A stretch of DNA of 64,000 nt from Deltaproteobacteria bacterium (GTDB lineage Bacteria > Myxococcota_A > Polyangia > Polyangiales > JADJMO01). This document shows, one piece after another, positions 1 to 64,000 of this stretch. The translations under genes and the position numbers were made by a program. How positions within the stretch are numbered: the first letter of the stretch is position 1; each line of letters starts with the position of its first letter. A model generated the notes under the pieces. It saw only the letters and a list, made by a program, of their open reading frames with translations, did not search any database and had not been told where the DNA came from. The stretch covers positions 30,190 to 94,189 of the forward strand of contig JACPFM010000026.1 of the NCBI GenBank assembly GCA_016182965.1. Reading direction: 5' to 3'.

Positions 1-621
1 GGCATCGACGGCGCCTCGTTCAGCGTCCAGGGTCCCTACGCCTACGGCTACCTGCGGAGCGAGCACGGCGTGCACCGCCTGGTGCGCATCTCGCCGTTCG
101 ACGCCAACGCGCGCCGGCAGACCGCCTTCGCGGCGGTCGAGATCCTCCCGCAGGTCGAGGACGACATCAACATCGAGATCAAGGACGAAGACCTCGAGAC
201 GACGACCATGCGCGCCGGCGGCAAGGGCGGGCAGAACGTCAACAAGGTCGAGACGGCGGTGCGCATGAAGCACCTCCCGTCGGGCATCGTCGTCGTGTGC
301 CGCGCCGAGCGCTCGCAGCTGCAGAACCGCATGCTCGCCAAGAAGATGCTCGCCGCGAAGCTCTACGATCTCGAGCTGCAGCGCCGCGAGCAGGAGACGG
401 CCGCCTACAACGCGACCAAATCGCAGATCGCCTGGGGCTCGCAGATCCGCAGCTACGTCCTCCAGCCCTACCGCATGGTGAAGGACCACCGCACCGGCGA
501 GGAGACGGGCAACCCCGACGCGGTGCTCGACGGCGAGCTCGACGACTTCATCGAGGCCTACCTCCTCGCCGCCGCGGGCGGCACGCTCGGCAAGGGCGGC
601 GCGGCGAGCGACGAGGTGTGA
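1..621 (+). CDS. prfB: peptide chain release factor 2, C-terminal part (5' end lies outside the window)
   Basis: Frame 1 is open from base 1. SPF tripeptide (RISPFDAN), GGQ motif ([18 protein letters not shown]) and the C-terminal [10 protein letters not shown]...[11 protein letters not shown] are typical of RF2. Stop TGA at 619-621. Confidence 0.9.
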
Positions 622-622
622 C

Positions 623-1963
623 GTGGGCCGGCTCGCGCAGCTGGTGACCGCCGCCGCGCTCGGCGGCGTCGCGGTCGTCGCGATCGCGACCTCGCGCGCG
701 GAGGTCGTCGATCCGACGGTCGCCACCGCGTTCGCCATCGGCGATGGCGGCGCCCGCTGGCCGGCCGATCGCGGCGGCGGCAAGCGCACCGGCGCGGTCG
801 CCTCGCTGCCGATGGCGCCCAAGCCTCGCTGGACCGCGAGCCTCGGCGCGCGCGTCGAGTGGCCTCCGGTCGTCGACGCCAGGGGCACCATCGTCGTCGC
901 CATCGGTCCGTCCGGCGGCACGGAAGGCGGCGTCGCGGAGCTCGACGGCACGACCGGCAAGGTGCTGTCGACCACGCGTCTGCGCTCGCCGACGGCGCAG
1001 ACCGATCCGATCCTCGAGGGTCTCTCGAACGTCCAAGCCGACAGCGCCGCCGGCCCGCTCGCGATCCTCGCCAACGGCACGCGCGTGGTCGTCACCATCC
1101 GCGGCTACGCCGTCGGCCTCTCGCCCGGTGGCGCGGTGGTGTTCCGCACGCGCCTCGGCGGCGACTACTCCTCGGTGCCGCGCGTCGGCGTCTCGCCCCT
1201 GCCCGGCGGCGGCTTCGCGATCGCGCGCCGCCCCGAGGTGATCGAGCTCGACGCGCATGGCAACCTCGTCGATCGCGTGCGCCTCGAGGTCGGCCCCTAC
1301 CTCGCCGTCCGCGAGAGCGGCGAGGTGCTCGGCGTGTCACCGGCGGGCGAGCTGATCGGCTGGCGCGCCGGCCGGCTGCCGCGCAGCTACGGTTCGTTCG
1401 GCGACAAGGGCACCAACGTCGAAGGCCCGTGCCGCGGCGGCGTGGTGCTCGACGGCTCGGCCACACCTTCGCCGGGCGGGCGCAAGGAGCGGGCGATCTG
1501 CGTGACCGACGGCCTCGTCGAGCAGCTCGACCTCGTGAGCGGCGCGCGCAAGGCCCTGCTCGGCAAGGCGATCGGCGGCCTGCCGTACCGCACGGGCTCG
1601 GGCATCGGGGAGTCCGGCGATCTCGCGGTCGTCATCGCCGGCGGCGCGCTCGTCGGCGCCGTGGCGTCCGGCGGCGACCTCGGTCCGTGGGAGGTCCCCG
1701 GCGCCGCGCCGATGCTGCCGGGCAAGGACGGCGGCGTGACGTACGTCGGCGCGCTCGGCGAGGTGGCGCCGCTGGTTGCCGACGATGGCGCCGTCGCGTG
1801 GGCGACGAGCGATGGCGTCGCGCTCCTGCGCGCGGGCACGGTGTCGCGGGTCACGCGCTGCGGCGGGTCGTTCTCGGGCGCCGTGGCCGGGCTCGCCAGC
1901 GCGGCACCGGGCACGCTCGTGGTCGCCTGCAGCGACGGGAAGGTGCAGCTGCTCGCGGACTGA
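623..1963 (+). CDS. secreted hypothetical protein, Gly-rich, possibly beta-propeller-like
   Basis: GTG start 2 nt after the prfB stop. N-terminal signal-like segment LAQLVTAAALGGVAVVAIATSRA. GC3-rich 446-codon ORF. No family recognised. Confidence 0.6.
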   Translation: MGRLAQLVTAAALGGVAVVAIATSRAEVVDPTVATAFAIGDGGARWPADRGGGKRTGAVASLPMAPKPRWTASLGARVEWPPVVDARGTIVVAIGPSGGTEGGVAELDGTTGKVLSTTRLRSPTAQTDPILEGLSNVQADSAAGPLAILANGTRVVVTIRGYAVGLSPGGAVVFRTRLGGDYSSVPRVGVSPLPGGGFAIARRPEVIELDAHGNLVDRVRLEVGPYLAVRESGEVLGVSPAGELIGWRAGRLPRSYGSFGDKGTNVEGPCRGGVVLDGSATPSPGGRKERAICVTDGLVEQLDLVSGARKALLGKAIGGLPYRTGSGIGESGDLAVVIAGGALVGAVASGGDLGPWEVPGAAPMLPGKDGGVTYVGALGEVAPLVADDGAVAWATSDGVALLRAGTVSRVTRCGGSFSGAVAGLASAAPGTLVVACSDGKVQLLAD

Positions 1964-1975
1964 AACAACAAGTGC

Positions 1976-2003
1976 TTGACAGGGAAGCGCCCACGAATAG
2001 AGT
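1976..2003 (+). promoter_or_regulatory. sigma-70-like promoter candidate for the tRNA-Gln/tRNA-Glu pair
   Basis: TTGACA (1976-1981), 16-nt spacer, TAGAGT (1998-2003), about 55 nt upstream of tRNA-Gln. Confidence 0.4.
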
Positions 2004-2057
2004 GCGACGCCCGTCCGGCGGGAACCCTAACCCCCCACCGGATGGCCCCAGCAGTCT

Positions 2058-2128
2058 TGGGGGATCGTCTAACGGCAGGACGACGGATTCTGGCTCCGTC
2101 TATCTAGGTTCGAATCCTAGTCCCCCAG
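2058..2128 (+). tRNA. tRNA-Gln (anticodon CTG)
   Basis: A 71-nt cloverleaf was folded by hand: acceptor TGGGGGA/TCCCCCA, anticodon stem ACGGA/TCCGT with loop TTCTGGC, T arm CTAGG-TTCGAAT-CCTAG, discriminator G. CCA is not encoded. Confidence 0.85.
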
Positions 2129-2174
2129 CTCGGCCGTCTCCGCCAGATTCGGCCTGTGTGAGTGAGATCAGGTT

Positions 2175-2246
2175 GGCCCCATCGTCTAGCGGTTAGGACA
2201 TCGGCCTCTCACGCCGGTAACACGGGTTCAAGTCCCGTTGGGGTCG
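2175..2246 (+). tRNA. tRNA-Glu (anticodon CTC)
   Basis: A 72-nt cloverleaf: acceptor GGCCCCA/TGGGGTC, anticodon loop CTCTCAC, T arm ACGGG-TTCAAGT-CCCGT. It aligns with the canonical tRNA-Glu layout. The 3' end now reads GTCGCTA rather than GTCGCCA. Confidence 0.85.
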
Positions 2247-2247
2247 C
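2224..2247 (+). repeat. attL: direct repeat GGGTTCAAGTCCCGTTGGGGTCGC inside the intact tRNA-Glu
   Basis: Exact 24/24 match to 15682-15705. Confidence 0.85.
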
Positions 2248-3847
2248 TATCAGTAATGAACAGAGGGCCGAGCGCGGCAGATCCCTGGATCTGGAAGCGG
2301 CGGCCCTCTGAGCTTTCCAGCGGCGCGAACGTCAGCGGCCCGTCCAACAGCGCTTCGAGGACGCGGCGCGCCTCCGCGGGGTTGCGGTCCACAAGGCCGC
2401 GCAGGTCGTCGAGACGCTGACGCGCCTCGCGCTCCATGCGGCGCACTTCGAGGCTGAGCGCTCCCGGCGCTGCGCGCGATGCGCGGAGATCCGCTTCGAG
2501 CGTCGCGACGCGCTTTTCGCGCTCGCCGATCGCGCGAAGCACCGCGCCGGGCTGCTCGCCGCCCGCCATCGCGAGCACAGACACGAGGCGATCAATCTCG
2601 GCGCGCAGCGTCCGGATCTCGGCCTCGGCCTGAGGACCGCGCGCGTCCGCAGTCCTCGCCCGCGTTTCGAGGCGGCGGCGCACCTCGCGGAGCGTCTCGA
2701 CGATCAGCGACTCGCGGAGCACGTTCTCGCGGATCCACGACAGCACCGCGTGATCGACGTGCTCGACCGGGCGCGCGATCGCGTTCGCGCAGACGGCGGC
2801 GCCTCGCACGCGGCGCCACGAGCACACGTAGACCTTGATCGTCTCTCGGCCCGAACGCCCGTTGACCGCTTGGATCGGACCGCCGCACGTTGCGCAGCGC
2901 GCGAGCCCGGAGAGCATGTAGCGAGCCGGCGGCCCCTTGGCACCGATGCGTCCGGTGATGCGCTTCAAGCACTCGATCTTCGCCTGCACCGCGCCCCACA
3001 GCTCTTCGTCGACGATCCGCAGTTCGGGGCGATCGACGCGGGTCCATTCGGACTCGTCGCGCGCGACGTGGACCTTCGTGCCGCCGCGGTACGCTTTGCC
3101 GAGGCGTCCCCAGATCAAGATCCCGCGGTACCGATCACGGCGGAGCATCTCGCGGATCCCGTTCGGGCACCACGAGCGCGTCCCGCGCCGTCCCGCACGC
3201 GGCGACGGCACGCCACGATCGTTCAGCGACTTGCAGATCGCGCGGAGCCCCTGCCCCTCGGCGAAGCGCCGGAAGATCTCGCGGACCACCTCGGCCTCGC
3301 GCTCGTTGATCGCGTAGTCGACGGCGACACGCCGCGCGCCGTCCATGATGGGCACGTTGTCATACCCGAACACGCGGCCGCCCGCGTTCAGGCCCTTGCG
3401 CGCCTTCGTCGCGAGGTGCTCCAGGGTCCGGCCGGCGATCTTCTCGCGCTCCATCTCGGATGCCGCGCTCTGCACGGCGACGACGACCTTCTGCATCGGC
3501 GAGTTGAGCGTCACCTCGTCGTCGGAGAAGTAGAAGAACAGGCGCACGCCGTGCTCGACGAACTCTTGGATCGCGAGCGCGGTCCGGAAGGTGTCGCCGC
3601 CGAGCCGCGATTCGTCGCGGACAACGATCGCGTCGAACGCCCGTGCCTCCGCGGCCGCGCGCAGCGAGTTGAACGCGTGACGCTTGACGAACTCGGACCG
3701 GCTTACGCCGTCGTCGACGAACACGTGCGAGGGGTCGAGCGTCCATCCCTTCGAGGCGATGTAGCGGCGCGCCTCGGCGATCTGCACTTCGAGGGACGCG
3801 GCTTGGTGATCGTCCGTGCTCCGCCTCGCGTAGACCGCTGCGCGCAT
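2228..3847 (-). CDS. large serine recombinase (integrase of the element)
   Basis: N-terminal resolvase domain with catalytic-Ser context (MRAAVYARRSTDD). Recombinase domain, zinc ribbon (CATCGG...VCSW...CAN) and a C-terminal coiled coil. ATG at 3847 is preceded by GGAGG. The stop TGA (2228-2230) lies inside the tRNA/att repeat. Confidence 0.9.
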   Translation of the reverse strand: MRAAVYARRSTDDHQAASLEVQIAEARRYIASKGWTLDPSHVFVDDGVSRSEFVKRHAFNSLRAAAEARAFDAIVVRDESRLGGDTFRTALAIQEFVEHGVRLFFYFSDDEVTLNSPMQKVVVAVQSAASEMEREKIAGRTLEHLATKARKGLNAGGRVFGYDNVPIMDGARRVAVDYAINEREAEVVREIFRRFAEGQGLRAICKSLNDRGVPSPRAGRRGTRSWCPNGIREMLRRDRYRGILIWGRLGKAYRGGTKVHVARDESEWTRVDRPELRIVDEELWGAVQAKIECLKRITGRIGAKGPPARYMLSGLARCATCGGPIQAVNGRSGRETIKVYVCSWRRVRGAAVCANAIARPVEHVDHAVLSWIRENVLRESLIVETLREVRRRLETRARTADARGPQAEAEIRTLRAEIDRLVSVLAMAGGEQPGAVLRAIGEREKRVATLEADLRASRAAPGALSLEVRRMEREARQRLDDLRGLVDRNPAEARRVLEALLDGPLTFAPLESSEGRRFQIQGSAALGPLFITDSDPNGT

Positions 3848-4111
3848 GATCGCTACCTCCGGGGGAAGCGTAGAAGATCGGCGACGAGGAGATCGGCGAG
3901 GCTGACAATCAATGTCCGCACGCGCGGATCGCGGCTGCCGAGCGAGTCGTCCGCCGCGGCGGACCGCCCGGTTTGCGGCGCTGCGTCCGCCGGCGCCCGG
4001 CGCTGCTCCCGCGACGTTCTCGGCACGGCGACAGCTTCGCTGCCGCCGCGCGCTCGCAGGTGTGACGAGAACTTGGCCGCCGCGAGGGGCTCCGGTCACA
4101 CCCTAGATGAC

Positions 4112-4792
4112 GTGGGCGCGGACGAGCTGACTGCCAAAGCCATTCGCGAGCACGCAACCTCGGTGGCACAACTGGCTGAGCAAGCAGGCGTGCTCACGGA
4201 GCTTCGCCTCGGCGTTGCGCGGTTCCTTGTCGCTGGATCGATCGCGCGGCGTGACGCGCGGATCGTCGCCGCGGCGACGAAGGCACCGCGCGCGTGGTCC
4301 GGCGCCGTCGATGCGGCCGAGAAGGCACTCCTCGCTGTGCACGACGCGGCCGGCGCCGAGCCGCCGAGGACTGTCAATCGAGCGTATCGAGCGGTGGTTA
4401 CCGCGCTCGGCGCGTTGCGCGAGGAGGTCGATGTCTGGCGCGTTCGGGAAGCGTCAGTGCCGGCGACGGGCGCTGCCCATCCCTTCTTGGCGGAGGACGC
4501 TGCGGCATTTCTGGACTTGGTACGGAACGGCCTCGGAATCGATCTTTCGCAGTTCGCCGCGCTCATCGTGTGCGGCACGAAGAACAAGCCCTGGTCGCGT
4601 CGGTACCCTTCGCGATCAGCCGAGCAACTTCGATCCGCGCACCGTCGCGCGCACAACGCGTTGCGGAAGATCGCCGCGCGTGGTGGTGCCCTCGAAGACG
4701 TGCAGCACGTCAGCCTGACGCCGGAGGAGGCGCTGGCGCGCGTTCGCGCCTACGTTCGCGGTTCGCCAACGCGCGCTCGCACCGGGGTGTGA
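4112..4792 (+). CDS. hypothetical protein (island)
   Basis: GTG 4112 is the first start after the in-frame stop. It is the C-terminal part of track ORF 2750-4792. The sequence is helical and protein-like, whereas the opposite-strand ORF 4096-4656 is Arg/Ser-rich junk. GC3 is lower than in core genes. Confidence 0.45.
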   Translation: MGADELTAKAIREHATSVAQLAEQAGVLTELRLGVARFLVAGSIARRDARIVAAATKAPRAWSGAVDAAEKALLAVHDAAGAEPPRTVNRAYRAVVTALGALREEVDVWRVREASVPATGAAHPFLAEDAAAFLDLVRNGLGIDLSQFAALIVCGTKNKPWSRRYPSRSAEQLRSAHRRAHNALRKIAARGGALEDVQHVSLTPEEALARVRAYVRGSPTRARTGV

Positions 4793-4908
4793 CGAGCTGG
4801 GCGGCCTCGCGCGGCCGTCCCGTCACACCTCGGCCCGAGCCACGGCCGTAGCGTCAAGTGCGCGCCCGCCGCGCGCTCCTGATCACACGCGGCGGGCCGA
4901 GGAGGAAC

Positions 4909-5166
4909 ATGGCAAGGGTATTTCCGCGAGCCGCGCGCCGCAACGCCGCCCGCCGCAACGTCCAACCTGCTCTCGCGCTGAAGATCGCGATCTGGCGCAG
5001 CGGCCGCCCGCAGTATGAGATCGCGCTCGCCGCCGGCCTCTCTGCCACGACGCTGAGCATGATCGTCGTCGGCCGGCGTCAGACATCGGCATCGGAACGC
5101 CGCCGGATCGCGCGCGCGCTCGGCGTCGCCGTTGGCCGTCTCTTCGGCGCACGGAGGGACGGATGA
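4909..5166 (+). CDS. XRE/Cro-like helix-turn-helix protein
   Basis: ATG 4909 is preceded by GAGGAGG. HTH segment RPQYEIALAAGLSATTLSMIVVGRR. Confidence 0.65.
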   Translation: MARVFPRAARRNAARRNVQPALALKIAIWRSGRPQYEIALAAGLSATTLSMIVVGRRQTSASERRRIARALGVAVGRLFGARRDG

Positions 5167-5636
5167 GCTCGCCGAGGATGCCTTGGGAGTCGACCTACTT
5201 CGCGAAGGTGCCGCTCGGGATCGTCTGCCTCAATCTGACGCCCTCCGAGCGCGAGGTCTATCGCGCCCTCGCGTTTCGTTGCTGGTACAACCGCGAGGAC
5301 ACCGGCGGGTACACGGTCGTCAGCGCCGACCAACTCTCCATCGAGGCTGGGGTGAGCCGGAAGGCGGCGATCAAGGCGCTCGCCGAGCTGCGCGTGCTCG
5401 GGCTCGTGGACCGTGTGCAACTCGGGCCGACCGAGTTCGCGTATGCGTTGCTCGATCTGCCACCTGAGGTGTTCCGTGTCAGCGAGCAGCTCGCACGTCC
5501 CTTCGATCCGCTTCGCACTCGTGCAGGCAAGGCAAGGTTCCGGAAGGCTCTCGAAAGGGCGAAGAATGCCTCCGCTCGGGAGGCACCGGAACGGTTGTCG
5601 CGAGGACGCGAAGCGCCGAGCGACTCTCTCCAATGA
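5163..5636 (+). CDS. winged-helix DNA-binding protein (replication-organiser or regulator-like)
   Basis: ATGA overlap with the upstream HTH gene. Segment VSADQLSIEAGVSRKAAIKALAELRVLGLV is typical of a wHTH. Confidence 0.55.
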   Translation: MSSPRMPWESTYFAKVPLGIVCLNLTPSEREVYRALAFRCWYNREDTGGYTVVSADQLSIEAGVSRKAAIKALAELRVLGLVDRVQLGPTEFAYALLDLPPEVFRVSEQLARPFDPLRTRAGKARFRKALERAKNASAREAPERLSRGREAPSDSLQ

Positions 5637-5840
5637 GCTCTCCCAATCCTCTCGTAAGGAGAGCCCAGCCTCTGCGGGCCCGAAAAGGGCACGCTCCGGG
5701 CCCAAAGGGGGACCGCCGGCGAGCCCGAAAGCGTCACGCGCAACGCTGCCGCGGCGTGCCCCGAACCGGGTCACGCCACGGCGCGCCCGGTCACACCGGG
5801 GGCGGCGAAGCTGTCGATTCGGCCTCGCGCGGGCGCACAC

Positions 5841-6173
5841 TCAGTGCCGAGCACGCCTTCCCGGTTTTCGCGGTCGACCCGCGGCACGTTCGAGCGGCGC
5901 CGTTTTGCGGAGTAGCCGCGCAACGGGCTGACCGAGCGCCTCTGCGATGGCGTGAAGTACCTCGATCGTTGGGTTCGCGCGCGCGGCCTCGATCCGCTGC
6001 AGATGCTTGGGATCGAGCCCGGCGGCGTCGGCCAGATCCTCTTGGGTCATCCCGCGTCGCGTCCTGCCACGCCTTACGTTGGCGGCGATGAACTGGCGAA
6101 GCGTCGGGAGATCCGGGCGAGGCACGCCCGTCGGCCGTATCGGTAGAATCCGATCCGATACACCGCACGACAC
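5841..6173 (-). CDS. XRE-family transcriptional regulator (candidate repressor)
   Basis: RGMTQEDLADAAGLDPKHLQRIEAARANPTIEVLHAIAEAL is a classical HTH_3 pattern. The start is GTG 6173 or the alternative GTG 6125. Confidence 0.8.
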   Translation of the reverse strand: MSCGVSDRILPIRPTGVPRPDLPTLRQFIAANVRRGRTRRGMTQEDLADAAGLDPKHLQRIEAARANPTIEVLHAIAEALGQPVARLLRKTAPLERAAGRPRKPGRRARH

Positions 6174-6247
6174 GGGTAGTTTACGATCGTGCGCCGGACG
6201 GCTGTGTAACGTCGACGAACGCGCTGCACGCGAGAGAGGACGCGGCG

Positions 6248-7159
6248 ATGGCTTCGCAGAAGAGCAGTAGGGGTTCCGGTTGTCTCGGCAGTGGGATCGT
6301 GATCCTCGTCACCGCGGCGGTGCTGGGGAAGTGTGTCTGCGGCCGCGACGCGAAGGAACAAGCCTCGGCGCCGAACGAACCGGCGAAACCGGTGCCGCAG
6401 CCCGTCGCGAAGGCGGCGGTGTCGTCTGCGGCAGGGGCCAGCGGCTCGGCAAGCGCGGCGCCCGCCTCGGCGTTCGACGCGTTGTGGCGCGCCGCAACGT
6501 CTCCCCCGCCGAAGCAGAATTTCGATCAGGTTTTCGCACTGGTGCTGTCGCAGGCCGACTACTGCGCCACGCACGATTGCGGGGACGAGTTCACCCGCGA
6601 GCAGCGGTACAAGGACGCGAAGGAGGCCGCGAAGAAGATCCGCGCGGCGACATGGCGCACGACGCTTCCGGCGGAGAAGGTGGGGCTGCTCTCGGGTCGA
6701 GAAGGATTTGCGATCGGCGAGTTCAACCCCGCGCGCGTCGAGCTGCCGATCGTCCTCGAATGGCCGCGCGCACTGGGCGGGAAGCTCCACCTTGGCGGGC
6801 CTGCCGGCGACGTCGCCACCGACTGCGCCCCCCGGCGACCCGGTATCGAGCGCCTCATGATGCCGAACGGCGAAGCGAACAACTCGTGGGTCAAGTTCAA
6901 GACGACCGAGCTGGCCGTGAAGTTCGCCAGCGTCGACGAAGCGAAGGCTTGGAAGCAGCGTTCCGATAACCCCGCGCTGTTGCAGCTCGTCTTCCGAATC
7001 ACGGACCAAGCCGTCGACATCCGCAAGACGACGCAGAGCGGCGTCACGCTCGATTCGGGAGCGGGCGGTCTAGCGATCGTGCAGGTGCTCGGCGCTCGGC
7101 TGTTGGACGGATCGCGCGTGCTCGCGGGGAAGCCCACCGGACCGGCGCCCACGAAGTAG
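6248..7159 (+). CDS. hypothetical membrane-anchored protein
   Basis: N-terminal hydrophobic segment GSGIVILVTAAVLGKCVC, then a Pro/Ala-rich linker. No family recognised. Confidence 0.55.
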   Translation: MASQKSSRGSGCLGSGIVILVTAAVLGKCVCGRDAKEQASAPNEPAKPVPQPVAKAAVSSAAGASGSASAAPASAFDALWRAATSPPPKQNFDQVFALVLSQADYCATHDCGDEFTREQRYKDAKEAAKKIRAATWRTTLPAEKVGLLSGREGFAIGEFNPARVELPIVLEWPRALGGKLHLGGPAGDVATDCAPRRPGIERLMMPNGEANNSWVKFKTTELAVKFASVDEAKAWKQRSDNPALLQLVFRITDQAVDIRKTTQSGVTLDSGAGGLAIVQVLGARLLDGSRVLAGKPTGPAPTK

Positions 7160-7296
7160 GCGGCGGATGCCCGTCTGCCGCGACGGCTGCGCTCGATCGG
7201 ATACACCGCCCGAAGCGGGTGGTTTCCTTCCCGCGCGCTCGCACCGCGTGTACCCTCGCGCGTGCGTCGACGCGGCGAGCGACAGGAGAACTCGGG

Positions 7297-7848
7297 ATGG
7301 CGAGGAGCAGCACGCAGCCTGGACCGCAGCCACACACCTCCGCAACGTGGTCTCGCGATCCATCGCGGTGGACGGGCCTCGTGATGGTCCTCGCCGTCGC
7401 GGCAGCTGACTGCGGGCGTAACGCGGCCCCGTCGGTCGAATCGTCAGCGCGCTCGCCGTCTGCCTGCCCACCGTGTCCGTCCGTGGCGCCGAGCGCGGCC
7501 GCGGCGTCCACCTCTCCACCGGCGGCGCCCGCAGCAGCCGGCGATTTCGAGGTGCGCTACCCCACGATCGACGCGTTCGTGTCGTCGATGATTGAGGGCG
7601 GGCACAAGGTGACCCGACGTAAGAACTCGGACGGCTCTTCGGGGCAGTTCTTCCTCGTCTATCCCGGCGTGGTCGAGGGCGAGAAGCTGACACTCGATGG
7701 CAGGAGCGTAGACTGCTGGCTCTACGACAGTCGTGCGCAGTGGGAGAAGCTCGATCACTGGCTCGACGTTCAAGTGGCCCAGATGAAGGGCTGGATTCCG
7801 AAGAAGGCGCAGGTAACCGTCTTCGGGAACGTCAAGTGCACCGGGTAG
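7297..7848 (+). CDS. hypothetical lipoprotein-like protein
   Basis: ATG 7297 is preceded by AGGAG. Hydrophobic segment LVMVLAVAAADCG has a lipobox-like Cys. Confidence 0.5.
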   Translation: MARSSTQPGPQPHTSATWSRDPSRWTGLVMVLAVAAADCGRNAAPSVESSARSPSACPPCPSVAPSAAAASTSPPAAPAAAGDFEVRYPTIDAFVSSMIEGGHKVTRRKNSDGSSGQFFLVYPGVVEGEKLTLDGRSVDCWLYDSRAQWEKLDHWLDVQVAQMKGWIPKKAQVTVFGNVKCTG

Positions 7849-7996
7849 GTGGGGCCGCCGGGCTCGATCCGCGTCTCGACGTGGCGGTAGCGAAGATCTG
7901 GCGCGAACAGATCTGGCGCGGCGGCGTCTCGGTTCCACACTTGAAGGCGTGAACGAACCGAGACGGCACACCGCAATCGCGTGGAGGGCGTGAGCC

Positions 7997-8485
7997 ATGC
8001 CGCGCCGATGCTCGGTCTGCGACCATGCCGCGCGAGACGAGATCGATCGCGCGCTGATCTCCGGTGAACCGTTCCGGAACATAGCGGAACGGTTCGCCGG
8101 GCTCACGGCCGCTTCGATCCATCGGCACCGTCACGGGCACCTCACGGCCGCGGTTCGTCACGCGCGCGAGGCCGAAGACGTCCAACGCGGCGCGACGCTG
8201 CTCGATCAGGTCCGCGCACTGCACGCGCGGACACTGCGGCTGCTCGCGAAGGCCGAGGCCGAGGACGACGCGCCGACCGCGCTGCGAGCGCTACGCGAGG
8301 CACGCGCCGGGTTGGAGTTGCTGGCGAAGCTGCTCGGCGAACTGGACACGGCGCCCACGGTGACCGTATCGCTCGGCACGGAGTGGGCCTCGCTGCGTAC
8401 CGCCATCCTGCGCGCGCTCGAACCGTTCCCGGACGCGAGGAGCGCCGTCGCGCAAGCGATTGCACGGAGTGCCGATGCGAGCTGA
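7997..8485 (+). CDS. small-terminase-like / phage DNA-binding protein
   Basis: N-terminal MPRRCSVCDH...ISGEPFRNIAERFAGLTAASIHRHRHGHL (Cys pair plus HTH), then a coiled-coil-like tail. It sits directly upstream of, and overlaps, the large-terminase ATPase gene. Confidence 0.5.
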   Translation: MPRRCSVCDHAARDEIDRALISGEPFRNIAERFAGLTAASIHRHRHGHLTAAVRHAREAEDVQRGATLLDQVRALHARTLRLLAKAEAEDDAPTALRALREARAGLELLAKLLGELDTAPTVTVSLGTEWASLRTAILRALEPFPDARSAVAQAIARSADAS

Positions 8486-9248
8486 CGCCCGGGCGGATCT
8501 TCGCCACGCCCTCGATCCCGCGGCCTTCGCGATCGAGGCGCTCGGCATCACGCCCGACCCCTGGCAGCACTCGTTCCTTCGCTCGACCGCGCGACGGCAG
8601 ATCCTGCTCTGCTCGCGGCAGTCCGGGAAGTCCACCGTCGCGGCGATCGCGGCGCTGCACCGGGCGCTCTTCTACCCTCAGTCACTCGTGCTGGTCGTGT
8701 CCCCTTCGATCCGGCAGTCGGGCGAGCTGTTCCGGAAAATCGTCCACCACGTGACCCGCTTGGCTGTCGCGCCGGACCTATCCGAGGAGTCGCGACTGTC
8801 GATGCGCCTCGCGAACGGATCGCGCGTCCTCTCGCTGCCGTCGAGCCCCGAGACGATCCGCGGGTTCTCGGCGGCGTCGCTCGTGATCGAGGACGAGGCC
8901 GCGTTCGTCGACGATGACTGCTACGTCGCCATTCGCCCGATGTTGGCCGTCAGCAAGGGCAGACTCGTGCTCATGAGCACCCCGTTTGGCAGGAGGGGGC
9001 ATTTCTACAGGGAGTGGTCGTCGGGCGGGGGGCAGTGGGAACGGTTCTCCGTGACCGCCGCACAGTGCCCGCGGATCTCGCCGGAGTTCCTTGCCGAAGA
9101 GCGGGAGAGCCTCGGGGCTTGGCGATGGTTGCAGGAGTACGGAGCCGAGTTCGTCGAGTCGGACGATCAGCTTTTCGCGATCGACTTGGTGCAGGCCGCG
9201 ATCGCATCCGATGTCGAGCCCCTCCTTTTCGGTCTGGCCCATGCATAG
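8475..9248 (+). CDS. terminase large subunit, ATPase domain only
   Basis: Walker A (LLCSRQSGKSTV), Walker B (ASLVIEDEAAFV), coupling motif (LMSTP). The ORF stops at TAG 9246-9248, just before the nuclease domain. Confidence 0.8.
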   Translation: MRADARADLRHALDPAAFAIEALGITPDPWQHSFLRSTARRQILLCSRQSGKSTVAAIAALHRALFYPQSLVLVVSPSIRQSGELFRKIVHHVTRLAVAPDLSEESRLSMRLANGSRVLSLPSSPETIRGFSAASLVIEDEAAFVDDDCYVAIRPMLAVSKGRLVLMSTPFGRRGHFYREWSSGGGQWERFSVTAAQCPRISPEFLAEERESLGAWRWLQEYGAEFVESDDQLFAIDLVQAAIASDVEPLLFGLAHA

Positions 9249-9981
9249 CTTCTGCACCGGCGTCGATCTCGGGCAGGCGCGCGACCACACGGCGATCGTC
9301 ATCGTCGAGCGCGTGACGGGCTCGCCCGAGACCTATCACGTGCGCCATGCGGAGCGGCCGCCTCTGGGCACCGCGTACCCTGCCGTGGTCTCACGCGTGG
9401 CGTCGATCCTCGCGTCGGCGCCGATGTGCGGCGTGTCGTCGCTCGTCGTCGACGCAAGCGGGGTCGGTCGGCCCGTGGTCGATCTCTTCGTCGCCGCGGG
9501 GCTTCGGCCGATCGGCGTGACGATCACGGCCGGCGCGACGGCGAGCGGCGGCGGCACGGAGCACCGCGTCCCGAAGCGCGATCTCTGCGCGCTGCTCCAG
9601 GTCCTTTTGCAGGGCCGGCGCCTAAGGATCGCCGCGGCGATGGCCGAGCGCGCGGCGCTCGTCGAAGAGCTGCTCGCCTTCCGCGTGAAGATTGACGGCG
9701 CGACCGCGCGCGATTCGTACGGCGCCGGCAGCGGGACGCACGACGATCTCGTGATGGCGTTGGCGCTGGCCTGTTGGGGCGCGCGCGAGGCTCCGGCGCC
9801 GCTTCCCGTCGCCGGCCTCTCCGAAGCGTATCAGAGCGACGAGGACGACCCTTGGGACTTCGGATGGGTCCTCGGGACGTCGCGGCCCGTGACGCGCGCG
9901 GAGCGCGCGCCGCGCACGATCCCAGGAGCGGCCGGCGCGCCGCCCAACCCTCGGCCACCGCCGCCCTACGTCGTTCGATAG
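9241..9981 (+). CDS. terminase large subunit, RNase H-like nuclease domain only
   Basis: GVDLGQARDHTAIVIV and GTHDDLVMALALA match the acidic catalytic strands of terminase nuclease domains. ATG 9241 overlaps the upstream stop (ATGCATAG). Confidence 0.75.
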   Translation: MHSFCTGVDLGQARDHTAIVIVERVTGSPETYHVRHAERPPLGTAYPAVVSRVASILASAPMCGVSSLVVDASGVGRPVVDLFVAAGLRPIGVTITAGATASGGGTEHRVPKRDLCALLQVLLQGRRLRIAAAMAERAALVEELLAFRVKIDGATARDSYGAGSGTHDDLVMALALACWGAREAPAPLPVAGLSEAYQSDEDDPWDFGWVLGTSRPVTRAERAPRTIPGAAGAPPNPRPPPPYVVR

Positions 9982-10103
9982 GCGACCGGCGTCGTGCGCG
10001 AGGCCGATCGTGTTCGCGGACCGAACGGTTGGCGAACAAAGCCGGGGGCGCACGCCGCGTCATGACGCGCGTTGGCCGGCGGGTTGCATTGCCGGGGGCA
10101 CCT

Positions 10104-10346
10104 ATGTCGAGAGCGTCACGACCCAAGACCGCTCGTCGCATCTCGCCGCTCGGTGCGCTGCGCCTGTATGACCCTGACGGCTGGGCACGCGAGGTCCGAC
10201 GCGCGATGCGCGGCGCGGGCGGCCGCGTCCCTGCCGCAGCGGAGGCGCTCGGCATCTCCACGCGTCAACTGTTTCGCTGGCTCGACGATCCGGCGCTCGC
10301 AAACGTCGAGCGCGCCGCGGTCGGTACGCGCCCGGACGGCGACTGA
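10104..10346 (+). CDS. small HTH protein (candidate excisionase / recombination directionality factor)
   Basis: 80 aa. The segment AAEALGISTRQLFRWLDDP is HTH-like. Located between the terminase and resolvase genes. Confidence 0.5.
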   Translation: MSRASRPKTARRISPLGALRLYDPDGWAREVRRAMRGAGGRVPAAAEALGISTRQLFRWLDDPALANVERAAVGTRPDGD

Positions 10347-10368
10347 TCGCTAGATCGTGCATACATAC

Positions 10369-10536
10369 GACACGCGTGTCACAGGTTGCGGCGATGGCCG
10401 ATTCCCCGACGTATTCGGGCCGTTGCACGAGCGGTTACGCGCGCGCACGGGGGCACGCGCGACACGCGTGTCATAGCTTGCCCGCGCAGCGGGCCGAGCG
10501 TCCACGATCCAACCTGCGCCATGCGTGTCACAGGTT
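10369..10536 (+). promoter_or_regulatory. three res-like / operator repeats upstream of the resolvase gene
   Basis: The perfect 12-bp palindrome GACACGCGTGTC occurs at 10369-10380 and 10461-10472. A degenerate third copy lies within the inverted repeat AACCTG-N14-CAGGTT (10511-10536). The shared unit is ACGCGTGTCAYAGSTT. Confidence 0.55.
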
Positions 10537-10565
10537 CGGCATGTGTCGTGCACCATGCTCGGGCC

Positions 10566-11261
10566 ATGTCGCGTCGCCCCGCTTCCGACCCCGGCTTTGC
10601 CGTCGCCTACCTCCGCGTTTCGACGGAAGCGCAGGAGCTTGGTCCCGAGGCGCAGCGCGCCGCGATCGAGCGCTGGGCCGCAGCGCAGGGCGTCGCCGTC
10701 GTCGCGTGGTTCGAGGATCACGGCGTCAGCGGCGCAACGGCGCTGGACGAGCGCCCCGGCCTCCTCGCGGCCCTCGCCGCGCTCCGCGACCGCCGCGCGG
10801 GCGTGCTCGTTGCAGCGAAGCGCGATCGCATCGCGCGCGACGTCGTGATCGCCGCGATGGTCGAGCGCGCCGCGAAGGCCGCCGGCGCGACCCTCCGCAC
10901 GGCGGACGGTGCGAGCGACTCGGCGGGCCCGGAGGGGGCTCTCATGTCTGGGATCGTCGACGTGTTCGCCCAGTATGAGCGCGCCCTCATCCGCAGCCGT
11001 ACGAAGGCGGCGCTCGCGGCGAAGAGCGCGAAGGGTGAGCGCGTTGGGACGGTGCCGTTCGGCTTCGCGCTCGCCGCTGACGGCCGCTCGCTTGTTGGCA
11101 ATGAGGCTGAGCAGGCCGTGATCGCGGAGGCGCGGGCGCTCCGCGCAGCCGGGCTGACGGTGCGCGCGATCGCCGCGGCGCTCGACGCGAAGGGGCTCCG
11201 GTCGCGGAAGGGAACCGCGTTCGGGATCGCGCAGGTGCACGCGATGGCGTGCGCGGCGTGA
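10566..11261 (+). CDS. small serine recombinase (resolvase/invertase family)
   Basis: FAVAYLRVSTEAQ catalytic-Ser motif, VAAKRDRIARD, and a C-terminal HTH (GLTVRAIAAALDAKG). Confidence 0.85.
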   Translation: MSRRPASDPGFAVAYLRVSTEAQELGPEAQRAAIERWAAAQGVAVVAWFEDHGVSGATALDERPGLLAALAALRDRRAGVLVAAKRDRIARDVVIAAMVERAAKAAGATLRTADGASDSAGPEGALMSGIVDVFAQYERALIRSRTKAALAAKSAKGERVGTVPFGFALAADGRSLVGNEAEQAVIAEARALRAAGLTVRAIAAALDAKGLRSRKGTAFGIAQVHAMACAA

Positions 11262-11312
11262 CGCTCACGTCGTTGACACGGCGCCCCTCGTGCTTACACG
11301 AGAGGGACTCGA

Positions 11313-11537
11313 ATGCTCGACGAAGCTCACGAACTGCTCCAGCTCGCACAGCTGCAACTCGATCGTCTTCGTGGGTTCCCGGAGGCGTCCGAGAAGCAGC
11401 GGAGTGAGATCGCGGGAAGCGCGGTGAACTTGCTCCGGAACGCCCGCAAGCTCCCTTCGATGTCGCCCGAGCACAGGACGCGCGCCGAGGAGATCGAGAA
11501 GGCCGTGCGGGCGGAAGCTCCGACGTCCGCGACGTGA
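11313..11537 (+). CDS. small helical hypothetical protein
   Basis: 74-aa ORF with a plausible helical sequence. No family recognised. Confidence 0.35.
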   Translation: MLDEAHELLQLAQLQLDRLRGFPEASEKQRSEIAGSAVNLLRNARKLPSMSPEHRTRAEEIEKAVRAEAPTSAT

Positions 11538-11945
11538 GGAGCAGCGCGCGTCAAGCACCGTGACGGCGTTTCGGTGCTCAGGTTCGCTGGCATAGGTGTG
11601 CCGGGCCCGGTACGCTGTATCGCGCAAGCGATTGCGCCGACGGACGGGCGTCGGGGCGTTCCGCGCCGCTCGGTGTGTCTTCGCGCAGTCCGCGTAGGTA
11701 CACGGCGGCGCGATCGGCACCGGACGTCACTCGGTCGCAAAAATAGAGGAAAGCAGGGTGCGCCGCGCGGACGCTTCACCCTGCCTTCACGAGCTGGTCT
11801 AGCACGCGACGGTGCTCCACGGAACGGCCGCGGCTCAAAAGCTCAGGTCGGGCGGCTCAACCATGGCCGCCGGCGGCGACCTCAGGCAACGAGCGCGACG
11901 GGGATGCCTGAGCCGAAAACGTCGGCGATCCGACGATCCACAACC

Positions 11946-11971
11946 GGTCCGAACCCCTTGGGGTCGCCACG
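11946..11971 (+). repeat. degenerate third copy of a tRNA-Glu-like 3' end (internal att-like remnant)
   Basis: GGTCCGAACCCCTTGGGGTCGCCACG. It shares TTGGGGTCGCCACG exactly with 15696-15709 and is likewise followed by a hairpin and T-run. No tRNA 5' half lies upstream. Confidence 0.6.
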
Positions 11972-12014
11972 GAAGCCCCTGGATTTCAAGCAAATCCGGG
12001 GCTTCTGCCTTTTT
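11972..12014 (+). terminator. rho-independent terminator-like hairpin
   Basis: GAAGCCCCTGG...CCGGGGCTTC stem followed by TTTTT (12010-12014). Confidence 0.55.
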
Positions 12015-12145
12015 GTGGTCCGAAATTCGGTCCAGGAAGAGCCCTCGGCAGTCCGGTCATCACACGGAACGCGGGATGACGCCGAGGTGCACGCGCCTCG
12101 CGCGGCCGCGGCGACATGTCGAGGGCCGCTCCGGCGCGCCGCTCG

Positions 12146-13063
12146 TCAACTCCCGATGTCGATCTTTGCCGCCGCACGGAGCCTGACCTCGAGCGCGGCG
12201 ATGAACGTATCGCGTCGTACCTTGGCCATGCCGTTCTTCACCGAGAGCGCGTCGAACGCGCGTGCAGTTCCGACGATCTTCGTCGCACGAAGCAGCCACC
12301 ACTGCCCTTTGGCGTCGACGACCGGGCCGGAGACCTGGCCGGGCCTGCGAAGCGCGAGCGCCGCACGAATCACGGCCTCGTCGCGCGCGGAGTGTTCGTC
12401 GACGACCCCGAGATCGCCGGCCATGGACTTCGACGAGTCGATGGACTCCGCCGCCACGAGGGCGCCGAACGCCTCGGACGTCGAGCCCCAGGCCTTGCTC
12501 GCCAGCGCGTCGGCGCGAGACGCCTCGGTGACGACCAGCGCCTGGACCTGCACCCCTTCGACCTTCACGAAGTCCTCGGGGTGCGCGTCGAAGAACGCCC
12601 GGGCCTCGGCGTCGGTGATGGCGTCACGCTGCGAGGCCGCTGTCTTCAGCTCTGCCGCGATCAGCGCCTGCGACAGCTCGGCATCACCGCCCCCCGCGAG
12701 GCCGCGACGTCGGGCCTCGCGGGCGAACAGGCGAGCGCGAATCAGCTCGTCGAGCGCACGGCGTCGTGGCTCCGCCCGCGGAGCGTCGATGGGGATCACG
12801 GGCGCGCGGACGAGCGCGTCGACCGAGGCCGCGGCGATGGGCTCCCCGTCGACGCAGGCCGCCACCGCGCGGTTGGGAGTGCATGGGAGCGTCGGCCGCG
12901 AGCAGCCTACGAGCAACGCACACGCGAGGAGCCGAGCGGTGAGCGACCTTACGGGACGACCGGCGCCGACGCTCCCGGCGGAGCGTCGATGGGAATCACT
13001 AGATGCACTTGCCGATGGTCGACCACCAGAAATCGTCGTCGGCCTCCCAATACTCGTCGCCAC
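12146..13063 (-). CDS. parvulin-type peptidyl-prolyl isomerase (SurA/PrsA-like) lipoprotein; start unresolved
   Basis: C-terminal PPIase-like region (MAGDLGVVDEHS...GQVSGPVVDAKGQWWLLR). Lipobox LLACALLVGC. No ATG/GTG/TTG lies between the upstream stop (12999) and the lipobox. Candidate starts are GTG 13063 and TTG 12916. Confidence 0.6.
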   Translation of the reverse strand: MATSIGRPTTISGGRPSASASSDSHRRSAGSVGAGRPVRSLTARLLACALLVGCSRPTLPCTPNRAVAACVDGEPIAAASVDALVRAPVIPIDAPRAEPRRRALDELIRARLFAREARRRGLAGGGDAELSQALIAAELKTAASQRDAITDAEARAFFDAHPEDFVKVEGVQVQALVVTEASRADALASKAWGSTSEAFGALVAAESIDSSKSMAGDLGVVDEHSARDEAVIRAALALRRPGQVSGPVVDAKGQWWLLRATKIVGTARAFDALSVKNGMAKVRRDTFIAALEVRLRAAAKIDIGS

Positions 13064-13916
13064 AGTTGCCGTCCCCCGGGTTCGTCGACCCACCGTGGAT
13101 CCTTCCGCAGCGATCGTGATCGAGGCAGTCGTACGTGTAGCCAGCGCCGGTGCACCCCGGGCCGCATTTGCCCAGGCAGTCGGTGGAGTACTTCCCGGCG
13201 TAGACACTCTCGCCCGACAAGCAGTGGCCTGAGGAGTCGTGCACCGCCCAGGAGTTCGCGTTGCAGCGAATGTACCAGATACCGTCCTCGTTGCTTTGGT
13301 TGCAGAAGTTCGCCTCCGAGCCAACCGCCGTGGTGGGCGCGCCGGTGGCGTCGACACACTTGCCGTCCTTGGCCGCCGCGATCGCCTCCTCCTCCGACGT
13401 CGGCATTCCGGGCACCGGGGCCTTCACCCCGGTCTTGATGACGGGCGGACCGAGATCGCGCGCCGGCATCGTCAGCCCCGCAGGCGCCTCGGACCAGAAC
13501 CACACACGGCGGACGAGCAGGTCCTCGTGGATGGAGGCGGTCTGTCCCTCGGGGAAGATCGGATTGAGCGCCGCGCTGAACGCCTTGAGGGTCTCGAGCT
13601 CGTCGGCGTACAGCGCGCCGTCGTGGCCGTCCCAGTGCAGTCTCTGGGCCGCGGCGTCGAGCGACGCGTCGAACACCACGCCGTTCACCTCGAGGTGCAG
13701 CACGGCGTGCGCAGGCGCGTCCGTGCGCGTGGAGAACTTCAGCATCGAGGCGCCGTGGGAGAACGTCCCGGCGAACGACGACTCGGTGCGCTCGGAGATC
13801 TGGAGCGCCCCCTGCGTCGCGCTCGTCGACGAGGGCGCGTCCGACGGCGCGATGCATCCACCCATGGGGACCGCAACCAGGACGGCGACCACTGCCACGA
13901 GGGAGAATCGGTTCAT
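12999..13916 (-). CDS. secreted lipoprotein with Cys-rich C-terminal domain
   Basis: MNRFSLVAVVAVLVAVPMGGC signal plus lipobox. The C-terminus is dense in Cys (CLGKCGPGCTGAGYTYDCLDHDRCG...GNCGDEYW). Confidence 0.6.
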   Translation of the reverse strand: MNRFSLVAVVAVLVAVPMGGCIAPSDAPSSTSATQGALQISERTESSFAGTFSHGASMLKFSTRTDAPAHAVLHLEVNGVVFDASLDAAAQRLHWDGHDGALYADELETLKAFSAALNPIFPEGQTASIHEDLLVRRVWFWSEAPAGLTMPARDLGPPVIKTGVKAPVPGMPTSEEEAIAAAKDGKCVDATGAPTTAVGSEANFCNQSNEDGIWYIRCNANSWAVHDSSGHCLSGESVYAGKYSTDCLGKCGPGCTGAGYTYDCLDHDRCGRIHGGSTNPGDGNCGDEYWEADDDFWWSTIGKCI

Positions 13917-14041
13917 GCCAGGCAAGCCGAGCAACAACGTTGCCAGGAGCGTGAAACCTCGATTCCTCGTGCATTCCACGTGAGCCGTCCCCCGCCCGGT
14001 TCAGTTTCTTGACGCCGCGTTCAGATTTTTGATCTACCGGT

Positions 14042-15232
14042 TCAGAACCTGAACCGACGACGAGCCATGGCTGCCGCCAGTACGAGCGCCGCGGCGAGGC
14101 CCAGGGGGCGCCCACGCTCCCCGACGACGCAGCCGCCCGACGCGTCGGTCTCAGGCGCACGTGTGGGGCTCGCTCGCAGGCACGGCTCGAAGCAGCGGCA
14201 ACTCGCATCCTCGCCGCTGCTGAACTGCAAGCACGCAGCCCCTCCACAGTCGCTCGCCGAGCCGCAGGCCGCGCCGAAGCGCCCTGCCCGGGGCCCGCGG
14301 TACCCGCAACGTGCGCCGTCGCGCTCCGGCAGGCACGCCATGCCGGCCGGGCAGTCACGCTCGGTCGAACAAGTGTTGGTGCAGAAGTCGGCGGTCGGAT
14401 CGCCGCTACGAGGGGCGGCGACGGACGACAGCTCCGCGATCGCTCCGGCGAGAAACCCCTCGTCGATCATCGTGGCCACGCCGTAGGCCTTGCACGTCGA
14501 GTCTCCGCTCCTCGTGATCGCAACGAGTCGTTCCTCGCCGTCGAGGGTCGCCAGGATCGCCCCGCCCGAGTCGCCCGCGCACACCAGCGCCGGCGCAGGC
14601 TCGAAGCGAATCGTGCCCGCGTCGATCGAGACGAGCTTTGCCGTGCCCGTCGCGCGCGCGCCAATGGCTCCGCCCTCCTCCCAGCGGCCATACCCGACCT
14701 GGCGCACCAGGGTCCCGACAGGCGAGACATCGATCGCCGAACGACGCAGCGGCACGGTCACCGCATCACGCGCGAGCCAGACCACCGCGAGGTCGTTCGC
14801 TCGCGCCGCGGCGTCATAGTCCGGGTGCACCCGGCTCGCGACGACGCGGGCGTGCGTACCACCCCCCAGCCCCACATCCTCGCCGAAGAACACCTCGAGC
14901 TCCTCGGCACGGCGACCCTGGAGGCAGTGCGCGGCGGTGAGAACGGCGCGCGGCGCGACGAGCACCCCCGAACAAAACGTGTCGACCTCACGCCCCTCCG
15001 GACACAGCGTGCGTCGATCGCGTAGGGCGACGACCGCGTGATCGTCCCGCGAGGGCTCGCCGCCGACGATCGGCGACGCTGCCGTGCGCGTGCTCTCGGC
15101 GTCGCCGGCGCAACCACCCAGTTGGAGCCACACGAGCGCGACACAGCCGGCGCAGCCCGCGAGGCGCGCGCGCTGCAGCATGACGCCGGCGCGAGGGTCG
15201 GCGTTGCCGCGGCGCGGAGTCGACTCCGTCAT
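14042..15232 (-). CDS. trypsin-like (S1) serine protease with MYXO-CTERM-type sorting tail
   Basis: IVGG start of the mature protease, LTAAHC (His), GDSGG (Ser). Cys-rich linker. Tail GGCVVGERGRPLGLAAALVLAAAMARRRFRF. The start is ATG 15232 or 15181. Confidence 0.8.
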   Translation of the reverse strand: MTESTPRRGNADPRAGVMLQRARLAGCAGCVALVWLQLGGCAGDAESTRTAASPIVGGEPSRDDHAVVALRDRRTLCPEGREVDTFCSGVLVAPRAVLTAAHCLQGRRAEELEVFFGEDVGLGGGTHARVVASRVHPDYDAAARANDLAVVWLARDAVTVPLRRSAIDVSPVGTLVRQVGYGRWEEGGAIGARATGTAKLVSIDAGTIRFEPAPALVCAGDSGGAILATLDGEERLVAITRSGDSTCKAYGVATMIDEGFLAGAIAELSSVAAPRSGDPTADFCTNTCSTERDCPAGMACLPERDGARCGYRGPRAGRFGAACGSASDCGGAACLQFSSGEDASCRCFEPCLRASPTRAPETDASGGCVVGERGRPLGLAAALVLAAAMARRRFRF

Positions 15233-15681
15233 CACCGAGAGGTTACGAGCGCCGAGGCGCGGCGGCCAACACGTGCTCGGCCACGACACGAAGGCAGCGC
15301 ACCGCATCGTCGGAAGCCGCCCTACCCGCCCGACATCGCGGAAGCAGCTCGCACCGCCTGGGATTCCATCAGGTCGATGGGGCGGCCGATCGTCCAGACG
15401 ATGTCTGGACACTCTTGTCCGCGAGGCTCCCCAGCGATTGTCGAGACGGCGTCCGGAGATCTCGCGGTACGCGAGGTAGAGGCCGCGCATCTGGTGGAGA
15501 TTCGGAGATTCGAGCGACCGAAGCCACGATCGAAGCGTCGGGTGAGATCGGCGGCGCCCTGGCCCAACGAGCTGGCCCATGCTCGCGTAGTCGCGAGCTT
15601 ACGCGCGCGATATCGCACGAACCACCGCGATCGTTGCCGCCAATTCCATGCGCTCAAGCGCGGATCCCAGCAGAATTTGGT

Positions 15682-15705
15682 GGGTTCAAGTCCCGTTGGG
15701 GTCGC
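15682..15705 (+). repeat. attR: second copy of GGGTTCAAGTCCCGTTGGGGTCGC
   Basis: Exact copy of 2224-2247. It continues as ...GTCGCCA (encoded CCA). No tRNA 5' half lies upstream. Confidence 0.85.
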
Positions 15706-15710
15706 CACGA

Positions 15711-15749
15711 AGCCCTCTGATCAATGCGGTCAGAGGGCTTTCGCCTTTT
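15711..15749 (+). terminator. rho-independent terminator-like hairpin (probably the native tRNA-Glu terminator)
   Basis: AGCCCTCTGA / TCAGAGGGCT stem followed by CTTTTG. Confidence 0.55.
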
Positions 15750-15816
15750 GTTCGTCGGCGCGCTCCGGGCGACGGGCGGGGAAGCTCTCGGGCGAGCGCG
15801 AGGGGTCAGCCGTAGC

Positions 15817-16881
15817 TCATGGCTTCCCGCGTCCCTTCTTCGCGCGGGTAGGCGCCGGCTTCTGGAGCAGCTTCGCCGTCGCCTCGAACGCGGCGTCGAT
15901 CGCGCGAGGCTTCGCGTCCTGGAGGGCCTGGTAGCGATCGTACTCCCGCTCGGCCCTCGCCTTCGCGACCTCCGCCGAGATGGTCCCGGCGTGATCGAGC
16001 AGCTTGCGGCCCGAGGCCTTCAGGAACTCGTCGAGCTTGTCGACCCAACCGCGCATGGTCATCGGCTTGCGCTCGAGCGCCTGCAGCTCGGCGAACTCGA
16101 TGTAGAGGTTCACGATGCGGTGGAGCACCTGCAGCTCCGGCTCGGTCAGGTAGTTCTTGGCGATCGCGGCGTCGCCCTTGCGGACCACACCTCCGGGTCG
16201 CGTCGTCTGCATGCCCATGAAGGGTTTGTCGCCGTCGGCGCGCTCGTGGACGATCTCGGCGGCGGTGTGCCCGTGCGCGGCCCAGTGCATCTTGTTCTGC
16301 ACCGTGGCGAAGAACTGCTGCGAGAGATCGTTGTCGGGCTGGTAGTCGACGCTGGTCGCGTAGATGTCGAGGACCTTCTGGTAGAAGCGGCGCTCGGACG
16401 CGCGGATGTCGCGAATCCGCTCGAGCAGCTCGTCGAAGTAGTCGGTGTGGCCTGGACCGGGCGGGTTCTTGAGCCGCTCGTCGTCCATGGTGAAGCCCTT
16501 GACCAGGTACTCCGCCAGGCGCGCGTTGGCCCACTTGCGGAACTGCGTGCCGCGATGGCTGCGGACGCGGAAGCCGACGGCGAGGATCGCCTCGAGGCTG
16601 TAGTAGCGCAGAGTGCGCGAGACCTGGCGGGCGCCCTCGGTTCGAACCTGTAAGAACGGCTTACAAGTTGCCGACTCGTTGAGCTCGCCGTCGGCGTAGA
16701 TCTCGCGCAGGTGCTGCGTGATGTTCTGTGGCGTCGTCTGGAACAGCTCGGCGATCAGGGCCTGCGTCAGCCAGACGGTCTCGCCCTCGAAGCGGCACTC
16801 GATGCGCGTGCGGCCGTCTTCGGTCTGGTAGATGAGCAGCTCGCCTTTGGGGGTGTCGTTGGTCGAGTTCTTCTCCGTCAT
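15817..16881 (-). CDS. RhuM-family virulence/defence-associated protein
   Basis: The sequence pattern (ELLIYQTEDG...RIECRFEGETVWLTQ...FRVRSHRGTQFRKWAN...DERLKNP) matches what I recall of the RhuM family. The alternative ATG is 16908. Confidence 0.7.
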   Translation of the reverse strand: MTEKNSTNDTPKGELLIYQTEDGRTRIECRFEGETVWLTQALIAELFQTTPQNITQHLREIYADGELNESATCKPFLQVRTEGARQVSRTLRYYSLEAILAVGFRVRSHRGTQFRKWANARLAEYLVKGFTMDDERLKNPPGPGHTDYFDELLERIRDIRASERRFYQKVLDIYATSVDYQPDNDLSQQFFATVQNKMHWAAHGHTAAEIVHERADGDKPFMGMQTTRPGGVVRKGDAAIAKNYLTEPELQVLHRIVNLYIEFAELQALERKPMTMRGWVDKLDEFLKASGRKLLDHAGTISAEVAKARAEREYDRYQALQDAKPRAIDAAFEATAKLLQKPAPTRAKKGRGKP

Positions 16882-17101
16882 GGCCAATCCGTTGGTAGTG
16901 GCCGCCATCCCTTCACGGGGCTGCCGCTATTGAAAGCGAAGAGCTCCGCGCGCGGAATATCGACGTAAACGACGTCATCGACGTCAGGCTCGATGAGCAG
17001 ACAGAGGTTACGCTACCAGCGCTCGCGCGGCGGGCAATCAACTACCGACGTGGGCCGAGGCTATTGAGGGCGCTTTGACGTAGGGCCTGCTCGTCGGCAC
17101 G

Positions 17102-18073
17102 TCACAGCATCCGCTCCAGTGACGCCGGCGTCCTCGGGTCGACCGCGACAGGTTCCTGCTCGAGCCACAGACCGCGGCTCGCGAGCTCCCGCACGAGAGC
17201 CGGCGCTTCGCCGAGATCGAGGTCCTCGGGCCATATCCCCGGCAGCCCCTTCGCCTCAACGAGCTCAGTCCAGAACTCCGGCACGAACCACAGCAGGTCG
17301 GAACGGAGCGCCCGGAGATGCCGGAGGATGCGTACGCCGTTGGGGTCGAGGTCGCCGAAGTGGACCAGGGGCACATGGACCACACGCTCGAGAAGTCGAG
17401 CGACCGTTGCCGTGTCCCATCCAGGCACGTGCACCAGCAGCCAGCCATCGACGGCGCGTAGATCGCAGAACGCGCCGAGGTTCTCGACGAGCAGCGCCGC
17501 GCGGATCGTTCCTTCGAGAGCGAGGCCTGCGCTGAGGGCACGTTCTGGGATCGACACCTCACCGAGGACAGCCGCAACTGCTGCCAGGTCGACTCTCCCC
17601 TGTGGCGTGATCGCGACCAGTCCTTGCGGCGGTCGGAGGCGCACCGAACCGTCGTGCGTGGCCTCAGCGTCGCCGAGCGCGGCCAGGCGCCGATCCGTGA
17701 GCGTCGCCTTCGAGTGCGGCGCGACGAGTGCGGCCGCGGTTCGCCGGTTGAGCTGGTCTGGAAGCTGCGGCAGCCCCTCGGCGCGCTGCGCGTCTCCGAG
17801 CTCGCTCCAGCCGTCGGGGGTGGGCGCGAGCCCGCGCGCCGTCAGCGCTGCGAGCACCTCGCCCCACTCCGGCCAGACACGCCCGAGCAGCGCGACAAGC
17901 TCGTGTCGCCGTTCTTCGACAAGGCCGACCTCGTCACGACGCCCCGTGCGTCGTGTCCAAGGTAGTTCGTCGAGGGCATCCCAGGCAGACGCTTGCGCAC
18001 GTCGTCGCTTGAGCGAGCCGCGAACGAGCAGCTCCAAGAGGGCGAGACGGGCCGCCTCGGATCGCCAGTTCAC
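17102..18073 (-). CDS. jetD: Wadjet JetD (Toprim-domain nuclease subunit)
   Basis: Toprim-like LLVENLGAF and HFGDLDPNGVRILRHL motifs. GTGA overlap with the jetC stop. Confidence 0.8.
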   Translation of the reverse strand: MNWRSEAARLALLELLVRGSLKRRRAQASAWDALDELPWTRRTGRRDEVGLVEERRHELVALLGRVWPEWGEVLAALTARGLAPTPDGWSELGDAQRAEGLPQLPDQLNRRTAAALVAPHSKATLTDRRLAALGDAEATHDGSVRLRPPQGLVAITPQGRVDLAAVAAVLGEVSIPERALSAGLALEGTIRAALLVENLGAFCDLRAVDGWLLVHVPGWDTATVARLLERVVHVPLVHFGDLDPNGVRILRHLRALRSDLLWFVPEFWTELVEAKGLPGIWPEDLDLGEAPALVRELASRGLWLEQEPVAVDPRTPASLERML

Positions 18074-21000
18074 GCCTCAGCCCTCGTCCGACGGCCGCTG
18101 ACGAGCACCTCCTCTCGCCCGTCGGAAGTCATCTTGCGGACGAGACGATAGGTGGTGTTGCCCTCTGCCCGCGCGACCTCTGGCGCGGCGATGAGGAGCT
18201 GCAGGTCGAGCGCCTGGCACAGGTCAAAGAGCACGCCGAGGTTGTCATGCGAAAGGCGGTTGGCCTCGTCGAGGAACAGGAAACGGAGCGATCCGTGCGA
18301 CTTCTTGCCCCGAAGGAGCATTGCATCGCGTTCCCACTCCGTGAGGACGACCATCATGAGCGCCGCGCCGACGCCGATCGCCTCGCCCGTCGAGAGTCGG
18401 CCGGGGTTCGCGATCTCCCAATCGGCGCCCGCCTTCCGACGCACCTCGACCTGCAGGTGGACGTACTCACGGTAGTCGAGCAGCTTCTGACCGCCGGTAC
18501 GCCCTCCGCCGAAGCGCTGGAAGATCTGATCGAGCGCGTCCTCGATCGGTAGGTCGGCCTGAAAGAGGAGCGCCTGAGCGGCACCGTCGCGCAGCGCTCG
18601 GAGCACCTGCTCCATCTTCTCGACCGCGTTCTGGCGAACCCGAATCCCCTGGATGCTGCCGAAACTGACGCCCTCGAGATTCTTGTTGAGGCGGTTGACC
18701 TGTGTGCGCGCCTTGCGCTTCTGCACCTCGATGCCGCGCGCGACGTCCTCGCTCCGACCACGGAGGACGCTCTCCTGGCTCTGGAGCCGCTCCTCCAAGG
18801 CCGAGAGCTGATCGCGCAAACGAAGGAGCGCCTCGCGCGGGTCATCGACCTCAGCGACCTGCGCCGGCAGGCGGCGACGCAGCCAGTCGCGCACCGCGAG
18901 CCACAGGTCGAGGACGGCCGCGGCGAACTCGCCCTCCGATGGGGCGAGAAGTGTCTGCAGTTCCGCCAGGAGTTGCGCGCCACCTTGCGCCCCGCGCAGG
19001 CGCTCGACGAGGAGCTCTCGCCAGGTGTTGGCCCTCTGCACGAGGTTCGGGTGGCCACGGACCTCGGCGAGGTCTCTTGGAGGCTCAGTGAGGAGGCTAC
19101 CAACGACTCGTAGTCTCGCCGCGCGCTCGCGAAGATCGTCCCAGCGCTTCACGGCAGGCTCGGCCTCGCTGCGCTCCTTGGCGAGCTTCTCCTCGGCCTC
19201 CTCGAGACGGCGGGCAGTCTCGCTGACGTTGCCCTCCTGGCGGCCTTTCGTGGTCAGCAGCTCACGGTGCCTGTTGTCGTGACTCCGATGTTCTTCGTCG
19301 AGATGCGCGACCTCCTTCTCTGCTGCCGCAAGCGCCTCCTCGCTCGGATCAGGAATGCCGAGCCCGTCGAATCGCTCCATCGCCTGCGTCTGCGTATGCG
19401 TCGCGGCAAGCCGCTTCCCGTCGGCGTCTTGGAATGCAGTGAGCGCCGCATTGAAGCTCGTCTCCGCGGCCTTCGCTTCGCGCTCGACCGCAGCTCGGTG
19501 CAGCTCGGCCTCGTGAAGCTGCTGCTTGATGGCAGGAACGAGAGCCTGTTCGTTGGCCAGCCGCGCGGGCGCGTCCTCCCAGGCCAGGGCCTCGACATTC
19601 GACTGGACGTACTCGAGCGCGTCGATGCCCTCCTTCAGACGTTCGCGCCGATTCGTGAGCTGCTGCAGTCGCTCGCGCAGCCGAACGACGTCTTCGTCCG
19701 AAAGCGGCACCTGTCGCAGAACGGTCTGATGACGGTCGACGAGCTCGGCGTTCGCCTTCTGGCGAGCCACCAGCTCCTTGGCCACCCGAGCTGCCTGAAG
19801 CTCGTGTTCCAGCGACCGGGCGCGTTCTGCGAAGTCAGGTGGATCGAGCAGCAGCGCTTCGCCGAGCAGCACACGCAGGCCGGTCACGCGAGGGCGCACC
19901 GTTCGCGCCGCCTCCGCGTGACGCAGGCTGGCGGCACGATGAATCCCGAGCTGGGCCTCGCCCTCGACGATCGAGCGCTTCGCCTCGGCCAGCTCAGGAG
20001 CAGGATCCCCAGCGAGCCACACAGCATGACCCACCAACAGCGCCTCGCCGTCGGCGACAAGGCGTTCGAGATGTCGGCGTCCGACCCTCGCTTCTTCGAG
20101 CTCGCGAGCCTTCCGATCAGCTTCACGATTGAGCTCGGCGGCACGTGCCTCACGAGCTCGGCGTCCGAGCCGAGGATGCGAGGGGATGCGCGAGACGCGG
20201 AGGGCGATCCCATCCTCCACGGCGACGTCTCGATCGCCAACGTCGATCGGGCTGGTTGCCGAGGCGAGTTGCTCAAGGTCCGCGTCTCGCGAGACGAGCA
20301 GTACGTTCGCAAGCGCGTCCGACCTCACGTCGAGGGTGCGGGCTGTCGCTTTCGGATCGTCGACCACGAGCGCCTGGGCAAGCGGGCCCAAGCGCGCCTC
20401 CAGACGTCCCGCTTCGTCCAACCCGACATCCTCGAAGCTGCCAGCCACCAACTCCGCGCCAAGCTGATCCTTCAGCTTCAGCAGCTCGGGCGCGAAAGGA
20501 CCACCTTGAGCCAGAAGGTCACGAGCCTGCCGAAGCAGCGCCTCGTGCTCCTCGCGTGCGTCGTCCTCGGCCCTCCGCGCTGTCACGAGTCGGTCGCTGA
20601 GTGTGGCACGCGCAGCATCCAGCGTGGCCCGATTGTCCACTGGGGTACCGAGATGTTCGGCGAGGCGGGCTGCGCGTTCCGCGAGAGCGCGGAACACTGG
20701 CTCGCGTTCGACGAGGGAACGGCGGCGCGACTCCAGGTCCTTCAGGTCTCGTTCGAGCTGCTGGGCGGACGCCTTCGCGGCGCGCTCTCGATCTTCGTGG
20801 TCCTTCAGCTCGGTTTCGGCTTCGCCGAGAAGTCGCTCGACGAGCGGGCCCGCGGGTTCATCGCCAACGACGACCTCGAGCGCCTTCGCGCGTTCGCGCA
20901 CGCCCGACTGTCGCGTGGCTTGCCTGCGTGCCTCCGCGAGGTCGCGCTCGAGCGAAGGAAGTCGCCCAGCGAGATCCAAGCGAGTTCGGTGCTCCTGGAG

Positions 21001-22491
21001 GGCTGAGAGGGCCGCCTCGTACGCCGCGTCCATCGCGACATCGCCATCGACGAGGGCTCGCAGTGCGGCCATCACATTGGCGTGTTGCGCCCGATGTGCC
21101 TCGGCGTCGTCGAGGCGCGTCCTCGAATCTCGGCGCTCGTCGTCGACCAGGGTCAGCTCGTCGCGAGCGCTGGTGACGCGCTCGCCGAATGAGTGCACAG
21201 GGATGTGCACACCGCCAAGGCTCTCCTCGGCCTCGCGTAGACGCCGGGTCGATTGACGATAGGCGTCGGCGCGGCGGTGCAGTTCCTCGAGCCCCTGCTG
21301 GAGGTCTGCGAGACCTCCCGCGGTGCGCGTGTAGTCCTCCTCTGCACGCCGAAGCGCCTCCCGCTTGGCACCACGCTCGGCCTCGGCCGCGTCGCGCGTC
21401 GCGCCAGTCGCCTTCGCCAGCTCTTCTGCCCGCGTGAGTTGGGCGACGCACTCGGCGAGATGCTTCGCTGCAGCGAGCGCTTCGCGCAATCTTCCGTGCC
21501 AAGCACGAGCCGATTCGAGGACTTGGCCGATCTCGCCTCGCCGGCGCTCGAGGGCTTCGATCGCGCTGAGGGTCTGCGCGAGGGCATCCTTGGCGGTGTC
21601 GTGCGCCTCGGCGGCGGCGGCCCGCGCAGCTTCGGCCTCTTCGACGCGACGGGTGAGCTCCTCTGCTCGCTCTCGAGTGGCGATCAGCGCCGCAGCGAAC
21701 ATCGTCTGGCCCGCCTCGAACACTCCACCGATCTCCTGTTCGAGGCGACGCGCCTCCTGGACCTCGGTCCGCGTGCGCCGGCACGCGTCGAGGTTGGCGC
21801 GCATGCGCTGGAGCGTGTCGGCGAGCCCACCCTCTTCCTTGAGGAGGAACGAGCGCAGCTCCGAGGTGAGCGCTCGGGAGATTCCGCCGGTCATGCTGGT
21901 GCGGAGCATCTCGTTCAGCTTGTTGCGCTCCTCGTCAGTGCCGAGACGAAGCGGCGTGACCCCCTGTTCGAAGAGCGCCGCGAAGTAGTCGCGTGCAGAC
22001 GTGAAGGACTGCAGTCGGCCGCCGAGGCGCACCGCGTTCTCACGAAGCTCCTGCAGCTCGGGCACGGCCTCGCTCTCGCCCTGCTTCACGAGCAGCAAGT
22101 CCTGGAGTCGAACGTCGGCTTCCAGCCCGGAGACGATGAACGGCGTCGGCTCTACGGAGGGCTCCCCCTTCCTCTCGAGGTGGACGCCCGCGACGAGTCG
22201 ACGCTTGCCCGGCAGCACAAACTCGACGACGGCGTACGAGGGACGTCCCGATTCTCCGAGTCGGCCCCAGATGCCCTTGTCGCCTCCGGTCGCTCCGGTC
22301 TCGCCGAGGTTGGTGAACCGCAGTCGCGACATGTCAGGCAACAGCACGACGTAGGCCGCGATCATCACCGTCGTCTTGCCGGCGCCGTTCGCGCCTTCGA
22401 GCGCGGTCACATGTCGATCGAGTCCGTAGCGGGCGTAGAACACGCCCTTCCAGTTGACCAACGCCAGAGCCTCGGCAGTCGTTCGGCTCAT
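18070..22491 (-). CDS. jetC: Wadjet JetC (SMC/MukB-like ATPase)
   Basis: 1473 aa. N-terminal Walker A (LEGANGAGKTT), a very long coiled coil, C-terminal LSTGEAIG signature and Walker B LFLDEANRL. ATGA overlap with the jetB stop. Confidence 0.85.
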   Translation of the reverse strand: MSRTTAEALALVNWKGVFYARYGLDRHVTALEGANGAGKTTVMIAAYVVLLPDMSRLRFTNLGETGATGGDKGIWGRLGESGRPSYAVVEFVLPGKRRLVAGVHLERKGEPSVEPTPFIVSGLEADVRLQDLLLVKQGESEAVPELQELRENAVRLGGRLQSFTSARDYFAALFEQGVTPLRLGTDEERNKLNEMLRTSMTGGISRALTSELRSFLLKEEGGLADTLQRMRANLDACRRTRTEVQEARRLEQEIGGVFEAGQTMFAAALIATRERAEELTRRVEEAEAARAAAAEAHDTAKDALAQTLSAIEALERRRGEIGQVLESARAWHGRLREALAAAKHLAECVAQLTRAEELAKATGATRDAAEAERGAKREALRRAEEDYTRTAGGLADLQQGLEELHRRADAYRQSTRRLREAEESLGGVHIPVHSFGERVTSARDELTLVDDERRDSRTRLDDAEAHRAQHANVMAALRALVDGDVAMDAAYEAALSALQEHRTRLDLAGRLPSLERDLAEARRQATRQSGVRERAKALEVVVGDEPAGPLVERLLGEAETELKDHEDRERAAKASAQQLERDLKDLESRRRSLVEREPVFRALAERAARLAEHLGTPVDNRATLDAARATLSDRLVTARRAEDDAREEHEALLRQARDLLAQGGPFAPELLKLKDQLGAELVAGSFEDVGLDEAGRLEARLGPLAQALVVDDPKATARTLDVRSDALANVLLVSRDADLEQLASATSPIDVGDRDVAVEDGIALRVSRIPSHPRLGRRAREARAAELNREADRKARELEEARVGRRHLERLVADGEALLVGHAVWLAGDPAPELAEAKRSIVEGEAQLGIHRAASLRHAEAARTVRPRVTGLRVLLGEALLLDPPDFAERARSLEHELQAARVAKELVARQKANAELVDRHQTVLRQVPLSDEDVVRLRERLQQLTNRRERLKEGIDALEYVQSNVEALAWEDAPARLANEQALVPAIKQQLHEAELHRAAVEREAKAAETSFNAALTAFQDADGKRLAATHTQTQAMERFDGLGIPDPSEEALAAAEKEVAHLDEEHRSHDNRHRELLTTKGRQEGNVSETARRLEEAEEKLAKERSEAEPAVKRWDDLRERAARLRVVGSLLTEPPRDLAEVRGHPNLVQRANTWRELLVERLRGAQGGAQLLAELQTLLAPSEGEFAAAVLDLWLAVRDWLRRRLPAQVAEVDDPREALLRLRDQLSALEERLQSQESVLRGRSEDVARGIEVQKRKARTQVNRLNKNLEGVSFGSIQGIRVRQNAVEKMEQVLRALRDGAAQALLFQADLPIEDALDQIFQRFGGGRTGGQKLLDYREYVHLQVEVRRKAGADWEIANPGRLSTGEAIGVGAALMMVVLTEWERDAMLLRGKKSHGSLRFLFLDEANRLSHDNLGVLFDLCQALDLQLLIAAPEVARAEGNTTYRLVRKMTSDGREEVLVSGRRTRAEA

Positions 22492-23174
22492 GGCGTCGGC
22501 TCCTCATCGAGGCTCGGATCCTCGTCGGCCGCCTGTTCGCCGTCGTCGAGGACGACTTCGCCGACGCGTACGAGCCGCTCGAGCGCGACGCTCCGGTCGC
22601 CGAGACCGCGCACCGGCTCCGCGAAGCGCATCAGCGCGGGGCGAAGACGCAGGCGCGTGTCATCGAGGACGTCGACGAAGCCCAGGTCGGCGAGGCGGCG
22701 CAGGGCGTCGCCGACCTTCGTCCGCACGGCCTCCGCTGCGATGCGCTCATCGTACTTGCCCCTGCGCGCGCGTCGCGGGTCGAGGGTACGCACCAAGACG
22801 TCGGTGCCGAGCAGAGCCGACAGGCGTTGGAGGAGCGCCTCTCGCCCGACGATGCCGCCGTGCTGGAGCGTCGCCGGATCGAGGTAGAGCAGCGCGAGAG
22901 TCTGCCCGACCAGCATCTCGCCGGCCGAAAGCTGGCGTCGCCCGAGCCGGTCACCCGACGGCAACAGGTAGAAGTACCCGTCACTCTGCTGGATCAGCTC
23001 GCAGCCGAAACGCCGGTAGAACGCCTCGAGCAGCGCCTGAGCGTCGACGAGGTACTCGTACATCGTGCCATCGTCGCGTCCGATGTGTCGCCCACGCCGG
23101 AGCGCGAGGTCGACCTCCGGGTAGTGCTCGTCATCGAGCGCTTCCTCGAGCGTGTGAAAGGACGTGGCGCTCAA
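22488..23174 (-). CDS. jetB: Wadjet JetB (DUF4194-like subunit)
   Basis: Size, position and acidic C-terminus fit JetB/MksE. TTG 23174 overlaps the jetA stop (TTGA). The track ATG is 23237. Confidence 0.7.
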   Translation of the reverse strand: MSATSFHTLEEALDDEHYPEVDLALRRGRHIGRDDGTMYEYLVDAQALLEAFYRRFGCELIQQSDGYFYLLPSGDRLGRRQLSAGEMLVGQTLALLYLDPATLQHGGIVGREALLQRLSALLGTDVLVRTLDPRRARRGKYDERIAAEAVRTKVGDALRRLADLGFVDVLDDTRLRLRPALMRFAEPVRGLGDRSVALERLVRVGEVVLDDGEQAADEDPSLDEEPTP

Positions 23175-24571
23175 GGCGTATCCCTCCCATCGACCGTCCA
23201 ATCCTCGACCTCGAGCCGCGAAAGCACGGGTGCCCAAGGACGCTCATGCTCGCCATGAACACGGGCAAGGCGACCGACAGCGTCGGCGACGCGGCCGGCT
23301 GCGGCGTAGTGCAGCGCCTCTGGAAGTTTGGGCAGCACGCGCGAAGACACGTCCGCGAGGGTCGATGCACCTTCATCGATGGCCTGCGCGACCAGCGCCT
23401 CGATGTCGGCGTGAACGTTCTCGGGCTCGACCCACTCGGGATCGGCTTCGCGCTCCGTGCGCGGCCTCGCTACCGGCGGACGCTCGACGCGTGCCTCGAG
23501 CGCACGCAACAGCCGAATCGACGGCGCGTGCGCGACGAGCAGGAAGAACGGGGAAGTCGGCCATGCGGCGGCCTGATCACGCAACCGTTGGCTGAGCGCG
23601 CGGTCGGGGTCGAGCCGCACGACGTCGCGCAGGTACCGGTGGACGTACTGGTAGTACTCCGACCACGCCTGCTGCCGCGCGCTACCCCACGCCGCAATCC
23701 GATCGACGTGCTCGATGACGCGCTGGACGGTCTCCTCGGCTTCGCGGTTTTCCGCCGCCGTGGCGAGCCCCTGGATCTCGAGCAGGAGCGCGACGAACAG
23801 GTGCGTGTCGCGCAGGAGGATTTCGTTCAGCTCACTGAGCGTGCTCGTCGTCGTGTCCAGCAGCAGCTGGCAGCGGTCGACGGCACTGAACCAGTCCGAC
23901 TGGAGGAGCTTGGCGATCTCTGCCTGCACTTCCTCCTGCTGCGCATCGAGCCCGCGCTGCCGGCGCTCGATCCCGGAGACCAGCTCGGAGACCGTGACCC
24001 GCAGTGGTCCAGACACCTTGCTCTTCCACGCATCCGTGTCCGTGGCCTTTTTCGCGGCCGCGAGCACCTCCGCGAGCTGCGCGCTCAACGTGCCCGTCAG
24101 TAGGGTCAGGCTCTCACGGGTCAGGGCCTCGTCCGTCAGGAAGTACTGGACGACAGCCGCCGCGAGTGTCGTGAGCGCGTAGTCGCCCGCGCGCACGATG
24201 CCGGCCCCATCGACGCGCGCGAGCATGCGCTGCTCGCGAAGCCGCTGGATGGCGTGCGTCGCCCGCTTGCGCGGGTTCTCTGCACCGGGCTCCACGACGT
24301 CGCAGACCTGCTCGAACATGTCGATGAGCACGTCCTCCTCGAAGGAGGCCAACGCCGCCTTGTCGGCGCGCAGGTACAGTCCCGCAAGGAAGCAGAGATC
24401 GACCGTCTTGAGGTCGAGGTTCACCTGGTCGCGTGCGAGCGAGGCGATGACGCGGTTCGGTTCGTTGGAGGGCGGCGCGGGGGTCACGAGGCTCCTCCCG
24501 TCGCCGCTACCGTTGGGCAGCTCACGCGGTACCTTCTCCCTGCGGGATGAAGCCACGCCGCCCCTGTTCAT
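23171..24571 (-). CDS. jetA: Wadjet JetA (DUF3375-like kleisin-type subunit)
   Basis: First gene of the four-gene coupled operon, and its size (440-466 aa) fits JetA/MksB. The alternative GTG 24487 would remove the 50-nt overlap with lmuB. Confidence 0.7.
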   Translation of the reverse strand: MNRGGVASSRREKVPRELPNGSGDGRSLVTPAPPSNEPNRVIASLARDQVNLDLKTVDLCFLAGLYLRADKAALASFEEDVLIDMFEQVCDVVEPGAENPRKRATHAIQRLREQRMLARVDGAGIVRAGDYALTTLAAAVVQYFLTDEALTRESLTLLTGTLSAQLAEVLAAAKKATDTDAWKSKVSGPLRVTVSELVSGIERRQRGLDAQQEEVQAEIAKLLQSDWFSAVDRCQLLLDTTTSTLSELNEILLRDTHLFVALLLEIQGLATAAENREAEETVQRVIEHVDRIAAWGSARQQAWSEYYQYVHRYLRDVVRLDPDRALSQRLRDQAAAWPTSPFFLLVAHAPSIRLLRALEARVERPPVARPRTEREADPEWVEPENVHADIEALVAQAIDEGASTLADVSSRVLPKLPEALHYAAAGRVADAVGRLARVHGEHERPWAPVLSRLEVEDWTVDGRDTP

Positions 24572-26372
24572 TCCCGGTGAACAGCTCGACCTTCACGCCA
24601 TCGAGCGTCCCGTCACCGGGAAGCTGGTGGCTGTTCTCGATGATGATGACCTGCGCGTCGATGAAGGCTGCTTTCACGCTCTCCCAAAAGTGCTTCTTGA
24701 TGTCCTGCGGAAACGTCGACTCCCCAGCGTCCGGCTCCTCGTAGACGAGCAGCGGCGAGTCGATCACAACGAAGTTCGGGAAGGGACGCTCGTCCTCGAT
24801 GCAGAGGCGAAGGAGCGCGAGGTTGAACGCCGCCCGTGTGATCGCCCGTACGCCCTTGCCGTGGCTCTTCCGCGCGCGGCCCGAGATCACCACGTCCTGG
24901 TCGTTCTCGCTGAACGAGACGCGATCGAGGTCGGGGAAGTGCCACGCCTTCAGGAGCGCTTCGACCTCGCGGCTGAACGGGTCGGCCTGCGCGGTGCTCA
25001 CGGCTGCGCCAGCGACGTCCGTCTTCTGCTTCTTCTTCGGCTTGTTCGCCTCCTCGAGCAGCTCTTCGAGTTCCTGAATCCGCTCGAGGTGCTCGATCGC
25101 CTTGCGGCAACGCTCCGCGCGCACGCGAAGCTCGTCGACCTTCTTGGATGCGACGTCGACGAGCTGCTCCAACAGCCCCTTCAGCTCCGACGAGATCGCA
25201 TCGAGCTCGGCTTGGCGAGTGTCGCGGGTAGCCTGGAGCTGCTCGATTTCGGCGGCGTTGGCGGCTCGCGTGGTCTGAAGGTCCTGGAGCAGCTTCGAGG
25301 TCTTGGCCGCCTCGGCTTTGCACGCCTGTGAGACGTCCGCCGGTGCCGGGCTCGCCTTCGGATGTTCGTGATGCTGGTGTTCGGCGAGCGCGCCACACAT
25401 CGGGCACCGCTCCTCCTTGAGCTGGTCGAGCCGAACCCCGGCCTCGGCGATCGCCTCCAGCCGTCGCAGGTCGGACTCGTACTGCAGCTCCAGCAAGTCG
25501 AACCGCGTCTGCAGCTCCGACAGAACCGCGAGCTTCGACTCGACCGCCTTCAGCGCCGTCCACGCCGTGCTGCGCTTCGTTTGCAGGGGCACCACGCTCG
25601 CCTGCGCGGCGTTGCGCTCAACGAGAGCCGTCTGAATCGAAGCTTCGATTCGGGTCAGGCGGTCGCGCTCCTCGGCGAGCGAGCTCACCTCGCCAAGCTC
25701 GGCGAGGCGTTCCCGCGTCGCCTTCAGCAGGCTCTCTAGCAGTTCGACCTTGCCAGCCTGGCGCCCCTTCGCGACCTTCGGATTTTCCTTCGCGATGATC
25801 GAGGAGTCGTCGGTGCCCGTGAGCAGGAGGCGAAACACGCCGCTCTCCACGGTCTTCGACGTGAACTGCCCACTGAGAACCGGCGAGTCCTCCTTGATGA
25901 CCGTCTCCTCGTCGATGATGACGAGCCGGGCGATGTCGCGGAAGCTGAGCGGCCGCGTCTTGCCCTGTTCGTTGGTGCGAACCTTCTTCGTACCCAGTCC
26001 CGACAGGTCGAGGAGGAACTGCGAGACGGTGTCCTCCTTGCCCCCTTGGTGCTTCGCCGCGAGCACGCGGTCGGGCTGCCCGTCGGTCTTGCAGAGCACC
26101 TCGCCGCCACGGAGGCTCCGCTCCAGCGAGTAGACGCGCCTGTCGCTGTTGGCCTCGATGTCGATGACGACGGAGCTGTAGCCCTCCGCTTCGGGGATCT
26201 CCTTCGGCGCGGCGCCGCCGCCGAGCGCGTAGTCGAGGCACTGAGCGATGAAGCTCTTGCCCGAATCGGAGGGGCCCGCGATGACGTTCAGTCCGCGCGT
26301 GAACGTGACCTCGGCCGGCGCTTTCCCCGGTCCGATGAGCGCGAGACGCCGAAGGGCGAAGCCGAACTTCAT
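24522..26372 (-). CDS. lmuB: Lamassu LmuB / ABC-3C SMC-like ATPase
   Basis: N-terminus NVIAGPSDSGKSFIAQCLDYALGG (Walker A, DUF3732-like), central coiled coil with a CPMCG zinc-hook-like motif, C-terminal Walker B FVVIDSPLL. ATGA overlap with lmuC. Confidence 0.75.
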   Translation of the reverse strand: MKFGFALRRLALIGPGKAPAEVTFTRGLNVIAGPSDSGKSFIAQCLDYALGGGAAPKEIPEAEGYSSVVIDIEANSDRRVYSLERSLRGGEVLCKTDGQPDRVLAAKHQGGKEDTVSQFLLDLSGLGTKKVRTNEQGKTRPLSFRDIARLVIIDEETVIKEDSPVLSGQFTSKTVESGVFRLLLTGTDDSSIIAKENPKVAKGRQAGKVELLESLLKATRERLAELGEVSSLAEERDRLTRIEASIQTALVERNAAQASVVPLQTKRSTAWTALKAVESKLAVLSELQTRFDLLELQYESDLRRLEAIAEAGVRLDQLKEERCPMCGALAEHQHHEHPKASPAPADVSQACKAEAAKTSKLLQDLQTTRAANAAEIEQLQATRDTRQAELDAISSELKGLLEQLVDVASKKVDELRVRAERCRKAIEHLERIQELEELLEEANKPKKKQKTDVAGAAVSTAQADPFSREVEALLKAWHFPDLDRVSFSENDQDVVISGRARKSHGKGVRAITRAAFNLALLRLCIEDERPFPNFVVIDSPLLVYEEPDAGESTFPQDIKKHFWESVKAAFIDAQVIIIENSHQLPGDGTLDGVKVELFTGNEQGRRGFIPQGEGTA

Positions 26373-26878
26373 GACGCCTCCTCGGTCCAGAGAACGGACT
26401 CCATCGAGAACTCAGCGCCCCACGTGCCGATGCGCTCGCGGACCATCGAATCGAGCTCTGTGTCGTCGAGGGCGCCGAAGCTGTCGACCACCCAGTCCGC
26501 GCGATCACGCAGGCCCGCGAGGTACTCGGTGCTGAGCGTGTCGAGGAAGTCAGCGGACTTGTCGGTTGCGGCGAAGAAGATGCCGCCGTCCTTGTAGACG
26601 CGCTCGATGAGCCCACGGCTCTCGTAGAGCGTGAGCCCGTCTTGAATCACGCCGCGACGAACGAGGATCTCGCCGCCGCGATGCGGAGTTCTCGGATGCA
26701 GCCCCTCGGGTCCACCCTCGATGTCGTCGGAGTGGACGAGGAAGTAGTCGAACACCACGAGCCGCTGCAGCGCGTACGCAGCGGGGAACGCCGTGGTCAG
26801 CACGCAGAGAGCACGCAGGCCGATCTCCACGGGCCCGTTGAACGGCGAGACGAAGTGGGTGGGCGTCTCGGTCGTCAT
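26369..26878 (-). CDS. lmuC: Lamassu LmuC / ABC-3C middle component
   Basis: A ~169-aa helical protein wedged between the effector and the ATPase, with ATGA overlaps on both sides. Confidence 0.6.
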   Translation of the reverse strand: MTTETPTHFVSPFNGPVEIGLRALCVLTTAFPAAYALQRLVVFDYFLVHSDDIEGGPEGLHPRTPHRGGEILVRRGVIQDGLTLYESRGLIERVYKDGGIFFAATDKSADFLDTLSTEYLAGLRDRADWVVDSFGALDDTELDSMVRERIGTWGAEFSMESVLWTEEAS

Positions 26879-27960
26879 TTGACCCACCGGACCTTTCCGT
26901 CGTTCGCGAGCTGGTGGCAGATGCCTCCACGGTCACGGGTATAGATGCGCGTGGTGAGCGGGTTGCTCGTGAGCTGCAGCGCGCGGGCCGTCTTCACCAC
27001 CGCGAGGACACGCTGATAGCCGTCGGCATGGGCACCACGCACGTCGTCCTTGATGCCGGAGTGGACCTCGTCCTGCAGCTTCTCGAACTCGCCCTGAGGC
27101 AGCGTGTCGCGCGAGAAGGTTCTCAACCCCTCGGCGCTGTAGAACTCGACGCGCGCGTCATGGAAGTGCTCGCGGAGGTCGTCGCGGGCTGCGAGCCCCG
27201 CGTCGAGGTCCTTCACGTCTTGTTTGAGATGCTGCGCGTACGCGAGTCGAAGCTCGCCGACGAAGACCGCTTCGTTGGCGGCTGGAACGCTGGGAGGCGC
27301 GAGGGGGTCAGGGCGCAGCGGAAGCCCGCCTCCGAACCGCGCCGCGTACCAGCGCGTCTTGGCGTGCCCTTCGATGATGCGGAGGAGCGGCTTGGTCTGG
27401 AAGATGGAGAAGTCGAGGCTCGCGATGTGTGCCTTCATCGCGGCGTCGCACTCGACGACCTCGGTCTTCGTGATCTCGGTCCGGCACGCCTTGTCCCAGT
27501 TGGCGAGGAGCCCGTCGCGTAGCGCGTGAGGCTTCTTCAAGAGGTTCGAGAGCGTCGGTCCAACGCCTTGCGGCGCGACGAAGAAGTAGGCTCGCGGGTA
27601 CGAGTACTCGCTCTTCAGCGTGTAGTAGGCGAGCTTGCCCAGCTCGATCCACACGTCGCCGGGTGCAAGCGCCTTCTGGTAGTGCTTGCACTGGTAGTTG
27701 TCCCAAGCGCCCTTGCCGCCCTTCACCGTCGCGATGACGTCGCGGCCCATGTCGCCCGCACCACCGCACCGCTCGACCAGCTCGTACTCGTCGCGCAGCG
27801 AGTCCACCCACTCCTGAACGAAGCGCTCCCACTGGTCGGCGCTGAAGAGCCTGACCCGGTCCTCGGGATGCACCGGAAGCCCCGACGCCACGACGTCCGC
27901 AGCCAGGCCAGGCGGCGGCGCCGGAGGCTGAGGAATCGCAACGGGCGGCGGGACCTTCAT
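26875..27960 (-). CDS. lmuA: Lamassu LmuA effector: Mrr-like PD-(D/E)xK nuclease N-domain plus ABC-3C C-terminal domain
   Basis: FVQEWVDSL...GGAGDMGRDVIA...WDNYQCKHY resembles the Mrr catalytic core (D...D...QxK). The long helical C-terminal domain ends in GGICHQLANDGKVRWVK. Start is ATG 27960. Confidence 0.65.
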   Translation of the reverse strand: MKVPPPVAIPQPPAPPPGLAADVVASGLPVHPEDRVRLFSADQWERFVQEWVDSLRDEYELVERCGGAGDMGRDVIATVKGGKGAWDNYQCKHYQKALAPGDVWIELGKLAYYTLKSEYSYPRAYFFVAPQGVGPTLSNLLKKPHALRDGLLANWDKACRTEITKTEVVECDAAMKAHIASLDFSIFQTKPLLRIIEGHAKTRWYAARFGGGLPLRPDPLAPPSVPAANEAVFVGELRLAYAQHLKQDVKDLDAGLAARDDLREHFHDARVEFYSAEGLRTFSRDTLPQGEFEKLQDEVHSGIKDDVRGAHADGYQRVLAVVKTARALQLTSNPLTTRIYTRDRGGICHQLANDGKVRWVK

Positions 27961-28079
27961 CACGCCGTGACCTCCGAGTCGTCGATGTGCAGCACCTCGA
28001 TGAAGCGGGCGATGTGCTTGGTGGTCTCCTCGTCGTCGGGCGTGAGGAGGATCGGCTTGAACTTCTTGTCCTTGCTCAC
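27960..28079 (-). CDS. possible 39-aa leader ORF coupled to lmuA
   Basis: GTG 28079 gives SKDKKFKPILLTPDDEETTKHIARFIEVLHIDDSEVTA. Its TGA overlaps the lmuA ATG (ATGA). No clear RBS. Confidence 0.3.
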   Translation of the reverse strand: MSKDKKFKPILLTPDDEETTKHIARFIEVLHIDDSEVTA

Positions 28080-28497
28080 CGGCGACAGACGAGCCCCGGC
28101 TTCCGTCCGGTCCCACCGCCCGCGAGAGGGAAGAAGATGCGCTCTTGGATGGCCTTCGTGTCCTGGTACTCGTCGACGAAAGAACCGCACGCAAGAGCGG
28201 CTCGTGCAGCCGATGAAGACCACGCGAGGAGACTACTAGAATGTCGGCCGGATCCGAACGACGAACCACCGCGCCGACAGGTAACGACTGGTCCGTCACC
28301 AGTCGTCGCACCCGCGACATGGGCCCGGCCGCGCACCTCCGGGTAGCTTGCCCGACGGACTCAGCTCAGGTGACGTCGGATGGTCGTTCTTGATCGAGAC
28401 GACGAGGCCGACGCCGCGCGCTGGAACCTCTGCGATCGGCTCTGTTGCTGGTCGGCCCCTCGGGGCAGGCGATCGCCGCTTGCTCTACACTCCCCCC

Positions 28498-29826
28498 GTG
28501 CTCGACAACGAGACCGGCCAGGAACCCGCCCTCTCGCCCCCCGCGCCCGCCGACCTCCCCGGTCTCCTCATCCTCTGGTCCGGCACCCAGCCCACCTGCG
28601 TCGCCCGCCCCCTCCACCGCCGCCTCACGATAGGCCGCAGCAGCGACGCCGACGTCTGCCTCGGCGACGACACCCTCGTCTCGCGCATGCACGCCGACGT
28701 CTTCGCCGCCGCCGGCGGCTACGTCGTCACCGATCGCGACAGCCGGCACGGCACCTTCGTCAACGGCGCGCGCATCGAGCGACAGGTCTCCGTCGACCCC
28801 GGCGCCGTGCTGCGCGTCGGCCGCACCGTCATCCTCCTCGGACCGATCGCCGAAGACGAGCCGCGCCCCATCGAGGTCGTCGGCCACTACGTCGTCAGCG
28901 CCTACCAGCGCAGGCTGCGGTCCGACGTGGGTACCGCCGCGCGGCTGGGGGCCAACCTCCTCATCCTCGGCGACACCGGCACCGGCAAGGAGGATCTCGC
29001 GCGGCACTACCACGCGTCCGGCCCCCGCGCCTCCGGCCCCTTCGTCACCCACTCGGCGGCCACGCTGCAGGCGTCGATCGCCGAGGCCGAGCTGTTCGGG
29101 ACGCGCCGCGGCGGCTTCACCGGCGCCGTCGATCGCGAGGGGCTGCTCGCGAGCGCGAGCGGCGGCACGCTCTTCCTCGACGAGATCGGCGATCTCTCGC
29201 TCGAGGTGCAGAGCAAGCTGCTGCGCGCGTTCCAGGAGCGCGAGGTCGTGGCGATCGGCGGCGGAAAGACCAAGAAGGTCGACTTCCTCCTGTGCACCGC
29301 GACCTCGGTCGATGTCGACGCCGCGTTCGCGGCCGGGAGGTTTCGCGAGGATCTCCTCCACCGCATCGCCGGCGTCACCGTCCGGGTCGACTCGCTCGAT
29401 CGGCGCCGCGACGAGATCCCCTTCCTCCTCGCGACGACCCCCGAGCTCGCGAGCGCCGACGTCACCCTCTCCGCGCCGTTCGTCGAGGCGTGCATGCTCC
29501 GCCGCTGGCCGGGGAACGTCCGCGGCCTTCGCAACGCGCTCCGACAGGCGATCGTGAACGCCGCGCGCGAGGCCGAGCGGAGGGCAGCGCCGGTCGAGAA
29601 GCTCGAGCTGCAGCCCTCGCATCTCGAAATCCCGGTCGGAGCGAGCGCTCCGCCACCCGCTCCGAGAGCGGCGACGTCGGCGGCACGCGACGAGGAAGAG
29701 CGCGCGCTGCTGCTCGATGCGTTGCGCCGCGCCGACGACAACGGCGTCGAGGCGGCCGCGCGGCTCGGCATGCCGAAGTCGACGTTCTACCGGAAGCTCG
29801 AGAAGCACGGCATCAGGCTGCGCTGA
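28498..29826 (+). CDS. sigma-54-dependent transcriptional activator with N-terminal FHA domain
   Basis: FHA (RLTIGRSSDADVCLGDDTLVSRMHA...DSRHGTFVNG), AAA+ Walker A (LILGDTGTGKE), GAFTGA-type loop (RGGFTGA), Walker B (LFLDEIGD), Fis-type HTH (MPKSTFYRKLEKHGI). GC3 rises sharply after GTG 28498. The track start 28348 is TTG. Confidence 0.85.
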   Translation: MLDNETGQEPALSPPAPADLPGLLILWSGTQPTCVARPLHRRLTIGRSSDADVCLGDDTLVSRMHADVFAAAGGYVVTDRDSRHGTFVNGARIERQVSVDPGAVLRVGRTVILLGPIAEDEPRPIEVVGHYVVSAYQRRLRSDVGTAARLGANLLILGDTGTGKEDLARHYHASGPRASGPFVTHSAATLQASIAEAELFGTRRGGFTGAVDREGLLASASGGTLFLDEIGDLSLEVQSKLLRAFQEREVVAIGGGKTKKVDFLLCTATSVDVDAAFAAGRFREDLLHRIAGVTVRVDSLDRRRDEIPFLLATTPELASADVTLSAPFVEACMLRRWPGNVRGLRNALRQAIVNAAREAERRAAPVEKLELQPSHLEIPVGASAPPPAPRAATSAARDEEERALLLDALRRADDNGVEAAARLGMPKSTFYRKLEKHGIRLR

Positions 29827-29846
29827 TCGCGACGGCCCCCTGCCCG

Positions 29847-29894
29847 TTCCGGACCCTTCCCGGAATTCCCGGACGTTCCCGGAATTTCCCGGAA
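29847..29894 (+). promoter_or_regulatory. tandem array of TTCCCGGAA sites (candidate enhancer/UAS)
   Basis: TTCCCGGAA/C at 29857, 29866, 29876 and 29886 (9-10 bp phasing), plus TTCCGGA at 29847. The motif is a near-palindrome. It lies 65-110 bp upstream of the sigma-54 promoter. Confidence 0.6.
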
Positions 29895-29958
29895 TGCCCC
29901 GCGCCCCGACGGCCTCCGATCCACGAGGATTTCCGACGAATCCCGGCTCGGTGCCCGT

Positions 29959-29974
29959 TGGCACGTGCCGCGCA
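29959..29974 (+). promoter_or_regulatory. sigma-54 (-24/-12) promoter
   Basis: TGGCACG-tgcc-gcGCA, compared with the consensus TGGCACG-N4-TTGCW. The GG and GC are correctly spaced. It lies 85 nt upstream of ATG 30059. Confidence 0.65.
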
Positions 29975-30058
29975 ATGGCGCCGCGCACGACCGACGCGGC
30001 GCACGCGGCGCAGCGCGCGGAGGCGATCCATCACGCGCCGAAGAAGGAACTTCGTGTC

Positions 30059-30871
30059 ATGGCCACCAAGAAGATCAAGTCCGTTCCCGTCCAGTCCGAG
30101 CTCTCGCAGGAGGTGCTCGACGGCACCCCGATGCGCGCGCTCGTGTTCCTCCGCGGCTCGCGCGGCAAATCGATCCGCGCGATCCTCCAGCGCGCCGGCT
30201 ACACGCCCGAAGATCGCGCCGAGGGCTGGCGCCTCCTCAAGCGCTCGTGCGGCTTCTTCGAGGACGACGACGTGCTCATCCAGGACGAGGCCGCCGAGGC
30301 GGTCAAGCAGCTCGACGCGTGGGACGAGGGCGGGTTCCGCCGCGCGCGCGCCGCGCTCGCGCGCCTGCACCCCGAGCAGTGCGACTTCGTGTTCCGCGGC
30401 GGCCTCAAGCCGACGCAGGGCCTCGCCGCGGTGATGGGCGTGATGACCTTCCTCGATCGCCTCGACGAGCTCGAAAAATCGCCCGAGCGCAAGTCGACCC
30501 GCAAGGCCGATCAAGCGGCGCTCGCCACGCTCGCCAAGCGCGGCATCGACGACGAGGAGCGCAAGCGCCTGCGCACGCTGGTGAAGCTGATCGAGGCGAC
30601 CCCCGAGCTGCTCGATGACGGCGACGAGACCGACGACGAGAAGCAGGCCGCGCTCGTGCAGCTGCGCGCGTGGTTCGAGGACTGGAGCGCCACCGCGCGC
30701 ACGGTGGTCACCCGCCGCGATCACCTGATCCGGCTCGGCCTCGCCAAGCGCAAGAGCGGCGGCAAGAGCGAGGAGGTCGAGGAGGACGAGCCGGCGGGCG
30801 ACGACAGCCCGACGCCGCGCGTCGCCCCCACCAACGGCAGCGCCAGGCCCGAGGTGACGCCGGCGAGCTGA
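30059..30871 (+). CDS. hypothetical 270-aa helical protein with acidic C-terminus (sigma-54 target gene)
   Basis: ATG 30059 is preceded by AAGGA. GC3-rich ORF. No motif recognised. Confidence 0.7.
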   Translation: MATKKIKSVPVQSELSQEVLDGTPMRALVFLRGSRGKSIRAILQRAGYTPEDRAEGWRLLKRSCGFFEDDDVLIQDEAAEAVKQLDAWDEGGFRRARAALARLHPEQCDFVFRGGLKPTQGLAAVMGVMTFLDRLDELEKSPERKSTRKADQAALATLAKRGIDDEERKRLRTLVKLIEATPELLDDGDETDDEKQAALVQLRAWFEDWSATARTVVTRRDHLIRLGLAKRKSGGKSEEVEEDEPAGDDSPTPRVAPTNGSARPEVTPAS

Positions 30872-30937
30872 TCTGACGCGCCGAACGCGGGACGTACGCG
30901 CGCCCGTAGGTCCCGCCGCGCGCGCCACCGTCAGTCA

Positions 30938-31258
30938 GACCCTGCGACGCCGTCCCGAGACCCACCGCCGCGGCCCCGAGACCCTCCGACGCCATCCCGG
31001 AGCTTCCGACCCGGGTCGCGACACCGATCGACGCGGGTAACCACGCGATCGGACTGGCCAATCAGGGTTGCAGTCCGGACGGCCAGACCTCCCGGATCGC
31101 GACGAACGCACACCCGATCGCGACGAACGGCGCCAAGGCCGGTAAGCGAGCCTCTTTCGCGGCGTCGCGAGGCTCCGGGATCGCGTCGGGAGGCTTCCCG
31201 GATCCGCCGGCAAGCCTCCCGGATCGCGTCGGAAGGTCCCCGGCCGCGTCGGAAGCAG
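30938..31258 (+). repeat. repeat-rich intergenic region
   Basis: Imperfect ~21-nt direct repeats: GACCCTGCGACGCCGTCCCGAG at 30938 and GACCCTCCGACGCCATCCCGGAG at 30980. There are also about six units of the type CCTCCCGGATCGCG(A/T)CGGAAG between 31089 and 31258. Confidence 0.6.
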
Positions 31259-31284
31259 AAACACCGAGAAAAGGAGGGGTCTCC

Positions 31285-32100
31285 ATGGACCGCCCGCGCT
31301 ACCACGTGCTCCCCGGCACGTTCGTCGCCCAAGGCTACGCGCCCGACGGCGACTCGATCCGCTTCGCCCCCGATCGTCTCGCCGCGCTCGACGAGCTCCC
31401 CGGCACCCTGCGCCTGCGCGTGGCGAAGGACACCTCGGTGCAGCTCCGTCTCGAGGGCATCGACGCGCCCGAGCTCCACTACCTCGCGCACGCCCAACGC
31501 CTCGGCGACGCCGCGCGCGACGCGTTGCTCCACGCGCTCGCCATCGACGACGCGCACGTCGAGCACGACTTCGTCACCCGCGCGCGCTACGTGCGCGGGA
31601 CCATCCTGACCCGCAGCATCGATCCGAACGGCCGCGTGATCGCGTACGCGTTCCGGCACGTGGCGCCGCTCCACGTGCGATCGTCGGTGAACGCCGAGAT
31701 GCTCCGCGCGGGGATGGCCTATCCCCTCGCCTACGACACCCAGCCCGCCGAGGACCGCCGCGCGTTCGCCGCCATCGCACGCCTCGCGCGCATGAAGAAG
31801 CTCGGCGTGTGGGCGATCGATCGCACGCCGGCGTTCCCGCTCGCGACCGAGCGCTCGATCGGTCCGCACGGCGCGCTGATCTTCCCGAAGCTGTTCCGCC
31901 GCTGCCTCGCGTACGTGAGCGAGCGGCTCTCGGGCTTCCGCGGCGACTTCCGCGCGTGGCTCGAGGGCGAGGCGGGCGCGGACAACGACGTGGTGATCGT
32001 GCGCGGCAGGTTGATGCGGTTGAGCGCGCTGGTGGAGGAGGTCGGGCGCGAGGTCCGGACGCGGGTGGATGGGGCGCGGGTGGTGTTCGTGGCGCGGTGA
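31285..32100 (+). CDS. staphylococcal-nuclease (SNase/thermonuclease) fold protein without signal peptide
   Basis: PDGDSIRF and VQLRLEGIDAPE match the SNase Ca-binding/catalytic signature, and DPNGRVIAYAF...VNAEMLRAGMA matches the distal part. A strong RBS (AAAGGAGGGG) precedes the ATG. The ~100-aa C-terminal extension has no recognised family. Confidence 0.8.
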   Translation: MDRPRYHVLPGTFVAQGYAPDGDSIRFAPDRLAALDELPGTLRLRVAKDTSVQLRLEGIDAPELHYLAHAQRLGDAARDALLHALAIDDAHVEHDFVTRARYVRGTILTRSIDPNGRVIAYAFRHVAPLHVRSSVNAEMLRAGMAYPLAYDTQPAEDRRAFAAIARLARMKKLGVWAIDRTPAFPLATERSIGPHGALIFPKLFRRCLAYVSERLSGFRGDFRAWLEGEAGADNDVVIVRGRLMRLSALVEEVGREVRTRVDGARVVFVAR

Positions 32101-32217
32101 GGCGGTCCCGCGGCACGTCGCGCACGCAGCGCCGCACAGGCGCTCATCGAGAGCCGTGCACGCCAGCCTCGCCTACGTGAACGCCGACCTGCCTGCTGGT
32201 GTGTCACGCCGTGCGCG

Positions 32218-34200
32218 TCACGGCACGCTCGCCTTTGCCGACATCGAGGGCGCTGGCGTCGGCGGAGGATGACCAGCGAGCATCGCGAGCCCATCGCGCG
32301 CGTGAGCTTCGAAGCGCTGCTCGGGGATCTCCTGCCCGAAGCCCGCCTTCACGTCCGCGCGCACGACCGCTTCCAACTCGTCGGGGCGAAGGTCGAGAAC
32401 CCATCGATACAGCCGATCGGCCACATCGCGACGCGTTCCGCGGGAGAACATGTCGCCGTTCTGATTGAGCGCCAGCGCGTACTCCAGATACAGCGCAGCG
32501 GTGTCGGGATCGAGGGTCGCCATGCGTGGGAGCACGCGCTTCATCGCGCGCTCGAAGTACTGCAGCGTGAAGTCGGCGCGGCTGCGTACGTCGAGCGAGG
32601 TGCCGAAGGGCAAGAGCTCCATCAGAAGGCCGTGCGGGAGCGCGCCGTATGCCTTCCCTCCACCAATCGGCGAGAGGTAGGCCTCTACCGGCACCGATCG
32701 CGTTGCCATCACCTTGTGCCGCGCGGCGAACGCGTCACGCACCATGCGGGTGTACAGGGCCTGATCGGTGCCTGCACCGGGATACGGTGGCCATGGCTCG
32801 GCGGGGTAGCGGCGCTTCAGCTGCTCGACGTACCACGGGTGGATGTGACCTGGGCTGAGGACGACCACATCAGGTCGTCGTCCCTCGACGGCCTGCAGAT
32901 ACCAGAGCGCGTGAATGTTGGTATCGCCGTGCACGAGGAGCAACGCGCCAGGTGCTGCGGCCTCTAGCGTGTCCTCTGCATTACGCCGCGCGAGATCGTG
33001 CCGACGCAGGTCGTTCTCCCGAAAATTGACCAAGAGGAGCGCGACCGAGGTGGTGATCGCGAGAGGCGCAAGCCAGCGCCGCTTGCCCTCATCGTCGAGC
33101 CACGCGAGCGCGGAGTCGGTACCGACCGTGGCGAACAACGCGAGGACCCACGTCGATGGGAGGAAGAACACCTCGATGTCGAGGACGTGGTAGCCAATGC
33201 AGACCGCTACGTTCGCACCGAGCGTCCACGCGAGCACTCGTCCCCCGACCCGCCGCGGTCGCTCGTCGCTGCGAAGCCACGAGAACGCGCCCACGACGCC
33301 GAGGAGCGCCGCGAGCCCGAGCTCCTTCGGAAGCGCCAAGAGGTGACGCTCGAGACGGCCCACGCCCTGGTCGAACGTTCCCTCCGTCCAGTGCCGCACG
33401 TACGGTGCGCCGCGCACGACGGTGAAGAACCGATCGAGCGTCTCGGGGTCGCCGATGTCGATCGCGGGTTGCGTGCGACTTCGGAGTGGCAGAAGGACGT
33501 ACGGGAGGAGCGCCACCAGGGCCCCGGCGCCGAGGGGTATCGCCCGTCTGCGGTCCAAGCCGCCTACTGCCCACGCGATCCCGAGCATCGTCGGTGCGTA
33601 CACGACGTTGAGTGGACGGTGCCCCATCCAGAGACCAAGCGCGATACCTGTGACGAGCGTCGCCCTCCACGGCCCGGCAGCAGCGAGAGCAGCATGCGCG
33701 ACGAGCATGGCGAGCAGGACGTCGAAGCCATAGACCTCGATGGCGACGCCCTGCGACCAGAAGGTGGCGCCGAAGGCGAGGGCGACCGCGCCAACGCTCG
33801 CACCGACACGACTCGCGCCGATGCGTCTCGCGAGCAGCCAGAACGCGGTAACCGCAGCCGATGCATATACAGCCGCCACGACATTGGCTGCGAAGGCGCG
33901 ATCACCGCGCACGAGCTTCATCAGCAGCCCGGTGACGAGGGTGAACGTCGGGTACCCCGGCGGATGGGGGATGCCGAACACCGCAGCGGCCGCCGCGAGC
34001 TCAGGCGAGTCTCCGACGTGGAACGTCCGGCACGCTGTGAATGTGTAGACGACGGCGCAGAGGGCTCCGATCGCACCGGCGACCAGCACGTCTCGCCGCT
34101 CGAGCGAGCGGGGCTCGAAGAGCCGCCGTGACTCCGCCGGCGGCGTCTCCGCGGCAGACGTCGTCTCGTCGCGCGGGATCCGCTTCTGGGGCGTCGTCAC
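32218..34200 (-). CDS. DUF2723-type polytopic membrane glycosyltransferase-like protein with C-terminal soluble domain
   Basis: The GDSPELAAAAAVFGIPHPPGYP motif is typical of DUF2723/PMT-like proteins, and there are many TM segments. The GTG 34200 start overlaps the upstream stop (GTGA). The upstream part of track ORF 32218-34875 is an out-of-frame reading of the RCC1 gene. Confidence 0.75.
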   Translation of the reverse strand: MTTPQKRIPRDETTSAAETPPAESRRLFEPRSLERRDVLVAGAIGALCAVVYTFTACRTFHVGDSPELAAAAAVFGIPHPPGYPTFTLVTGLLMKLVRGDRAFAANVVAAVYASAAVTAFWLLARRIGASRVGASVGAVALAFGATFWSQGVAIEVYGFDVLLAMLVAHAALAAAGPWRATLVTGIALGLWMGHRPLNVVYAPTMLGIAWAVGGLDRRRAIPLGAGALVALLPYVLLPLRSRTQPAIDIGDPETLDRFFTVVRGAPYVRHWTEGTFDQGVGRLERHLLALPKELGLAALLGVVGAFSWLRSDERPRRVGGRVLAWTLGANVAVCIGYHVLDIEVFFLPSTWVLALFATVGTDSALAWLDDEGKRRWLAPLAITTSVALLLVNFRENDLRRHDLARRNAEDTLEAAAPGALLLVHGDTNIHALWYLQAVEGRRPDVVVLSPGHIHPWYVEQLKRRYPAEPWPPYPGAGTDQALYTRMVRDAFAARHKVMATRSVPVEAYLSPIGGGKAYGALPHGLLMELLPFGTSLDVRSRADFTLQYFERAMKRVLPRMATLDPDTAALYLEYALALNQNGDMFSRGTRRDVADRLYRWVLDLRPDELEAVVRADVKAGFGQEIPEQRFEAHARDGLAMLAGHPPPTPAPSMSAKASVP

Positions 34201-36104
34201 CACTTGACCAGTGTGGGCACGTTTCGGTTCGTCGTGGTGCCGTCGCCGAGCTGGCCGGCGTAGTTGCCGCCCCAGCAGGAGATGCCGGACGAGTTCAGCG
34301 CACACGCGTGGTAATAGCCCGCGGTCGCCTGCGTGACCCCCGAGAGGCCGGAGATGACTGACACCACCGTTCGATCGGTGTAGGTCGCGTCGCCGAGCTG
34401 GCCATAGAAATTGCCGCCAGCGCAGGCCATGGTGGCGTCGCTCCTCAGGCCGCACGCGAAGTTGTACCCGACGAACATTCGCTGCATGCCGTTGTACTGG
34501 GTCGCCGACGCGGGCGACTTGATCGGCATCGTGGACGTGTACCCGAACATCCCATCTGCATCCCGACCCCAGCAGCTCACTCCGGTGTCCGTGCGGACCG
34601 CGCACGTTCCCTTGTTCATCGCCCACGACGAATAGGCGCCGCTGACGGTCGTGGGCGTGTAATGCGGGCTCGTGTCGCCGCTGCCCACCTGACCGACGGC
34701 GTTGTAACCGAAGCAGTACAGTGTCGTCCCGCTCAACGCGCAGATCGTGTCCTGGCCGGCAACGATCTGCGAGACCGAGGTGAGTCCGGCGACCGGCGTT
34801 GGCACGAGGTACTTCGAGCCGGTGAGATCCTGTCCGCCCCAACACTTGACCGTGCCGTCCATCAGCAGCGCGCACGTATTGGCGAAGCTGAGAGCGAGAG
34901 CCTTCACGTCGGTCAGGCCAGGGACGGGTTTCGGCACGATGTGCGCGTCACTGGTCCCGTCGCCCAGCTCACCGTTCATGTTGGGTCCCCAGCACGCCAC
35001 CGAGCGATCGCCGAGAACCGCGCAGCCATGGTAGAGCCCCAACACGACGCTCAGCGCTCCTTTCAGCGCAGGCACGGCGACAGGCGTCTTCCGGTCCGTC
35101 GTCGTCCCGTCACCGAGCTGGCCAACAGAGTTGCTGCCCCAGCAGCGCACCGATCGATCGCTGAGGATCGCGCAGTTCGCGTCTCCGAGTGTCGGCGCGA
35201 GATCGATCGGTGACAGACACGTGTTCGCCTCGCCGCATGCCTTGCCCGCGGAGCAGGTTCCGCACACGATGGTGCCGCCGCAACCGTTCGGATACGTGCC
35301 GCAGACCATTCCCGTCGGACATGCGGTGACGGGCGGCGTGCAGCCGCACACGCCCGCCGCTCCGCCGCCGCCGCAGGTCTGCGGCGCGACGCAGGCAGCA
35401 CCGTCGCTGACGAAGGCGGAGCCGAGAGCGTTGCACTTCGTCGGCTGTGCCCCAGAGCACGACCGCGCTCCGGGCGTGCAGAACGTACAGCGTCCAGCAG
35501 TCGCGCTGCACGTCGCCGTTGGACAGGTCACGACCGACGTGTATCCACTGCCGTCGCTCTTGCACTGGCGAAGCGCGTCGCCGCTGCACGAATAGGCGGA
35601 CGCCGTGCAGACCGGACCTGTATCGACGGCGACTTCGGCGGCATCGAATGCGGAGTCCGCGACGAGCGTGTCAGGCGCAGTATCTGGAGCACCGCCATCG
35701 ACGGTCGTGTCGGGAGACGAGTCCGCGACGTCGGCCTTGGAATCCGCGACGTCAACCGCGGAGTCCGCCACGAGCGTATCAGGCGCAGTGTCTGAGATTC
35801 CGGTGTCGGCAGCTGTGTCGGCCGACGAATCGAGGGACTCCACGTCTGGCGCGTCGCCGAGGTCGAATGCCGCGTCCGAGGCCTCTGCGACCTCCACGTC
35901 GGCAATCGTGTCAGGAACGCTATCGCCGATGGCTGAATCGTCGACCGAGGTCTCGATCGTCGACGAGTCGACCGGCACGAGCCCCTCGCACTGCGTCTCG
36001 TCCAGTTCGCAGCCCGACGGGAACTCGGTTCGGAAGCACCCTGCGCCGGCGGCGAGAAGGGCCGCCGCGGACAGGACGCGGGCAAGTTGCGCGGATGCCC
36101 GCAT
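34197..36104 (-). CDS. RCC1-repeat lipoprotein
   Basis: Lipobox LLAAGAGC. Acidic Asp/Ser/Thr-rich repeats, a Cys-rich region, then repeated CWGxNxxGQLGDG RCC1 blades. Confidence 0.8.
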   Translation of the reverse strand: MRASAQLARVLSAAALLAAGAGCFRTEFPSGCELDETQCEGLVPVDSSTIETSVDDSAIGDSVPDTIADVEVAEASDAAFDLGDAPDVESLDSSADTAADTGISDTAPDTLVADSAVDVADSKADVADSSPDTTVDGGAPDTAPDTLVADSAFDAAEVAVDTGPVCTASAYSCSGDALRQCKSDGSGYTSVVTCPTATCSATAGRCTFCTPGARSCSGAQPTKCNALGSAFVSDGAACVAPQTCGGGGAAGVCGCTPPVTACPTGMVCGTYPNGCGGTIVCGTCSAGKACGEANTCLSPIDLAPTLGDANCAILSDRSVRCWGSNSVGQLGDGTTTDRKTPVAVPALKGALSVVLGLYHGCAVLGDRSVACWGPNMNGELGDGTSDAHIVPKPVPGLTDVKALALSFANTCALLMDGTVKCWGGQDLTGSKYLVPTPVAGLTSVSQIVAGQDTICALSGTTLYCFGYNAVGQVGSGDTSPHYTPTTVSGAYSSWAMNKGTCAVRTDTGVSCWGRDADGMFGYTSTMPIKSPASATQYNGMQRMFVGYNFACGLRSDATMACAGGNFYGQLGDATYTDRTVVSVISGLSGVTQATAGYYHACALNSSGISCWGGNYAGQLGDGTTTNRNVPTLVKW

Positions 36105-36107
36105 GTT

Positions 36108-37091
36108 TCAGAACCTCCCCTCGACCGAGAACCCGAGCGTCGGTCCAACGAGCGGGGCGACGATCGCCGTCGTCTTCGTGGTCGGCTCGCCCGATCGCGT
36201 TGTCAGGGCGATGCCCACGCCGATCGCAGCGAGGGCGATGCCTCCGGAGACCCAGCCGATCGTTTCCCAGGTGCGGACGCGCGACGCGCCGGCCAGATCG
36301 GCGTCGCACTTTGGGGTCTTCTGCGCGGCGCAGTTCGACTCGAGATCGCTCTGCGCGGCCTTCGCCAGCACAAACGAAGCGGCCGAACCCAGCACCATCA
36401 GGCCGCCGCCGATGAAGAACGGCGTCGCACCGAGCGCACCACCCGAAGCTCGCGGTGCGGCATTGCCTGCCGTCGTTGCCGAAGCCGCGGGCGGTGGCGC
36501 GGTCTTCGCTGCCGATACGCTCCCGACCGGCGGCGCGATCGACGTATCGATCTCGACCTCGAGGTTCTGGCTGTCTTGCAGCGTCACTTTCTGGCGGAAG
36601 ACTTCGACGTCACCGCGCTTCGCGACGACGACGTGGGTTCCAGGGTTCAGCGGAATCGTGACCGGCGGGCCGACGGGCTTGTCGTCGACCGTGACCCACG
36701 CGTCGGCCTTGCTGTTCGCTGCCAGACGGATCGTGAGCTTCGGCATGCGCGCGCGCAGGTCGTCGAGATCGCCCTGAACCGTCGAGCGGATCGCATCGGC
36801 CTTCGGATCCTTGAGCAGATCGGAGAGGATCTCCTCGGCCTCGATGAACCTCCCGAGGCGCACGAGCAGCGTCGCACGCTTAAGCCGCGTGTACACGTTG
36901 TGCTTCTCGGCGGGGATCTCGTCGAGGAGCGCGAGGGCCCTCTCGTACTCCTCGTTCTTCTCGGCATCGACCACGGCCTTGAACTTCGTCTCGTATCCGG
37001 GCGGCGCACCCTTCGGTGGCGGCGCAGCCCACGCAGAAGTGGCCGCGAGCGCAAGCCCTAGGACGAGTGGAACGAAGCGGCGCGTGTTCAT
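36108..37091 (-). CDS. secreted protein with TPR-like and PEGA-like regions and C-terminal TM segments
   Basis: Signal peptide RFVPLVLGLALAATSAWA. LNPGTHVVVAKRGDVEVFRQKVTL is PEGA-like. Hydrophobic segments lie near the C-terminus. Confidence 0.6.
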   Translation of the reverse strand: MNTRRFVPLVLGLALAATSAWAAPPPKGAPPGYETKFKAVVDAEKNEEYERALALLDEIPAEKHNVYTRLKRATLLVRLGRFIEAEEILSDLLKDPKADAIRSTVQGDLDDLRARMPKLTIRLAANSKADAWVTVDDKPVGPPVTIPLNPGTHVVVAKRGDVEVFRQKVTLQDSQNLEVEIDTSIAPPVGSVSAAKTAPPPAASATTAGNAAPRASGGALGATPFFIGGGLMVLGSAASFVLAKAAQSDLESNCAAQKTPKCDADLAGASRVRTWETIGWVSGGIALAAIGVGIALTTRSGEPTTKTTAIVAPLVGPTLGFSVEGRF

Positions 37092-37186
37092 CGGATGAAG
37101 GTCGACCGAAACGGCGGGTGAGTTGCGTCCTGCAGCGATTATCCCCGACCGCCGCGCGGTTCAAGCAACGCGGTCTACGCGTCCGC

Positions 37187-38959
37187 TCAACCGCCGCAGC
37201 GTTTGAGACCCGCCACCGCCGCCGCCATCGTCGGGTCCTTCTCCAGGATTTGGCGATAGACCTCACGCGCTCCAGCCTTCTTCCCGCGTCGTTCGAGGAT
37301 CTGCGCGTGGAGCAGCTGCGCCTGCGTTCCACCGCCGCCAGCGACGGCCAGCCTCGCCTCCGCGTCCGCCGTTTCGAGATCGCCGGCATTGAGCGCGTCG
37401 ACCGCGCCCTGATAGTGACTGGTCGGCTTCGGCTTCGCCGGAGCGGCGATCGCGAGGGGCTTTCCGGACGCGGGCGGTTGAGCGGTCGGGGTCGTCGACG
37501 CACTCATCGCGGTCGACGGGACCGGCGCGGGCGCGGAAACGGCCATCGTCGCCCCGATGCTCGGCGCCGGTGGCGATGCCGAAACGAGGTGCGACGCGAC
37601 CGCGCTCGCCGCGGGCACCGCCGGCGCCCCACGATCGCCGCTGCGCACGACCAGCACCAGCGCGGCGATGCTCGCGAGCAGGACCGCGAGGCCGCCCATG
37701 GTCGCAGCGACGACGAGGAGCGGCCGGCTCGGCGCGATTGCCTTGCCCGGGACGGTATCCAACCCGGTGCTCTCGTCGTGGGTCCGCGTCGTCGCGCCGC
37801 CGGTCTCGACCGGCTGGGCGTCCGTCAATGCAACGAGCGCCTCGGTTCGCGCGGTCGGGTCGGCGCTCGCATGAATCACCGCCGTCTGTCGATCAGTCGA
37901 CGCCGATCCAAGCACGAGCGCATCGGCGCTGATCGGCCGGGTGCTAGCGGGGTCCGTGCCGGAGCTCGCCAGCGCCGTCGCGACGCGCACGTGCGCGGTC
38001 GGGAACGCCTCAGACGGGGGCGGCCCGTCGACTTTGACTGTCGGACGCGCGCGCTCCTGCACCGTGCCGTCGTCGGGTGGCGGCGGTGTGCTGCGGGGCG
38101 CGGAGATCGGGGCCACAGACTGCGCGCGTGTCGACTCGAGCACCGCGTGCACGGCGGTCTGCATCTCCCGAGCGGTCTGGAAACGTTCGGCCGGGTTCTT
38201 CCGCAATGCGCACGCAATCAGCTCCTCGAGCGCCGGCGGGAATGGGCGACCGCTCCGCTGAGCGAGCGTCGGCGGCGGGGTGTAGATGTGCTGCCGAAGC
38301 AGCTCCTGCGCGTTCGGAGCGTCGAACGCAGGATCGCCGGTGAGCATCTCGAACAGCACGAGCGCGACGGCGTACAGATCGGCCGCGAAGCTGACCGGTT
38401 GCCCCTTCGCCTGCTCGGGGCTCATGTACTTCGGCGTGCCGATCGCGACGCCATGGGCGGTGTTCGGGCCGGTGCCGGTGTCGATGATCGACTTGGAGAT
38501 CCCGAGATCGAGGATCTTCAAGCGACCGCGGGTCGTGAGGAAGAGGTTCGCGGGTTTGATGTCGCGATGGATCAGGTGCGCGTCGTGTGCGGCGGCAAGC
38601 CCATCGAGGAGCTGGAGCCCGAGGACCAGCGCCTGATCGAGACGCAACGCGCCGCGTTCACGCAGGGCCTGCAGCAGCGTGACGCCATCGACGTACTCCA
38701 TGACGAAGTACGTGCGCCCATCAAGCGTCTCGCCGAGGTCGACGATCGGCGCGAACGCGTCGTGATTGAGCTTCGCCCCCCGCTGCGCCTCGGCGATGAA
38801 CCGTCCGACGACGTCCTTGTTGGCGAGGAACTTCTGCTGGATCACCTTCATCACGAACGGCTTGCCGAGCCGCGTGTGCTCCACCAGCAGCACGACGCCA
38901 TGCGAGCCTTCGCCGAGGACGCGCACCGGCTTGTAGTTCAGGCCACGCAGGTCTTCCAT
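37187..38959 (-). CDS. Hanks-type Ser/Thr protein kinase, membrane-anchored, with C-terminal TPR-like region
   Basis: GEGSHGVV (P-loop), VMK, HRDIKPANL, DLG, TPKYMSPEQ. TM segment GGLAVLLASIAALVLVV. Start is ATG 38959. Confidence 0.85.
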   Translation of the reverse strand: MEDLRGLNYKPVRVLGEGSHGVVLLVEHTRLGKPFVMKVIQQKFLANKDVVGRFIAEAQRGAKLNHDAFAPIVDLGETLDGRTYFVMEYVDGVTLLQALRERGALRLDQALVLGLQLLDGLAAAHDAHLIHRDIKPANLFLTTRGRLKILDLGISKSIIDTGTGPNTAHGVAIGTPKYMSPEQAKGQPVSFAADLYAVALVLFEMLTGDPAFDAPNAQELLRQHIYTPPPTLAQRSGRPFPPALEELIACALRKNPAERFQTAREMQTAVHAVLESTRAQSVAPISAPRSTPPPPDDGTVQERARPTVKVDGPPPSEAFPTAHVRVATALASSGTDPASTRPISADALVLGSASTDRQTAVIHASADPTARTEALVALTDAQPVETGGATTRTHDESTGLDTVPGKAIAPSRPLLVVAATMGGLAVLLASIAALVLVVRSGDRGAPAVPAASAVASHLVSASPPAPSIGATMAVSAPAPVPSTAMSASTTPTAQPPASGKPLAIAAPAKPKPTSHYQGAVDALNAGDLETADAEARLAVAGGGGTQAQLLHAQILERRGKKAGAREVYRQILEKDPTMAAAVAGLKRCGG

Positions 38960-39217
38960 CGCAGGTCCCGGGGCGCGCTCCCGAAGCGGTCGCGAATCTC
39001 GGAGGGTACCACGCGGGAAGTGACCTGCCTCAGGCCAAGGCGAGCAGGGTGCCGAGGGCGCGCCGCCACCTGAGGACAGCTTCCAGTGACGCCGAAGCAA
39101 CCGAGGCTCGGAATCGGTCGACACAGCCTTGAAGACCCGCGCCGGGTGGCAGCTCGCCGCTCCGCCCGCCCGGTCGAACCGTCGCCGGTCTCGCCGGCCC
39201 CACAGGAGTCGACACCC

Positions 39218-39790
39218 ATGAACAAGAGCCTCTCGACCTGCGCTGCGCTCGCCCTCTCGTTCGTCATCGCCAGCGCTGCTGGCGCCGCCGAGCCGACGAA
39301 CACGGACGACTCGACCCGCGGAGGCGAACCGTCGCCGCGAACGCCCCTCAACGCGGCGAGCATCGCCCTGCTCGCCGGCCACGGCTTCAAAGACGCGTTC
39401 AAGACCGGCTTCGGCGGCCGGCTCGGCTACACGCTGGAGAACAAGATCTACGTCGGCGGGAGCTTCGTCTACCACGTCGGCATCAGCGCCCCGCTCGTCC
39501 AAGCGAACGTCTGGTACGGCGGCGGAGAGCTGGGGTACGACCTGTTCGCCGGACCGTTCGTCGTCCGCCCCTACGCTGGAATCGGCGTCGCGAGCATGTT
39601 CGCGAGCGTCAACCTCCCCACCGTCGGCAAGACCACCGCCACCGACAGCCGCTTCGCGATCTGGCCCGGCGCGATGTTCCTGCTCCCCTTCGAAGAGGGC
39701 TCGGCCTTCGTCGGCGTCGACGCGAAGCTCGTCGTCGTCGACAACTCGAACGCCTTCAACACCTACGCGACCTTCGGCATGGCCTTCTGA
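39218..39790 (+). CDS. small outer-membrane beta-barrel protein
   Basis: Signal peptide ending SAAGAAE, alternating beta-strand pattern, C-terminal ...YATFGMAF. RBS CAGGAG. Confidence 0.65.
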   Translation: MNKSLSTCAALALSFVIASAAGAAEPTNTDDSTRGGEPSPRTPLNAASIALLAGHGFKDAFKTGFGGRLGYTLENKIYVGGSFVYHVGISAPLVQANVWYGGGELGYDLFAGPFVVRPYAGIGVASMFASVNLPTVGKTTATDSRFAIWPGAMFLLPFEEGSAFVGVDAKLVVVDNSNAFNTYATFGMAF

Positions 39791-40025
39791 GCGCAACAGG
39801 GACAGCGGGCGACCTTCGCCATCGTGCTCCAGGGCGACGTGCAACACGGCCTCTGGCAACGATGACCCTTCTCGAACGATGACGAACGCGCCGCCGACGG
39901 GAAGCTCTCCCGGCAGCACGGCGTCGCCTTGGCCCAGCCGGCAGCTCACTCGCAGTCCACCATCCCTACCGCGCGCGGTCCGCTTCCCCCCTTGCGCCCG
40001 CCGTTATCCGCCCTAAATACGAACC

Positions 40026-40688
40026 GTGGCCGAGCCCGAGCCCCCGCCCCGCCAGCGTCGCCCGCGCGGCCGACCGAAGACCGGCAAGGCCGGCCTGCCG
40101 CACCGCGCGCGCCCGGAGGTCTCGCCCTCGCACCCGCACCACGTCACCGTCCGCATGAAGCGCGGCACCTGGAACCTGCGCGCGCAGCGGTGCTTCCGCC
40201 CGATCCTCGAGGCGTTCCGCGGCGTACGCCGCCGGCCAGGCTTCCGGGTCACGCACTTCTCGGTGCAGGGCAATCACCTGCACCTGATCGCCGAGGCGAG
40301 CGAGCGGCGCGCCATGTCGAACGGCCTGCGCGCCCTTCTCATTCGCATCGCCCGCGCGCTCAACGGCGTCATGCACGCGCGCGGCTCGCGCTTCGCCGAT
40401 CGGTACCACGAGAGCGTGCTGCGCACGGCGAGCTCGGTCCGTCGTTGCCTGCGCTACGTGCTCGAGAACCACGCGCGCCACCTTACGAAGCTCGGCAAGG
40501 GCCACCTCGCCGCGCCGGTCGATCGCTTCTCGTCGGCGGCGTGGTTCGACGGGTTCCGCCCCGGCGTCGCGCTGCCACCCGCGATCGGCGATCCGCCGGT
40601 CACCAGTCCTCGCTCTTCGCTGCTCTCGCACGCGTGGCGCACGCTCGGCCTTCTCGATGCGTTCGAACCGCCGCGCCCGACGCCCTGA
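40026..40688 (+). CDS. REP-associated tyrosine transposase (RAYT) / IS200-Y1 family
   Basis: HHVTVR, HFSVQGNHLHLIAEA (HUH motif) and RYVLENHARH (catalytic Tyr helix). Confidence 0.75.
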   Translation: MAEPEPPPRQRRPRGRPKTGKAGLPHRARPEVSPSHPHHVTVRMKRGTWNLRAQRCFRPILEAFRGVRRRPGFRVTHFSVQGNHLHLIAEASERRAMSNGLRALLIRIARALNGVMHARGSRFADRYHESVLRTASSVRRCLRYVLENHARHLTKLGKGHLAAPVDRFSSAAWFDGFRPGVALPPAIGDPPVTSPRSSLLSHAWRTLGLLDAFEPPRPTP

Positions 40689-40792
40689 CCCGAGCGAGCG
40701 ACGACCGATCGCCGTCGACCACCCTTCATGTCATGCCCGACCCGCACGATCTTCGCGTCGCAGCGCGGTTCGCTCGCTCTTCGGAGCGCGCG

Positions 40793-41602
40793 TCACCGTT
40801 CCACGGCGTCGGCTGATCGCACTTCGCGAGGCAGGTTCATCGCGTCGTCGTGGCCGCGACCTTCCATCACGCCGGCTCGGACGAGCTCTCGAACGCGCCA
40901 GCACACCAACTCTGGGGACATCGGATGATCGGCGAGCAGCGCCCCGAGCACGCGGCGGGCGTTCGTCCAATCACCGTTCTTGCACACGACCAACAGCTCC
41001 TCGTCGAACGCAGTGACCGGCAGATGCACGATGGCCTCGCCGTCGAGGACTCGAATCCACTCTCCCTCGCGCGCGCGGAGCTCCTCCCAACGTCGCGCAC
41101 GGTCATCGACATCGACGACCTTCGCTCGCCGATTCCAGGCGGCGGCGGCTTCCTGCGCGTCGGCGACCGTGATCGCATCGTAGAAGGCCGGGCGCTCGAC
41201 GCCGCCCCACGACGCCCCGCTCGCCATCACCGCCACTTCGTGCACGCGCTCGGGCTGGTCGCGAAGCCGCCAGCAGGCACGAAGCGCGAAGATGCGCTCC
41301 ATCGCGTGCGGTCCGTGCCAGAGCAGCACGTCCTCGTCGCCCGCGCGAACCTGCGCCCACAGATCCGCATCGTCGAAACGTCGCGCCTCGTCGGGCTCGA
41401 GCGGCGCGCCGCGCAGCTTGGTCCACCACTCGACCCTCGACGCCGCGCCGTCGTCGGCATCCCGCAGAGGACCCTCGGCGTAATCGTCGCGCATCGCCAG
41501 GACGGGCTCGTCTCGTCCGAGGAGCTTCAGGGTCTCGGAGATCACCTCGGCAGCGGCCTCGCCGCTGGTCAGGTGGACGAACTTCCGGGTGGATGAGCGC
41601 AT
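40793..41602 (-). CDS. DUF1835/DUF3658-like protein
   Basis: The N-terminal VHLTSGEAAA...LLGRDEPVLAMRDDYAEGPL pattern resembles DUF1835. This is recognition by eye only. Confidence 0.5.
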   Translation of the reverse strand: MRSSTRKFVHLTSGEAAAEVISETLKLLGRDEPVLAMRDDYAEGPLRDADDGAASRVEWWTKLRGAPLEPDEARRFDDADLWAQVRAGDEDVLLWHGPHAMERIFALRACWRLRDQPERVHEVAVMASGASWGGVERPAFYDAITVADAQEAAAAWNRRAKVVDVDDRARRWEELRAREGEWIRVLDGEAIVHLPVTAFDEELLVVCKNGDWTNARRVLGALLADHPMSPELVCWRVRELVRAGVMEGRGHDDAMNLPREVRSADAVER

Positions 41603-41701
41603 CGGATGGAGCCGTGCGAAGCAGGCTACCAGAGCGACCATCCACGACCACCACGCTCGCCGCGCGTCGCGACGGCCTCCCGATCGCGGGCCCCAAGCGG
41701 A

Positions 41702-42094
41702 TCAACCGGCGCGAATCGCTGCGACGTGCGGTGCGAGCTCCCTTCGGGCCTCGTTCAGGCGGTCCACCGAGACCCATGCGTGCGCCGCGGCCGCTTCACG
41801 GTCCGGGGCGACCAGGACGACGTAGAGGTCCTCGGTCGCGTCGATCGCCCCGACGATGAACCGACCTTCCTTGTCACGGGCGATGAATGGCTTGGGGTGC
41901 TCCGCCTCCGCTGCTTGAATCAGGTCGATCGCTTCCGACAGAAGCGGGATCTCCGATTCGTCGAGCGGCATGCGCGCAGCCCAGAACGGCTCGCCCTCGG
42001 CCCCGAACAGGTAGACCTGCGAGGAGCGATGGCGAGCCATCAGCTGGTGAAGGAGACCGACGACGAAGGCGTCCGTGATCGGCTGCGCCCGCAT
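41702..42094 (-). CDS. hypothetical protein
   Basis: 130-aa GC3-rich ORF. No motif recognised. Confidence 0.5.
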   Translation of the reverse strand: MRAQPITDAFVVGLLHQLMARHRSSQVYLFGAEGEPFWAARMPLDESEIPLLSEAIDLIQAAEAEHPKPFIARDKEGRFIVGAIDATEDLYVVLVAPDREAAAAHAWVSVDRLNEARRELAPHVAAIRAG

Positions 42095-42201
42095 ACCGGA
42101 ACGTTAGCATCGGCGTCGAACGTGTCGCCCCTCGCGAGCGGCTTCTCTCGGCGCGCGTGTCGGCGATGGACGAGGAGCCGGCCAGCCGCCGGCGCTCGTG
42201 C

Positions 42202-42534
42202 CTACTCGAACATCACCGCGTACGGCCGCTCGATCGCCTGGCGCACCTCGTCGATCCCGAACGTGCGCACGAAGCGCGCGGTCTCGCGACCGGCGAAGAA
42301 GAGGACGAGCGTGGGGATGGTGAGGACCTCGTACTGGCCGGCGGCCTCGGGCACCTGCACGGTGTCGACGAGGATCACGTCGAGGCGCGGGAACTCCTCG
42401 CGCACCAGCGCGAGCGCCTTCTGCTCGACGGCCGCGCCGACCTGGCAGCTCGGCTCGGTGAAGGTCACCATCGCCGCGTCCGACCCGGCCACCAGGCTGC
42501 GCAGCGCCTCGAGGCTGCTGGCGACGTGCTCCAT
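42202..42534 (-). CDS. thioredoxin-fold protein lacking the CxxC motif
   Basis: Trx-like layout (VTFTEPSCQVG...TIPTLVLFFAGRE) with a single Cys. Confidence 0.6.
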   Translation of the reverse strand: MEHVASSLEALRSLVAGSDAAMVTFTEPSCQVGAAVEQKALALVREEFPRLDVILVDTVQVPEAAGQYEVLTIPTLVLFFAGRETARFVRTFGIDEVRQAIERPYAVMFE

Positions 42535-42575
42535 CCGGTGATCCTGCACGACGGCGGTTGACTATTCAAGCAACG

Positions 42576-43280
42576 ATGCAAATACTCGAGCCGGTGACCA
42601 CCTCTCCCCGGCGCTTCAAGGACACGATCTACGAGCAGTTCGCCCGGCTCGGAAAGGCCGTCTCCGCGCCCAAGCGCATCGAGCTGCTCGACCTCTTGTG
42701 TCAGGGGCCGCGCACCGTCGAGGTGCTCGCCGAGCAGGCGGCGGTCTCGGTCGCGAACGCGTCGCAGCACCTGCAGGTCCTCCGCGCCGCGCGCCTCGTC
42801 GAGGCCGAGAAGAAGGGGCTCTACGTCGAGTACCGCCTCGCCGACGACGACGTGTGCGACTTCTTCCTCACGCTGCGCCGCCTCGCCGAGTCGCGGCTGT
42901 CCGAGGTCGAGCAGGTCGCGCGCGAGTACTTCGACGGGCGCGGCTCGCTCGAGCCGGTCGCGGGCGACGAGCTGCGCCGCCGCGTGCGGAGCGGCGAGGT
43001 CACCGTGATCGACGTCCGACCGGTCGAGGAGTACCGCGCGGGGCACATCCCCGGCGCGCTCTCCGTTCCGCTCTCGCAGCTGAAGGCGCGCCTCGACGAG
43101 CTGCCCAAGGGCCGCGAGGTCGTCGCGTACTGTCGCGGTCCGTACTGCGTGATGGCGGTCGAGGCGGTGGAGCTGCTCCGCAAGAAGGGCTTCCAGGCGC
43201 ACCGCATGGAGCAGGGCGTGATCGAGTGGCGCGCCGGCGGCGGGCGCGTCGCGCGGCCCGGCAAGCGCGCGCGTCCATGA
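42576..43280 (+). CDS. ArsR-family regulator fused to a rhodanese domain
   Basis: ArsR HTH (RIELLDLLCQGPRTVEVLAEQAAVSVANASQHLQVLRAARLV) plus rhodanese (VIDVRPVEEYRAGHIPGA...VAYCRGPYC). Other in-frame starts are TTG 42558 and GTG 42594. Confidence 0.8.
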   Translation: MQILEPVTTSPRRFKDTIYEQFARLGKAVSAPKRIELLDLLCQGPRTVEVLAEQAAVSVANASQHLQVLRAARLVEAEKKGLYVEYRLADDDVCDFFLTLRRLAESRLSEVEQVAREYFDGRGSLEPVAGDELRRRVRSGEVTVIDVRPVEEYRAGHIPGALSVPLSQLKARLDELPKGREVVAYCRGPYCVMAVEAVELLRKKGFQAHRMEQGVIEWRAGGGRVARPGKRARP

Positions 43281-44575
43281 GCACGGTCCGGCTCGGGCTC
43301 CGCGAGAACCTCGGTCAGTTCTCGCTGCTCGTCGTGGTCAACGCGTTCGTCGGCGCGATGGTCGGCATGGAGCGCACCATCCTGCCGCCGATCGCCGAGC
43401 GGGAGTTCCACCTCGCCGCCAAGACGGCGGTGCTCTCGTTCATCGTCGTGTTCGGCGTGACCAAGGCGCTGACCAACTACCTCGCCGGCCGCCTTTCGGA
43501 TCGCTTCGGCCGCAAGCACGTGCTGGTCTCCGGCTGGCTCGTCGCCGCGCCGGTGCCGTTCCTCCTGATGTGGGCGCCGAGCTGGTCGTGGGTGCTGTTC
43601 GCCAACGCGCTGCTCGGCGTCAGCCAGGGCCTCACCTGGTCGACGACCGTCATCATGAAGATCGATCTCGCCGGCCCGCAGAAGCGCGGACTGGCGATGG
43701 GGCTGAACGAGTTCGCCGGCTACTTCGCGGTCGCCGGGAGCGCGCTCGCCACCGGCTTCGTCGCCGCGCACTACGGGCTTCGCCCGCAGCCGTTCTACCT
43801 CGGCGTCGGCTTCGTCGCGATCGGGCTCTTGCTCTCCGCGGTCGTCGTGCGCGAGACGAAGCTCCACGTCGCCGCCGAGTCGCAGCTCCACGCGCCGCTC
43901 CCGCCCGAGGGCATGCCGACCCAGCGCGAGGTGTTCTGGCGCACGACGCTGCTCGACAAGAACCTGTCGAGCGTGAGCCAGGCGGGCCTCGTGAACAACC
44001 TCAACGACGGCATGGCCTGGGGCCTCTTTCCGCTCTTCTTCACCGCGGCGCGCATGGACCTCGCGCAGGTGGGTACCCTCGCGGCGATCTACCCGGCGAC
44101 GTGGGGCATGGCGCAGCTGGTCACCGGCGCGTGGTCCGATCGGATCGGACGCAAGTGGCTCATCGCCTCGGGCATGTGGGTCCAGGCGGTGGGCATCGGG
44201 GTCGTCGTCGTCGCGCGCGGCTTCTCGGGGTTCGCCGCCGGCGCGGCGCTGCTCGGTGTCGGCACCGCGATGGTGTACCCGACGCTGCTCGCGGCGATCG
44301 GCGACGTCGCGCACCCTTCCTGGCGCGCGTCCTCGGTGGGCGTCTACCGGCTCTGGCGCGATCTCGGCTACGCGGTGGGCGCGTTGCTGGCGGGCGTCAC
44401 GGCCGACGCGCTCGGGCTGCCGGCGGCGATGTGGATCGTCGCCGCGCTCACCTTCGGCTCGGGCGTCCTCGTCGCCGTTCGCATGCGCGAGACGCTGCGC
44501 CGTTCGCCACCGCAGCGCGACGCGACGCAGCCGCCCGCACCGCGCGCCGCGCGCACGAACCCCACCGAGACGTGA
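43277..44575 (+). CDS. MFS transporter
   Basis: ATGA overlap with the regulator. 12-TM-like profile. MFS motif A (GRLSDRFGRK). Confidence 0.8.
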   Translation: MSTVRLGLRENLGQFSLLVVVNAFVGAMVGMERTILPPIAEREFHLAAKTAVLSFIVVFGVTKALTNYLAGRLSDRFGRKHVLVSGWLVAAPVPFLLMWAPSWSWVLFANALLGVSQGLTWSTTVIMKIDLAGPQKRGLAMGLNEFAGYFAVAGSALATGFVAAHYGLRPQPFYLGVGFVAIGLLLSAVVVRETKLHVAAESQLHAPLPPEGMPTQREVFWRTTLLDKNLSSVSQAGLVNNLNDGMAWGLFPLFFTAARMDLAQVGTLAAIYPATWGMAQLVTGAWSDRIGRKWLIASGMWVQAVGIGVVVVARGFSGFAAGAALLGVGTAMVYPTLLAAIGDVAHPSWRASSVGVYRLWRDLGYAVGALLAGVTADALGLPAAMWIVAALTFGSGVLVAVRMRETLRRSPPQRDATQPPAPRAARTNPTET

Positions 44576-44628
44576 CGCGCGCGACGGTCGCGGCTGCGTC
44601 GCATGGATCGGAGTGCTACATTGTCAGG

Positions 44629-44934
44629 GTGTTCAAGCCGATCTTCGAAGTCGCAAAGGAGCTCGCGCAGGCGCATCGCGCCGAGGACCCGGAGACCAAG
44701 TCCGTGTTCCTGGCGGAAAGCGACACCGAGGTTCGTCTCGTCGAGGTTTCCGGCTCGGTCGGCACGTCCGGCGAGGTTCTGCCGTTCCGCTTTGCCGCGA
44801 GGCCTGACCTTGGGGTGCCGTATGCTTCGGTCGTCGTCCTGTTGAGTGAAGACGATTGGCGCCGCATCGAGCGAGGGGAGCTCGCGTTGCCAGCTGGCTG
44901 GGGCACACCGAAGGCGCTGAAGAAGATCGCCTGA
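44629..44934 (+). CDS. hypothetical 101-aa protein
   Basis: GTG start. It forms the last part of track ORF 43570-44934. No motif recognised. Confidence 0.45.
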   Translation: MFKPIFEVAKELAQAHRAEDPETKSVFLAESDTEVRLVEVSGSVGTSGEVLPFRFAARPDLGVPYASVVVLLSEDDWRRIERGELALPAGWGTPKALKKIA

Positions 44935-44941
44935 GCCGCCG

Positions 44942-45448
44942 ATGGCCACTGACCGCGACTGGGCTGACGCCTACCGCGCGCAGGCGCGTGCGGATTTCGG
45001 TGCGGCTCTGCTCGCTGGGACGCAGTTCCCGTCGGCGTTCGCGATGCTGCTGCAGATGACGTTCGAGAAGTTCGGCAAGGCCGCGTTGCTCCGTTCCGGA
45101 GCGATCGCCCTGACAACCGCCAGGACATCGCACAAGGCGGCGTCTCGGATGATCGCAACGATGAGGCTGCAGCGCGGACTGATGGCTGCGATGGGCGGTC
45201 CGTACGCTTGGCACGCCGCGTTCGAGGTCGTCGAGGCGCTCGAGAACGCGCACCCGCAGCTCGCCGGGCGGGCGCCGGGTACGCCGCAGCTGGAGTACCC
45301 ATGGGAGACGGCTACGGGCGCCATCCAATGGCCGGAGCGCGACCTCGACATCGCCGCGAGATTGGCCAATCCGCGGAGCGGGCTGGCCGCGCACGTCGTC
45401 GACTTCGCGACCAAGCTCGACCGCCACTTCGACGCGATCTTCCTCTGA
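44942..45448 (+). CDS. hypothetical helical protein, weakly HEPN-like
   Basis: AMLLQMTFEKFGKAALL resembles the first HEPN helix pair. No clear Rx4-6H motif. Confidence 0.5.
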   Translation: MATDRDWADAYRAQARADFGAALLAGTQFPSAFAMLLQMTFEKFGKAALLRSGAIALTTARTSHKAASRMIATMRLQRGLMAAMGGPYAWHAAFEVVEALENAHPQLAGRAPGTPQLEYPWETATGAIQWPERDLDIAARLANPRSGLAAHVVDFATKLDRHFDAIFL

Positions 45449-45840
45449 GCTCGCGATCCGCGCGTCGTGCTGCGCGGAGCCGACAGAGTGCCGGGATGCT
45501 GCGACCGTGACCCCGCCCCGACGACCGTGATCCGGCGACTCGGCGTCAGCCGACGATGCGCTCGACGACCGGCTCCTCCTCGAGCGGCTCGCGCGCGTCG
45601 CGCCACTCGTCGGGCACGGTGGCCGCGGGCGCCGACATCGCGACGATACTCGCGACGATCGCGCACGTGGTGTCGCACCGTCGCGTCCGCGGGGAGCGGC
45701 GCCGCAGGCTCGATCCCGGCCCGCGTCTCGCCCAGAGGCGTGTGCGCGAGCACCGGCTCGAACAGATCGCGCGCGCCGTTTTCGAGCGACCGGCGCTCCA
45801 ACGCGTCGCCCGCGTGTATGCTCGGCGCCGGAGCCGGACG

Positions 45841-46161
45841 ATGATCGAGATCCTCGGCCTGTACATGTTCGCGCGGCGCGTCGCGGCGCTCGCCGAGTCC
45901 AAGGGGCGCTCGAAGGCGTGGGCGGTGCTCTGCGTCTTCGGCTGGATCGGCGGCGAGCTCGCGGGGTTCATCCTCGGTCGAGCGTTCGGGCTCGCGCAGT
46001 ACGAGCTCTACGGCGTCGGGTTGCTCGGCGCGTTCGCCGGCGCGACCTCGGCGTGGCTCGTCGTGCGGAGTTTGCGGGACGGCACGCCCGCCGCGGCGGC
46101 CGGCGTCGTGAACGACCATTACGATCCGCAGAACCCGTACAGCCCGCCGCGCGTCGAATAG
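45841..46161 (+). CDS. small membrane protein
   Basis: ATG 45841. Three hydrophobic segments (ILGLYMF..., WAVLCVFGWIGGELAGFILG, GVGLLGAFAGATSAWLVV). Confidence 0.5.
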   Translation: MIEILGLYMFARRVAALAESKGRSKAWAVLCVFGWIGGELAGFILGRAFGLAQYELYGVGLLGAFAGATSAWLVVRSLRDGTPAAAAGVVNDHYDPQNPYSPPRVE

Positions 46162-46219
46162 CAGCGAGCCCCGCGGCTCTCGACCGCGAGGCCCGTTGCG
46201 CATCCGTGCGCCGTCGTGC

Positions 46220-46621
46220 CTACTCCGCGACGATCACCTTGCTCTTGTACATCCCCATCCCGCACTGGAACCCGTAGGTCTTCGCCTCGCCGCTCGGCAC
46301 GACGATCGCCACCGGCTTGTTCAGCGGCAGGTCCTTCTTCACCTTGAGGTCGGGGAAGTCGACCTCGGTCGCGCAGGTGTCCTCGGTCGTGCGGGTGAAG
46401 ACGAGCGTCGTCTCCTCGCCCTTCTTGATGTTGATCTCCTTGGGGACGAAGCCCTCCTCGCCGGCCTTGATGTCGACCCGCTTGCCCTTGATGTCGAGGG
46501 GCGCGGCCGCCGGTGCGGCGGCGGCGGAGGCGGCGGGCTGGGCGGCCGGTTCTTCCTTCTTCTTGTCGCAACCGACGAGGGCGAGCGCGAGGGCGAGGGA
46601 AACGACGATCGAGCGCATCAC
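46220..46621 (-). CDS. cupredoxin-like lipoprotein
   Basis: Lipobox LALALVGC. C-terminal FQCGMGMYKSKVIV resembles a cupredoxin Cys/Met ligand region. Confidence 0.7.
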   Translation of the reverse strand: MMRSIVVSLALALALVGCDKKKEEPAAQPAASAAAAPAAAPLDIKGKRVDIKAGEEGFVPKEINIKKGEETTLVFTRTTEDTCATEVDFPDLKVKKDLPLNKPVAIVVPSGEAKTYGFQCGMGMYKSKVIVAE

Positions 46622-49600
46622 GAGTTCTCCTTCTTATCTTGATCGTTATCCGAGTCTTCTTCCGAGGCGGCAACGGGGCCGCCCGCGAGGGCCGGGGTCG
46701 CCGGCCAGACGAGCTTTCGCGCGCCCGGCCGCACGACCATGTAGGCGAGCAGCGACGCGACGATGATCGCCGCTGCGCCCACGAGGATGGCGATGAGCGT
46801 CTGGTGCGGCACGCGGCGCGCAGCCGCGACAAGCGCGTTCCGTCGAGCGGCTCGAGCCGCTCCCAGAGGACCTGCTCCTGACGCCAGTAGGTGTAGATCA
46901 CCGGGATGATCTCGCGCGTGAGGAACGCCGAGGTGATCAGGCCGCCGATCATCGGGACCGCGATGCGCTTCATCACGTCCGCGCCCGATCCGGTCGCCCA
47001 CAAGAGCGGGATCAGACCGACGAGCATGGTCGACACGGTCATCAGCTTCGGCCGCACGCGGAGGACGGTGCCCTCCATGTGCGCCCAGATGATGTCGTCG
47101 AGATCGCGGATCTTGCCTGCGGCTTTTCGTCGCTCGTAGGCGTGATCGATGTAGACGATCATGACGATGCCGGTCTGCGCGGCGAGGCCGACGAGCGCGA
47201 TGACGCCGACCCACACCGCGGTCGAGATGCGGTAGTCGAGCAGCCACATCAGCCACACGCTGCCGACGAGCGCGAACGGGATCGAGAGCAGGACGATCAG
47301 CACCTCGACCATGTTCTTGAACTGGAACCACAGGAGGAGGATGACGATCGCGAGCGTGAGCGGGACGACGATGCGCATGCGCGCCGCCATCTGCTCCATC
47401 AGCTCGTACTGCCCCGTCCACTGCAGGAAGTAGCCGGGAGGCAGCTGGAGCTCGCCCTTCTGCATGGCGTCCTTCACCGCCTGCTTGGCGTCGTTGACGT
47501 ACCCGCCGATGTCGCGAGACGCCTGATCGATGTCGACGAACACGTAGCCGACGAGCAGCCCGTCCTCGTCGCGCACCATCGGCGGTCCGCTGACGATCTT
47601 CACGTCGGCGAGCTGGCCGAGCGGCACCCACGAGGGACCGTTCGCGCCGCCGAGGGGTGACGGCGTCGGCAGCGCGAGCCCGCCGGGCGCGACGAGGGGA
47701 TCGCTGCCCGATCCGAGGCCGAGGCCTCCTCCGCCGCCCATGCCGGACATGCCGCCGCCGGTGGGGACGTCGCTCATTGCGCCGCCGCCCGAGCCCGCGC
47801 CGCCCGCGCCCGGGAGCTCGGGACCGGACGAAGAGCTTCCGCCCATCCCGCCCATCCCCCCGGCTTGGGCGAGCAGGATGCGGTCGTCGGGCGGGTCGAG
47901 GTAGACGGCGCCGGTGCGCCCGTCCATCGACGCGCCCATCGGCGCGCCCCCGCCGCCGCCGCCGCCCACGGGGACCAGCACCCGCCGCAGCTTGTCGAGA
48001 TCGTTGCGGAGGTCCTGCGGGTAGCGCACGTTGATGGTGAAGCGCGCGCGCCCCTCGATGGTGGTGGAGACCGGCGCCCCGCCGACCGCCGCCTCGATCG
48101 TGCGCTCGACGTCGCCGATCGTGAGCCCGTAGCGCGCGAGGTCGTCGCGCCGGGGCACGATGTCGACGTAGAGCCCGCCCTGGTTGCGCTCGTAGATGAC
48201 GCTGCGCGTGCCGGGGATCGGCGCGATCACCTTCTCGAGCGCCACGCCGATCTTCTCGATCTCGTCGAGGCTGGTCCCCTGCACCTTGACGCCGATCGGC
48301 GTACGCACGCCCGTCGACTGCATGTCGATGCGGGTCTTGATCGGCATGGTGAACGCGGCCGTCCACCCGGGGAACTGCATCTTCTTGTTCATCTCGGAGG
48401 TGAGCTCGTCCCAGGTGATCGGGCGCTCGTCCTTCCAGACCCTGCCGGCCGTCGACCTCAGCGACGGCCACTTCGACCACCACCGGTCGACGTGCACCTT
48501 GCGCCACTGCGCCTCCGGCTTGAGCCGGATGGTGGTCTCCACCATGGTCAGCGGCGCCGGATCGGTCGCCGTCTCGGCGCGGCCGATCTTGCCGAAGACG
48601 GCCTGCACCTCGGGGAAGCTCTTGAGGACGCGGTCCTGCGCCTGCAGCTGCCGCTTCGCCTCCTCGATGGAGATGTTCGGCATGGTGATCGGCATGTAGA
48701 GCACGTCGCCCTCGTTGAGCGGCGGCATGAACTCGTGGCCGAGCTTCCGATAGAGCGGGATCGCCGACATCAGCGCGAGCAGCCCGATGCCGATCGTCGA
48801 CTTCGGCTTGCGAAGCGCGACGTACACGAACGGTTTGTACACCGCGATGATCGCGCGCGAGACCGGGTGGCGGTGCTCGGGGTAGATCTTCCCGCGGATG
48901 AGGAAGTCACGCAGCGCGGGCGCGAAGGTGATCGAGAGGATCGCCGAGGCGAGCATCACGAACGTCTTGGTGTAGGCCATCGGCTTGAAGAGCCGACCGG
49001 CCTGCCCGTTGAGCGTGAAGACCGGGAGGAACGCCACCGCGATGATCAGGAGCGAGAAGAAGATCGCCGGCGAGACCTCCTTGGCCGCCTCGGCCAGCAA
49101 TTTGTGCCGCTCCTCCTCCGTATGTGGCTTCTCGAGCTTCTTGTGCGCGGCCTCGATCATCACGATCTCGGCGTCGACGGTGGCGCCGATGGCGATGGCG
49201 ATGCCGCCGAGGCTCATGATCGTCGACGGGATGTCGAGCAGGTACATCGGGATGAACGCCAGCGCGACGGCGATCGGCAGCGTGATGATCGGCAAGAGCG
49301 AGCTGCGGATGTGCAGGAGAAACAGCGTGATGACCACGCTGACCACCAGGATCTCCTCGAACAGCGCGCCCTTCAGCGTCGCGATCGATCGGTCGATGAG
49401 GTCGCTGCGGTCGTAGGCGATCTCCACCTCGACGCCCTTGGGGAGGCTAGGCTTCAGCTCGTTGATCTTCGCCTTGACGCGATCGATGACCTCGAGCGCG
49501 TTCTCGCCGTAGCGCATGACGACGATGCCGCCGACCGCCTCGCCCTCCCCGTTCCACTCGAGGAGGCCGCGGCGGATGTCCGGCCCGAAGCGCACGTGGC

Positions 49601-50390
49601 CGACGTCGCCGACGCGCACCGGCGTGCCGCTCGGCCCGACGCCCTTGAGCACGATCTTCTCGAGATCGCCGAGCCCCTGCACGTAGCCGCGACCGCGCAC
49701 GTAGTACTCGCGGCCGGACATCTCGAGCACGCGCCCGCCGACGTCCTCGTTCGAGTCGCGCACGGCGCGCGAGACGTCGGCGAGCGTGACGCCGTACGCC
49801 TTGAGCTTCTGCGGGTCGACGGTGATCTGGTACTGCTTCTGGTGCCCGCCGACGCTCGCCACCTCGGCGACGCCGGGCACGGCCCCGAGCGCGTAGCGCA
49901 GGGTGAAGTCCTGGAAGGTCCGCAGCTCGTCGAGCGCGTGCTGGCCCGATTTGTCGACCAGCGCGTATTGGAACACCCAGCCGGTGCCCGTCGCGTCGGG
50001 GCCGATCGTCGGGTCGGCGCCGACGGGTAGTCGGCCGCGTATGCCGTTGAGGTACTCGAGCACGCGGCTCCGGCCCCAGTACGGATCGGTCCCCTCCTCG
50101 AAGATCACGTAGACGAACGACATGCCGAACATCGAGAAGCCGCGCACGTCGGTGACGTGGGGCGCCGCGACGAGCGACGAGACGATCGGATAGGTGACCT
50201 GGTCCTCCACCAGCGTGGGGCTGCGCCCCATCCACTCGGTGAAGATGACGACCTGCGGATCGGAGAGGTCGGGGATGGCGTCGAGCTTGACCCGACGCAC
50301 CGACCACAGCGACCCGACGGTCGCGAAGACGATCGCCAGGATGACGATCATCCGATTCTTCGCGCACGCTTCGATGATCCGCGAGACCAC
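46618..50390 (-). CDS. cusA: CusA/CzcA-family heavy-metal RND efflux pump; frame anomaly near 46810-46850
   Basis: Full RND architecture from MVSRIIEACAKNRMIVIL to ...IIPVIYTYWRQEQ. The homologous frame has no stop until 46119 and becomes Arg-rich junk that covers the cupredoxin gene. A second frame gives a TM helix and a stop at 46618 that overlaps the cupredoxin ATG (ATGA). Confidence 0.8.
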
Positions 50391-50393
50391 GGC

Positions 50394-52058
50394 TCACCTC
50401 CACGGCTTCGCGATGACGGCCTTGCAGTCGTCGACCATCTTGCCCATCCCGGCGTGCTGCTTCTCGCACGCGAGGCACTGCGCGTGCTTCTCCGGGAACT
50501 TCGCCTTGTCGAACTCGGTCTCGCAGGCCGAGGGCGGCGGCGCGGCCGGCTGTTGCGCGCCGGGCCCCTCGATCGCCGCGCGCAGCCGGCTCTCGGAGTC
50601 GAGGAGGAAGTTGCCCGTGGTGACGACCGTCTCACCGCCTTCGACGCCGCTGCGGATCTCCACCTTCTCGCCCGTCTTGATGCCGACGCTGACCCGACGC
50701 GGCTCGAACTTGCCGGCGCCCTTGTCGACGAAGACGTACTGGATGTCGCCGGTGTCGACGAGCGCCTCGCGCGGGATGACCACGCCGGACGACGGCGGCA
50801 GCGCGATGCCGACGCTCGCGTACATGCCCGGCTTCAGATCGAGCGTGGCGTTGTCGAACTCGAGCCGCACCTTCGCGGTGCGGGTGGCCGGATCGACGCT
50901 CGGGTAGACGAGCTTCACCTCGCCCGTGAGGACGTGATCGGGCACCGCGGCGAGCGCCGCGGTCGCCTTCTGCCCGACGCGGACGCGCGGCAGCTCGCCC
51001 TCGTAGACGTCGGCGAGGACCCAGATCTTCGAGAGGTCGGCGATGGTGAACAGATCCGCGCCCGCCTGGAACGACAGCCCCTGGATGGCGTTCTTCTGCA
51101 CGATCCACCCGCTCGTCGGCGCCGAGACGCCGAGGTACTTGTGCGGCTTGCCGTCCTTCTCGACCGCGGCGATCTCGCCCGGAGGCACGCCGAGCAGCTC
51201 GAGGCGCTTCTTGGCGTCGCCGCTCAGATCGACGCCGACGCCGCCGGCGCCGAGCGATCGGGCGGTGAGGTACTCCTGCTCGGCGAGGTAGATCTGCGGG
51301 CTGTAGACGACGGCGAGCAGCTCGCCGCGCTTCACCTTGCGACCGGTCTCGGCGACCACCACGCGCTCGATGAAGCCGCCGTACCGGGTCGTGACCTTCA
51401 CCACGCCGCTCTCGGGCGCGGTGACGAAGCCGATGGTGCGGATCTCGGGCACCAGCGACTCCTTGGACACCTTCGCCGTCTTCATGCCGATCAGCTGCAC
51501 GCGATCGAGCGACAGCTCGATCGGCGCGAGGCCCGGCACGTTGGTCGGCACCGGCGACGGCGCGACCGCCACGCCGGGCGCCCCGCTCGAACCAGGCTTC
51601 GCGCTCGCCGCCGGACCGGCGTCGATCGTCTGGCGCGGCTCGAGGCGCATCTTGCAGACCGGGCAGCGATCCTTGTCGGAGAGCCCCGTCTCCTCGGGAT
51701 CCATCGGGCACGCGTACGGATCGGCGGGATTGTGCCGGTGACCCTCGTGCGACTTGCCGGCGTCGGCGGCCTGACTCGTGCCGCCGTCGGCGCCCTCGCG
51801 CTTGACCAGATCCATGCCGCAGATCGGGCACTCGCCGGGGTGGTCCTGCACCACGCTCGGGTGCATCGGGCAGTAGTAGACCTCGGCCGACGCGCTGGCC
51901 GCCGGTTTCCCGCGCAGCTCGAACCCGTAGACGATCGCGGCCGCGGCCACGATCGCCATGGCGAGGACGATCAGCCAGCGCACGACGGCCATCAGGCGGA
52001 AACCTGGCGGCGGCGGCTCCTGTCCCTCGGGCAGCTCGTGTCCTTCATGCTCGCTCAC
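50394..52058 (-). CDS. cusB: CusB-type periplasmic adaptor (MFP) with N-terminal metal-binding motifs
   Basis: GTG 52058 overlaps the cusC stop (GTGA). YYCPMHP...CPICGMDL and YACPMDP...CPVCKMRL motifs, then a barrel-sandwich/lipoyl-like adaptor sequence. Confidence 0.8.
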   Translation of the reverse strand: MSEHEGHELPEGQEPPPPGFRLMAVVRWLIVLAMAIVAAAAIVYGFELRGKPAASASAEVYYCPMHPSVVQDHPGECPICGMDLVKREGADGGTSQAADAGKSHEGHRHNPADPYACPMDPEETGLSDKDRCPVCKMRLEPRQTIDAGPAASAKPGSSGAPGVAVAPSPVPTNVPGLAPIELSLDRVQLIGMKTAKVSKESLVPEIRTIGFVTAPESGVVKVTTRYGGFIERVVVAETGRKVKRGELLAVVYSPQIYLAEQEYLTARSLGAGGVGVDLSGDAKKRLELLGVPPGEIAAVEKDGKPHKYLGVSAPTSGWIVQKNAIQGLSFQAGADLFTIADLSKIWVLADVYEGELPRVRVGQKATAALAAVPDHVLTGEVKLVYPSVDPATRTAKVRLEFDNATLDLKPGMYASVGIALPPSSGVVIPREALVDTGDIQYVFVDKGAGKFEPRRVSVGIKTGEKVEIRSGVEGGETVVTTGNFLLDSESRLRAAIEGPGAQQPAAPPPSACETEFDKAKFPEKHAQCLACEKQHAGMGKMVDDCKAVIAKPWR

Positions 52059-53440
52059 GGCTTCGTCTCCTTGATCACGTCTTTCTTGTCGCTGGGAATG
52101 GGCCCGCCGATCGATCGCTCGACGTCGGCGATGGCCAGCTCGACCTGCGCGAGGGCGCGGTTTCGGTCGATGCGGATCTGCAGCAGCGTGCGCAGCGAAT
52201 CGACGACCGACAGCGAGTCGCCGCCGCCGGCCCCGTAGTTCGCGAGCAGCGCATCGAACGTCTTGCGCGCCTGCGGGAGGAGGGTGCTGTCGATGAGATC
52301 GAACGTGTTGCGGGCCGCGCGGTAGCGGATGAGCGCCTCCTGCACCTGCAGCAGGATCGCGTCCTCGAGCGCCTTCGCCGCCGTCTTGTCGGCCGCGACC
52401 GTGGCCTCGGCGGCGCGGATCTCGTCGCCGTGGCGCGGGTTCAGCCACGGCAGGCTGAGCTGCACCATCGCCCCGAAGTTGTGGTTGTAGGGCCCCATCG
52501 GCATGAGCATGTAGTCGACGCCGAGCATCACCATCGGCACCTTCGCCTCGCTCTTGGCGCCGGCTACGGCGGCCTCGCTCTTCTTCACCGCGGCGCCGGC
52601 CGCCGCGAGCTCGGGGCGCCGCTTCAGGATCGCCGCGCGCAGCTCCTCGATCCGCGGCGCCACGCCGGGGAGCTTCGGCTCCGGCGGATCGCCGATCGGC
52701 GCGTCGAGCTTCCGCCCCATCAGGAGGTTCAAGCGCGCGAGCGCGGTCGACTTCTCCTGACCGAGCGAGATGATGTCGGTGTGCACGCGCGAGCGCTCGA
52801 GATCGAAGCGCAGCACGTCGGCCTGGCTGGTCTTGGCGACCTGCAGCTGCGCCTTGGCGAGCTCGAAGATCTTGTTGGTGATCTCGCCGTGCTCCTGGTG
52901 GATGACCTTCTCGCGATCGGCCGACCAGTAGGTCGACCACGCCTTGCGCACGTCGGCGACGACGTCGAGCTCACGCGCGCGCTGCGTCTGCAGCGCGATG
53001 TTCGCCTCCTCCATCGCCATGCGCGTCTGCGCGTCGAGCATGCCGCCCGCGGGGAAGCTCTGACGTAGCCCGAACATGTGCATCTGCGTCATGGTCGGGT
53101 CCCACGCGTAGCGCATGGGCTGCGCCCAGAGCTCGTACTTGAACTCGAGATCGGGCAGCCGCCCCGCGGTCTTCACGCGCGCGAGGGCCGCCTTGGTGCG
53201 CGCGCGCGCCTCGAGGACCGTCGGGCTCTTGGCGAGCGCGATGCGGGTGATCGCGTCGAGCCGCGCCTCCTTGGCGACCGTGGCCTCGTCCTGCTCCAGC
53301 GTCGGACCTTCGGCGATCCCGCCGGCGATGGCAGGCGCCACCGCCTCTTTTTCGACCTGCGGATATTCGGCGGGGCGACTCCCTTCGAGGGAGCAACCGA
53401 CGACGAGCGGCAACAGCGCCGCCAACGACCATGCACGCAT
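52055..53440 (-). CDS. cusC: TolC-family outer-membrane factor
   Basis: Lipobox LPLVVGCS. Two repeated alpha/beta OMF halves. ATG 53440 is preceded by GGAGG. Confidence 0.8.
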   Translation of the reverse strand: MRAWSLAALLPLVVGCSLEGSRPAEYPQVEKEAVAPAIAGGIAEGPTLEQDEATVAKEARLDAITRIALAKSPTVLEARARTKAALARVKTAGRLPDLEFKYELWAQPMRYAWDPTMTQMHMFGLRQSFPAGGMLDAQTRMAMEEANIALQTQRARELDVVADVRKAWSTYWSADREKVIHQEHGEITNKIFELAKAQLQVAKTSQADVLRFDLERSRVHTDIISLGQEKSTALARLNLLMGRKLDAPIGDPPEPKLPGVAPRIEELRAAILKRRPELAAAGAAVKKSEAAVAGAKSEAKVPMVMLGVDYMLMPMGPYNHNFGAMVQLSLPWLNPRHGDEIRAAEATVAADKTAAKALEDAILLQVQEALIRYRAARNTFDLIDSTLLPQARKTFDALLANYGAGGGDSLSVVDSLRTLLQIRIDRNRALAQVELAIADVERSIGGPIPSDKKDVIKETKP

Positions 53441-53625
53441 GAGGAGCCTCCGATCCCACGATCCCGGGACACGGGATGTCGGGGGGATCGGCCGCGCTCG
53501 CCCGATGGGCGGGTGCGAGCCGATCGACAACCAAGACGATCAGCGCGTCGACGCATGACACGTCGAGCGGGTCTCACGACGCGGCACCGAGTGATCAGGC
53601 CACGCCGCGACGACGAGTCGCGCGA

Positions 53626-54036
53626 TCAGGCTCTGGGCGGGCGATCGAGGCGGATGTGCAGGAGGCGGTCACGCAGCGGCGTGACCTCGAAGACCTGGGC
53701 GGAGCCGGCGAGCGCGGCGAGCGGCACGAGATCGCCATGCGCGGGCGCGAGGGTCGCGGGCGCGGAGGACCCGCCGGGCGCCGGCAGGCAGCCGTCGGTG
53801 TGCTCGCCCTTCTTGCAGCACGGGCACTCCTTGCGAGTGGTGTCGTCGTGCTTGCAGTGACAGCTGTGGACGCTCTCGGCGATGACCCGGACCACCGCGG
53901 CGGCGGCCGGCGCGGCGGCCGTGCCGAGCACCCCGAACAGCGCGACGCACGCGACCAGCACGCGCAAGACCCGCCGGATGCTCCGGACGAGCTTGGCGCG
54001 GCGCGCGGCGACGCGGGGGTCCATGGCGGTCGACAT
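53626..54036 (-). CDS. small membrane-anchored Cys/His-rich protein (putative metal binding)
   Basis: TM segment VLRVLVACVALFGVLG, then HSCHCKHDDTTRKECPCCKKGEHTDGC. It is the first gene of the cus cluster. Confidence 0.5.
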   Translation of the reverse strand: MSTAMDPRVAARRAKLVRSIRRVLRVLVACVALFGVLGTAAAPAAAAVVRVIAESVHSCHCKHDDTTRKECPCCKKGEHTDGCLPAPGGSSAPATLAPAHGDLVPLAALAGSAQVFEVTPLRDRLLHIRLDRPPRA

Positions 54037-54097
54037 GCTAGTACGGGAACGCGGCAGATGCACGTCGTGTTCCTACCCGGAGCAGGCGGGCGGCCGG

Positions 54098-55366
54098 CTA
54101 GAGCGCGCGCGATGCCGAAATGAGGACTCGCAGCGAGGAAGGCCTGGCGCCGTCAGCGATCGTGTCGGTCGCGCCCCCGATCAGCAGCTCCACGACCCAG
54201 GGCGACTGCACGACGCTTCGCATGCCCACGCTCGCCGAGAGGCGCAAAAGATTCGCAGACAACCCCCTCAGGTGCGCATCGAATGCATTGCCTGCTTCGA
54301 GCAGCACGAAGCCGTCGAGGAAGCTCCAGACCGGGTAGCGCCAGGTCGCCGCCGCGGCGATCGCGCTGCGCCCGACGAGCCTTCCTTCGAGGAACCCGCG
54401 CAGCGGCGCCGCGCCACCGAGGACGACCTGCTCGACGAACGGCGGCGCGCGCCCGCCCGTGGGATCGACGAAGCGGACCGTGCAGGCGAGCTCGACCTCG
54501 CGGCCGCGTCCCGCGCCGAGGAACGCCGCGAGCACGCCGCCCCACCCGATCCATTGGATCCTCTCGGCTGAGGCGGCCGATCCGGCCGCGTGCTCGACGT
54601 CGAGCTGCGCGCGGACGCCGGAGCCGCGGCGCAGCTCGCCGTGGCGACTCGCGCCGACGCGCACGAGCGGACGAGCGTCGAGCACGACCTCGAGGCGCTG
54701 CACGGCGACCGCGTAGTCGTCCATGAACGCGGAGGCCCTCCCGCCGCGCACACCGAACGAGGTCGCGACGGCAAGCCACGGCAGCGGCTGCACCTCGCTG
54801 CCGAGGGCGAGCTTCGCGCGCGTGACGGCGACGCGCGCGCGATGATCGGGCGAGCGCGGGCCGAAGCCGTGGAAGATGACGTCGGGGCGCCGCACGACGT
54901 CGAACGAGGCCGACACCGCGCCGCGCGCCACCGCGTGCAGCGCGGCGGCGCCGAGGGCGAAGCTCGTCGGACCGAACGTGTCGGCGCGCACGTGCAGCAG
55001 GTTCGCGGCGGTGCCCGCCTCGACGTGCGCGCCGAAGCGCGGCTTGAAGCCGAGATCGAGGACGACGATCGGCCGCACGTCGAAGCGATCGCGCGGATCG
55101 GGATCGTCGCCGGCCTTGCGATCGAACGGCAGCACGGCGACGCGCAGCGGCGCGCGGATGCCGAAGTCGTGAACGATCCGCAGCGGGAACAGCAGCACGC
55201 GCGGGATCCAGATCCCGAGCCCCTCGCGAGGTGCGTCACGATCCGGGCGACCGTCGTAGTCGGGCAGCGCCCGCTTCGGGGGGTCCGCGGCGGCCGCGGC
55301 GCCTTCGTCCGCGGTCACGAGCCCGAGCGCGACCAGCGCCGTCGCGATCCTGCGGAGCACGCCCAC
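54098..55366 (-). CDS. Omp85/BamA-superfamily-like outer-membrane beta-barrel protein
   Basis: Signal-like N-terminus. The C-terminal LRGFLEGRLVGRS...WRYPVWSFLDGFVLLEAGNAF resembles the Omp85 barrel end. Confidence 0.5.
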   Translation of the reverse strand: MGVLRRIATALVALGLVTADEGAAAAADPPKRALPDYDGRPDRDAPREGLGIWIPRVLLFPLRIVHDFGIRAPLRVAVLPFDRKAGDDPDPRDRFDVRPIVVLDLGFKPRFGAHVEAGTAANLLHVRADTFGPTSFALGAAALHAVARGAVSASFDVVRRPDVIFHGFGPRSPDHRARVAVTRAKLALGSEVQPLPWLAVATSFGVRGGRASAFMDDYAVAVQRLEVVLDARPLVRVGASRHGELRRGSGVRAQLDVEHAAGSAASAERIQWIGWGGVLAAFLGAGRGREVELACTVRFVDPTGGRAPPFVEQVVLGGAAPLRGFLEGRLVGRSAIAAAATWRYPVWSFLDGFVLLEAGNAFDAHLRGLSANLLRLSASVGMRSVVQSPWVVELLIGGATDTIADGARPSSLRVLISASRAL

Positions 55367-55421
55367 CTGCCCGATGGATGACCGCCGCGCGGCCGCGTCG
55401 CGCAGTACGCTATGAGCGCCC

Positions 55422-56084
55422 TCAGCTGCGCGCGGCGAGCCGCGCCTCGACGTCGAGCAGCATCGCGGCGAGGTCCTCGTTGTCCGGCTCCTTCATCGTC
55501 GCGAGCTGCAGCTGCAGGCGCGCCTTCTTCAGATCGCCGGCGGCGAGCTGCGCGTCGGCCTCCGCGGCGAACGGCGCGGCCGCGGCCGTCTTCACCGCTT
55601 GCCGCGCGGTGTCCGGGCGCTTGCGCTCGCCCTTCTCGGCGTGCGCGATCTCCTCGGGCGACATGCGCAGCGTGCCGGCCTCGAGGAGGCGGTAGTACCG
55701 CTGGCGGAGCGAGACGTCGCGCAGGACGCGATAGGCCTCGGCGCCGCGCCGGAACACCGCGAGCGCGGCCTCGCGCACGTCGTGGGGCGCGTCGGCGTAC
55801 GAGTCGGGGTGGAAGCGCTCGGCGAAGGTGTGGAACGCGTCGATGATCTCTTCGTCGTTCGGACCCGGCTCGCCCTCGCGCGGCGGCGCCAGATCGAGCA
55901 GCGCGAGGTAGTCGGCCTGATCGAGCGCCTCGGCCCACGAGAGCACCAGGTGGTGATCCTCGGGGACCACGAGATCGACGGCGTCGAGATCGAGCGGCAT
56001 CGTGTTGATGCGCCCGGCGGGCCGCGGCTGGCTCGGGTTGGCCTGCGACGGGCGCGGCGGGAGGCTGGAGCGACGATCGACCAT
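55422..56084 (-). CDS. J-domain-like co-chaperone with TPR-like tail
   Basis: DYLALLDL...IIDAFHTFAERFHPDSY (HPD motif) ...AYRVLRD...RQRYY. Confidence 0.65.
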   Translation of the reverse strand: MVDRRSSLPPRPSQANPSQPRPAGRINTMPLDLDAVDLVVPEDHHLVLSWAEALDQADYLALLDLAPPREGEPGPNDEEIIDAFHTFAERFHPDSYADAPHDVREAALAVFRRGAEAYRVLRDVSLRQRYYRLLEAGTLRMSPEEIAHAEKGERKRPDTARQAVKTAAAAPFAAEADAQLAAGDLKKARLQLQLATMKEPDNEDLAAMLLDVEARLAARS

Positions 56085-56090
56085 GGATCC

Positions 56091-57710
56091 TCAGGACGTC
56101 CTTCCGACCTTCAAGGTCGCAGAGACGGCGCGCGCGGTCTCCGGATCGCGCGCCGACACCTGGAGGATGCCGTCCGCGTCGAGCGCGAACGTCACCTCGA
56201 CCTGCACCTCGCCGCGTCGTGCTTCTCGCAGGCCGTCGAGCGACAGCTCGCCAAGCAGCACGTTCTCGCCGAGGCTGCGCCCCTCGCCCTGGAACACCCG
56301 CACCGTGATCGCGCCCTGCCCGTCCTTCGCGGTCGTGAAGATGCGCGTCTGCGAGCAGGGCACCGCGGTGTTGCGCTCGATCACCGGCTCGACGAACCCG
56401 CTCACCGTCTCGACGCCGAGGGTCAGCGGGGTGACGTCGACCAGGAGCGGTCCCGCGCGCTGCGCGCGGCCGGGGAACGCGCTCGGCAGCGCCGGGTTGC
56501 GCCTCCCGGACGCCGTCCGCGCCGACTCGGAGCGAGGCTCGCCGTGCTCGGGTCGCTCGTGGCGCACCAGCGCGTCGGCCTGGATGGCGGCGCCGATCGC
56601 GACGACCTCGTCGGGGTCGAGATCGGTGCGCGGCGGGCGCTGGAAGAACTGCTCGATCTTGCGGCGGACCAGCGGGATGCGCGTCGAACCGCCGACCAGG
56701 AGCACGTCGCCGAAGTCGCCGATGCCGAGCTTCGCGACGGCGAGCGCCTCGCGGCACACCTCGATCGAGCGTTCGACGAGCGGCGCGGCGAGGCGCTCGA
56801 ACGACGCGCGCCGCACCAGGATGGTCGCGCCGATCGGGTGCCCGTCGGCGAAGGCGGCGAGATCGCGGAAGGTGATCTCCACCTCCTCGCGATCGGAGAG
56901 GGCGATCTTCACCTGCTCTGCGTCGGTCGACAGCCGCTCCATCACCTGAACGTCGCCGCGCGGATCGAAGCGCGTCTGCTTGAGGATCTCGGCGCGCAGT
57001 TCGTCGACGATGAGCAGATCGAGATCGTCGCCGCCGAGGAAGCTGTCGCCGGCGGTGCCGAGGACCTCGAAGACGTTGCTCGACAGATCGAGCAGCGTGA
57101 GATCGAACGTGCCGCCGCCGAGGTCGTAGACGGCCACGCGCTCGTGCGCGCCCGGCGAGGTGCGCCCGAGACCGTACGCCAGCGCGGCCGCGGTCGGCTC
57201 GTTGAGGATGCGCAAGACGCGGAGGCCCGCCTCGGAGCCGGCCGCCTTGGTCGCGGCGCGCTGCCGATCGTTGAACGACGCGGGCACGGTGATCACCGCC
57301 GCGTCGACCGTCCCACCGAGGACCTTCTCCGCGAGCTTCTTGGCGCGCTGGAGCACGAACGCGCTGATCGTGTGGAGATCGAAGGTGCGGCCGCGCGACA
57401 CCACCAGCGGCAGGCCATGGGCGCCCTCCTTCAGATCGAACGGCAGGTAGGTGCGGGCCCGCACCACCTCCTCGCTGCTCCACGCGCGACCGATGAGGCG
57501 CTTGACCGAGTGGATGGTGTTCTGCGCGTCGATCCGGCGCCGCTCGCGCGCGCGACGACCCACCAGGACGCCACCGTTCGGGGGAAACGCAACGACGCTC
57601 GGGATCAGCCGGTCGCCCGCGTCGTCCGAGAGGACGCGGGCCGTGCCGTCGACCACCGCCGCGACGACGGTGTTCGTCGTGCCGAGATCGATTCCGACCG
57701 CGTGGCCCAT
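56091..57710 (-). CDS. Hsp70-family ATPase (non-canonical DnaK paralogue)
   Basis: [31 protein letters not shown]. About 540 aa, with no canonical EEVD-type tail. Confidence 0.85.
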
Positions 57711-57783
57711 GGACGCAGGAGGATACACTCGGGACCCGGCGCCGAGCGCGTACACTGAACGATCTTTGGGTTAGCATGTCGCC

Positions 57784-60700
57784 GTGGACCAGCTGCTCCC
57801 GGTCGTCACCGCGACGCTGACCACGCCGGAGGAGGTCGCCGAGGCGATCGAGCGCGCGCTCGCGGACGGCGTGGCGCTGCTCGCGCTCGACGCGCCCGTG
57901 GAGCCGCACACGCATTACGCCGTCGATCTGGTGGCGCCCGGCGCCGCTCCGATGACCCTCCTCGGCATCCTCGCGGGCGAGACGGTGCTCGGCTACACGC
58001 CAATGCGCCTGTCGCCGCTCGGCGACGACCAGATCGACGAGCTGCACGCGTTCCTCGAGCGGCACAGCGTCGGACCGGAGAGCGGACGCGGCCCGAGCGG
58101 GCGCTACCCCGCGCCGGGTCGGAGCGGCGAGTGGCAGGGCAAGCGGCGGACGACCGCGTCCACGCCGCCCGGGACGCCCGAAGGCGAGGACGCGACGCCC
58201 GAGCGCCTCGTCGGCCAGGTCCTCGGCGGCAAGTACCGCATCGAGTCGGTGCTCGGCGGCGGCGCGATGGGCATGGTCTACCGCGCGCGGCACGTCGCCC
58301 TCGACAAACCGCTCGCGATCAAGGTCCTCCACCGCCGCTTCCAGCAGGACACGCAGTTCGCCGAGCGCTTCCACCGCGAGGCGCTCGCCGCGAGCCGGCT
58401 CGATCACCCGAACGTGCTGCGGGTGGTCGACTTCGGCGACGAGGACGGCCTGCTCTACATCGCGATGGAGCTGCTGACCGGGCGCGATCTGCGGACGATC
58501 CTCGCAGAGGAGCGCTCGCTCGCGCCCGTGCGCGCGATCGAGATCATGAGCCAGATCTGCGCGGGCCTCGCGGTCGCGCACGAGGCCGGCATCGTCCACC
58601 GCGACATCAAGCCCGAGAACATCGTCGTCACCTCCGGGCGCGACGACGAGGGGCGCCTCGTCGAGCAGGTGAAGGTCTGCGATTTCGGCATCGCCGCCGT
58701 GAGCGGCGCGCAGGGCCTGACGAGCCGCTCGGGTCGGCGGCTCACCGAGGAGGGCGCGATCTGCGGCACGCCGGAGTACATGGCCCCCGAACAGGCGCGC
58801 GGTCGAGACGTCGACGCGCGGGCGGACATCTACGCCTGCGGCGTGATGCTCTACGAGATGGCGACGGGGAACGTCCCCTTCACCGGGCCCGATTTCGTCT
58901 CGGTGCTCGTCGCGCACGTGACGCTCGACCCACGCCCGCCCTCGTCGATCGACGCGGCGATCGATCGCCGCTTCGAGCACGTCATCCTGCGGGCGCTGGC
59001 CAAGGATCCCCGGGCGCGCTACCAGACCGCGCGCGAGGTGCGCGCCGAGCTGCGCGCGATCCTCGAGAGCACGCCGAGCGTGCTCCCGGTGACGCGGCAG
59101 TCGCGACGGGAAGCGGCGACGCTCCCGCCCTTCGCCGCGGCTCCCGAGCGCACGCCGCCGTCGCAGCCCGAGGTGGCGCGCCCGCTGTCGGCCGGCCCCC
59201 TCGAGGACCCGCAGGCGCAGTTCCCCGAGTTCTTCGTGGCGTTCACCGCCGCCGTCGCGCGCACCAGCTACTACGAGCGCGGTCACCCGGAGTTCGTCCG
59301 CGCGATGTCCCGCCTGGTCGCCACCATGGGCCCGCCGCTCGCCGGGCGCGGCGAGCTGTCGTTCGCGCGCATCGATCTGCCGACGGGCGCGATCGATCTG
59401 CAGGTCCTCACCGGTCTCGGCGAGCTGCTCGATCTCAAGCGCGTGCTGCCCCCGAGCATCGCGTCCTCGCACGGGCCGCGGCTCGCGGAGGCGTTCGCGC
59501 GCAAGCACCTCGTGACGCTGACCATCAAGGAGGGGATCGACGCCGGCGACATGGCCGACATGGTGGAGCTGCTCTGCGGGCCGGAGATCCCGGTCGAGCA
59601 GCTGAAGTCGCAGTTCCTCGCCTGCGGGATGCGCCACGTCTCGGCGCTCTTCACCGGCGACCTGCTCGGCCGCGAGCGCCGCCTGCCCTGGCAGGTCGAT
59701 CTGTGCATCTCGCGCCTCGCCCGCGATCTGCGCGCGCTGCCGCTGCTGCGAGGCCTCGATTTCGCCGGGCTGCGGCGCCTGCGCACCCAGCTCATCGGCG
59801 ACGTGCTGCGCATGCTGCGCGGCGCCGATCAGGTCCGGCTGCTGCTCGCCAACGCCGACCTCATCGCCGCGTCCACGCGGCACGTCGCGGAGCTCGCCGA
59901 TCTCGATCTCGCCACCGCGATCATCGACGCCCTGCCCCAGCCGCTGTGCGTGCGCCTCGCGAGCCTCGTGCTCGACGAGCTCGAGGCCGACGCGCTCGCC
60001 GGCGAGGCGCGCAAGCCGCCGGTCGGGCACGGGCCGAGCGCGCGTCGCATCGTGCAGATCCTCGGCGCGCGCTTCGTGCGCCTGCGCACGGTCGAGAGCG
60101 ACGAGGTGCTGCGCCTGCTCCACGATCGCGCGGTCGTCGCCTTCGACGAGCTCCCCGCCGATCTGCAGGCGTGGGTGCAGGCCGAGCGCGAGGCCGGCGC
60201 CCTCACGCGCGATCCCGATCAGATCCTGCGCACGCTCGACACCGACAGCGACGAGGCGTTCGCGACCGCGCTGCACACCGCCGGCCTGGCCATGCGCGTG
60301 CTCGCGCGGCGCGGGGAGGCCGTCGCGCTCTACGTGATCGTCACCCGTCTCGAGCAGCTCGCGCGGGGCGGCGCGTCCAGGTCCCGGGCTAGCCTCGCGC
60401 AGAAGGCGCTGCGCGCGATCGCCGATCCCGAGGTGCTCGGCACGATCGCCGACGCCTTCCTCTCGGGGCCGGCCGACGTGCGTCCCTCCGCCCGCGGCAT
60501 CCTGCTCACCGCCGCCGAGGCGGGCGCGCAGGCCCTCATCGAGGGGCGCGGGCGCAGCGCCGAGAAGGTCGGGCGCGGGCGGTTCGTCGAGGCCATGCGC
60601 GAGCTCGGCGCACGCGCGCAGGCGGCGCTGCTCGCGAGCCTGCGCACCCGCGACGCGGCCGATCCCGACGCCGCGCTCGTCGAGGACCTGCTCCGCGCCA

Positions 60701-61248
60701 TCGCCGAGGTGCAGGACGACGCGCTCGGGACCGAGGTCACGCGCTTCCTTCAGCACCGGGTCCCCGCGGTGCGCCGCGCGGCGACCTCGGCGATCACGGC
60801 GCTCTGGCACCTGCGGGCGCGTCACGCGCTGGTTCAGGCGCTCGACGACGTCGACGAGAGCGTGCGCATGGTGGCGATCACCGGCCTCAAGAAGATCGGC
60901 GCCGTCGATCCCGACGTGGTGCGGCGGCTCGGCAAGGTGCTCGGCATGGGCACCACGGCGAGCGACGAGCTCCGCGCGGTCGCGGCGGCCGCGCTCGGCG
61001 CGGCGCAGCTCGCCGGGCGCGAGGAGGCGGTCGCCATCCTCGCCCGGGCGATCGAGCCGCGCAGCCGCAGCGTGGTGTCGATGTTCCGCGGCGCCGACGC
61101 GGAGTCGGACTCGACCATCCTCGTCGAGACCATCGCCCGCTCGCTGATCGCCATTGGCGGCGAAGAGGGGCGCAAGGCGGTCGAGAAGCGCGCCGGAAAG
61201 AGCGGCGCCGAGCTGCGCGCCAAGCTCGGGGCGATTCTCAGGCAATGA
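57784..61248 (+). CDS. Ser/Thr protein kinase with long C-terminal HEAT/ARM-like repeat region
   Basis: GTG start. GGGAMGMVY, AIKVL, HRDIKPENI, DFG, TPEYMAPEQ. The C-terminal helical repeats include PAVRRAATSAI and ESVRMVAITGL. Confidence 0.85.
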   Translation: MDQLLPVVTATLTTPEEVAEAIERALADGVALLALDAPVEPHTHYAVDLVAPGAAPMTLLGILAGETVLGYTPMRLSPLGDDQIDELHAFLERHSVGPESGRGPSGRYPAPGRSGEWQGKRRTTASTPPGTPEGEDATPERLVGQVLGGKYRIESVLGGGAMGMVYRARHVALDKPLAIKVLHRRFQQDTQFAERFHREALAASRLDHPNVLRVVDFGDEDGLLYIAMELLTGRDLRTILAEERSLAPVRAIEIMSQICAGLAVAHEAGIVHRDIKPENIVVTSGRDDEGRLVEQVKVCDFGIAAVSGAQGLTSRSGRRLTEEGAICGTPEYMAPEQARGRDVDARADIYACGVMLYEMATGNVPFTGPDFVSVLVAHVTLDPRPPSSIDAAIDRRFEHVILRALAKDPRARYQTAREVRAELRAILESTPSVLPVTRQSRREAATLPPFAAAPERTPPSQPEVARPLSAGPLEDPQAQFPEFFVAFTAAVARTSYYERGHPEFVRAMSRLVATMGPPLAGRGELSFARIDLPTGAIDLQVLTGLGELLDLKRVLPPSIASSHGPRLAEAFARKHLVTLTIKEGIDAGDMADMVELLCGPEIPVEQLKSQFLACGMRHVSALFTGDLLGRERRLPWQVDLCISRLARDLRALPLLRGLDFAGLRRLRTQLIGDVLRMLRGADQVRLLLANADLIAASTRHVAELADLDLATAIIDALPQPLCVRLASLVLDELEADALAGEARKPPVGHGPSARRIVQILGARFVRLRTVESDEVLRLLHDRAVVAFDELPADLQAWVQAEREAGALTRDPDQILRTLDTDSDEAFATALHTAGLAMRVLARRGEAVALYVIVTRLEQLARGGASRSRASLAQKALRAIADPEVLGTIADAFLSGPADVRPSARGILLTAAEAGAQALIEGRGRSAEKVGRGRFVEAMRELGARAQAALLASLRTRDAADPDAALVEDLLRAIAEVQDDALGTEVTRFLQHRVPAVRRAATSAITALWHLRARHALVQALDDVDESVRMVAITGLKKIGAVDPDVVRRLGKVLGMGTTASDELRAVAAAALGAAQLAGREEAVAILARAIEPRSRSVVSMFRGADAESDSTILVETIARSLIAIGGEEGRKAVEKRAGKSGAELRAKLGAILRQ

Positions 61249-61252
61249 GGCG

Positions 61253-62260
61253 ATGAGGGCGATGAGCGCGATGAGGGCGATGAGCTACCGCGCGCCGGGC
61301 CCGCTCCGCGGCGTGTACCTGCTCGCACCGGGGCTGCACTTCCTCGGCCCCGACGACCCGCGCCTCGATCGGTTCTGCCGGATCCTCGCGAGCTCGGGCG
61401 CGCTGGTGCTCGCGCCGTTCCTCCCGGATCACGTCGCGCTGCGCGTGACGCCGCACACCACCGACGACCTCGCCGCCGCGTTCGACGAGGCCGAGGCCAT
61501 CGCGCGCGCCGAGCGGCTGCCGCGGCCGGCCGTGTTCAGCATCTCCTTCGGCTCGCAGCCGGCCATCGCGCTGGCCGGGCGCGACAGCCACCGCGATCGC
61601 GTCGGCGCGCTGGTCCTCTTCGGCGGGTTCGCCGAGTTCGCCGAGACCGTCCGCTTCTGCCTCACCGGCCGCGCGGAGCACGCGGGCGAGCGACTGCAGA
61701 TGTCGCACGATCCGCTCAACGCGCCGGTGGTCTGGCTGCACCTGCTCGACCTCGTCGACGTGCGGTGCGATCGGGCCGCGGTGGAGCGCGCGCTCCGCGT
61801 CATGGTCGAGCGCACCTGGGGGCGCGCAGAGCTCAAGGCGAAGGGGGCGCGCGATCCCATCGCCCACGCGATCGCCGCCGGGCTGTCGCCGGAGGATCGC
61901 GAGGTGTTCCTGCTCGGCTGCGGCCTGCGCGAGGGCGCTCCGGCGTGGCTCGAGCGCGCGCGCGAGCGGCTCGAGGCCGCGTACGCGTTCACCGATCCGC
62001 GGCCCCACCTCGCGCGCGTCCGCGCGCCGGTCGCCATCCTGCACGGGCGCGACGACGACGTGATCCCCTGGTTCGAGGCCCACAAGCTCCGCGCGGCGCT
62101 GCCGCCGTCGCACCCGGCGCGCACGCTGCTCACCGGGATGTACGGCCACACCGGGGCGGCGGCGATCGATCCCCGCGCGCTCGGGCGCGAGCTCGCGAGC
62201 ATGATCGAAATCGCTCGGACCCTCGTGCAGGCGCCGGCCGGAGGCTGGACGAACGGTTGA
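61253..62260 (+). CDS. alpha/beta-hydrolase-fold protein
   Basis: Layout with SISFGS (nucleophile-elbow-like), ILHGRDDDVIP and a distal GHTG. Four in-frame ATGs lie at 61253-61280. Confidence 0.6.
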   Translation: MRAMSAMRAMSYRAPGPLRGVYLLAPGLHFLGPDDPRLDRFCRILASSGALVLAPFLPDHVALRVTPHTTDDLAAAFDEAEAIARAERLPRPAVFSISFGSQPAIALAGRDSHRDRVGALVLFGGFAEFAETVRFCLTGRAEHAGERLQMSHDPLNAPVVWLHLLDLVDVRCDRAAVERALRVMVERTWGRAELKAKGARDPIAHAIAAGLSPEDREVFLLGCGLREGAPAWLERARERLEAAYAFTDPRPHLARVRAPVAILHGRDDDVIPWFEAHKLRAALPPSHPARTLLTGMYGHTGAAAIDPRALGRELASMIEIARTLVQAPAGGWTNG

Positions 62261-62310
62261 CGCCGGCATTCTTGCTTGCGGCGCCCGCGCCGCACGACCA
62301 ACCGGAGGTC

Positions 62311-62757
62311 ATGCGCGCGCTCCGCCACGTCCTCCTCGCCCTCGGCGCGACAGTCGCCCTGAGCCACGCGGTGTCGTCCTGCACGCCCCCGCCCGCCGCG
62401 CCGGCCGAGTCGCCGGCCGCCACCAAGGCAGCGCAGCTCGAGAAGATCGATCTGGTGGTCGGCACCGGAGCCGAGGCGCACAAGGGCTCGGCCGTCTCGG
62501 TGCACTACGTCGGCCAGCTGCAGGACGGCACCGTGTTCGACAGCTCGCGCGCCCGCGATCAGCCGTTCACCTTCATCATCGGTCAGGGCAAGGTCATCCG
62601 CGGCTGGGAGCAGGGCGTGCCCGGCATGCGCGTCGGCGGCAAGCGCAAGCTCATCGTGCCGCCGCAGCTCGGGTACGGCGAGGACGGGCAGCCGCCCAAG
62701 ATCCCGGGAAACGCCACGCTCGTGTTCGAGATCGAGCTGCTCCACGTCGTCGACTGA
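62311..62757 (+). CDS. FKBP-type peptidyl-prolyl isomerase lipoprotein
   Basis: Lipobox-like AVSSC. VHYVGQLQDGTVFDSS...FIIGQGKVIRGWEQG...GGKRKLIVPPQLGYG...LVFEIELL. Confidence 0.9.
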   Translation: MRALRHVLLALGATVALSHAVSSCTPPPAAPAESPAATKAAQLEKIDLVVGTGAEAHKGSAVSVHYVGQLQDGTVFDSSRARDQPFTFIIGQGKVIRGWEQGVPGMRVGGKRKLIVPPQLGYGEDGQPPKIPGNATLVFEIELLHVVD

Positions 62758-62773
62758 CCGCGCGCGCCCTACC

Positions 62774-64000
62774 ATGTCCCTGATGGATCGCCGGCCCGAG
62801 ATCGTCCGCATCGACGACCTCGGCACCGTGCGTCCGGTCGACAAGAACGCGCAGCTGCGGCTGCGCGCCGGCAAGGGAAGCTACCGCGTCGTCCCGAGCC
62901 CGCCGCGGTTCGTCCTCCTCGAGCGCGTCTCGCCCGAGGGCGCGCGCACTGCAGGCGGCGACGGCGAGCAGGCGATGCACCTGCGCGTGAGCGGCGAGAT
63001 CGCCGCGCCGGGCATGCTCTGCGATCTGGTCCTGCTCATCGCGCAGGCCGGCTGGCGCGGCGAGCTCGTGGTGTGGTCGACGCCGCTCGACCAGGAGCCG
63101 ATCGCCCGTTCGATCTTCTTCGAGGCGGGCAACGTGCTCGGGGCGCAGTCCACCGCGCCGGGCGAGCGCCTCGGCGAGATCATGGTCCAGCACGCCGCGC
63201 TCGACCGGCAGCAGATCCTCGCCGTCACCAAGAAGGTCACCCCCGAGCGACGCTTCGGCGAGACCGCCGTCGACCTCGGGCTGATCTCGCGCGAGCGGCT
63301 GTTCGAGTGCGTGCGCGCGCAGACCGAAGAGATCTTCTTCCAGGCGATACGCGCGGCCGAGGGGACCTATTGGTTCCTCGACGCGTTCGATCCGGTGCGG
63401 CTCGCCTACCGCGACCACGTCAGCGCGCCCGCGTTCCTCGTGCAGGCGGTGCGCCGCCTCGACGAGGGGAAGTTCTTCCGCGCGCGCATCCCGTCGAACG
63501 CGCACGTGCCGGTGCAGCTGCCGACGCGCGCGGAGCCTCCCGCCGAGCTCGTGCGCGTGTTCCGCGCGTGCGACGGGCGACGGTCGGTCCACGAGGTCGG
63601 GCAAGCGTGCGCGCTCCCGGAGTTCGAGACCACGCACGCGCTCTACCAGCTCAGCCTGGGCGGCTTCGTGCAGATCACGTCGCCGCGGCCCAACGCCCCC
63701 GACGCGGTCGTCGGCATCTTCGATCAGGCGATCCGTCCGATCCTCGCAGCGGCCGACGCGACCGGCCGCGGCGGCGAGCTCCGGGTGCGCCTCGCGGCGT
63801 TCGCCACCGGCGTCGGCGTCTACGACGCGCTGTTCCTCGGCGCGGGGCCCGCGCCCGACGGCTCGCTCGATCCGGCGCGCGTCGCCCACAACCTCGCCGC
63901 GCTCGCCGGCGACGATCCGACCGCGGCGCTCGCCCAATGGCTGCACGACTACCTCGCGTTCGCGCTGTTCGACGCGACGACCGAGATGCCGCGCGCGGCG
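62774..64000 (+). CDS. DUF4388 (PATAN)-domain protein, 3' end outside the window
   Basis: Translated by hand from ATG 62774; the frame stays open to the window end. GMLCDLVLLIAQAGWRGELVV...IFFEAGNVLGAQS...LGEIMV is the DUF4388 pattern. It is absent from the ORF track because it has no stop in the window. Confidence 0.7.
   Translation, partial: MSLMDRRPEIVRIDDLGTVRPVDKNAQLRLRAGKGSYRVVPSPPRFVLLERVSPEGARTAGGDGEQAMHLRVSGEIAAPGMLCDLVLLIAQAGWRGELVVWSTPLDQEPIARSIFFEAGNVLGAQSTAPGERLGEIMVQHAALDRQQILAVTKKVTPERRFGETAVDLGLISRERLFECVRAQTEEIFFQAIRAAEGTYWFLDAFDPVRLAYRDHVSAPAFLVQAVRRLDEGKFFRARIPSNAHVPVQLPTRAEPPAELVRVFRACDGRRSVHEVGQACALPEFETTHALYQLSLGGFVQITSPRPNAPDAVVGIFDQAIRPILAAADATGRGGELRVRLAAFATGVGVYDALFLGAGPAPDGSLDPARVAHNLAALAGDDPTAALAQWLHDYLAFALFDATTEMPRAA

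Follow-up and report, generated by a model that had tools for sequence, protein, structure and literature searches.

We propose, with a probability of about 0.7, that a 9.7-kb satellite-like element (2239-11958) was put into the 3' end of a tRNA-Glu(CTC) gene by its own large serine recombinase (LSR), that its right attachment site (attR) is an inner, degenerate copy of the tRNA end, and that the DNA beyond it, up to an outer, exact 24-bp copy, is an older islet. These features lie in the window, the whole 64,000-nt stretch of DNA that was analysed (Table 1). A preliminary description had placed the ends of a single 13.5-kb island at the 24-bp repeat. The 3' end of tRNA-Glu does hold an integrated island, but the region is most likely a composite, judging from its sequence, of which the LSR element would occupy the part up to the inner site.

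Table 1. Features of the tRNA-Glu locus and of the DNA integrated there (positions in the window).
Feature	Position	Strand	Basis
tRNA-Gln(CTG), upstream partner of the target tRNA	2058-2129	+	ARAGORN, Rfam
tRNA-Glu(CTC), integration target; intact; ends GTCGC-TA, not an encoded CCA	2175-2247	+	ARAGORN, Rfam
Left copy of the 24-bp repeat; holds the 14-nt family core CCCGTTGGGGTCGC (2234-2247)	2224-2247	+	
LSR, 539 aa when integrated; final 3 codons and stop derived from the tRNA (B arm)	2228-3847	-	Pfam, full-length homologues, tail analysis
Putative attL crossover dinucleotide TT, tRNA nt 65/66	2238-2239	+	attP symmetry centre: seven relatives, four viral sites, inner site of the window
Long hairpin within the 3' coding end of the LSR, directly 3' of the rebuilt tRNA	2261-2310	+	Fold -35 kcal/mol, z -3.7
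LSR element cargo: HTH regulators, replication-initiator-like gene, split large terminase, small serine recombinase	3848-11537	.	Pfam/PHROGs
Small serine recombinase, Resolvase domain alone	10386-11261	+	PF00239, 2.5e-34
P arm of the inner site; in frame past the crossover encodes the putative excised-form LSR tail KGFGPVVDRRIADVFGSGIPVALVA and stop	11882-11958	-	
Candidate inner attR core CCCCTTGGGGTCGC; exact to the tRNA right of TT, diverged left of it	11954-11967	+	
CCA, hairpin and T-run of the inner site; similar to the native flank of tRNA-Glu in same-genus G001	11968-12012	+	
Outer islet cargo: PPIase-domain protein, unknown protein, trypsin-like protease; no recombinase	12146-15580	-	Pfam; paralogous trios
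Outer 24-bp tRNA-end fragment, putative boundary of the older islet	15682-15705	+	
Rest of CCA, then terminator hairpin and T-run, 3' of the outer copy	15706-15752	+	

The repeat itself is real and exact. The window contains two copies of GGGTTCAAGTCCCGTTGGGGTCGC, at 2224-2247 and 15682-15705; there are no others in the 9.6-Mb genome, and 100 shuffles yielded none. ARAGORN and Rfam recover the tRNA-Gln and the intact tRNA-Glu around the left copy and find no tRNA at 15682-15705, which rules out that the outer copy is part of a second complete tRNA. As had been described, the functional tRNA-Glu now ends GTCGC-TA and the outer copy looks like the original tRNA end: it runs on into CCA, a hairpin with a 14-bp stem and a T-run (-24.9 kcal/mol, z -5.4), and the unoccupied tRNA-Glu genes of the same-genus genomes G002 and G001 have the same CCA and terminator ending. 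The long hairpin directly behind the rebuilt tRNA may serve it as a stand-in terminator and is kept in L056, a locus whose LSR is 83% identical. As a guide to the ends of the island L056 is uninformative: two nucleotides are deleted ahead of the core, a tRNA is missing, and an IS200-like Y1 transposase gene is adjacent.

The LSR displays the Resolvase, Recombinase and Zn_ribbon_recom domains in canonical order, namely an N-terminal catalytic domain (PF00239, residues 3-152, E = 1.2e-23), PF07508 (4e-23) and the zinc ribbon PF13408 (7e-10). Its catalytic motif YARRST is present within AVYARRSTDD, in which Ser10 is invariant across the alignment, and the protein aligns with its homologues over the full length, uninterrupted by stops. 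The best PDB match (E = 1e-7) is distant in sequence, and a single-protein search of the genome contigs returned only distant LSRs with 24-31% identity; no LSR directionality factor was identified. The TGA codon lies at 2228-2230, inside both the tRNA-Glu and the 24-bp repeat, as claimed before; of the seven codons then assigned to the repeat, only those for DPNGT are encoded there, together with the stop and two bases of a Ser codon. None of the scanned ORFs of 2228-15934 matched Phage_integrase (PF00589), the mark of a classical tyrosine-integrase island in a tRNA gene, and the same LSR/tRNA layout recurs in 30 of 39 homologous loci. We therefore take the LSR to be the integrase of the island, a role that the sequence evidence supports and that the preliminary description had given it.

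Those 39 loci come from samples of the order and the class, and in the 30 the LSR gene runs antisense into the tRNA, which is tRNA-Glu in 29 cases and tRNA-Lys in one. Typically the ORF enters the tRNA and stops within it; in L076 the stop merely abuts the tRNA. The 29 LSR/tRNA-Glu loci are independent, with identities of 32-53%. Of 120 database homologues, at least 66 have C-terminal peptides encoded antisense to a tRNA. LSR homologues with an internal attP and without a tRNA occur on four IMG/VR viral contigs. By sequence, the LSR thus belongs to a large, deep clade of Myxococcota that also occurs on viral contigs and whose target appears to be nearly always tRNA-Glu; we infer that attB of the clade is the T-arm/acceptor junction of this tRNA. 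Both ends could be located in seven related islands, with cores of 13-24 nt; in the closest of these (G486, 52% identity) the repeat is 24 nt long and takes in the T-arm. At the G442 locus two LSR elements stand in tandem, an arrangement that, as read from sequence, shows tandem accretion to occur in the family. In nine relatives, whose DNA is GC-rich, a loose search for more attR sites yielded nothing above noise.

Inspection of the region revealed a third, degenerate copy of the tRNA end, absent from the preliminary description, in which CCCCTTGGGGTCGC is followed by CCA, a hairpin and a T-run (11954-12012). This inner core departs from the tRNA at one position, left of the putative crossover. 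The attP sites reconstructed for the seven relatives are inverted repeats around a shared centre dinucleotide, with 12-20 of 29 positions symmetric against about 7 by chance, and in each of them the symmetry peaks at zero shift; the four viral attP sites have the same centre and equal symmetry (12-20/29). The central dinucleotides are TT, TC, GT and CT, none of which is palindromic. A short attP with imperfect inverted repeats about a non-palindromic 2 bp is what characterizes serine integrases. When the attP of the window is built with the inner arm, its symmetry is 15/29 (outer arm 11/25, P = 0.02, so that significance is reached only at the level of about 0.02); with the 24-bp copy as P arm it falls to 8/29 and 5/25 (P = 0.78), which is chance level. 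We prefer the inner site as the right end because it fits the attP geometry of the family, which the 24-bp copy does not. The cognate attR is thus probably 11954-11967, and the 24-bp repeat, formerly proposed as the att pair of the LSR, probably is not. From the symmetry we infer a crossover at TT, nt 65/66 of the tRNA.

The inner site also accounts for the C-terminus of the LSR. Read across the putative crossover into the inner arm, the frame contains 25 open codons and ends in IPVALVA, which matches a conserved tail of the family's excised and viral forms; the arm on the 15682 side yields no tail of the family type. The tail motif was found in 24 of 46 tails that are not encoded by tRNA, as compared with 6.5% in the null, although the P-values are overstated because the motif was set post hoc and the sequences are related. 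With attP within the LSR gene, the excised form would comprise 561 residues and end in IPVALVA, and the integrated form 539 residues ending in NGT. The C-terminus therefore probably differs between the two states, and the earlier expectation of an identical ORF in both probably fails, as the excised form would have the conserved 25-aa tail. If the inner site is the true right end, insertion removes a conserved tail from the integrase. It is conceivable, though doubtful, that this tail, with its hydrophobic-Ala-Ala or Val-Ala C-terminus, is a state-dependent switch, either an ssrA-like ClpXP degron or a segment used in integration only. As a degron it would limit the lifetime of the integrase for as long as the element is free; as a segment it would be required for integration and dispensable for excision. 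In both cases, integration itself would reprogram the enzyme.

In the preferred reading, the LSR would exchange strands at the dinucleotide TT (2238-2239), and the P' arm of the element, which lies within the final LSR codons, would substitute for the acceptor 3' strand (GGGGTCGC), so that the tRNA-Glu stays intact and its encoded CCA is lost. Integration would at the same time swap the long, tailed protein for the short one. The 3.7 kb past the inner site, up to the 24-bp fragment (11959-15696), would be an older islet without an integrase, left by an earlier insertion at the same tRNA. No integrase remnants were found in this islet, and paralogous trios of its genes occur on contigs C38 and C204. 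Where an integrase gene is expected, the islet opens with CCA and a terminator, which is unusual and counts against an origin as an older element. Homologues of the LSR were not found in the same-genus genomes G001 and G002. The left flank is syntenic in both, whereas past the 3' end of the tRNA each of the three genomes of the genus has different DNA, so that an empty site bounded cleanly by both flanks was not found. Related islands have the LSR alone in common and share no other gene, which means that the right end cannot be defined by shared cargo.

No capsid or tail genes were detected by Pfam/PHROGs in the cargo at 3848-11537, and the element thus resembles a phage satellite; two overlapping ORFs make up its split large terminase, so the element may be decaying. 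Together with the one mismatch of the inner core, these two properties would suit a fixed relic, in which the LSR and its sites are no longer mobile, whichever right end once served. We consider this unlikely, as the LSR is full-length and stop-free relative to its homologues, the 25-codon frame in the P arm is open and keeps its conserved ending, and the mismatch lies left of the putative crossover, where identity is not needed.

Quite improbable is a single 13.5-kb element (2248-15681) that has the 24-bp repeat as its ends and is moved by the LSR, with the inner site a relic in its cargo and one LSR protein in both states. Its repeat matches at 24 of 24 positions and is unique in the genome, the 3.7-kb segment was absent from the 30 relatives searched, and the repeat of G486, the nearest relative for which both ends were located, is 24 nt long, as is the outer copy, a point that speaks against the 9.7-kb reading. 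The symmetry of the resulting attP at chance level, as opposed to that of all seven relatives and four viral sites, the missing family-type tail, and a 3.7-kb segment that lacks mobility genes and opens with a native-like CCA and terminator argue against it. A tyrosine integrase, since lost, that made the tRNA-end repeats, with the LSR a passenger in another role, is highly improbable: long tRNA 3'-end repeats are classic products of such enzymes (Islander paper) and one may well be the source of the outer 24-bp copy, but the scanned ORFs hold no Phage_integrase domain, the LSR/tRNA-Glu adjacency recurs at 29 further independent loci, and viral genomes have a matching attP beside the LSR.

The LSR clade provides, from sequence alone, a concrete attB, a putative crossover and many natural attP/attB pairs, and thereby candidate tools for integration at a conserved site in large-genome myxobacteria. 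The locus also illustrates that an obvious long repeat can mislead on island boundaries.

With the integrases of phiC31, Bxb1, A118/LI and TP901-1, the LSR shares the three-domain architecture and a short, imperfectly palindromic attP with a non-palindromic central dinucleotide, whereas it is distant from them in sequence. To our knowledge, these integrases have protein-coding or intergenic targets and an attP outside the integrase gene. The CcrAB proteins of SCCmec are serine recombinases that insert into the 3' end of a gene that is conserved and present in single copy, where cassettes accrete in tandem; unlike here, a protein-coding gene, rlmH (orfX), is targeted, and a pair of large recombinases act together. 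In the myxophage Mx8 (IntP/IntX), attP reportedly lies inside the integrase gene, the target is a tRNA gene and the C-terminus is altered on integration; Mx8 Int is a tyrosine recombinase, however, with chemistry and att architecture unlike those of the present LSR. Whether such a swap of the C-terminus regulates the enzyme, a question raised for the recombinase DsiB and familiar from Mx8, is now testable.

Long tRNA-end repeats being a hallmark of tyrosine integrases, the preliminary description called an LSR at such a site less common. This is fair, and a large survey of LSRs, available as a preprint, does not mention tRNA, but the arrangement is not unprecedented. For proviruses of Thermotogota, serine recombinases have been proposed to recognise an adjacent tRNA gene, including tRNA-Glu; these are complete proviruses from another phylum, the likeness is one of description, and the passages on them do not describe att sites or an overlap of gene and tRNA. 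The closest published analogue is the ssrA-specific islands of Dehalococcoides, with their CcrB-like serine integrase DsiB of about 540 aa (McMurdie et al. 2011, PMC3146451). In both, a serine recombinase on the reverse strand lies beside attL, opposite to the strand of the RNA gene, and its ORF crosses attL and stops within the target. The element sits in both cases at the 3' end of a gene for a small stable RNA and is accompanied by a short direct repeat (cores of 13-24 nt here). Both have tandem arrangements, some of the Dehalococcoides islands lacking an integrase; here, two tRNA-end fragments follow each other in the window and G442 has two tandem LSR elements. Both also carry a second, small serine recombinase, which in the window is the only counterpart of the module of DsiB, DsiA, RecF-like, ParB and Mom, sits at the element's opposite, far end and lacks conservation among related islands. 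The present target is tRNA-Glu and not the tmRNA gene, the host belongs to Myxococcota, and the likeness to DsiB is one of layout. An LSR at the end of such an RNA gene is hence not new in view of DsiB and the Thermotogota proviruses; what can fairly be said to be added here, beyond the DsiB case, is that attP symmetry and natural attP/attB pairs, a putative crossover and a conserved tail of the excised form can be deduced for the enzyme.

The 24-mer GGGTTCAAGTCCCGTTGGGGTCGC occurs twice, once as the 3′ portion of an intact tRNA-Glu gene and once 13.5 kb further on, and no third exact copy was found elsewhere in the window or the 9.6-Mb genome. Neither ARAGORN nor Rfam detects a tRNA at the right copy, which rules out that it is part of a complete second tRNA gene. 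The right copy continues into CCA, a hairpin with a 14-bp stem and a T-run, an ending that is also found at the unoccupied tRNA-Glu genes of two same-genus genomes (G001 and G002); the live tRNA-Glu ends in GTCGC-TA. All this agrees with the preliminary description, in which the right copy, devoid of a tRNA 5′ half, had been taken for the original tRNA end. The gene reading into the repeat encodes a large serine recombinase (LSR) with the nucleophile motif YARRST. Its stop codon indeed lies inside the repeat, but the repeat holds five of its codons, two bases of a sixth and the stop, rather than seven codons as first counted.

Coordinates of the features in and around the island
Feature	Position	Strand	Details
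tRNA-Glu(CTC)	2175-2247		Intact; downstream of tRNA-Gln
24-bp repeat, left copy	2224-2247		Within tRNA-Glu
LSR gene	2228-3847	-	539 aa; Resolvase, Recombinase and Zn_ribbon_recom domains
LSR stop codon	2228-2230	-	TGA
P′ half-site	2249-2263		Consensus in closest subfamily: TnTCAGTA(A/G)TGAACA
LSR element	2239-11958		Most likely extent, 9.72 kb
Terminase ATPase ORF	8460-9248		phrog_7579, full length
Nuclease-like ORF	9091-9981		phrog_27743
Octamers GGTCCGAA	11946-11953; 12008-12015		In inner-site P arm; just past terminator
Inner site	11954-11967		Putative attR
Outer islet	11959-15696		PPIase-domain gene, unknown gene, trypsin-like protease gene
Three-gene trio	12146-15580		Within outer islet
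24-bp repeat, right copy	15682-15705		
Right flank	15706-35000		RhuM, then defence systems

A protein search returned 355 LSR homologues, for the most part in Polyangium, Sorangium and other Myxococcota. In at least 66 of the best 120 of these 355, the C-terminal peptide is the antisense-strand translation of a tRNA T-arm (for example ...ASPAGFEPA, ...DPSGIRTRV, ...RPQRDSNPC and ...DPNGT). Among 39 homologous loci (32-53% identity) sampled from whole genomes of the same order and class, the LSR gene lies antisense against tRNA-Glu (TTC or CTC) in 29 and against tRNA-Lys in one; the ORF usually enters the tRNA, with its stop at variable depth. Of the nine exceptional loci, several are truncated at the end of a contig or occupy an inner position in a tandem array. 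The link is a family trait and, since no tyrosine integrase was found in the island ORFs scanned, we have high confidence from these comparisons that the LSR is the integrase acting at the tRNA-Glu site, as originally proposed. An 83% identical LSR on a 3-kb JGI metagenome contig has a 2-nt deletion leading to an early stop (...LFTP); no tRNA or core follows it, an IS200-like Y1 transposase gene adjoins it, and the copy has probably decayed or moved.

Both ends could be located for seven related islands of 11-48 kb. The shared core is 14 nt long in five (CCCnnnGGGG(T/A)C(G/A)C, one with a single mismatch) and 13 nt in one; in the closest relative, G486, the repeat spans 24 nt and contains one mismatch. 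When the right-end arm is joined to the LSR-side arm, the reconstructed attP is an imperfect inverted repeat in all seven, with 12-20 of 29 positions symmetric versus about 7 by chance, a maximum at zero shift, and runs of 17 and 11 consecutive symmetric positions in G087 and G442. The centre of symmetry is the dinucleotide at tRNA nt 65/66, which separates the T-stem from the acceptor 3′ strand. IMG/VR viral contigs served as an independent check: their homologues (40-55% identity) lack a tRNA and contain an internal attP, with 12-20/29 symmetry around the equivalent dinucleotide (e.g., TTCCTGACTGTGT-N20-ACACAGTCAGGAA in L115). LSRs need a non-palindromic central dinucleotide, and those observed (TT, TC, GT and CT) are all non-palindromic. 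From this symmetry and these dinucleotides we infer strand exchange at nt 65/66. The element would contribute only the acceptor 3′ strand, with the P′ half-site within the final LSR codons. This half-site, conserved in the closest subfamily (homologues L105, L107 and G108), coincides with the codons of the conserved peptide LF(T/I)T(E/D), so DNA site and protein end would constrain each other.

The inner site is a third tRNA-end fragment, CCCCTTGGGGTCGC; CCA comes next, then a hairpin (-24.9 kcal/mol) and a T-run. If the left arm of this site serves as the P arm, the attP scores 15/29 for symmetry (11/25 in the outer arm, P = 0.02) with a maximum at zero shift, whereas the arm beside the right 24-bp copy gives 8/29 (outer arm 5/25, P = 0.78). 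Right of the TT, the inner site matches the tRNA exactly (GGGGTCGCCA); to the left it is merely T-arm-like (GGTCCGAACCCC versus GGGTTCAAGTCCCG), an asymmetry that would be expected at a crossover. When the LSR is read over the TT into the inner arm, the frame stays open for 25 codons, encoding KGFGPVVDRRIADVFGSGIPVALVA and then a stop. The inner site is therefore most likely the LSR's own attR, and the LSR element most likely ends there rather than spanning the 13.5 kb between the 24-bp copies, as had been suggested. The octamer GGTCCGAA, found twice around the inner site, has two further copies beyond G001's native terminator; such octamers could be what is left of T-arm-like P arms, or else a binding motif.

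The integrated LSR ends in ...DSDP-NGT, with the final three codons from the tRNA side, while the excised form would be 561 aa long and carry a conserved tail. A hydrophobic-Ala ending, often [ILF]P[LV]...A, is present in 24 of 46 non-tRNA-encoded tails (from viral contigs, reconstructed attP sites and database proteins) and in 6.5% of random frames of this genome, although the motif was set after the data were seen and the sequences are related, so that P-values are overstated. All three distinct viral tails carry it (FPLVVAA, QVPLAA and LPFVAAAAA). Integration thus probably swaps the LSR C-terminus, and the ORF would differ between the two states, contrary to the earlier view that it is identical. 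The database proteins P0018 (...ARMGFRRV...) and P0108 (...ARLGFRRV...) have tails that look like read-through or frameshifted forms of ...ARMGFAA, the conserved ending in P0008 and P0081.

The LSR element encodes HTH regulators, a replication-initiator-like protein, a split large terminase and a small serine recombinase, a gene content suggesting a satellite-like element. The two terminase ORFs are in different frames; a frameshift, a pseudogene or a terminase genuinely made of two pieces could explain this. The outer islet contains no recombinase and was not found in 30 relatives; it would be an older islet left by an earlier insertion at this tRNA, with the 24-bp fragment as its boundary. 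The terminators after both tRNA-end fragments resemble the genus's native flank, and tandem accretion is seen directly in G442, where two tandem LSR elements (L099-L101) occupy one tRNA-Glu (contig C2, ~125.8-185.8 kb); at its inner junction, the older LSR gene lies immediately after a core. We infer the order of the two insertions at tRNA-Glu, as we do any function of the tail. The outer-islet trio has two diverged paralogous trios (26-42% identity) in other parts of this genome, on contigs C38 (44.4-48.5 kb) and C204 (46.4-49.8 kb), and resembles a recurring cassette of three genes for secreted proteins or lipoproteins.

The right flank, whose defence systems were noted previously, shows no synteny with G001 or G002. 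Downstream of tRNA-Glu each of the three genomes has different DNA, which makes this gene a hypervariable hotspot.

In myxobacteria, IntP/IntX of Mx8 is a tyrosine-recombinase analogue. The preprint of Durrant et al. does not mention tRNA. In the ssrA islands of Dehalococcoides, the 540-aa serine integrase DsiB adjoins attL with its 3′ end always overlapping ssrA. A second, small serine recombinase is present too, islands in tandem and islands that lack an integrase are found as well, and the authors of that study had already asked whether only the circular form gives a fully functional DsiB (PMC3146451). In Thermotogota, proviruses that carry serine recombinases adjoin tRNA-Glu. An LSR at a tRNA site may be less common, as initially remarked, but is hence not unprecedented. 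Serine integrases at the ends of RNA genes are known; to these the present case adds a deep clade within Myxococcota with specificity for tRNA-Glu, together with a putative crossover position and a conserved tail that would be lost on integration.

Follow-up and report, generated by a model that had tools for sequence, protein, structure and literature searches.

A probable phage satellite with its own two-gene large terminase, integrated at a tRNA-Glu gene in a member of the Myxococcota

The 64,000-nucleotide stretch of DNA analysed here (the window) carries a 9.72-kb integrated element, element A (2238-11967), which is probably a helper-dependent phage satellite equipped with a complete terminase of its own and part of a large capsid-less family. 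Its most likely mode of spread is packaging into the capsids of another phage; helper dependence, the core of the 'satellite' label, is the part that we infer. The family of small integrative elements to which it belongs is apparently undescribed, as no description was found in the literature searched.

Element A was delimited by comparison with an empty site and with a related insertion, and the features that define its ends are as follows.
2175-2247, + strand: tRNA-Glu(CTC) gene, the integration target (ARAGORN; Rfam tRNA, 61 bits)
2228-3847, - strand: large serine recombinase (LSR, integrase), 539 aa (Pfam Resolvase, Recombinase and Zn_ribbon_recom; phrog_95, 3e-87)
2238-2247, + strand: attL core TTGGGGTCGC, located in the tRNA's 3' acceptor strand (attL/attR alignment, window versus L031)
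11958-11967, + strand: attR core TTGGGGTCGC (same alignment)
11968-15681, - strand: tail, bounded by the attR of element A and by a further exact copy of the 3' end of tRNA-Glu (from 15682 to about 15707)

The entire insertion spans 2248-15681, a position that is empty in the same-genus genome G001, and consists of two parts, the satellite-like element A, bounded by the attL and attR cores, and the 3.7-kb tail. The range given by the initial annotation, 3848-11537, was therefore too narrow and left out the large serine integrase. The 24-nt 3' end of tRNA-Glu (2224-2247) is repeated exactly at 15682-15705 (repeat D19; pattern search, chance expectation 0), and the TGA stop codon of the LSR gene lies within the T-loop of the tRNA. 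Directly 3' of the attL core, on the element side, is the arm CAGTAATGAACAGAGGGCCGAGCGCGG, which is kept in L031, a second and independent insertion at tRNA-Glu whose LSR is 93% identical and whose element-side arms are conserved at both ends. The attR core is likewise preceded by an L031-conserved arm and is followed by a host-type tRNA 3' flank with a terminator hairpin (to about 12015); this flank is similar to that of the empty site in G001. Element A is integrated site-specifically in the 3' end of tRNA-Glu, adjoining its large serine integrase.

The tail carries genes for secreted proteins.
12146-13357: PPIC-type PPIase-like gene (Pfam Rotamase_2)
12999-13979: Cys-rich secreted protein
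14042-15580: trypsin-like protease (Pfam Trypsin)
Paralogous three-gene clusters occur on contigs C38 and C204, and no integrase was found in 11968-15681. The tail probably remains from an older island and does not belong to the satellite.

Regulation, replication and recombination are represented in element A by the following features.
4858-5166, + strand: HTH_3 regulator, 102 aa (Pfam HTH_3, 3e-6; PHROG repressor families; 64% identical to its L009 counterpart)
5163-5636, + strand: winged-helix (wHTH) protein, 157 aa (phrog_8102, replication initiation, 6.5e-6; DnaD-like and O-like families weaker)
5841-6173, - strand: XRE/CI-like repressor (HTH_3), 110 aa (HTH_3, 6e-14; L031 76% identical, dN/dS 0.16)
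10101-10346, + strand: small HTH protein, 81 aa (weak HTH_23 and HTH_8; L009 78% identical, dN/dS 0.14)
10360-10536, no strand: res-like site, imperfect palindrome ACCTAYGACACG/CGTGTCAYAGGT in three copies at 10360-10387, 10455-10479 and 10512-10536 (repeat family D1)
10566-11261, + strand: small serine recombinase (resolvase), 231 aa (Pfam Resolvase, 2.5e-34; L009 82-87% identical, dN/dS 0.16)

A repressor-type switch is present, although not as the divergent pair of Cro/CI-like HTH genes first described: the two HTH genes are convergent, and the gene divergent from the operon of orf6248, the TerS-like gene and TerL is the XRE gene (-). Neither an AlpA-type nor an SOS-independent partner for derepression was identified in element A. 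The wHTH protein resembles the N-terminal DNA-binding domain of phage replication initiators and is a putative minimal Rep; relatives have AAA_25, Prim-Pol or AEP genes in this slot. As a replication module, this 157-aa protein, with neither helicase nor primase in element A, is weak. Both recombinases of the initial annotation, the large one at 2228-3847 (-) and the small one at 10566-11261 (+), are supported by Pfam, while the resolvase start was moved from 10386 to the ATG at 10566. The stretch between the two starts is occupied by the three palindromes, which form a res-like site directly upstream of the gene with subsite spacings of 92 and 57 bp; the same three-copy arrangement precedes the resolvase of L009.

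The packaging genes lie between these modules.
7997-8485, + strand: TerS-like protein, 162 aa (45% identity with the gene immediately preceding TerL in Thermus phage Riverbug)
8475-9248, + strand: TerL ATPase subunit, 257 aa (Terminase_6N, 2e-13; phrog_7579, 5e-62)
9241-9981, + strand: TerL nuclease subunit, 246 aa, a separate cistron (phrog_27743, 1.6e-38)

The ATPase subunit contains the motifs SRQSGKST (Walker A) and LVIEDE (Walker B), matches the ATPase domains of T4 gp17 and P74-26 TerL in the PDB, and is 52% identical to residues 7-235 of Riverbug TerL. The nuclease subunit aligns with Riverbug residues 250-404, with weak PDB matches to the nuclease domains of G20c and P74-26. Its ATG (9241) overlaps the ATPase stop codon (TAG, 9246-9248), and a start/stop overlap was found in all three elements compared (ATGCATAG in the window, ATGGCTAG in L009, ATGA in L010). 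The frame relation of the two cistrons differs among the three, which excludes both a frameshift error common to them and a programmed slip that is conserved. The same split occurs in Alphaproteobacteria, archaeal MAGs and IMG/VR contigs; the best 120 homologues all measure 247-305 aa, of the 150 best representatives about 80% are short, and 1,344 representative clusters reach E<=1e-30. This arrangement indicates that the TerL of element A is made as two polypeptides, each separately translated yet coupled to the other in translation: the first is an ATPase motor, the second an RNase-H-like nuclease. The TerL domains noticed at the outset are real, then, but they belong to two separately started, overlapping cistrons and not to one broken gene.

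The protein encoded at 7997-8485 is regarded as TerS-like by its position and architecture, namely an N-terminal CxxC..H plus HTH followed by a long helical hairpin. Its gene overlaps the ATPase start by 11 nt and, in relatives that have one, always stands upstream of the ATPase gene. No Pfam or PHROG family matched it; its homologues form 642 clusters of about 160 aa without a Pfam domain. An AF2 model (pLDDT 76) gave weak fold matches (best E 4.6e-3, some to 'terminase small subunit' at E 0.4-1.3). The initial suggestion that the island carries only packaging specificity understated its content, as the whole terminase (TerS-like protein, ATPase and nuclease) appears to be encoded. Terminases of this type work in real viruses: in Thermus and Meiothermus phages as one chain adjoining portal and head genes, and on IMG/VR contig L042 as two genes accompanied by a portal of the SPP1 type and by minor capsid and capsid proteins.

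The remaining features of element A are as follows.
4112-4792, + strand: ORF of 226 aa (no family match; 34% identity over 50 aa to L031 1928-2536)
6248-7159, + strand: conserved membrane-anchored protein, 303 aa (homologues at the same position in L031, 82%, L009, 45%, and L010, 47%; no family match)
7219-7848 (start 7219 or 7297), + strand: small ORF with a hydrophobic N-terminal stretch (no family match)
11313-11537, + strand: small conserved ORF, 74 aa (L009 50% identical, same position; no family match)
11556-11808, no strand: conserved non-coding stretch near the right end (71% identity to L031 7790-8025)

The first ORF has a weak coding signal (GC3 0.75) and could be an accessory or directionality factor. 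The third has no counterpart in L009, L010 or L031 and, being island-specific, is probably accessory cargo. The non-coding stretch contains an invariant block of about 45 nt (versus L031) and a conserved hairpin, GCAGGGTG...CACCCTGC, had no Rfam match, and is a candidate pac, ori or terminator. Searches with sequence profiles (Pfam, PHROGs, NCBIfam, PADLOC) gave no model match for capsid, portal, tail or lysis functions anywhere in element A, including these four ORFs, and the packaging or virion functions detected were confined to the TerS-like protein and the two-polypeptide large terminase. The gene set first reported, with regulators, TerS and TerL but no capsid, portal or tail genes, is thus borne out.

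Four ORFs devoid of detectable homology leave room for a self-sufficient or non-phage vehicle, in which an unrecognised capsid (orf6248, for example) or a shell made by the host, such as a GTA-like particle or an encapsulin-like compartment, would take the place of the helper. The protein encoded by orf6248 is conserved (dN/dS 0.23-0.5), its gene opens the packaging operon in the Myxococcota subgroup, where it is predicted to be co-transcribed with the terminase genes, and its AF2 model reached a pLDDT of 35. However, its hydrophobic N-terminal helix and Ala/Ser-rich, low-complexity linker, ahead of a conserved domain of about 200 aa, are unlike HK97-fold capsid proteins; the gene before TerS is unrelated in L023, L029 and L030, the conservation across the family being limited to the TerS-like and the two TerL genes; and a terminase requires a portal vertex, for which the 9.7 kb offer no adequately sized candidate. 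We consider such a vehicle very unlikely.

The satellite reading draws further on the relatives of element A. Elements that share the gene order and have 60-84% identity in TerL are present in other Myxococcota genomes or assemblies, two of the close ones bearing exact att repeats. L009 measures 10.0 kb, is bounded by exact 44-nt repeats at tRNA-Met and lacks capsid genes, as does L023 (Methylocystis sp. JAN1), which occupies 10.19 kb at tRNA-Val with a Tyr integrase, Prim-Pol and AAA_25. The same capsid-less architecture was found in L029, L030, L031 and L050-L054; L030 carries a protein with a PhageMin_Tail domain, which counts against the satellite reading. A layout of about 8-13 kb, comprising integrase, replication genes, TerS-like gene and two-gene TerL without capsid genes, recurs in Methylocystis, Thermovorax, Armatimonadota, Clostridia and metagenome contigs, and all eight sampled members on long contigs are integrase-bounded islands amid housekeeping genes. 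Integrase and replication modules are freely exchanged. The element is rare within its phylum, occurring in 2 of the 401 genomes sampled (the window genome included) and in genome G007, which came from a separate search for relatives.

In closer pairs, TerS, both TerL halves, the XRE and HTH genes and the resolvase show dN/dS of 0.14-0.3, and the genes shared with relatives are under purifying selection. The initial annotation had raised the possibility of a decayed prophage, its structural genes deleted and the rest slowly eroding, for which the integrase-less, remnant-like tail, the weak coding signal of orf4112 and the minimal replication module could be cited. All listed ORFs of element A nevertheless run uninterrupted from start to stop, the catalytic motifs of the terminase are kept, the TerL split is a conserved two-cistron design and no frameshift, and the compact layout, exact att repeats included, is found again in independent genomes and phyla. 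Since the island is not unique and shows no degeneration, decay, an exceedingly improbable reading, is rejected. The proposal of a satellite-type island, in contrast, gains from the conserved relatives and from the lack of structural homology by profiles, its helper dependence remaining the inferred part.

As a satellite, element A might follow a cycle of this kind. Infection by a helper phage, or the induction of one, would relieve the XRE repressor, and the LSR with a putative directionality factor would excise the element, which would then replicate. The TerS-like protein would recognise the element's own pac site, and the two-piece TerL would dock on helper-made procapsids and fill them with element DNA, probably by a headful mechanism as concatemers of the unit of about 10 kb. 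In the recipient cell, the resolvase acting at the three-subsite res site could reduce concatemers or multimers to circular monomers, to be integrated into tRNA-Glu by the LSR. Two myovirus prophages in the same genome (contigs C4 and C164) are candidate resident helpers; their portal (34-36%) and prohead protease (58-59%) show identity to those of Riverbug, the closest phage relative of the island terminase. Their TerL gave no match to the island TerL at E<=1e-4, and its Walker A motif differs. No C4-type portal was found at E<=1e-10 in G007, which holds two such elements, or in the Methylocystis genome, so there is no helper co-occurrence signal.

That result would suit a defence or interference island, which does not move and whose terminase is kept to sabotage the packaging of invading phages, by procapsid competition or by cutting phage concatemers, and thereby shields the host population, spread in capsids being incidental or absent. 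Satellites and defence islands overlap in function according to published work, and the island sits in a hotspot beside a PDC-S05/RhuM candidate defence gene. Yet no protein of element A gave a convincing PADLOC model match, and family sizes lie tightly around 10 kb, as a packaging constraint predicts. Across phyla, the three-gene module is found with many different integrases, replication modules and att sites, which points to frequent horizontal transfer of the whole unit of about 10 kb. In known satellites, interference does not preclude transfer. We hold defence as the main role to be unlikely and retain the satellite reading.

Among known systems, PICIs and SaPIs (SatelliteFinder definition, PMC10085698) resemble element A as site-specific islands of about 10 kb with an integrase at one end, repressor-type regulators, replication and packaging modules and no detected capsid, tail or lysis genes, and, like its family, they exchange integrase and replication genes in modular fashion. 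PICIs carry TerS only, or Rpp, and rely on the TerL of the helper (PMC10085698), whereas element A appears to bring the whole terminase (TerS-like protein, TerL ATPase and TerL nuclease), has a large serine recombinase as integrase and a resolvase/res module, and showed neither AlpA nor a capsid-size redirection gene; some hosts of its family (which include Myxococcota, Alphaproteobacteria, Firmicutes and others) are not among the taxa in which PICIs are reported. The cf-PICIs share the possession of their own TerS and TerL, independent of the helper terminase, but also encode capsid protein, protease, portal, head-tail adaptor, connector and HNH (10.1101/2022.09.08.507074; PMC10085698), none of which was detected in element A, and the two-gene TerL of the latter is of a different lineage (T4/Thermus-phage type, Terminase_6N). 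PICMIs/VEIMEs, the minimal marine satellites, are likewise small and capsid-less and are packaged as concatemers; for element A, too, we propose packaging by the headful, as concatemers, into helper capsids of full size. As far as the available descriptions go, they carry at most TerS or a 'motor-like ATPase' (PMC9618062), and no such element is described as having a TerS-like gene together with a complete TerL in two genes.

Closest in the terminase are the single-chain enzymes of the Thermus and Meiothermus phages Riverbug, MMP7 and MMP17, and those of the T4 gp17/P74-26 type; identity over the ATPase domain is 49-52%, the Walker A, Walker B and nuclease motifs are the same, and the same TerS-like gene (37-45% identity) precedes TerL. 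In those phages TerL forms one chain of 415-417 aa, with portal and head genes after it, whereas element A has a stop/start overlap in place of the linker and no head genes after it. The small serine recombinase gene behind three binding-site-like palindromes recalls the resolvase-res systems of the Tn3/gamma-delta type, which, together with the cyclisation device Cre-lox of P1, offer an analogy for the proposed resolution of multimers or concatemers; element A differs in having a subsite spacing (92 and 57 bp) and subsite sequences of its own.

The source genome is a 9.6-Mb draft of 226 contigs with 70% G+C. Since random open reading frames are frequent at this composition, genes were called by codon-position G+C combined with homology, giving the following features for the left flank, the mobile element (element A) and the remainder of the insertion.

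Features of the tRNA-Glu locus (window coordinates and, where assigned, strand)
1-618, release-factor gene, housekeeping, left flank
623-1960, PQQ-repeat protein gene, housekeeping, left flank
2058-2129, tRNA-Gln, left flank
2175-2247, tRNA-Glu(CTC), left flank, integration target
2228-3847, minus, large serine recombinase (LSR; integrase)
4112-4792, plus, orf4112, no family match
4858-5166, plus, HTH_3 regulator
5163-5636, plus, wHTH protein resembling the N-terminal domain of phage replication initiators (phrog_8102, 6.5e-6)
5841-6173, minus, XRE repressor, divergent from the next operon
6248-7159, plus, orf6248, no family match
7219/7297-7848, plus, small ORF, no family match
7997-8485, plus, TerS-like protein
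8475-9248, plus, TerL ATPase
9241-9981, plus, TerL nuclease
10101-10346, plus, small HTH protein
10360-10387, 10455-10479 and 10512-10536, palindrome copies upstream of the resolvase
10566-11261, plus, small serine recombinase (resolvase)
11313-11537, plus, orf11313, no family match
11968-15681, remaining insertion, with genes for a PPIase-like protein, a Cys-rich secreted protein and a trypsin-like protease

The 24 nt at the 3' end of tRNA-Glu (2224-2247) are repeated exactly at 15682-15705, with zero such matches expected by chance, and the repeat runs on into ...CCA and a terminator hairpin. The empty site is found in a same-genus genome (G001, contig C325), in which tRNA-Gln, an intact tRNA-Glu and the terminator follow one another with nothing between. 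A third tRNA-3'-end-like piece with a terminator lies inside the insertion (11944-12015). The nearest relative, L031, is a 10.9-kb Logan contig that begins within the same tRNA-Glu, encodes an LSR 93% identical to that of the window and bears the same tRNA-3'-end-like piece 9.9 kb downstream. The core TTGGGGTC(G/A)C is common to attL and attR in both the window and L031, and the 10-bp att core TTGGGGTCGC occurs at both junctions of element A; the element-side att arms are conserved between the two sequences, and the outer flank is host-type in both. Because the att core, conserved arms and host-type flanks match L031, element A was delimited to 2238-11967 (9.72 kb). The whole 13.4-kb insertion was rejected as a single element, L031 having both element-side arms 9.9 kb apart, and 11968-15681 was treated as a separate, integrase-free remnant. 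The initial annotation had described a set of terminase and two recombinase genes without a capsid gene; this description was borne out, with the coordinates corrected to 2238-11967.

The protease, Cys-rich protein and PPIC-type PPIase-like genes of the remnant form one of three paralogous clusters in this genome, the others being located on contigs C38 (~44-48.5 kb) and C204 (~46-50 kb). Directly outside the distal tRNA-Glu repeat, a RhuM-family gene (15817-16908, minus strand) matches Pfam Virulence_RhuM (1e-109) and the PADLOC candidate defence family PDC-S05 (3e-142), and this tRNA-Glu locus has the appearance of a hotspot of mobile and defence genes. An Rfam scan returned the two tRNAs and nothing else.

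The large terminase of element A is divided between two genes. The ATPase ORF shares 52% identity with residues 7-235 of the 417-aa TerL of the Thermus phage Riverbug, the closest phage terminase, and 49% with the TerL of the Meiothermus phage MMP17; the nuclease ORF, in a different frame, aligns with Riverbug TerL residues 250-404. As read from the translations, the ATPase retains intact Walker A (SRQSGKST), Walker B (LVIEDE) and coupling (MSTP) motifs and the nuclease intact acidic motifs (GVDLG..D, VVDASG, HDD), corresponding to the known motifs of gp17. Searching PDB sequences matched the ATPase to the T4 gp17 and P74-26 ATPase domains and the nuclease, more weakly, to the G20c and P74-26 nuclease domains.

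At the junction, ATGCATAG, the nuclease ATG (9241) overlaps the ATPase stop (9246-9248). The two elements carried by G007, a genome of the same family and another genus, have ATGGCTAG (L009) and ATGA (L010) at this point, and the frame relation between ATPase and nuclease is +1 in the window and L009 and the opposite, -1, in L010. All nucleases at the compared junctions begin M-x-S-F-x-x-G-V-D-L-G. A programmed frameshift fusing the two halves was rejected, since the frame relation varies and every junction has its own ATG overlapping the stop; differing junctions combined with a conserved nuclease start exclude sequencing error and a pseudogene as well as a shared programmed frameshift. TerL is not one polypeptide, and the two-gene split is kept in L009, L010, the Methylocystis sp. 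JAN1 element (L023) and the long-contig members L029-L031. Judged from these junctions, the terminase is encoded by a pair of translationally coupled cistrons.

The split extends well beyond these elements. The best 120 of 5,334 clusters homologous to the ATPase (E<=1e-20) are all 247-305 aa long. With 1,344 of 1.84 billion representatives scoring E<=1e-30, the family is large; among the best 150 of these, ~122 (~80%) are short, ATPase-only proteins and 28 have at least 415 aa. The divided TerL is the rule in this clade. The nuclease subunit had no tblastn match at 1e-5 among 50,697 phage genomes. In the IMG/VR contig L042, a two-gene TerL adjoins an SPP1-type portal, a minor capsid protein and a capsid gene, so two-piece terminases serve real viruses, and from its gene content L042 looks like a complete head-tailed virus. 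The IMG/VR matches to the TerL profile were considered as evidence of satellites in virions and rejected, as they look like viral contigs instead, the sole annotated one (L042) carrying portal and capsid genes.

Two-gene TerLs were also observed in two archaeal MAG contigs (L026 and L027, Methanotrichaceae / Methanosarcinales, with the host assigned by binning only) and in IMG/VR contigs L036-L043 of ~48-51% G+C. In three Alphaproteobacteria MAG contigs (L021, L022 and L024), a pair of adjacent nuclease-domain genes in different frames comes after the ATPase gene, and the nuclease subunit appears to be duplicated.

The gene preceding the ATPase (7997-8485), which overlaps it by 11 nt in the window and has an equally placed counterpart in those relatives that yielded one, encodes a protein 45% identical to the product of the gene directly upstream of Riverbug TerL and 37% identical to the MMP17 counterpart. 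Its architecture combines a CxxC..H/HTH N-terminus with a long helical hairpin (AF2 pLDDT 76). No sequence match was obtained in Pfam, PHROGs, NCBIfam or PDB, and the source records call it "hypothetical"; Foldseek with the model gave no significant PDB match and weak BFVD matches, a few of them to annotated small terminase subunits. Its identification as TerS is a well-motivated inference from position, size, architecture and Riverbug homology. In the JGI element L030, two proteins (8765-9523 and 15139-15936) have a C-terminal segment of ~50 aa similar to the N-terminal CxxC/HTH domain of the TerS-like protein, so that the DNA-binding module has undergone duplication inside this element.

Virion genes were sought throughout the island. 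Four libraries of sequence profiles yielded no match in element A to capsid, portal, protease, scaffold, tail or lysis families, and the structural homology that the initial annotation wished to see sought in the unassigned ORFs did not emerge from these profile searches. Neither portal, capsid, tail and lysis genes of a tailed prophage nor their pseudogenes were matched in the island, and a capsid-morphogenesis (size-redirection) gene had no match in Pfam, PHROGs or NCBIfam. The Riverbug structural proteins, searched by tblastn, matched contigs C4 and C164 of the genome alone and nothing in the window. The AlphaFold model of orf6248, built from a 3-sequence alignment, was unusable (pLDDT 35).

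Related elements retain the terminase genes in changing surroundings. L009 is bounded by exact 44-nt tRNA-Met repeats spaced 9,999 bp apart and encodes, in order, a tyrosine integrase, HTH, RepA-like ATPase, XRE, an orf6248 homologue, TerS, ATPase, nuclease, HTH, resolvase and an orf11313 homologue; L010 has the same core with different replication and integrase genes around it. Sampling 400 genomes of the phylum yielded one further carrier, so the element occurs sporadically in Myxococcota. Methylocystis sp. JAN1 harbours a 10.19-kb element at tRNA-Val, with a tyrosine integrase, Prim-Pol, AAA_25, TerS, ATPase, nuclease (ATGA overlap) and three genes of no assigned function. Eight of the top-ranking homologues that lie on long contigs were sampled (Thermovorax, Armatimonadota, Clostridia, four JGI metagenome contigs and L031). 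Each is an integrase-bounded island of ~8-13 kb between housekeeping genes, carrying some replication gene together with TerS, ATPase and nuclease; none has a capsid or portal Pfam match, and one encodes a PhageMin_Tail-domain protein. Only the TerS-ATPase-nuclease trio is conserved across the family. In the closer pairs, pairwise dN/dS was 0.14-0.3 for the trio, the XRE and HTH genes and the resolvase, values that are rough because dS approaches saturation in the distant pairs and codon usage is biased at 70% G+C.

A decaying prophage, the alternative raised at first, is ruled out by this conservation, purifying selection, the exact att sites and modular exchange. The satellite reading first proposed for the island is supported as far as genomics allows.

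The remaining genes of element A concern integration, regulation and replication. The LSR has the domains of large serine integrases (Resolvase catalytic, recombinase and zinc ribbon), and its gene adjoins attL and reads into the tRNA (2228-2247), its stop codon being the TGA of the tRNA-Glu T-loop. A T-loop TGA likewise ends an unrelated LSR (27% identity) adjoining the distal tRNA-Met repeat beside the G007 element (L009 2295-2315), and it seems that tRNA-targeting LSRs placed in tandem with other islands are a recurrent feature of this bacterial family. As to an AlpA-type or Stl-type regulator of the PICI kind, the element has XRE/HTH_3 genes of repressor-like type; the window yielded no AlpA/HTH_17 gene, and relatives do have HTH_17 genes. 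The wHTH protein (157 aa), through its weak phrog_8102 match, is the sole primase/replicase-type candidate, the relatives having AAA_25, Prim-Pol, AEP or DNA_pol_A. No iterons or ori above chance were detected near its gene, and promoter and terminator scanning was uninformative at 70% GC.

The small serine recombinase has a Resolvase domain (2.5e-34), and between the small HTH gene and its start lie three imperfect 24-bp palindromes, ACCTAYGACACG|CGTGTCAYAGGT, an arrangement repeated upstream of the L009 resolvase. The arrangement matches the layout of resolvase res sites, which have three dimer-binding subsites upstream of the resolvase gene. This layout suggests that the resolvase and the res-like site may resolve multimers or concatemers. 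Near the right end of the element, in non-coding sequence, a block of ~45 nt (11740-11785; ~7960-8005 in L031) is invariant and forms the hairpin GCAGGGTG ... CACCCTGC, with a T-rich run following on the minus strand; the block could act as a terminator or small RNA, or could belong to a pac or ori.

Candidate helpers reside in the same genome as two related myovirus prophages, on C4 (about 75-100 kb) and C164 (about 30-57 kb), with 34-36% identity to Riverbug in the portal, 58-59% in the prohead protease, 38% in the sheath and 41-47% in the baseplate wedge. Their own TerS and TerL do not match the island TerL at E<=1e-4, and the Walker A motif of the C164 TerL differs from that of the island. 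Both prophages have a ParB-nuclease/DNA-methylase gene upstream of their TerS, and the C4 TerL region (96.1-97.7 kb) gave no clean ORF by the codon filter. Docking of the island terminase on a C4/C164 portal is plausible, because Riverbug pairs the same portal and terminase lineages. The C4-type portal is present in G001 and in genome G240 and absent from G007 and the Methylocystis genome, with no pattern of co-occurrence with the element; with these carriers lacking it, helpers may be exogenous.

A terminase lacking a portal-bearing procapsid serves no purpose, and no gene common to the whole family could supply one, which makes a helper-dependent satellite the most economical reading. Element A is moderately likely to act as such a satellite with its own complete packaging enzyme. 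Relief of repression would be followed by excision and replication, recognition of a pac site on element DNA, headful packaging of element concatemers and their monomerisation by the resolvase. The main rival holds that the terminase module is retained chiefly because it interferes with phage packaging. Known satellites combine interference and transfer. Beyond element A, we are evenly divided over a wider proposal, in which the ~10-kb elements would form a distinct cross-phylum class of satellites stealing only empty procapsids and tails, with their own two-polypeptide TerL and a new TerS family, and the myxobacterial resolvase/res system would cut headful concatemers to single copies on arrival. 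If true, the proposal would give Myxococcota their first reported satellite type, as far as our literature search shows, and provide a natural experiment indicating that the terminase motor and nuclease can function as separate chains. The conserved split offers a ready-made system for studying the coupling of both activities at the portal, and the cultured carriers (Methylocystis sp. JAN1, NZ_CP181499.1, and Thermovorax subterraneus, GCA_021608145.1) and cultured phage relative (Riverbug) make the hypothesis directly testable.

Searches of open-access full text and bioRxiv gave no description of the element family and nothing relevant on split or two-gene terminases or on Myxococcota satellites. 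The passages found on VEIMEs, PICMIs, tycheposons and EPIPs mention TerS, capsid genes or 'motor-like ATPases', and do not include a complete terminase in a capsid-less element. Among the four satellite families of SatelliteFinder, terL is core only in cf-PICIs, alongside capsid, portal and connector genes (PMC10085698). Like PICIs, element A has a terminal integrase gene and site-specific integration, but its integrase is of the serine rather than the tyrosine type, and the capsid size-redirection gene of PICIs was not detected in it. It shares with cf-PICIs the possession of its own TerL, here encoded by two genes (8475-9248 and 9241-9981), whereas their major capsid protein, protease, portal, head-tail adaptor, connector and HNH genes were all without a counterpart in 2248-15681. 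With T4-type large terminases, defined by Pfam Terminase_6N plus a nuclease, it shares the ATPase and nuclease motifs but not the single polypeptide. If mobilised as proposed, these elements would extend satellites to Myxococcota and many environmental phyla beyond current satellite finders, and would represent a widespread strategy of own terminase and borrowed shells, intermediate between the TerS-only PICIs and the cf-PICIs with a capsid of their own.

Follow-up and report, generated by a model that had tools for sequence, protein, structure and literature searches.

A conserved activator-P270-nuclease module with 21-nt iterons and possible layered control of an SNase-type nuclease

A conserved gene module was identified in the window, the 64,000-nucleotide stretch of DNA analysed here, in which the gene for a sigma-54 activator is followed by that of an all-helical protein, termed P270, and that of an SNase-fold nuclease (Table 1). 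We tentatively propose, at a little under an even chance, that this separately inherited module would provide layered control of a cytoplasmic non-specific nuclease, exerted through P270 at iterons.

Table 1. Positions of the features of the module in the window
Feature	Position	Strand	Remarks
Activator gene (i)	28498-29826	+	442 aa, GTG start; Pfam and homologues
Tandem array, candidate activator sites	29845-29901	.	five TTCC(C)GGA(A) half-palindromes, 10-bp period
Sigma-54 (-24/-12) promoter TGGCACGTGCCGCGCA	29959-29974	+	GG-N10-GC spacing correct; conservation
P270 leader	29975-30058	+	invariant CGCG.CG, GG.GCAGCG and CGCGCC blocks; AAGGA ribosome-binding site
P270 gene (ii)	30059-30871	+	270 aa, all-helical; start confirmed by homologues
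GC-rich hairpin	30887-30916	+	directly 3' of P270 stop; no U-tract
Left iteron array	30937-31010	-	TRF: 3.6 copies, 21 nt, reverse-complement relative to right array
Central conserved box AATCAGGGTTGCAGTCCGGACGG	31060-31082	+	between the two iteron arrays
Right iterons	31090-31255	+	17-19-nt x2 at 31090-31129; 21-nt tandem, 4.5 copies, at 31162-31255
SNase-fold nuclease gene (iii)	31285-32100	+	271 aa; Pfam and structure model
Nuclease C-terminal domain	31819-32097	+	~93 aa; PKLFRR, W225 and D235 family-conserved

Conservation and genomic context

The preliminary description of this DNA had placed the trio beside a Wadjet/Lamassu block, and the neighbouring genes indeed match Lamassu LmuA/C/B (1e-116, 2e-50 and 2e-167) and, for Wadjet, MukF/MukE/MukB-like genes and JetD_C. 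Its suggestion that the trio might recur near defence genes in related genomes also agrees with the loci compared. Activator, P270 and nuclease are all present in six loci (the window, L074, L077, L079, L081 and L097), and in L073 and L096, which have P270 and nuclease, the activator's place is taken by another gene or by the contig end. At least six contexts of the trio are non-syntenic, and in most of them defence or mobile genes lie alongside: HsdR adjoins the module in L073, and the neighbours are MTaX1, a methylase and REase-ARP in L074, transposases in L077, YhcG in L079 and AbiEii in L083. No clear defence or mobile neighbour was seen in L081, L096 and L097. This neighbourhood suggests a role in defence, of which abortive infection would be a purely conjectural form.

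The activator, P270 and the nuclease

The three domains previously attributed to the activator were all recovered by Pfam, namely FHA (8.3e-15; ~28627-28821), the AAA+ sigma-54 interaction domain (Sigma54_activat, 8.5e-47; 28909-29382) and a Fis-type HTH (HTH_8, 2.4e-6; 29689-29805). The sigma-54-contacting loop, described as GAFTGA-type, is the variant GGFTGA, and orthologues have GAFTGA, GAYTGA or GAFTDA. The GTG start agrees with the starts of homologues. Orthologues of the trio loci score 265-294 bits, and other activators near P270 genes 112-178 bits. PADLOC matches the activator to PDLC01995 (2.8e-65) over residues 188-489 of a 492-aa ORF, corresponding to the AAA+/HTH parts. Kinase gating is suggested by a single feature, the FHA domain; the SxNGT-type FHA loop is missing from three orthologues in the alignment, and no cognate kinase is consistently linked with the module across loci.

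P270 had been described as a helical protein without a recognised motif. Its AlphaFold2 model is all-helical, searches of Pfam, PADLOC and PHROGs gave no match, to a housekeeping family or otherwise, and no fold match was obtained with Foldseek (best E-values 0.44 in PDB and 0.15 in BFVD). The N-terminal and central segments are basic and the tail is acidic; no recognisable DNA-binding domain was found. The P270 family is large (at least 2,015 clusters at 50% identity), lacks a Pfam model and has so far been seen in Polyangia only. Most of its genes lack an activator or nuclease nearby, a nuclease being near P270 in just 3 of the 72 loci of an unbiased genome scan. The size of the family and this usual absence had both been overlooked. 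In a second activator/sigma-54/P270 subfamily (L031, L039 and L043, with the promoter also in L035 and L094), TRF gave no array close to P270, and an SNase was likewise not found.

The SNase fold of the nuclease comprises residues 1-178 (Pfam SNase, 2.7e-9), and its structure model (pLDDT 94.7) matches S. aureus nuclease in Foldseek with a TM of ~0.8 over the first ~175 residues. The nuclease has the motifs DGDS and RLEGIDAPE and the GR of NGRVIAY, which are conserved throughout its family. The N-terminus is not hydrophobic (19-residue hydropathy maximum 0.97), and no export signal was detected. The enzyme therefore looks, from its sequence, catalytically competent and cytoplasmic, as had been claimed. 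The C-terminal extension, first estimated at ~100 aa, is a slightly shorter conserved domain with no Pfam match, and PADLOC assigns the nuclease, like P270, to no family. A strong ribosome-binding site (AAGGAGG, 31271-31277) precedes the gene. The nuclease with its C-terminal domain belongs to a widespread family, with members annotated from Candidatus Saccharimonadia and Cyanobacteria, a distribution missed in the preliminary description; some members possess an N-terminal membrane anchor.

The sigma-54 promoter and its upstream array

TGGCACGTGCCGCGCA is the sole TGGCAC-N7-GCW match within the window and ranks second across the 64 kb by a rough in-house -24/-12 score. Since chance would by itself yield about one match of this kind (0.87 per window), the reality of the promoter rests on conservation: in eight loci it lies 96-102 nt 5' of the P270 ATG, with GG and GC invariant. 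Promoter and leader have a mean column identity of 71% over the eight loci, and covariation in this alignment gave no support for an RNA fold in the leader. The tandem array is situated 58-114 nt 5' of the -24 element, and every trio locus has an equivalent array in the same place, whose sequence varies by lineage in step with the recognition helix of the activator HTH. Thus, PKSTFYRKLEKH is paired with TTCCCGGAA in the window, SKSTLAYRLDKY with GTTCGAAC in L079, and SR(A/S)TF(Y/F)ARKKK with GAGTCCGA/GGACTC in L074, L077, L081 and L097. These pairings give good support to the view that the activator acts on the P270 promoter via the upstream array, and the promoter and tandem sites noted earlier can be regarded as real. 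Genes inserted between activator and P270 in L073, L079, L096 and L097 imply that the two are separate transcription units.

The spacer and its iterons

The nuclease gene begins 413 nt 3' of the P270 gene, after a GC-rich hairpin (fold of 30869-30935, z = -2.0) and ~350 nt with inverted arrays of 21-nt iterons. Hairpins 3' of P270 occur in seven of the eight loci, with 11-13 bp stems, unrelated sequences and z of -2 to -5, and may be terminator-like or attenuator-like. The inverted-repeat pairs I1-I3 of the left array show up to 71-82% complementarity to 31169-31253. The right tandem array has the unit CTCCCGGATCGCGTCGGAAGG and ends 30 nt from the nuclease ATG. Boxes similar to AATCAGGGTTGCAGTCCGGACGG were found by inspection in L073, L074, L096 and L097, and this box is a possible promoter or operator of the nuclease; as a -24/-12 site it was rejected for its wrong spacing. 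The preliminary description had the nuclease silenced by sigma-54, a claim that was not borne out: the promoter lies 5' of P270 only, the hairpin is present in most loci, and the iteron-filled spacer has no good -24/-12 site by our own score. No nuclease promoter was identified in the sequence, so that read-through from the sigma-54 promoter could still contribute.

All trio loci carry homologous iteron arrays, and the CGCGTCGGAAGG core is found again between P270 and cas7 in L090. The density of period-21 arrays is 0.91 per kb for non-coding DNA up to 600 nt from P270-family genes and 0.086 per kb for the remaining non-coding DNA of these loci (50 observed against 4.7 expected; 10.6-fold, Poisson p = 2e-33), an enrichment that denotes association, not binding. 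The core GAAGCTTC is enriched 16-fold near P270-family genes; control GC-rich motifs are not. TRF arrays lie near only 44 of 89 P270 loci, as direct and inverted sets that differ between paralogous loci within one genome, and the gene common to all array-carrying loci is P270 only. The order P270, array, effector is repeated with SNase in the trio loci and with cas7 in L052 and L090, where a P270-family member sits within a type I-C cas operon between cas8c and cas7. From these associations we infer that P270 is a DNA-associated protein with the 21-bp iterons as its cognate sites; the P270 loci and the second subfamily without TRF arrays, the lack of a DNA-binding domain or fold match, and the acidic tail speak against this.

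Proposed mechanism and alternatives

In the proposed mechanism, the activator, presumably triggered by a phospho-threonine partner from a Ser/Thr kinase, would bind the 10-bp-period array and open the sigma-54 promoter of P270, which would otherwise be off; this first step is well supported. Transcription from this promoter would mostly end at the hairpin 3' of P270. P270, probably recognizing 21-bp iterons two helical turns apart, would then occupy the two inverted arrays that bracket the nuclease control region and set nuclease expression. More speculatively, the output would be a burst of SNase-type DNA/RNA cleavage within the cell; its likeliest use would be an inducible defence or suicide response because of the company these modules keep, and the P270-plus-iteron device would gate other effectors, such as cas7 and the downstream genes of type I-C operons. 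If true, this would plausibly represent a new way to gate a dangerous enzyme.

P270 might instead be a partner or inhibitor of the nuclease, antitoxin- or immunity-like, with the activator tuning its supply; the nuclease would be made at a basal level and checked by P270, and the iterons would be ordinary operators for another factor. P270 is always 5' of the nuclease and co-inherited with it, adjoining all seven nuclease relatives of at least 47% identity whose contigs were read (P0123, P0125, P0127, P0128, P0131, P0133 and P0134), with gaps of just 14-32 nt in L030, L041 and L044. The acidic P270 (overall pI 5.6), with its acidic tail, and the basic nuclease (pI 9.8) would suit such a pair, and tandem P270 paralogues occur that look like immunity-gene arrays. 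However, the rarity of a nuclease near P270 in the unbiased scan, nuclease relatives at loci without P270 (L084), the large size of P270 for an antitoxin and the odd logic of an off-by-default promoter for an inhibitor make this unlikely, and it leaves unexplained the family-wide iteron association and P270 in cas operons. It is somewhat unlikely, too, that the module merely lies beside a defence island and belongs to an ordinary stress or developmental regulon, for example one for nucleic-acid turnover on starvation or for programmed lysis, like many sigma-54 circuits of myxobacteria. Myxobacterial genomes encode very many FHA-type activators and Ser/Thr kinases. Such activators are a known myxobacterial class linked to development (Jelsbak et al. 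2005). Consistent with this reading, the GC3 of the trio (0.93-0.96) is at the level of the window's highest-GC3 genes (adjacent island genes, 0.78-0.87; genes 3' of the trio, 0.81-0.86), the genes 3' of the trio, for a TMEM260-like glycosyltransferase and a protein with RCC1 repeats, are housekeeping-like, and many of the 136 immediate neighbours of P270 genes are unrelated to defence (DinB, TenA, ankyrin, response regulators). On the other hand, the trio is non-syntenic, and of the eight non-redundant contexts examined for the trio or for P270 with the nuclease, at least six (a raw count) have defence or mobile genes. In addition, type I-C cas operons have P270 relatives embedded in them.

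That embedding between cas8c and cas7 could also be taken as insertion by a selfish or maintenance element, made up of P270 and its arrays, with nuclease and activator as hitch-hikers. Several P270 copies per genome (four in SMAG_U2200), their highly variable contexts, and arrays in direct and inverted sets would fit a DNA-binding system of a centromere-like or iteron-replicon-like kind, or a small mobile cassette inserting beside or within other genes. Nevertheless, P270 shows neither a catalytic motif nor similarity to transposases or Rep, it was not found in plasmid and phage collections, and in the cas operons its 4-nt overlap with the cas8c stop codon indicates that it is integrated into host expression. 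Outside a systematic search, neither terminal repeats nor target duplications were noted around P270, and we consider such an element highly improbable.

Comparison with known systems

RtcR-type CARF-AAA+-HTH proteins (RtcR-rtcBA; PADLOC 'RtcR_PspF' CARF_AAA_HTH) likewise have a sensor fused to sigma-54 AAA+ and Fis-type HTH parts, and turn on an otherwise silent adjoining operon for nucleic-acid-related stress or defence. In contrast, the sensor of the window activator is FHA, not CARF, its target is the helical P270, not RtcB/RtcA, and with 193 bits it falls well short of the 650 bits required of an RtcR equivalog. FHA enhancer-binding proteins of Myxococcus xanthus, of the same phylum, share the FHA-AAA+-HTH architecture, and the likeness is one of architecture; they are linked to fruiting-body development. 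None of them is known to control a nuclease or a P270-type gene. Their presumed role is to connect Ser/Thr-kinase signals with sigma-54 promoters (Jelsbak, Givskov and Kaiser 2005).

PspF-pspA is another case of an activator whose neighbouring gene is sigma-54-driven and encodes an all-helical protein of ~220-270 aa. However, P270 has no PspA_IM30 Pfam match, neither PspA nor Vipp1 is among the top 50 Foldseek matches listed for it, PspF lacks the sensor domain that the window activator has, and an activator is absent from the vicinity of most P270 genes. The tandem repeats of 20-22 bp on one helix face, beside the gene of the presumed binder, are reminiscent of plasmid Rep/iteron and ParR/parC systems. 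P270 is likened to these as a presumed binder only: it does not resemble Rep, ParR or ParB, and is chromosomal and multi-copy, without replication or partition genes. Finally, staphylococcal nuclease/thermonuclease (PF00565; YncB-type) shares with the window nuclease its fold and the positions of the catalytic and Ca2+-binding motifs, whereas the window nuclease lacks a signal peptide, carries the conserved C-terminal domain and belongs to a family situated in islands and mobile-element contexts.

Conservation and Setting of the Trio

A gene set encoding an FHA-AAA+-HTH sigma-54 enhancer-binding protein (the activator), a helical protein of 270 aa (P270) and an SNase-fold nuclease is present in full in the window and at five of the other loci that carry P270-family or nuclease genes (L074, L077, L079, L081, and L097). 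In L073 and L096, P270 and the nuclease are found together, and an inserted gene or the contig end takes the position of the activator. The co-occurrence of the three genes in related genomes, on which the preliminary description depended, is therefore borne out by six loci. The flanks of the trio loci share no synteny. Their neighbors are Lamassu and Wadjet in the window, a type I restriction R subunit (HsdR) in L073, MTaX1, a DNA methylase and REase-ARP in L074, transposases in L077, an inserted YhcG nuclease that separates activator from P270 in L079, and weak DUF4258 and DUF2283 matches in L097. In L083, which holds a more distant P270-nuclease pair, AbiEii is a neighbor and a DEAD-box helicase follows the nuclease; this DEAD/Helicase_C gene starts 3 nt past the nuclease stop, with the DUF6088/AbiEii pair just downstream of it.

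The window has a G+C content of ~70%, and the relatives of its genes belong to Polyangia (Polyangium, Sorangium, Labilithrix, Minicystis, and Byssovorax). P270 and the nuclease lie, as had been supposed, outside the PADLOC catalog of defense systems, no family of which matches either protein at E <= 0.01. The longest LmuA ORF is 481 aa, and its Arg/Ser-rich N-terminal ~148 aa fall outside the coverage of the LmuA model; translation probably begins near 27873-27960, so that the divergent spacer ahead of the activator gene would measure 540-620 bp. The tRNA genes listed in the table could be the integration site of the island. In both the window and L074, the trio is followed at some distance by a gene for a Ser/Thr protein kinase, a type of gene that is very common in the genomes of such bacteria.

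Features of the window and of related loci
Feature	Locus	Coordinates	Strand	Remarks
tRNA-Gln and tRNA-Glu genes	window	2058-2247		~15 kb upstream of the RhuM/Wadjet/Lamassu block
Unannotated 312-aa gene	window	12999-13937	-	
TGGCAACGTTGTTGCT	window	13930-13945	-	top match of our rough -24/-12 score in the window; 5' end of the 312-aa gene
RhuM-family gene	window	15817-16887	-	Pfam 1e-109; PADLOC candidate system PDC-S05 2.8e-142; directly upstream of the JetD-like gene
Two defense systems	window	17102-28320	-	upstream of the trio
Wadjet	window	within 17102-28320	-	MukF/MukE/MukB-like set and JetD_C gene
Lamassu	window	within 17102-28320	-	LmuB 2e-167, LmuC 2e-50, LmuA 1e-116
Region of the LmuA N-terminal extension	window	27874-28497		
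Activator gene	window	28498-29826	+	
-24/-12 site TGGCACGTGCCGCGCA	window	29959		
P270 leader	window	29975-30058		invariant CGCG.CG, GG.GCAGCG and CGCGCC blocks across 8 loci
P270 gene	window	30059-30871	+	
Reverse-oriented 21-nt units	window	30937-31010		P270-nuclease spacer; 2-4 copies; architecture fixed across loci
Conserved central box	window	31060-31082		between the arrays
Forward 21-nt units	window	31090-31255		unit CTCCCGGATCGCGTCGGAAGG; 3-6 copies; end ~30 nt ahead of a strong ribosome-binding site
Nuclease gene	window	31285-32100	+	
Ser/Thr protein kinase gene	window	37187-38959	-	5 kb downstream of the trio
Ser/Thr protein kinase gene	L074	11677-13689	-	1.5 kb downstream of the trio
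P270-nuclease pair	L083	6001-8345		Myxococcales MAG
Type I-C operon with P270-family gene	L052	3980-8000		between cas8c and cas7
Type I-C operon with P270-family gene	L090	1636-5408		between cas8c and cas7
Cas3-containing P270 locus	L024	183-4889		order P270, 102-aa gene, ECF sigma factor, Cas3 (HD + helicase)

The Activator and the P270 Promoter

Pfam matches divide the activator into an FHA domain (PF00498, 8.3e-15), a sigma-54 AAA+ domain (PF00158, 8.5e-47), and a C-terminal Fis-type HTH (HTH_8, 2.4e-6). It carries the features of enhancer-binding proteins (EBPs), namely Walker A and B motifs (GDTGTGKE, LFLDEIGD), a GAFTGA-type loop whose variant GGFTGA retains the F and T, and candidate upstream sites near a -24/-12 promoter. 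The FHA signature residues (GR, SxxH, NG) are present as IGR, SRMH and SRHGTFVNG, and the protein is predicted to be an FHA-type EBP regulated by phospho-Thr; the orthologs in L077, L081, and L097 lack the SxNGT-type FHA loop. Its score falls below every named EBP equivalog cut-off in NCBIfam (RtcR, NorR, NtrC, PspF, and others), the best being NorR (201 bits vs. a cut-off of 476), with RtcR at 193 vs. 650. Full-length comparison shows the activators of the trio loci to be most closely related to one another (265-294 bits); other activators near P270 genes score 112-178 bits. Homologs also agree with the GTG start that had been assigned to this gene.

The -24/-12 sequence ahead of P270 is the only match to the pattern in the window, where about one is expected by chance, so that comparative evidence has to decide whether the promoter is real. 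Contigs encoding the closest relatives of P270 and the nuclease were therefore compared. In eight non-redundant loci, such a site lies 96-102 nt ahead of the P270 ATG, with invariant GG and GC, and a well-conserved leader follows it. Upstream of the promoter, every one of the eight has an array of short units with a period of ~10 bp. Lineages have different units, and these change in step with the recognition helix in the HTH of the neighboring activator: the window pairs TTCCCGGAA with PKSTFYRKLEKH, L079 pairs GTTCGAAC with SKSTLAYRLDKY, and L074, L077, L081, and L097 pair GAGTCCGA/GGACTC with SR(A/S)TF(Y/F)ARKKK. The promoter and tandem sites proposed earlier for P270 thus hold across the loci, and, judged from this comparison, the link from activator to promoter is well supported. 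As an RNA fold, the leader gave no support for structure (covariation term +0.09).

The Spacer ahead of the Nuclease

A GC-rich hairpin with a stem of 11-13 bp, its sequence varying by locus, follows the P270 stop codon in seven of the eight loci. The spacer to the nuclease gene is always long, at 260-455 nt in the eight loci (413 nt in the window, with the hairpin) and 484 nt in L083. No correctly spaced -24/-12 site was found within it: the best rough score in 30872-31284 was 16 of 21.4, and in a TGGCC...TTGCA box at ~31054 the spacing is 2 nt too long. A sigma-54 promoter is thus seen ahead of P270 alone, and the nuclease, from the layout of this spacer, is probably not simply sigma-54-driven. 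Searches of 28000-32400 for sigma-70 promoters and U-tract terminators returned nothing informative, and no known RNA family was found there (Rfam, E <= 1).

The spacers of different loci have diverged too far to be aligned. Both strands of the window spacer fold better than shuffled sequences (z = -4.5 and -3.3), which is expected of any inverted DNA repeat. Protein-binding sites are favored over a structured RNA, since the repeats have an internal period of 21 nt and the arrays at solo P270 genes run in one direction. TCCCGGA was at first read as an activator site common to both spacers, since six of its seven matches in the window fall in them. The upstream sites vary between loci while the iteron unit, as we call the 21-nt repeat, stays, and the sharing is probably a coincidence.

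The Nuclease

The nuclease contains an SNase domain (PF00565, 37.9 bits vs. a cut-off of 21), which is a textbook fold. Its model (pLDDT 94.7) has the OB-like SNase fold and superposes on Staphylococcus aureus nuclease over approximately the first 175 residues (Foldseek E ~4e-7, target-normalized TM 0.75-0.83). Counterparts of the catalytic and Ca2+-binding residues of the latter (D21, R35, D40, E43, and R87) are present: D23, R55, D60, and E63 were assigned by inspection of the motifs DGDS and RLEGIDAPE, and R117, in the GR of NGRVIAY, aligns to R87 (hhalign). The two motifs and this GR are conserved in 30 relatives, in which D60 is invariant and D23, R55, and E63 are nearly so, and the catalytic signature recognized earlier thus appears intact. 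Classical SNase enzymes are exported and carry a secretion signal. As proposed at the outset, this nuclease has none, its first 40 residues reaching a maximum 12-residue hydropathy of 0.89, and no hydrophobic segment was found in any of the three trio proteins. Five relatives (P0144, P0148, P0152, P0163, and P0197 in alignment A2) combine the C-terminal domain with a hydrophobic anchor at the N-terminus and a linker of low complexity; the nuclease family therefore has exported or anchored forms and cytoplasmic ones. Sequence searches of Pfam and PDB gave no match for the C-terminal domain of the window protein.

P270 and Its Iterons

The P270 model is confidently all-helical (pLDDT 83.6). As a whole the protein is mildly acidic, and its N-terminal and central segments are basic. 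The preliminary view that P270 shows no recognizable motif survived searches of Pfam, PHROGs, PADLOC, PDB profiles, and Foldseek against PDB and the predicted viral structures of BFVD, none of which gave a significant match. A PspA/IM30 identity was rejected: none of 27 family members has a Pfam match, and the 50 best-ranked Foldseek matches listed include no PspA or Vipp1 structure. The NCBIfam entry NF052641 ('PQLLE family protein', a name not found in the literature) was also rejected, with 19 bits vs. a subfamily cut-off of 80; 25 of 27 relatives match it weakly (best E 3.1e-8), and P270 is at most a distant relative.

A profile search places the family at no fewer than 2,015 clusters at 50% identity, almost all of single-domain proteins of 230-300 aa. 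Tandem pairs of diverged paralogs are often seen (L004, L005, L007, L008, L011, L012, L041, L044, and L089), the second copy being ~30-38% identical to the query. A long 20-21-bp array precedes the first copy in most of these pairs, the exceptions by TRF being L007, L044, and L089. Two stretches of the 599-aa protein P0264 match the P270 profile, and this protein may represent a fusion of such a pair. Several solo P270 genes (L003, L007, L011, L012, L013, L014, L017, and L088) share a conserved T-run followed by (C)GCAACC ~60-90 nt ahead of the ATG, which may be a different type of promoter or operator.

Period-21 arrays crowd around P270 genes: the non-coding DNA up to 600 nt away holds them at 10.6 times the density of the remaining non-coding DNA at these loci (50 observed vs. 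4.7 expected, p = 2e-33). The GAAGCTTC core is 16-fold enriched in the same stretches, with no enrichment of control motifs. P270 is the only constant partner of these arrays and is thus the best candidate to bind them; that it does so is what we infer. The commonest Pfam families among 136 immediate neighbors of P270 genes are sigma-54 activators (11) and SNase (8); AAA_15/AAA_21 ATPases (3), Cas8c (2), Cas7 (2), Uma2 (2), and HNH also occur. In the diverged type I-C operons of L052 and L090, the P270 gene and the cas8c stop codon share a 4-nt overlap (GTGA or ATGA), and a repeat-bearing spacer of ~300 nt separates it from cas7; the L090 repeats contain CCGCGTCGGAAGG, the core of the window iteron. 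L024 looks like another cas-linked P270 locus.

Proposed Cascade and Alternatives

The most economical reading of the trio is a cascade. The FHA activator, presumably on a kinase signal, would switch on P270 from its sigma-54 promoter; P270 would then act at the iterons to set nuclease expression, with defense or suicide as the likeliest purpose. The first step is likely, the second has about an even chance, and a defense role is less likely than not.

P270 could instead be an inhibitor of the nuclease. The two genes are tightly spaced in distant relatives (L030, L041, and L044); a type II toxin-antitoxin pair was rejected for the window in view of the 413-nt gap with its hairpin and the 270 aa of P270. 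A second P270 subfamily (L031, L035, L039, L043, and L094) has its own sigma-54-like promoter, TGGCGCGC-N5-GTGCGA, adjoined by an activator in L031, L039, and L043. No nuclease is present at these five loci, so that P270 can be all that an activator switches on.

The trio could also belong to a stress or developmental regulon that merely neighbors an island. Its genes are not components of Lamassu or Wadjet, as LmuA/B/C and the MukFEB-like set with JetD are complete without them, and it occurs at other loci that have neither system. The GC3 of the trio genes (0.93-0.96) exceeds that of the upstream Wadjet/Lamassu genes (0.78-0.87) and of downstream genes (0.81-0.86) in 15817-39000, so that the trio differs in composition from the genes on either side. 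Another explanation is a selfish iteron element. P270 genes are multi-copy per genome, with widely varied neighbors across 72 genomic loci, and arrays differ between paralogous loci within one genome; P270 matches nothing in collections of plasmids and phages, and the nuclease has only three weak plasmid matches there. A metagenome scan for close P270 relatives gave 11 loci, all distant.

A broader version of the cascade, which we put forward as speculative, makes P270 the founder of a new Polyangia class of iteron-binding gatekeepers, each copy recognizing its own 21-bp array and controlling a downstream nucleic-acid-targeting effector (the cytoplasmic SNase here, cas7-cas4-cas1 in type I-C operons). 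In that case the trio would constitute a new, inducible defense system: a Ser/Thr-kinase signal, passed on by the FHA activator and sigma-54, would set free a nuclease inside the cell. The chance that the module hides a new class of regulator is fair, if below even.

Implications and Relation to Known Systems

If the cascade is true, Ser/Thr-kinase and FHA signaling and the all-or-none transcription of sigma-54 would be tied to a self-endangering nuclease. The analysis also gives a first functional handle on a family of 2,015 or more clusters (50% identity) that has no Pfam model and travels with 21-bp iterons, and one of its subgroups lies within type I-C CRISPR-Cas operons. Defense genes of large-genome myxobacteria may thus be regulated at a level that has yet to be explored. 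The hypothesis is cheap to check, given predicted binding sites, a promoter, and three small genes.

Three things are new here: the wiring, which is conserved, the placing of a cytoplasmic nuclease behind iterons, and the family of P270 with its iterons. No literature was found, nor any paper linking enhancer-binding proteins or sigma-54 to anti-phage defense. FHA-type activators have already been described in myxobacteria (Jelsbak et al., 2005, as cited in PMC12288465). Sensor-AAA+-HTH activators beside nucleic-acid stress or defense genes are likewise already known, as the RtcR-type PADLOC models attest, and the logic of CARF-type activators such as RtcR parallels that of the cascade proposed for the trio.
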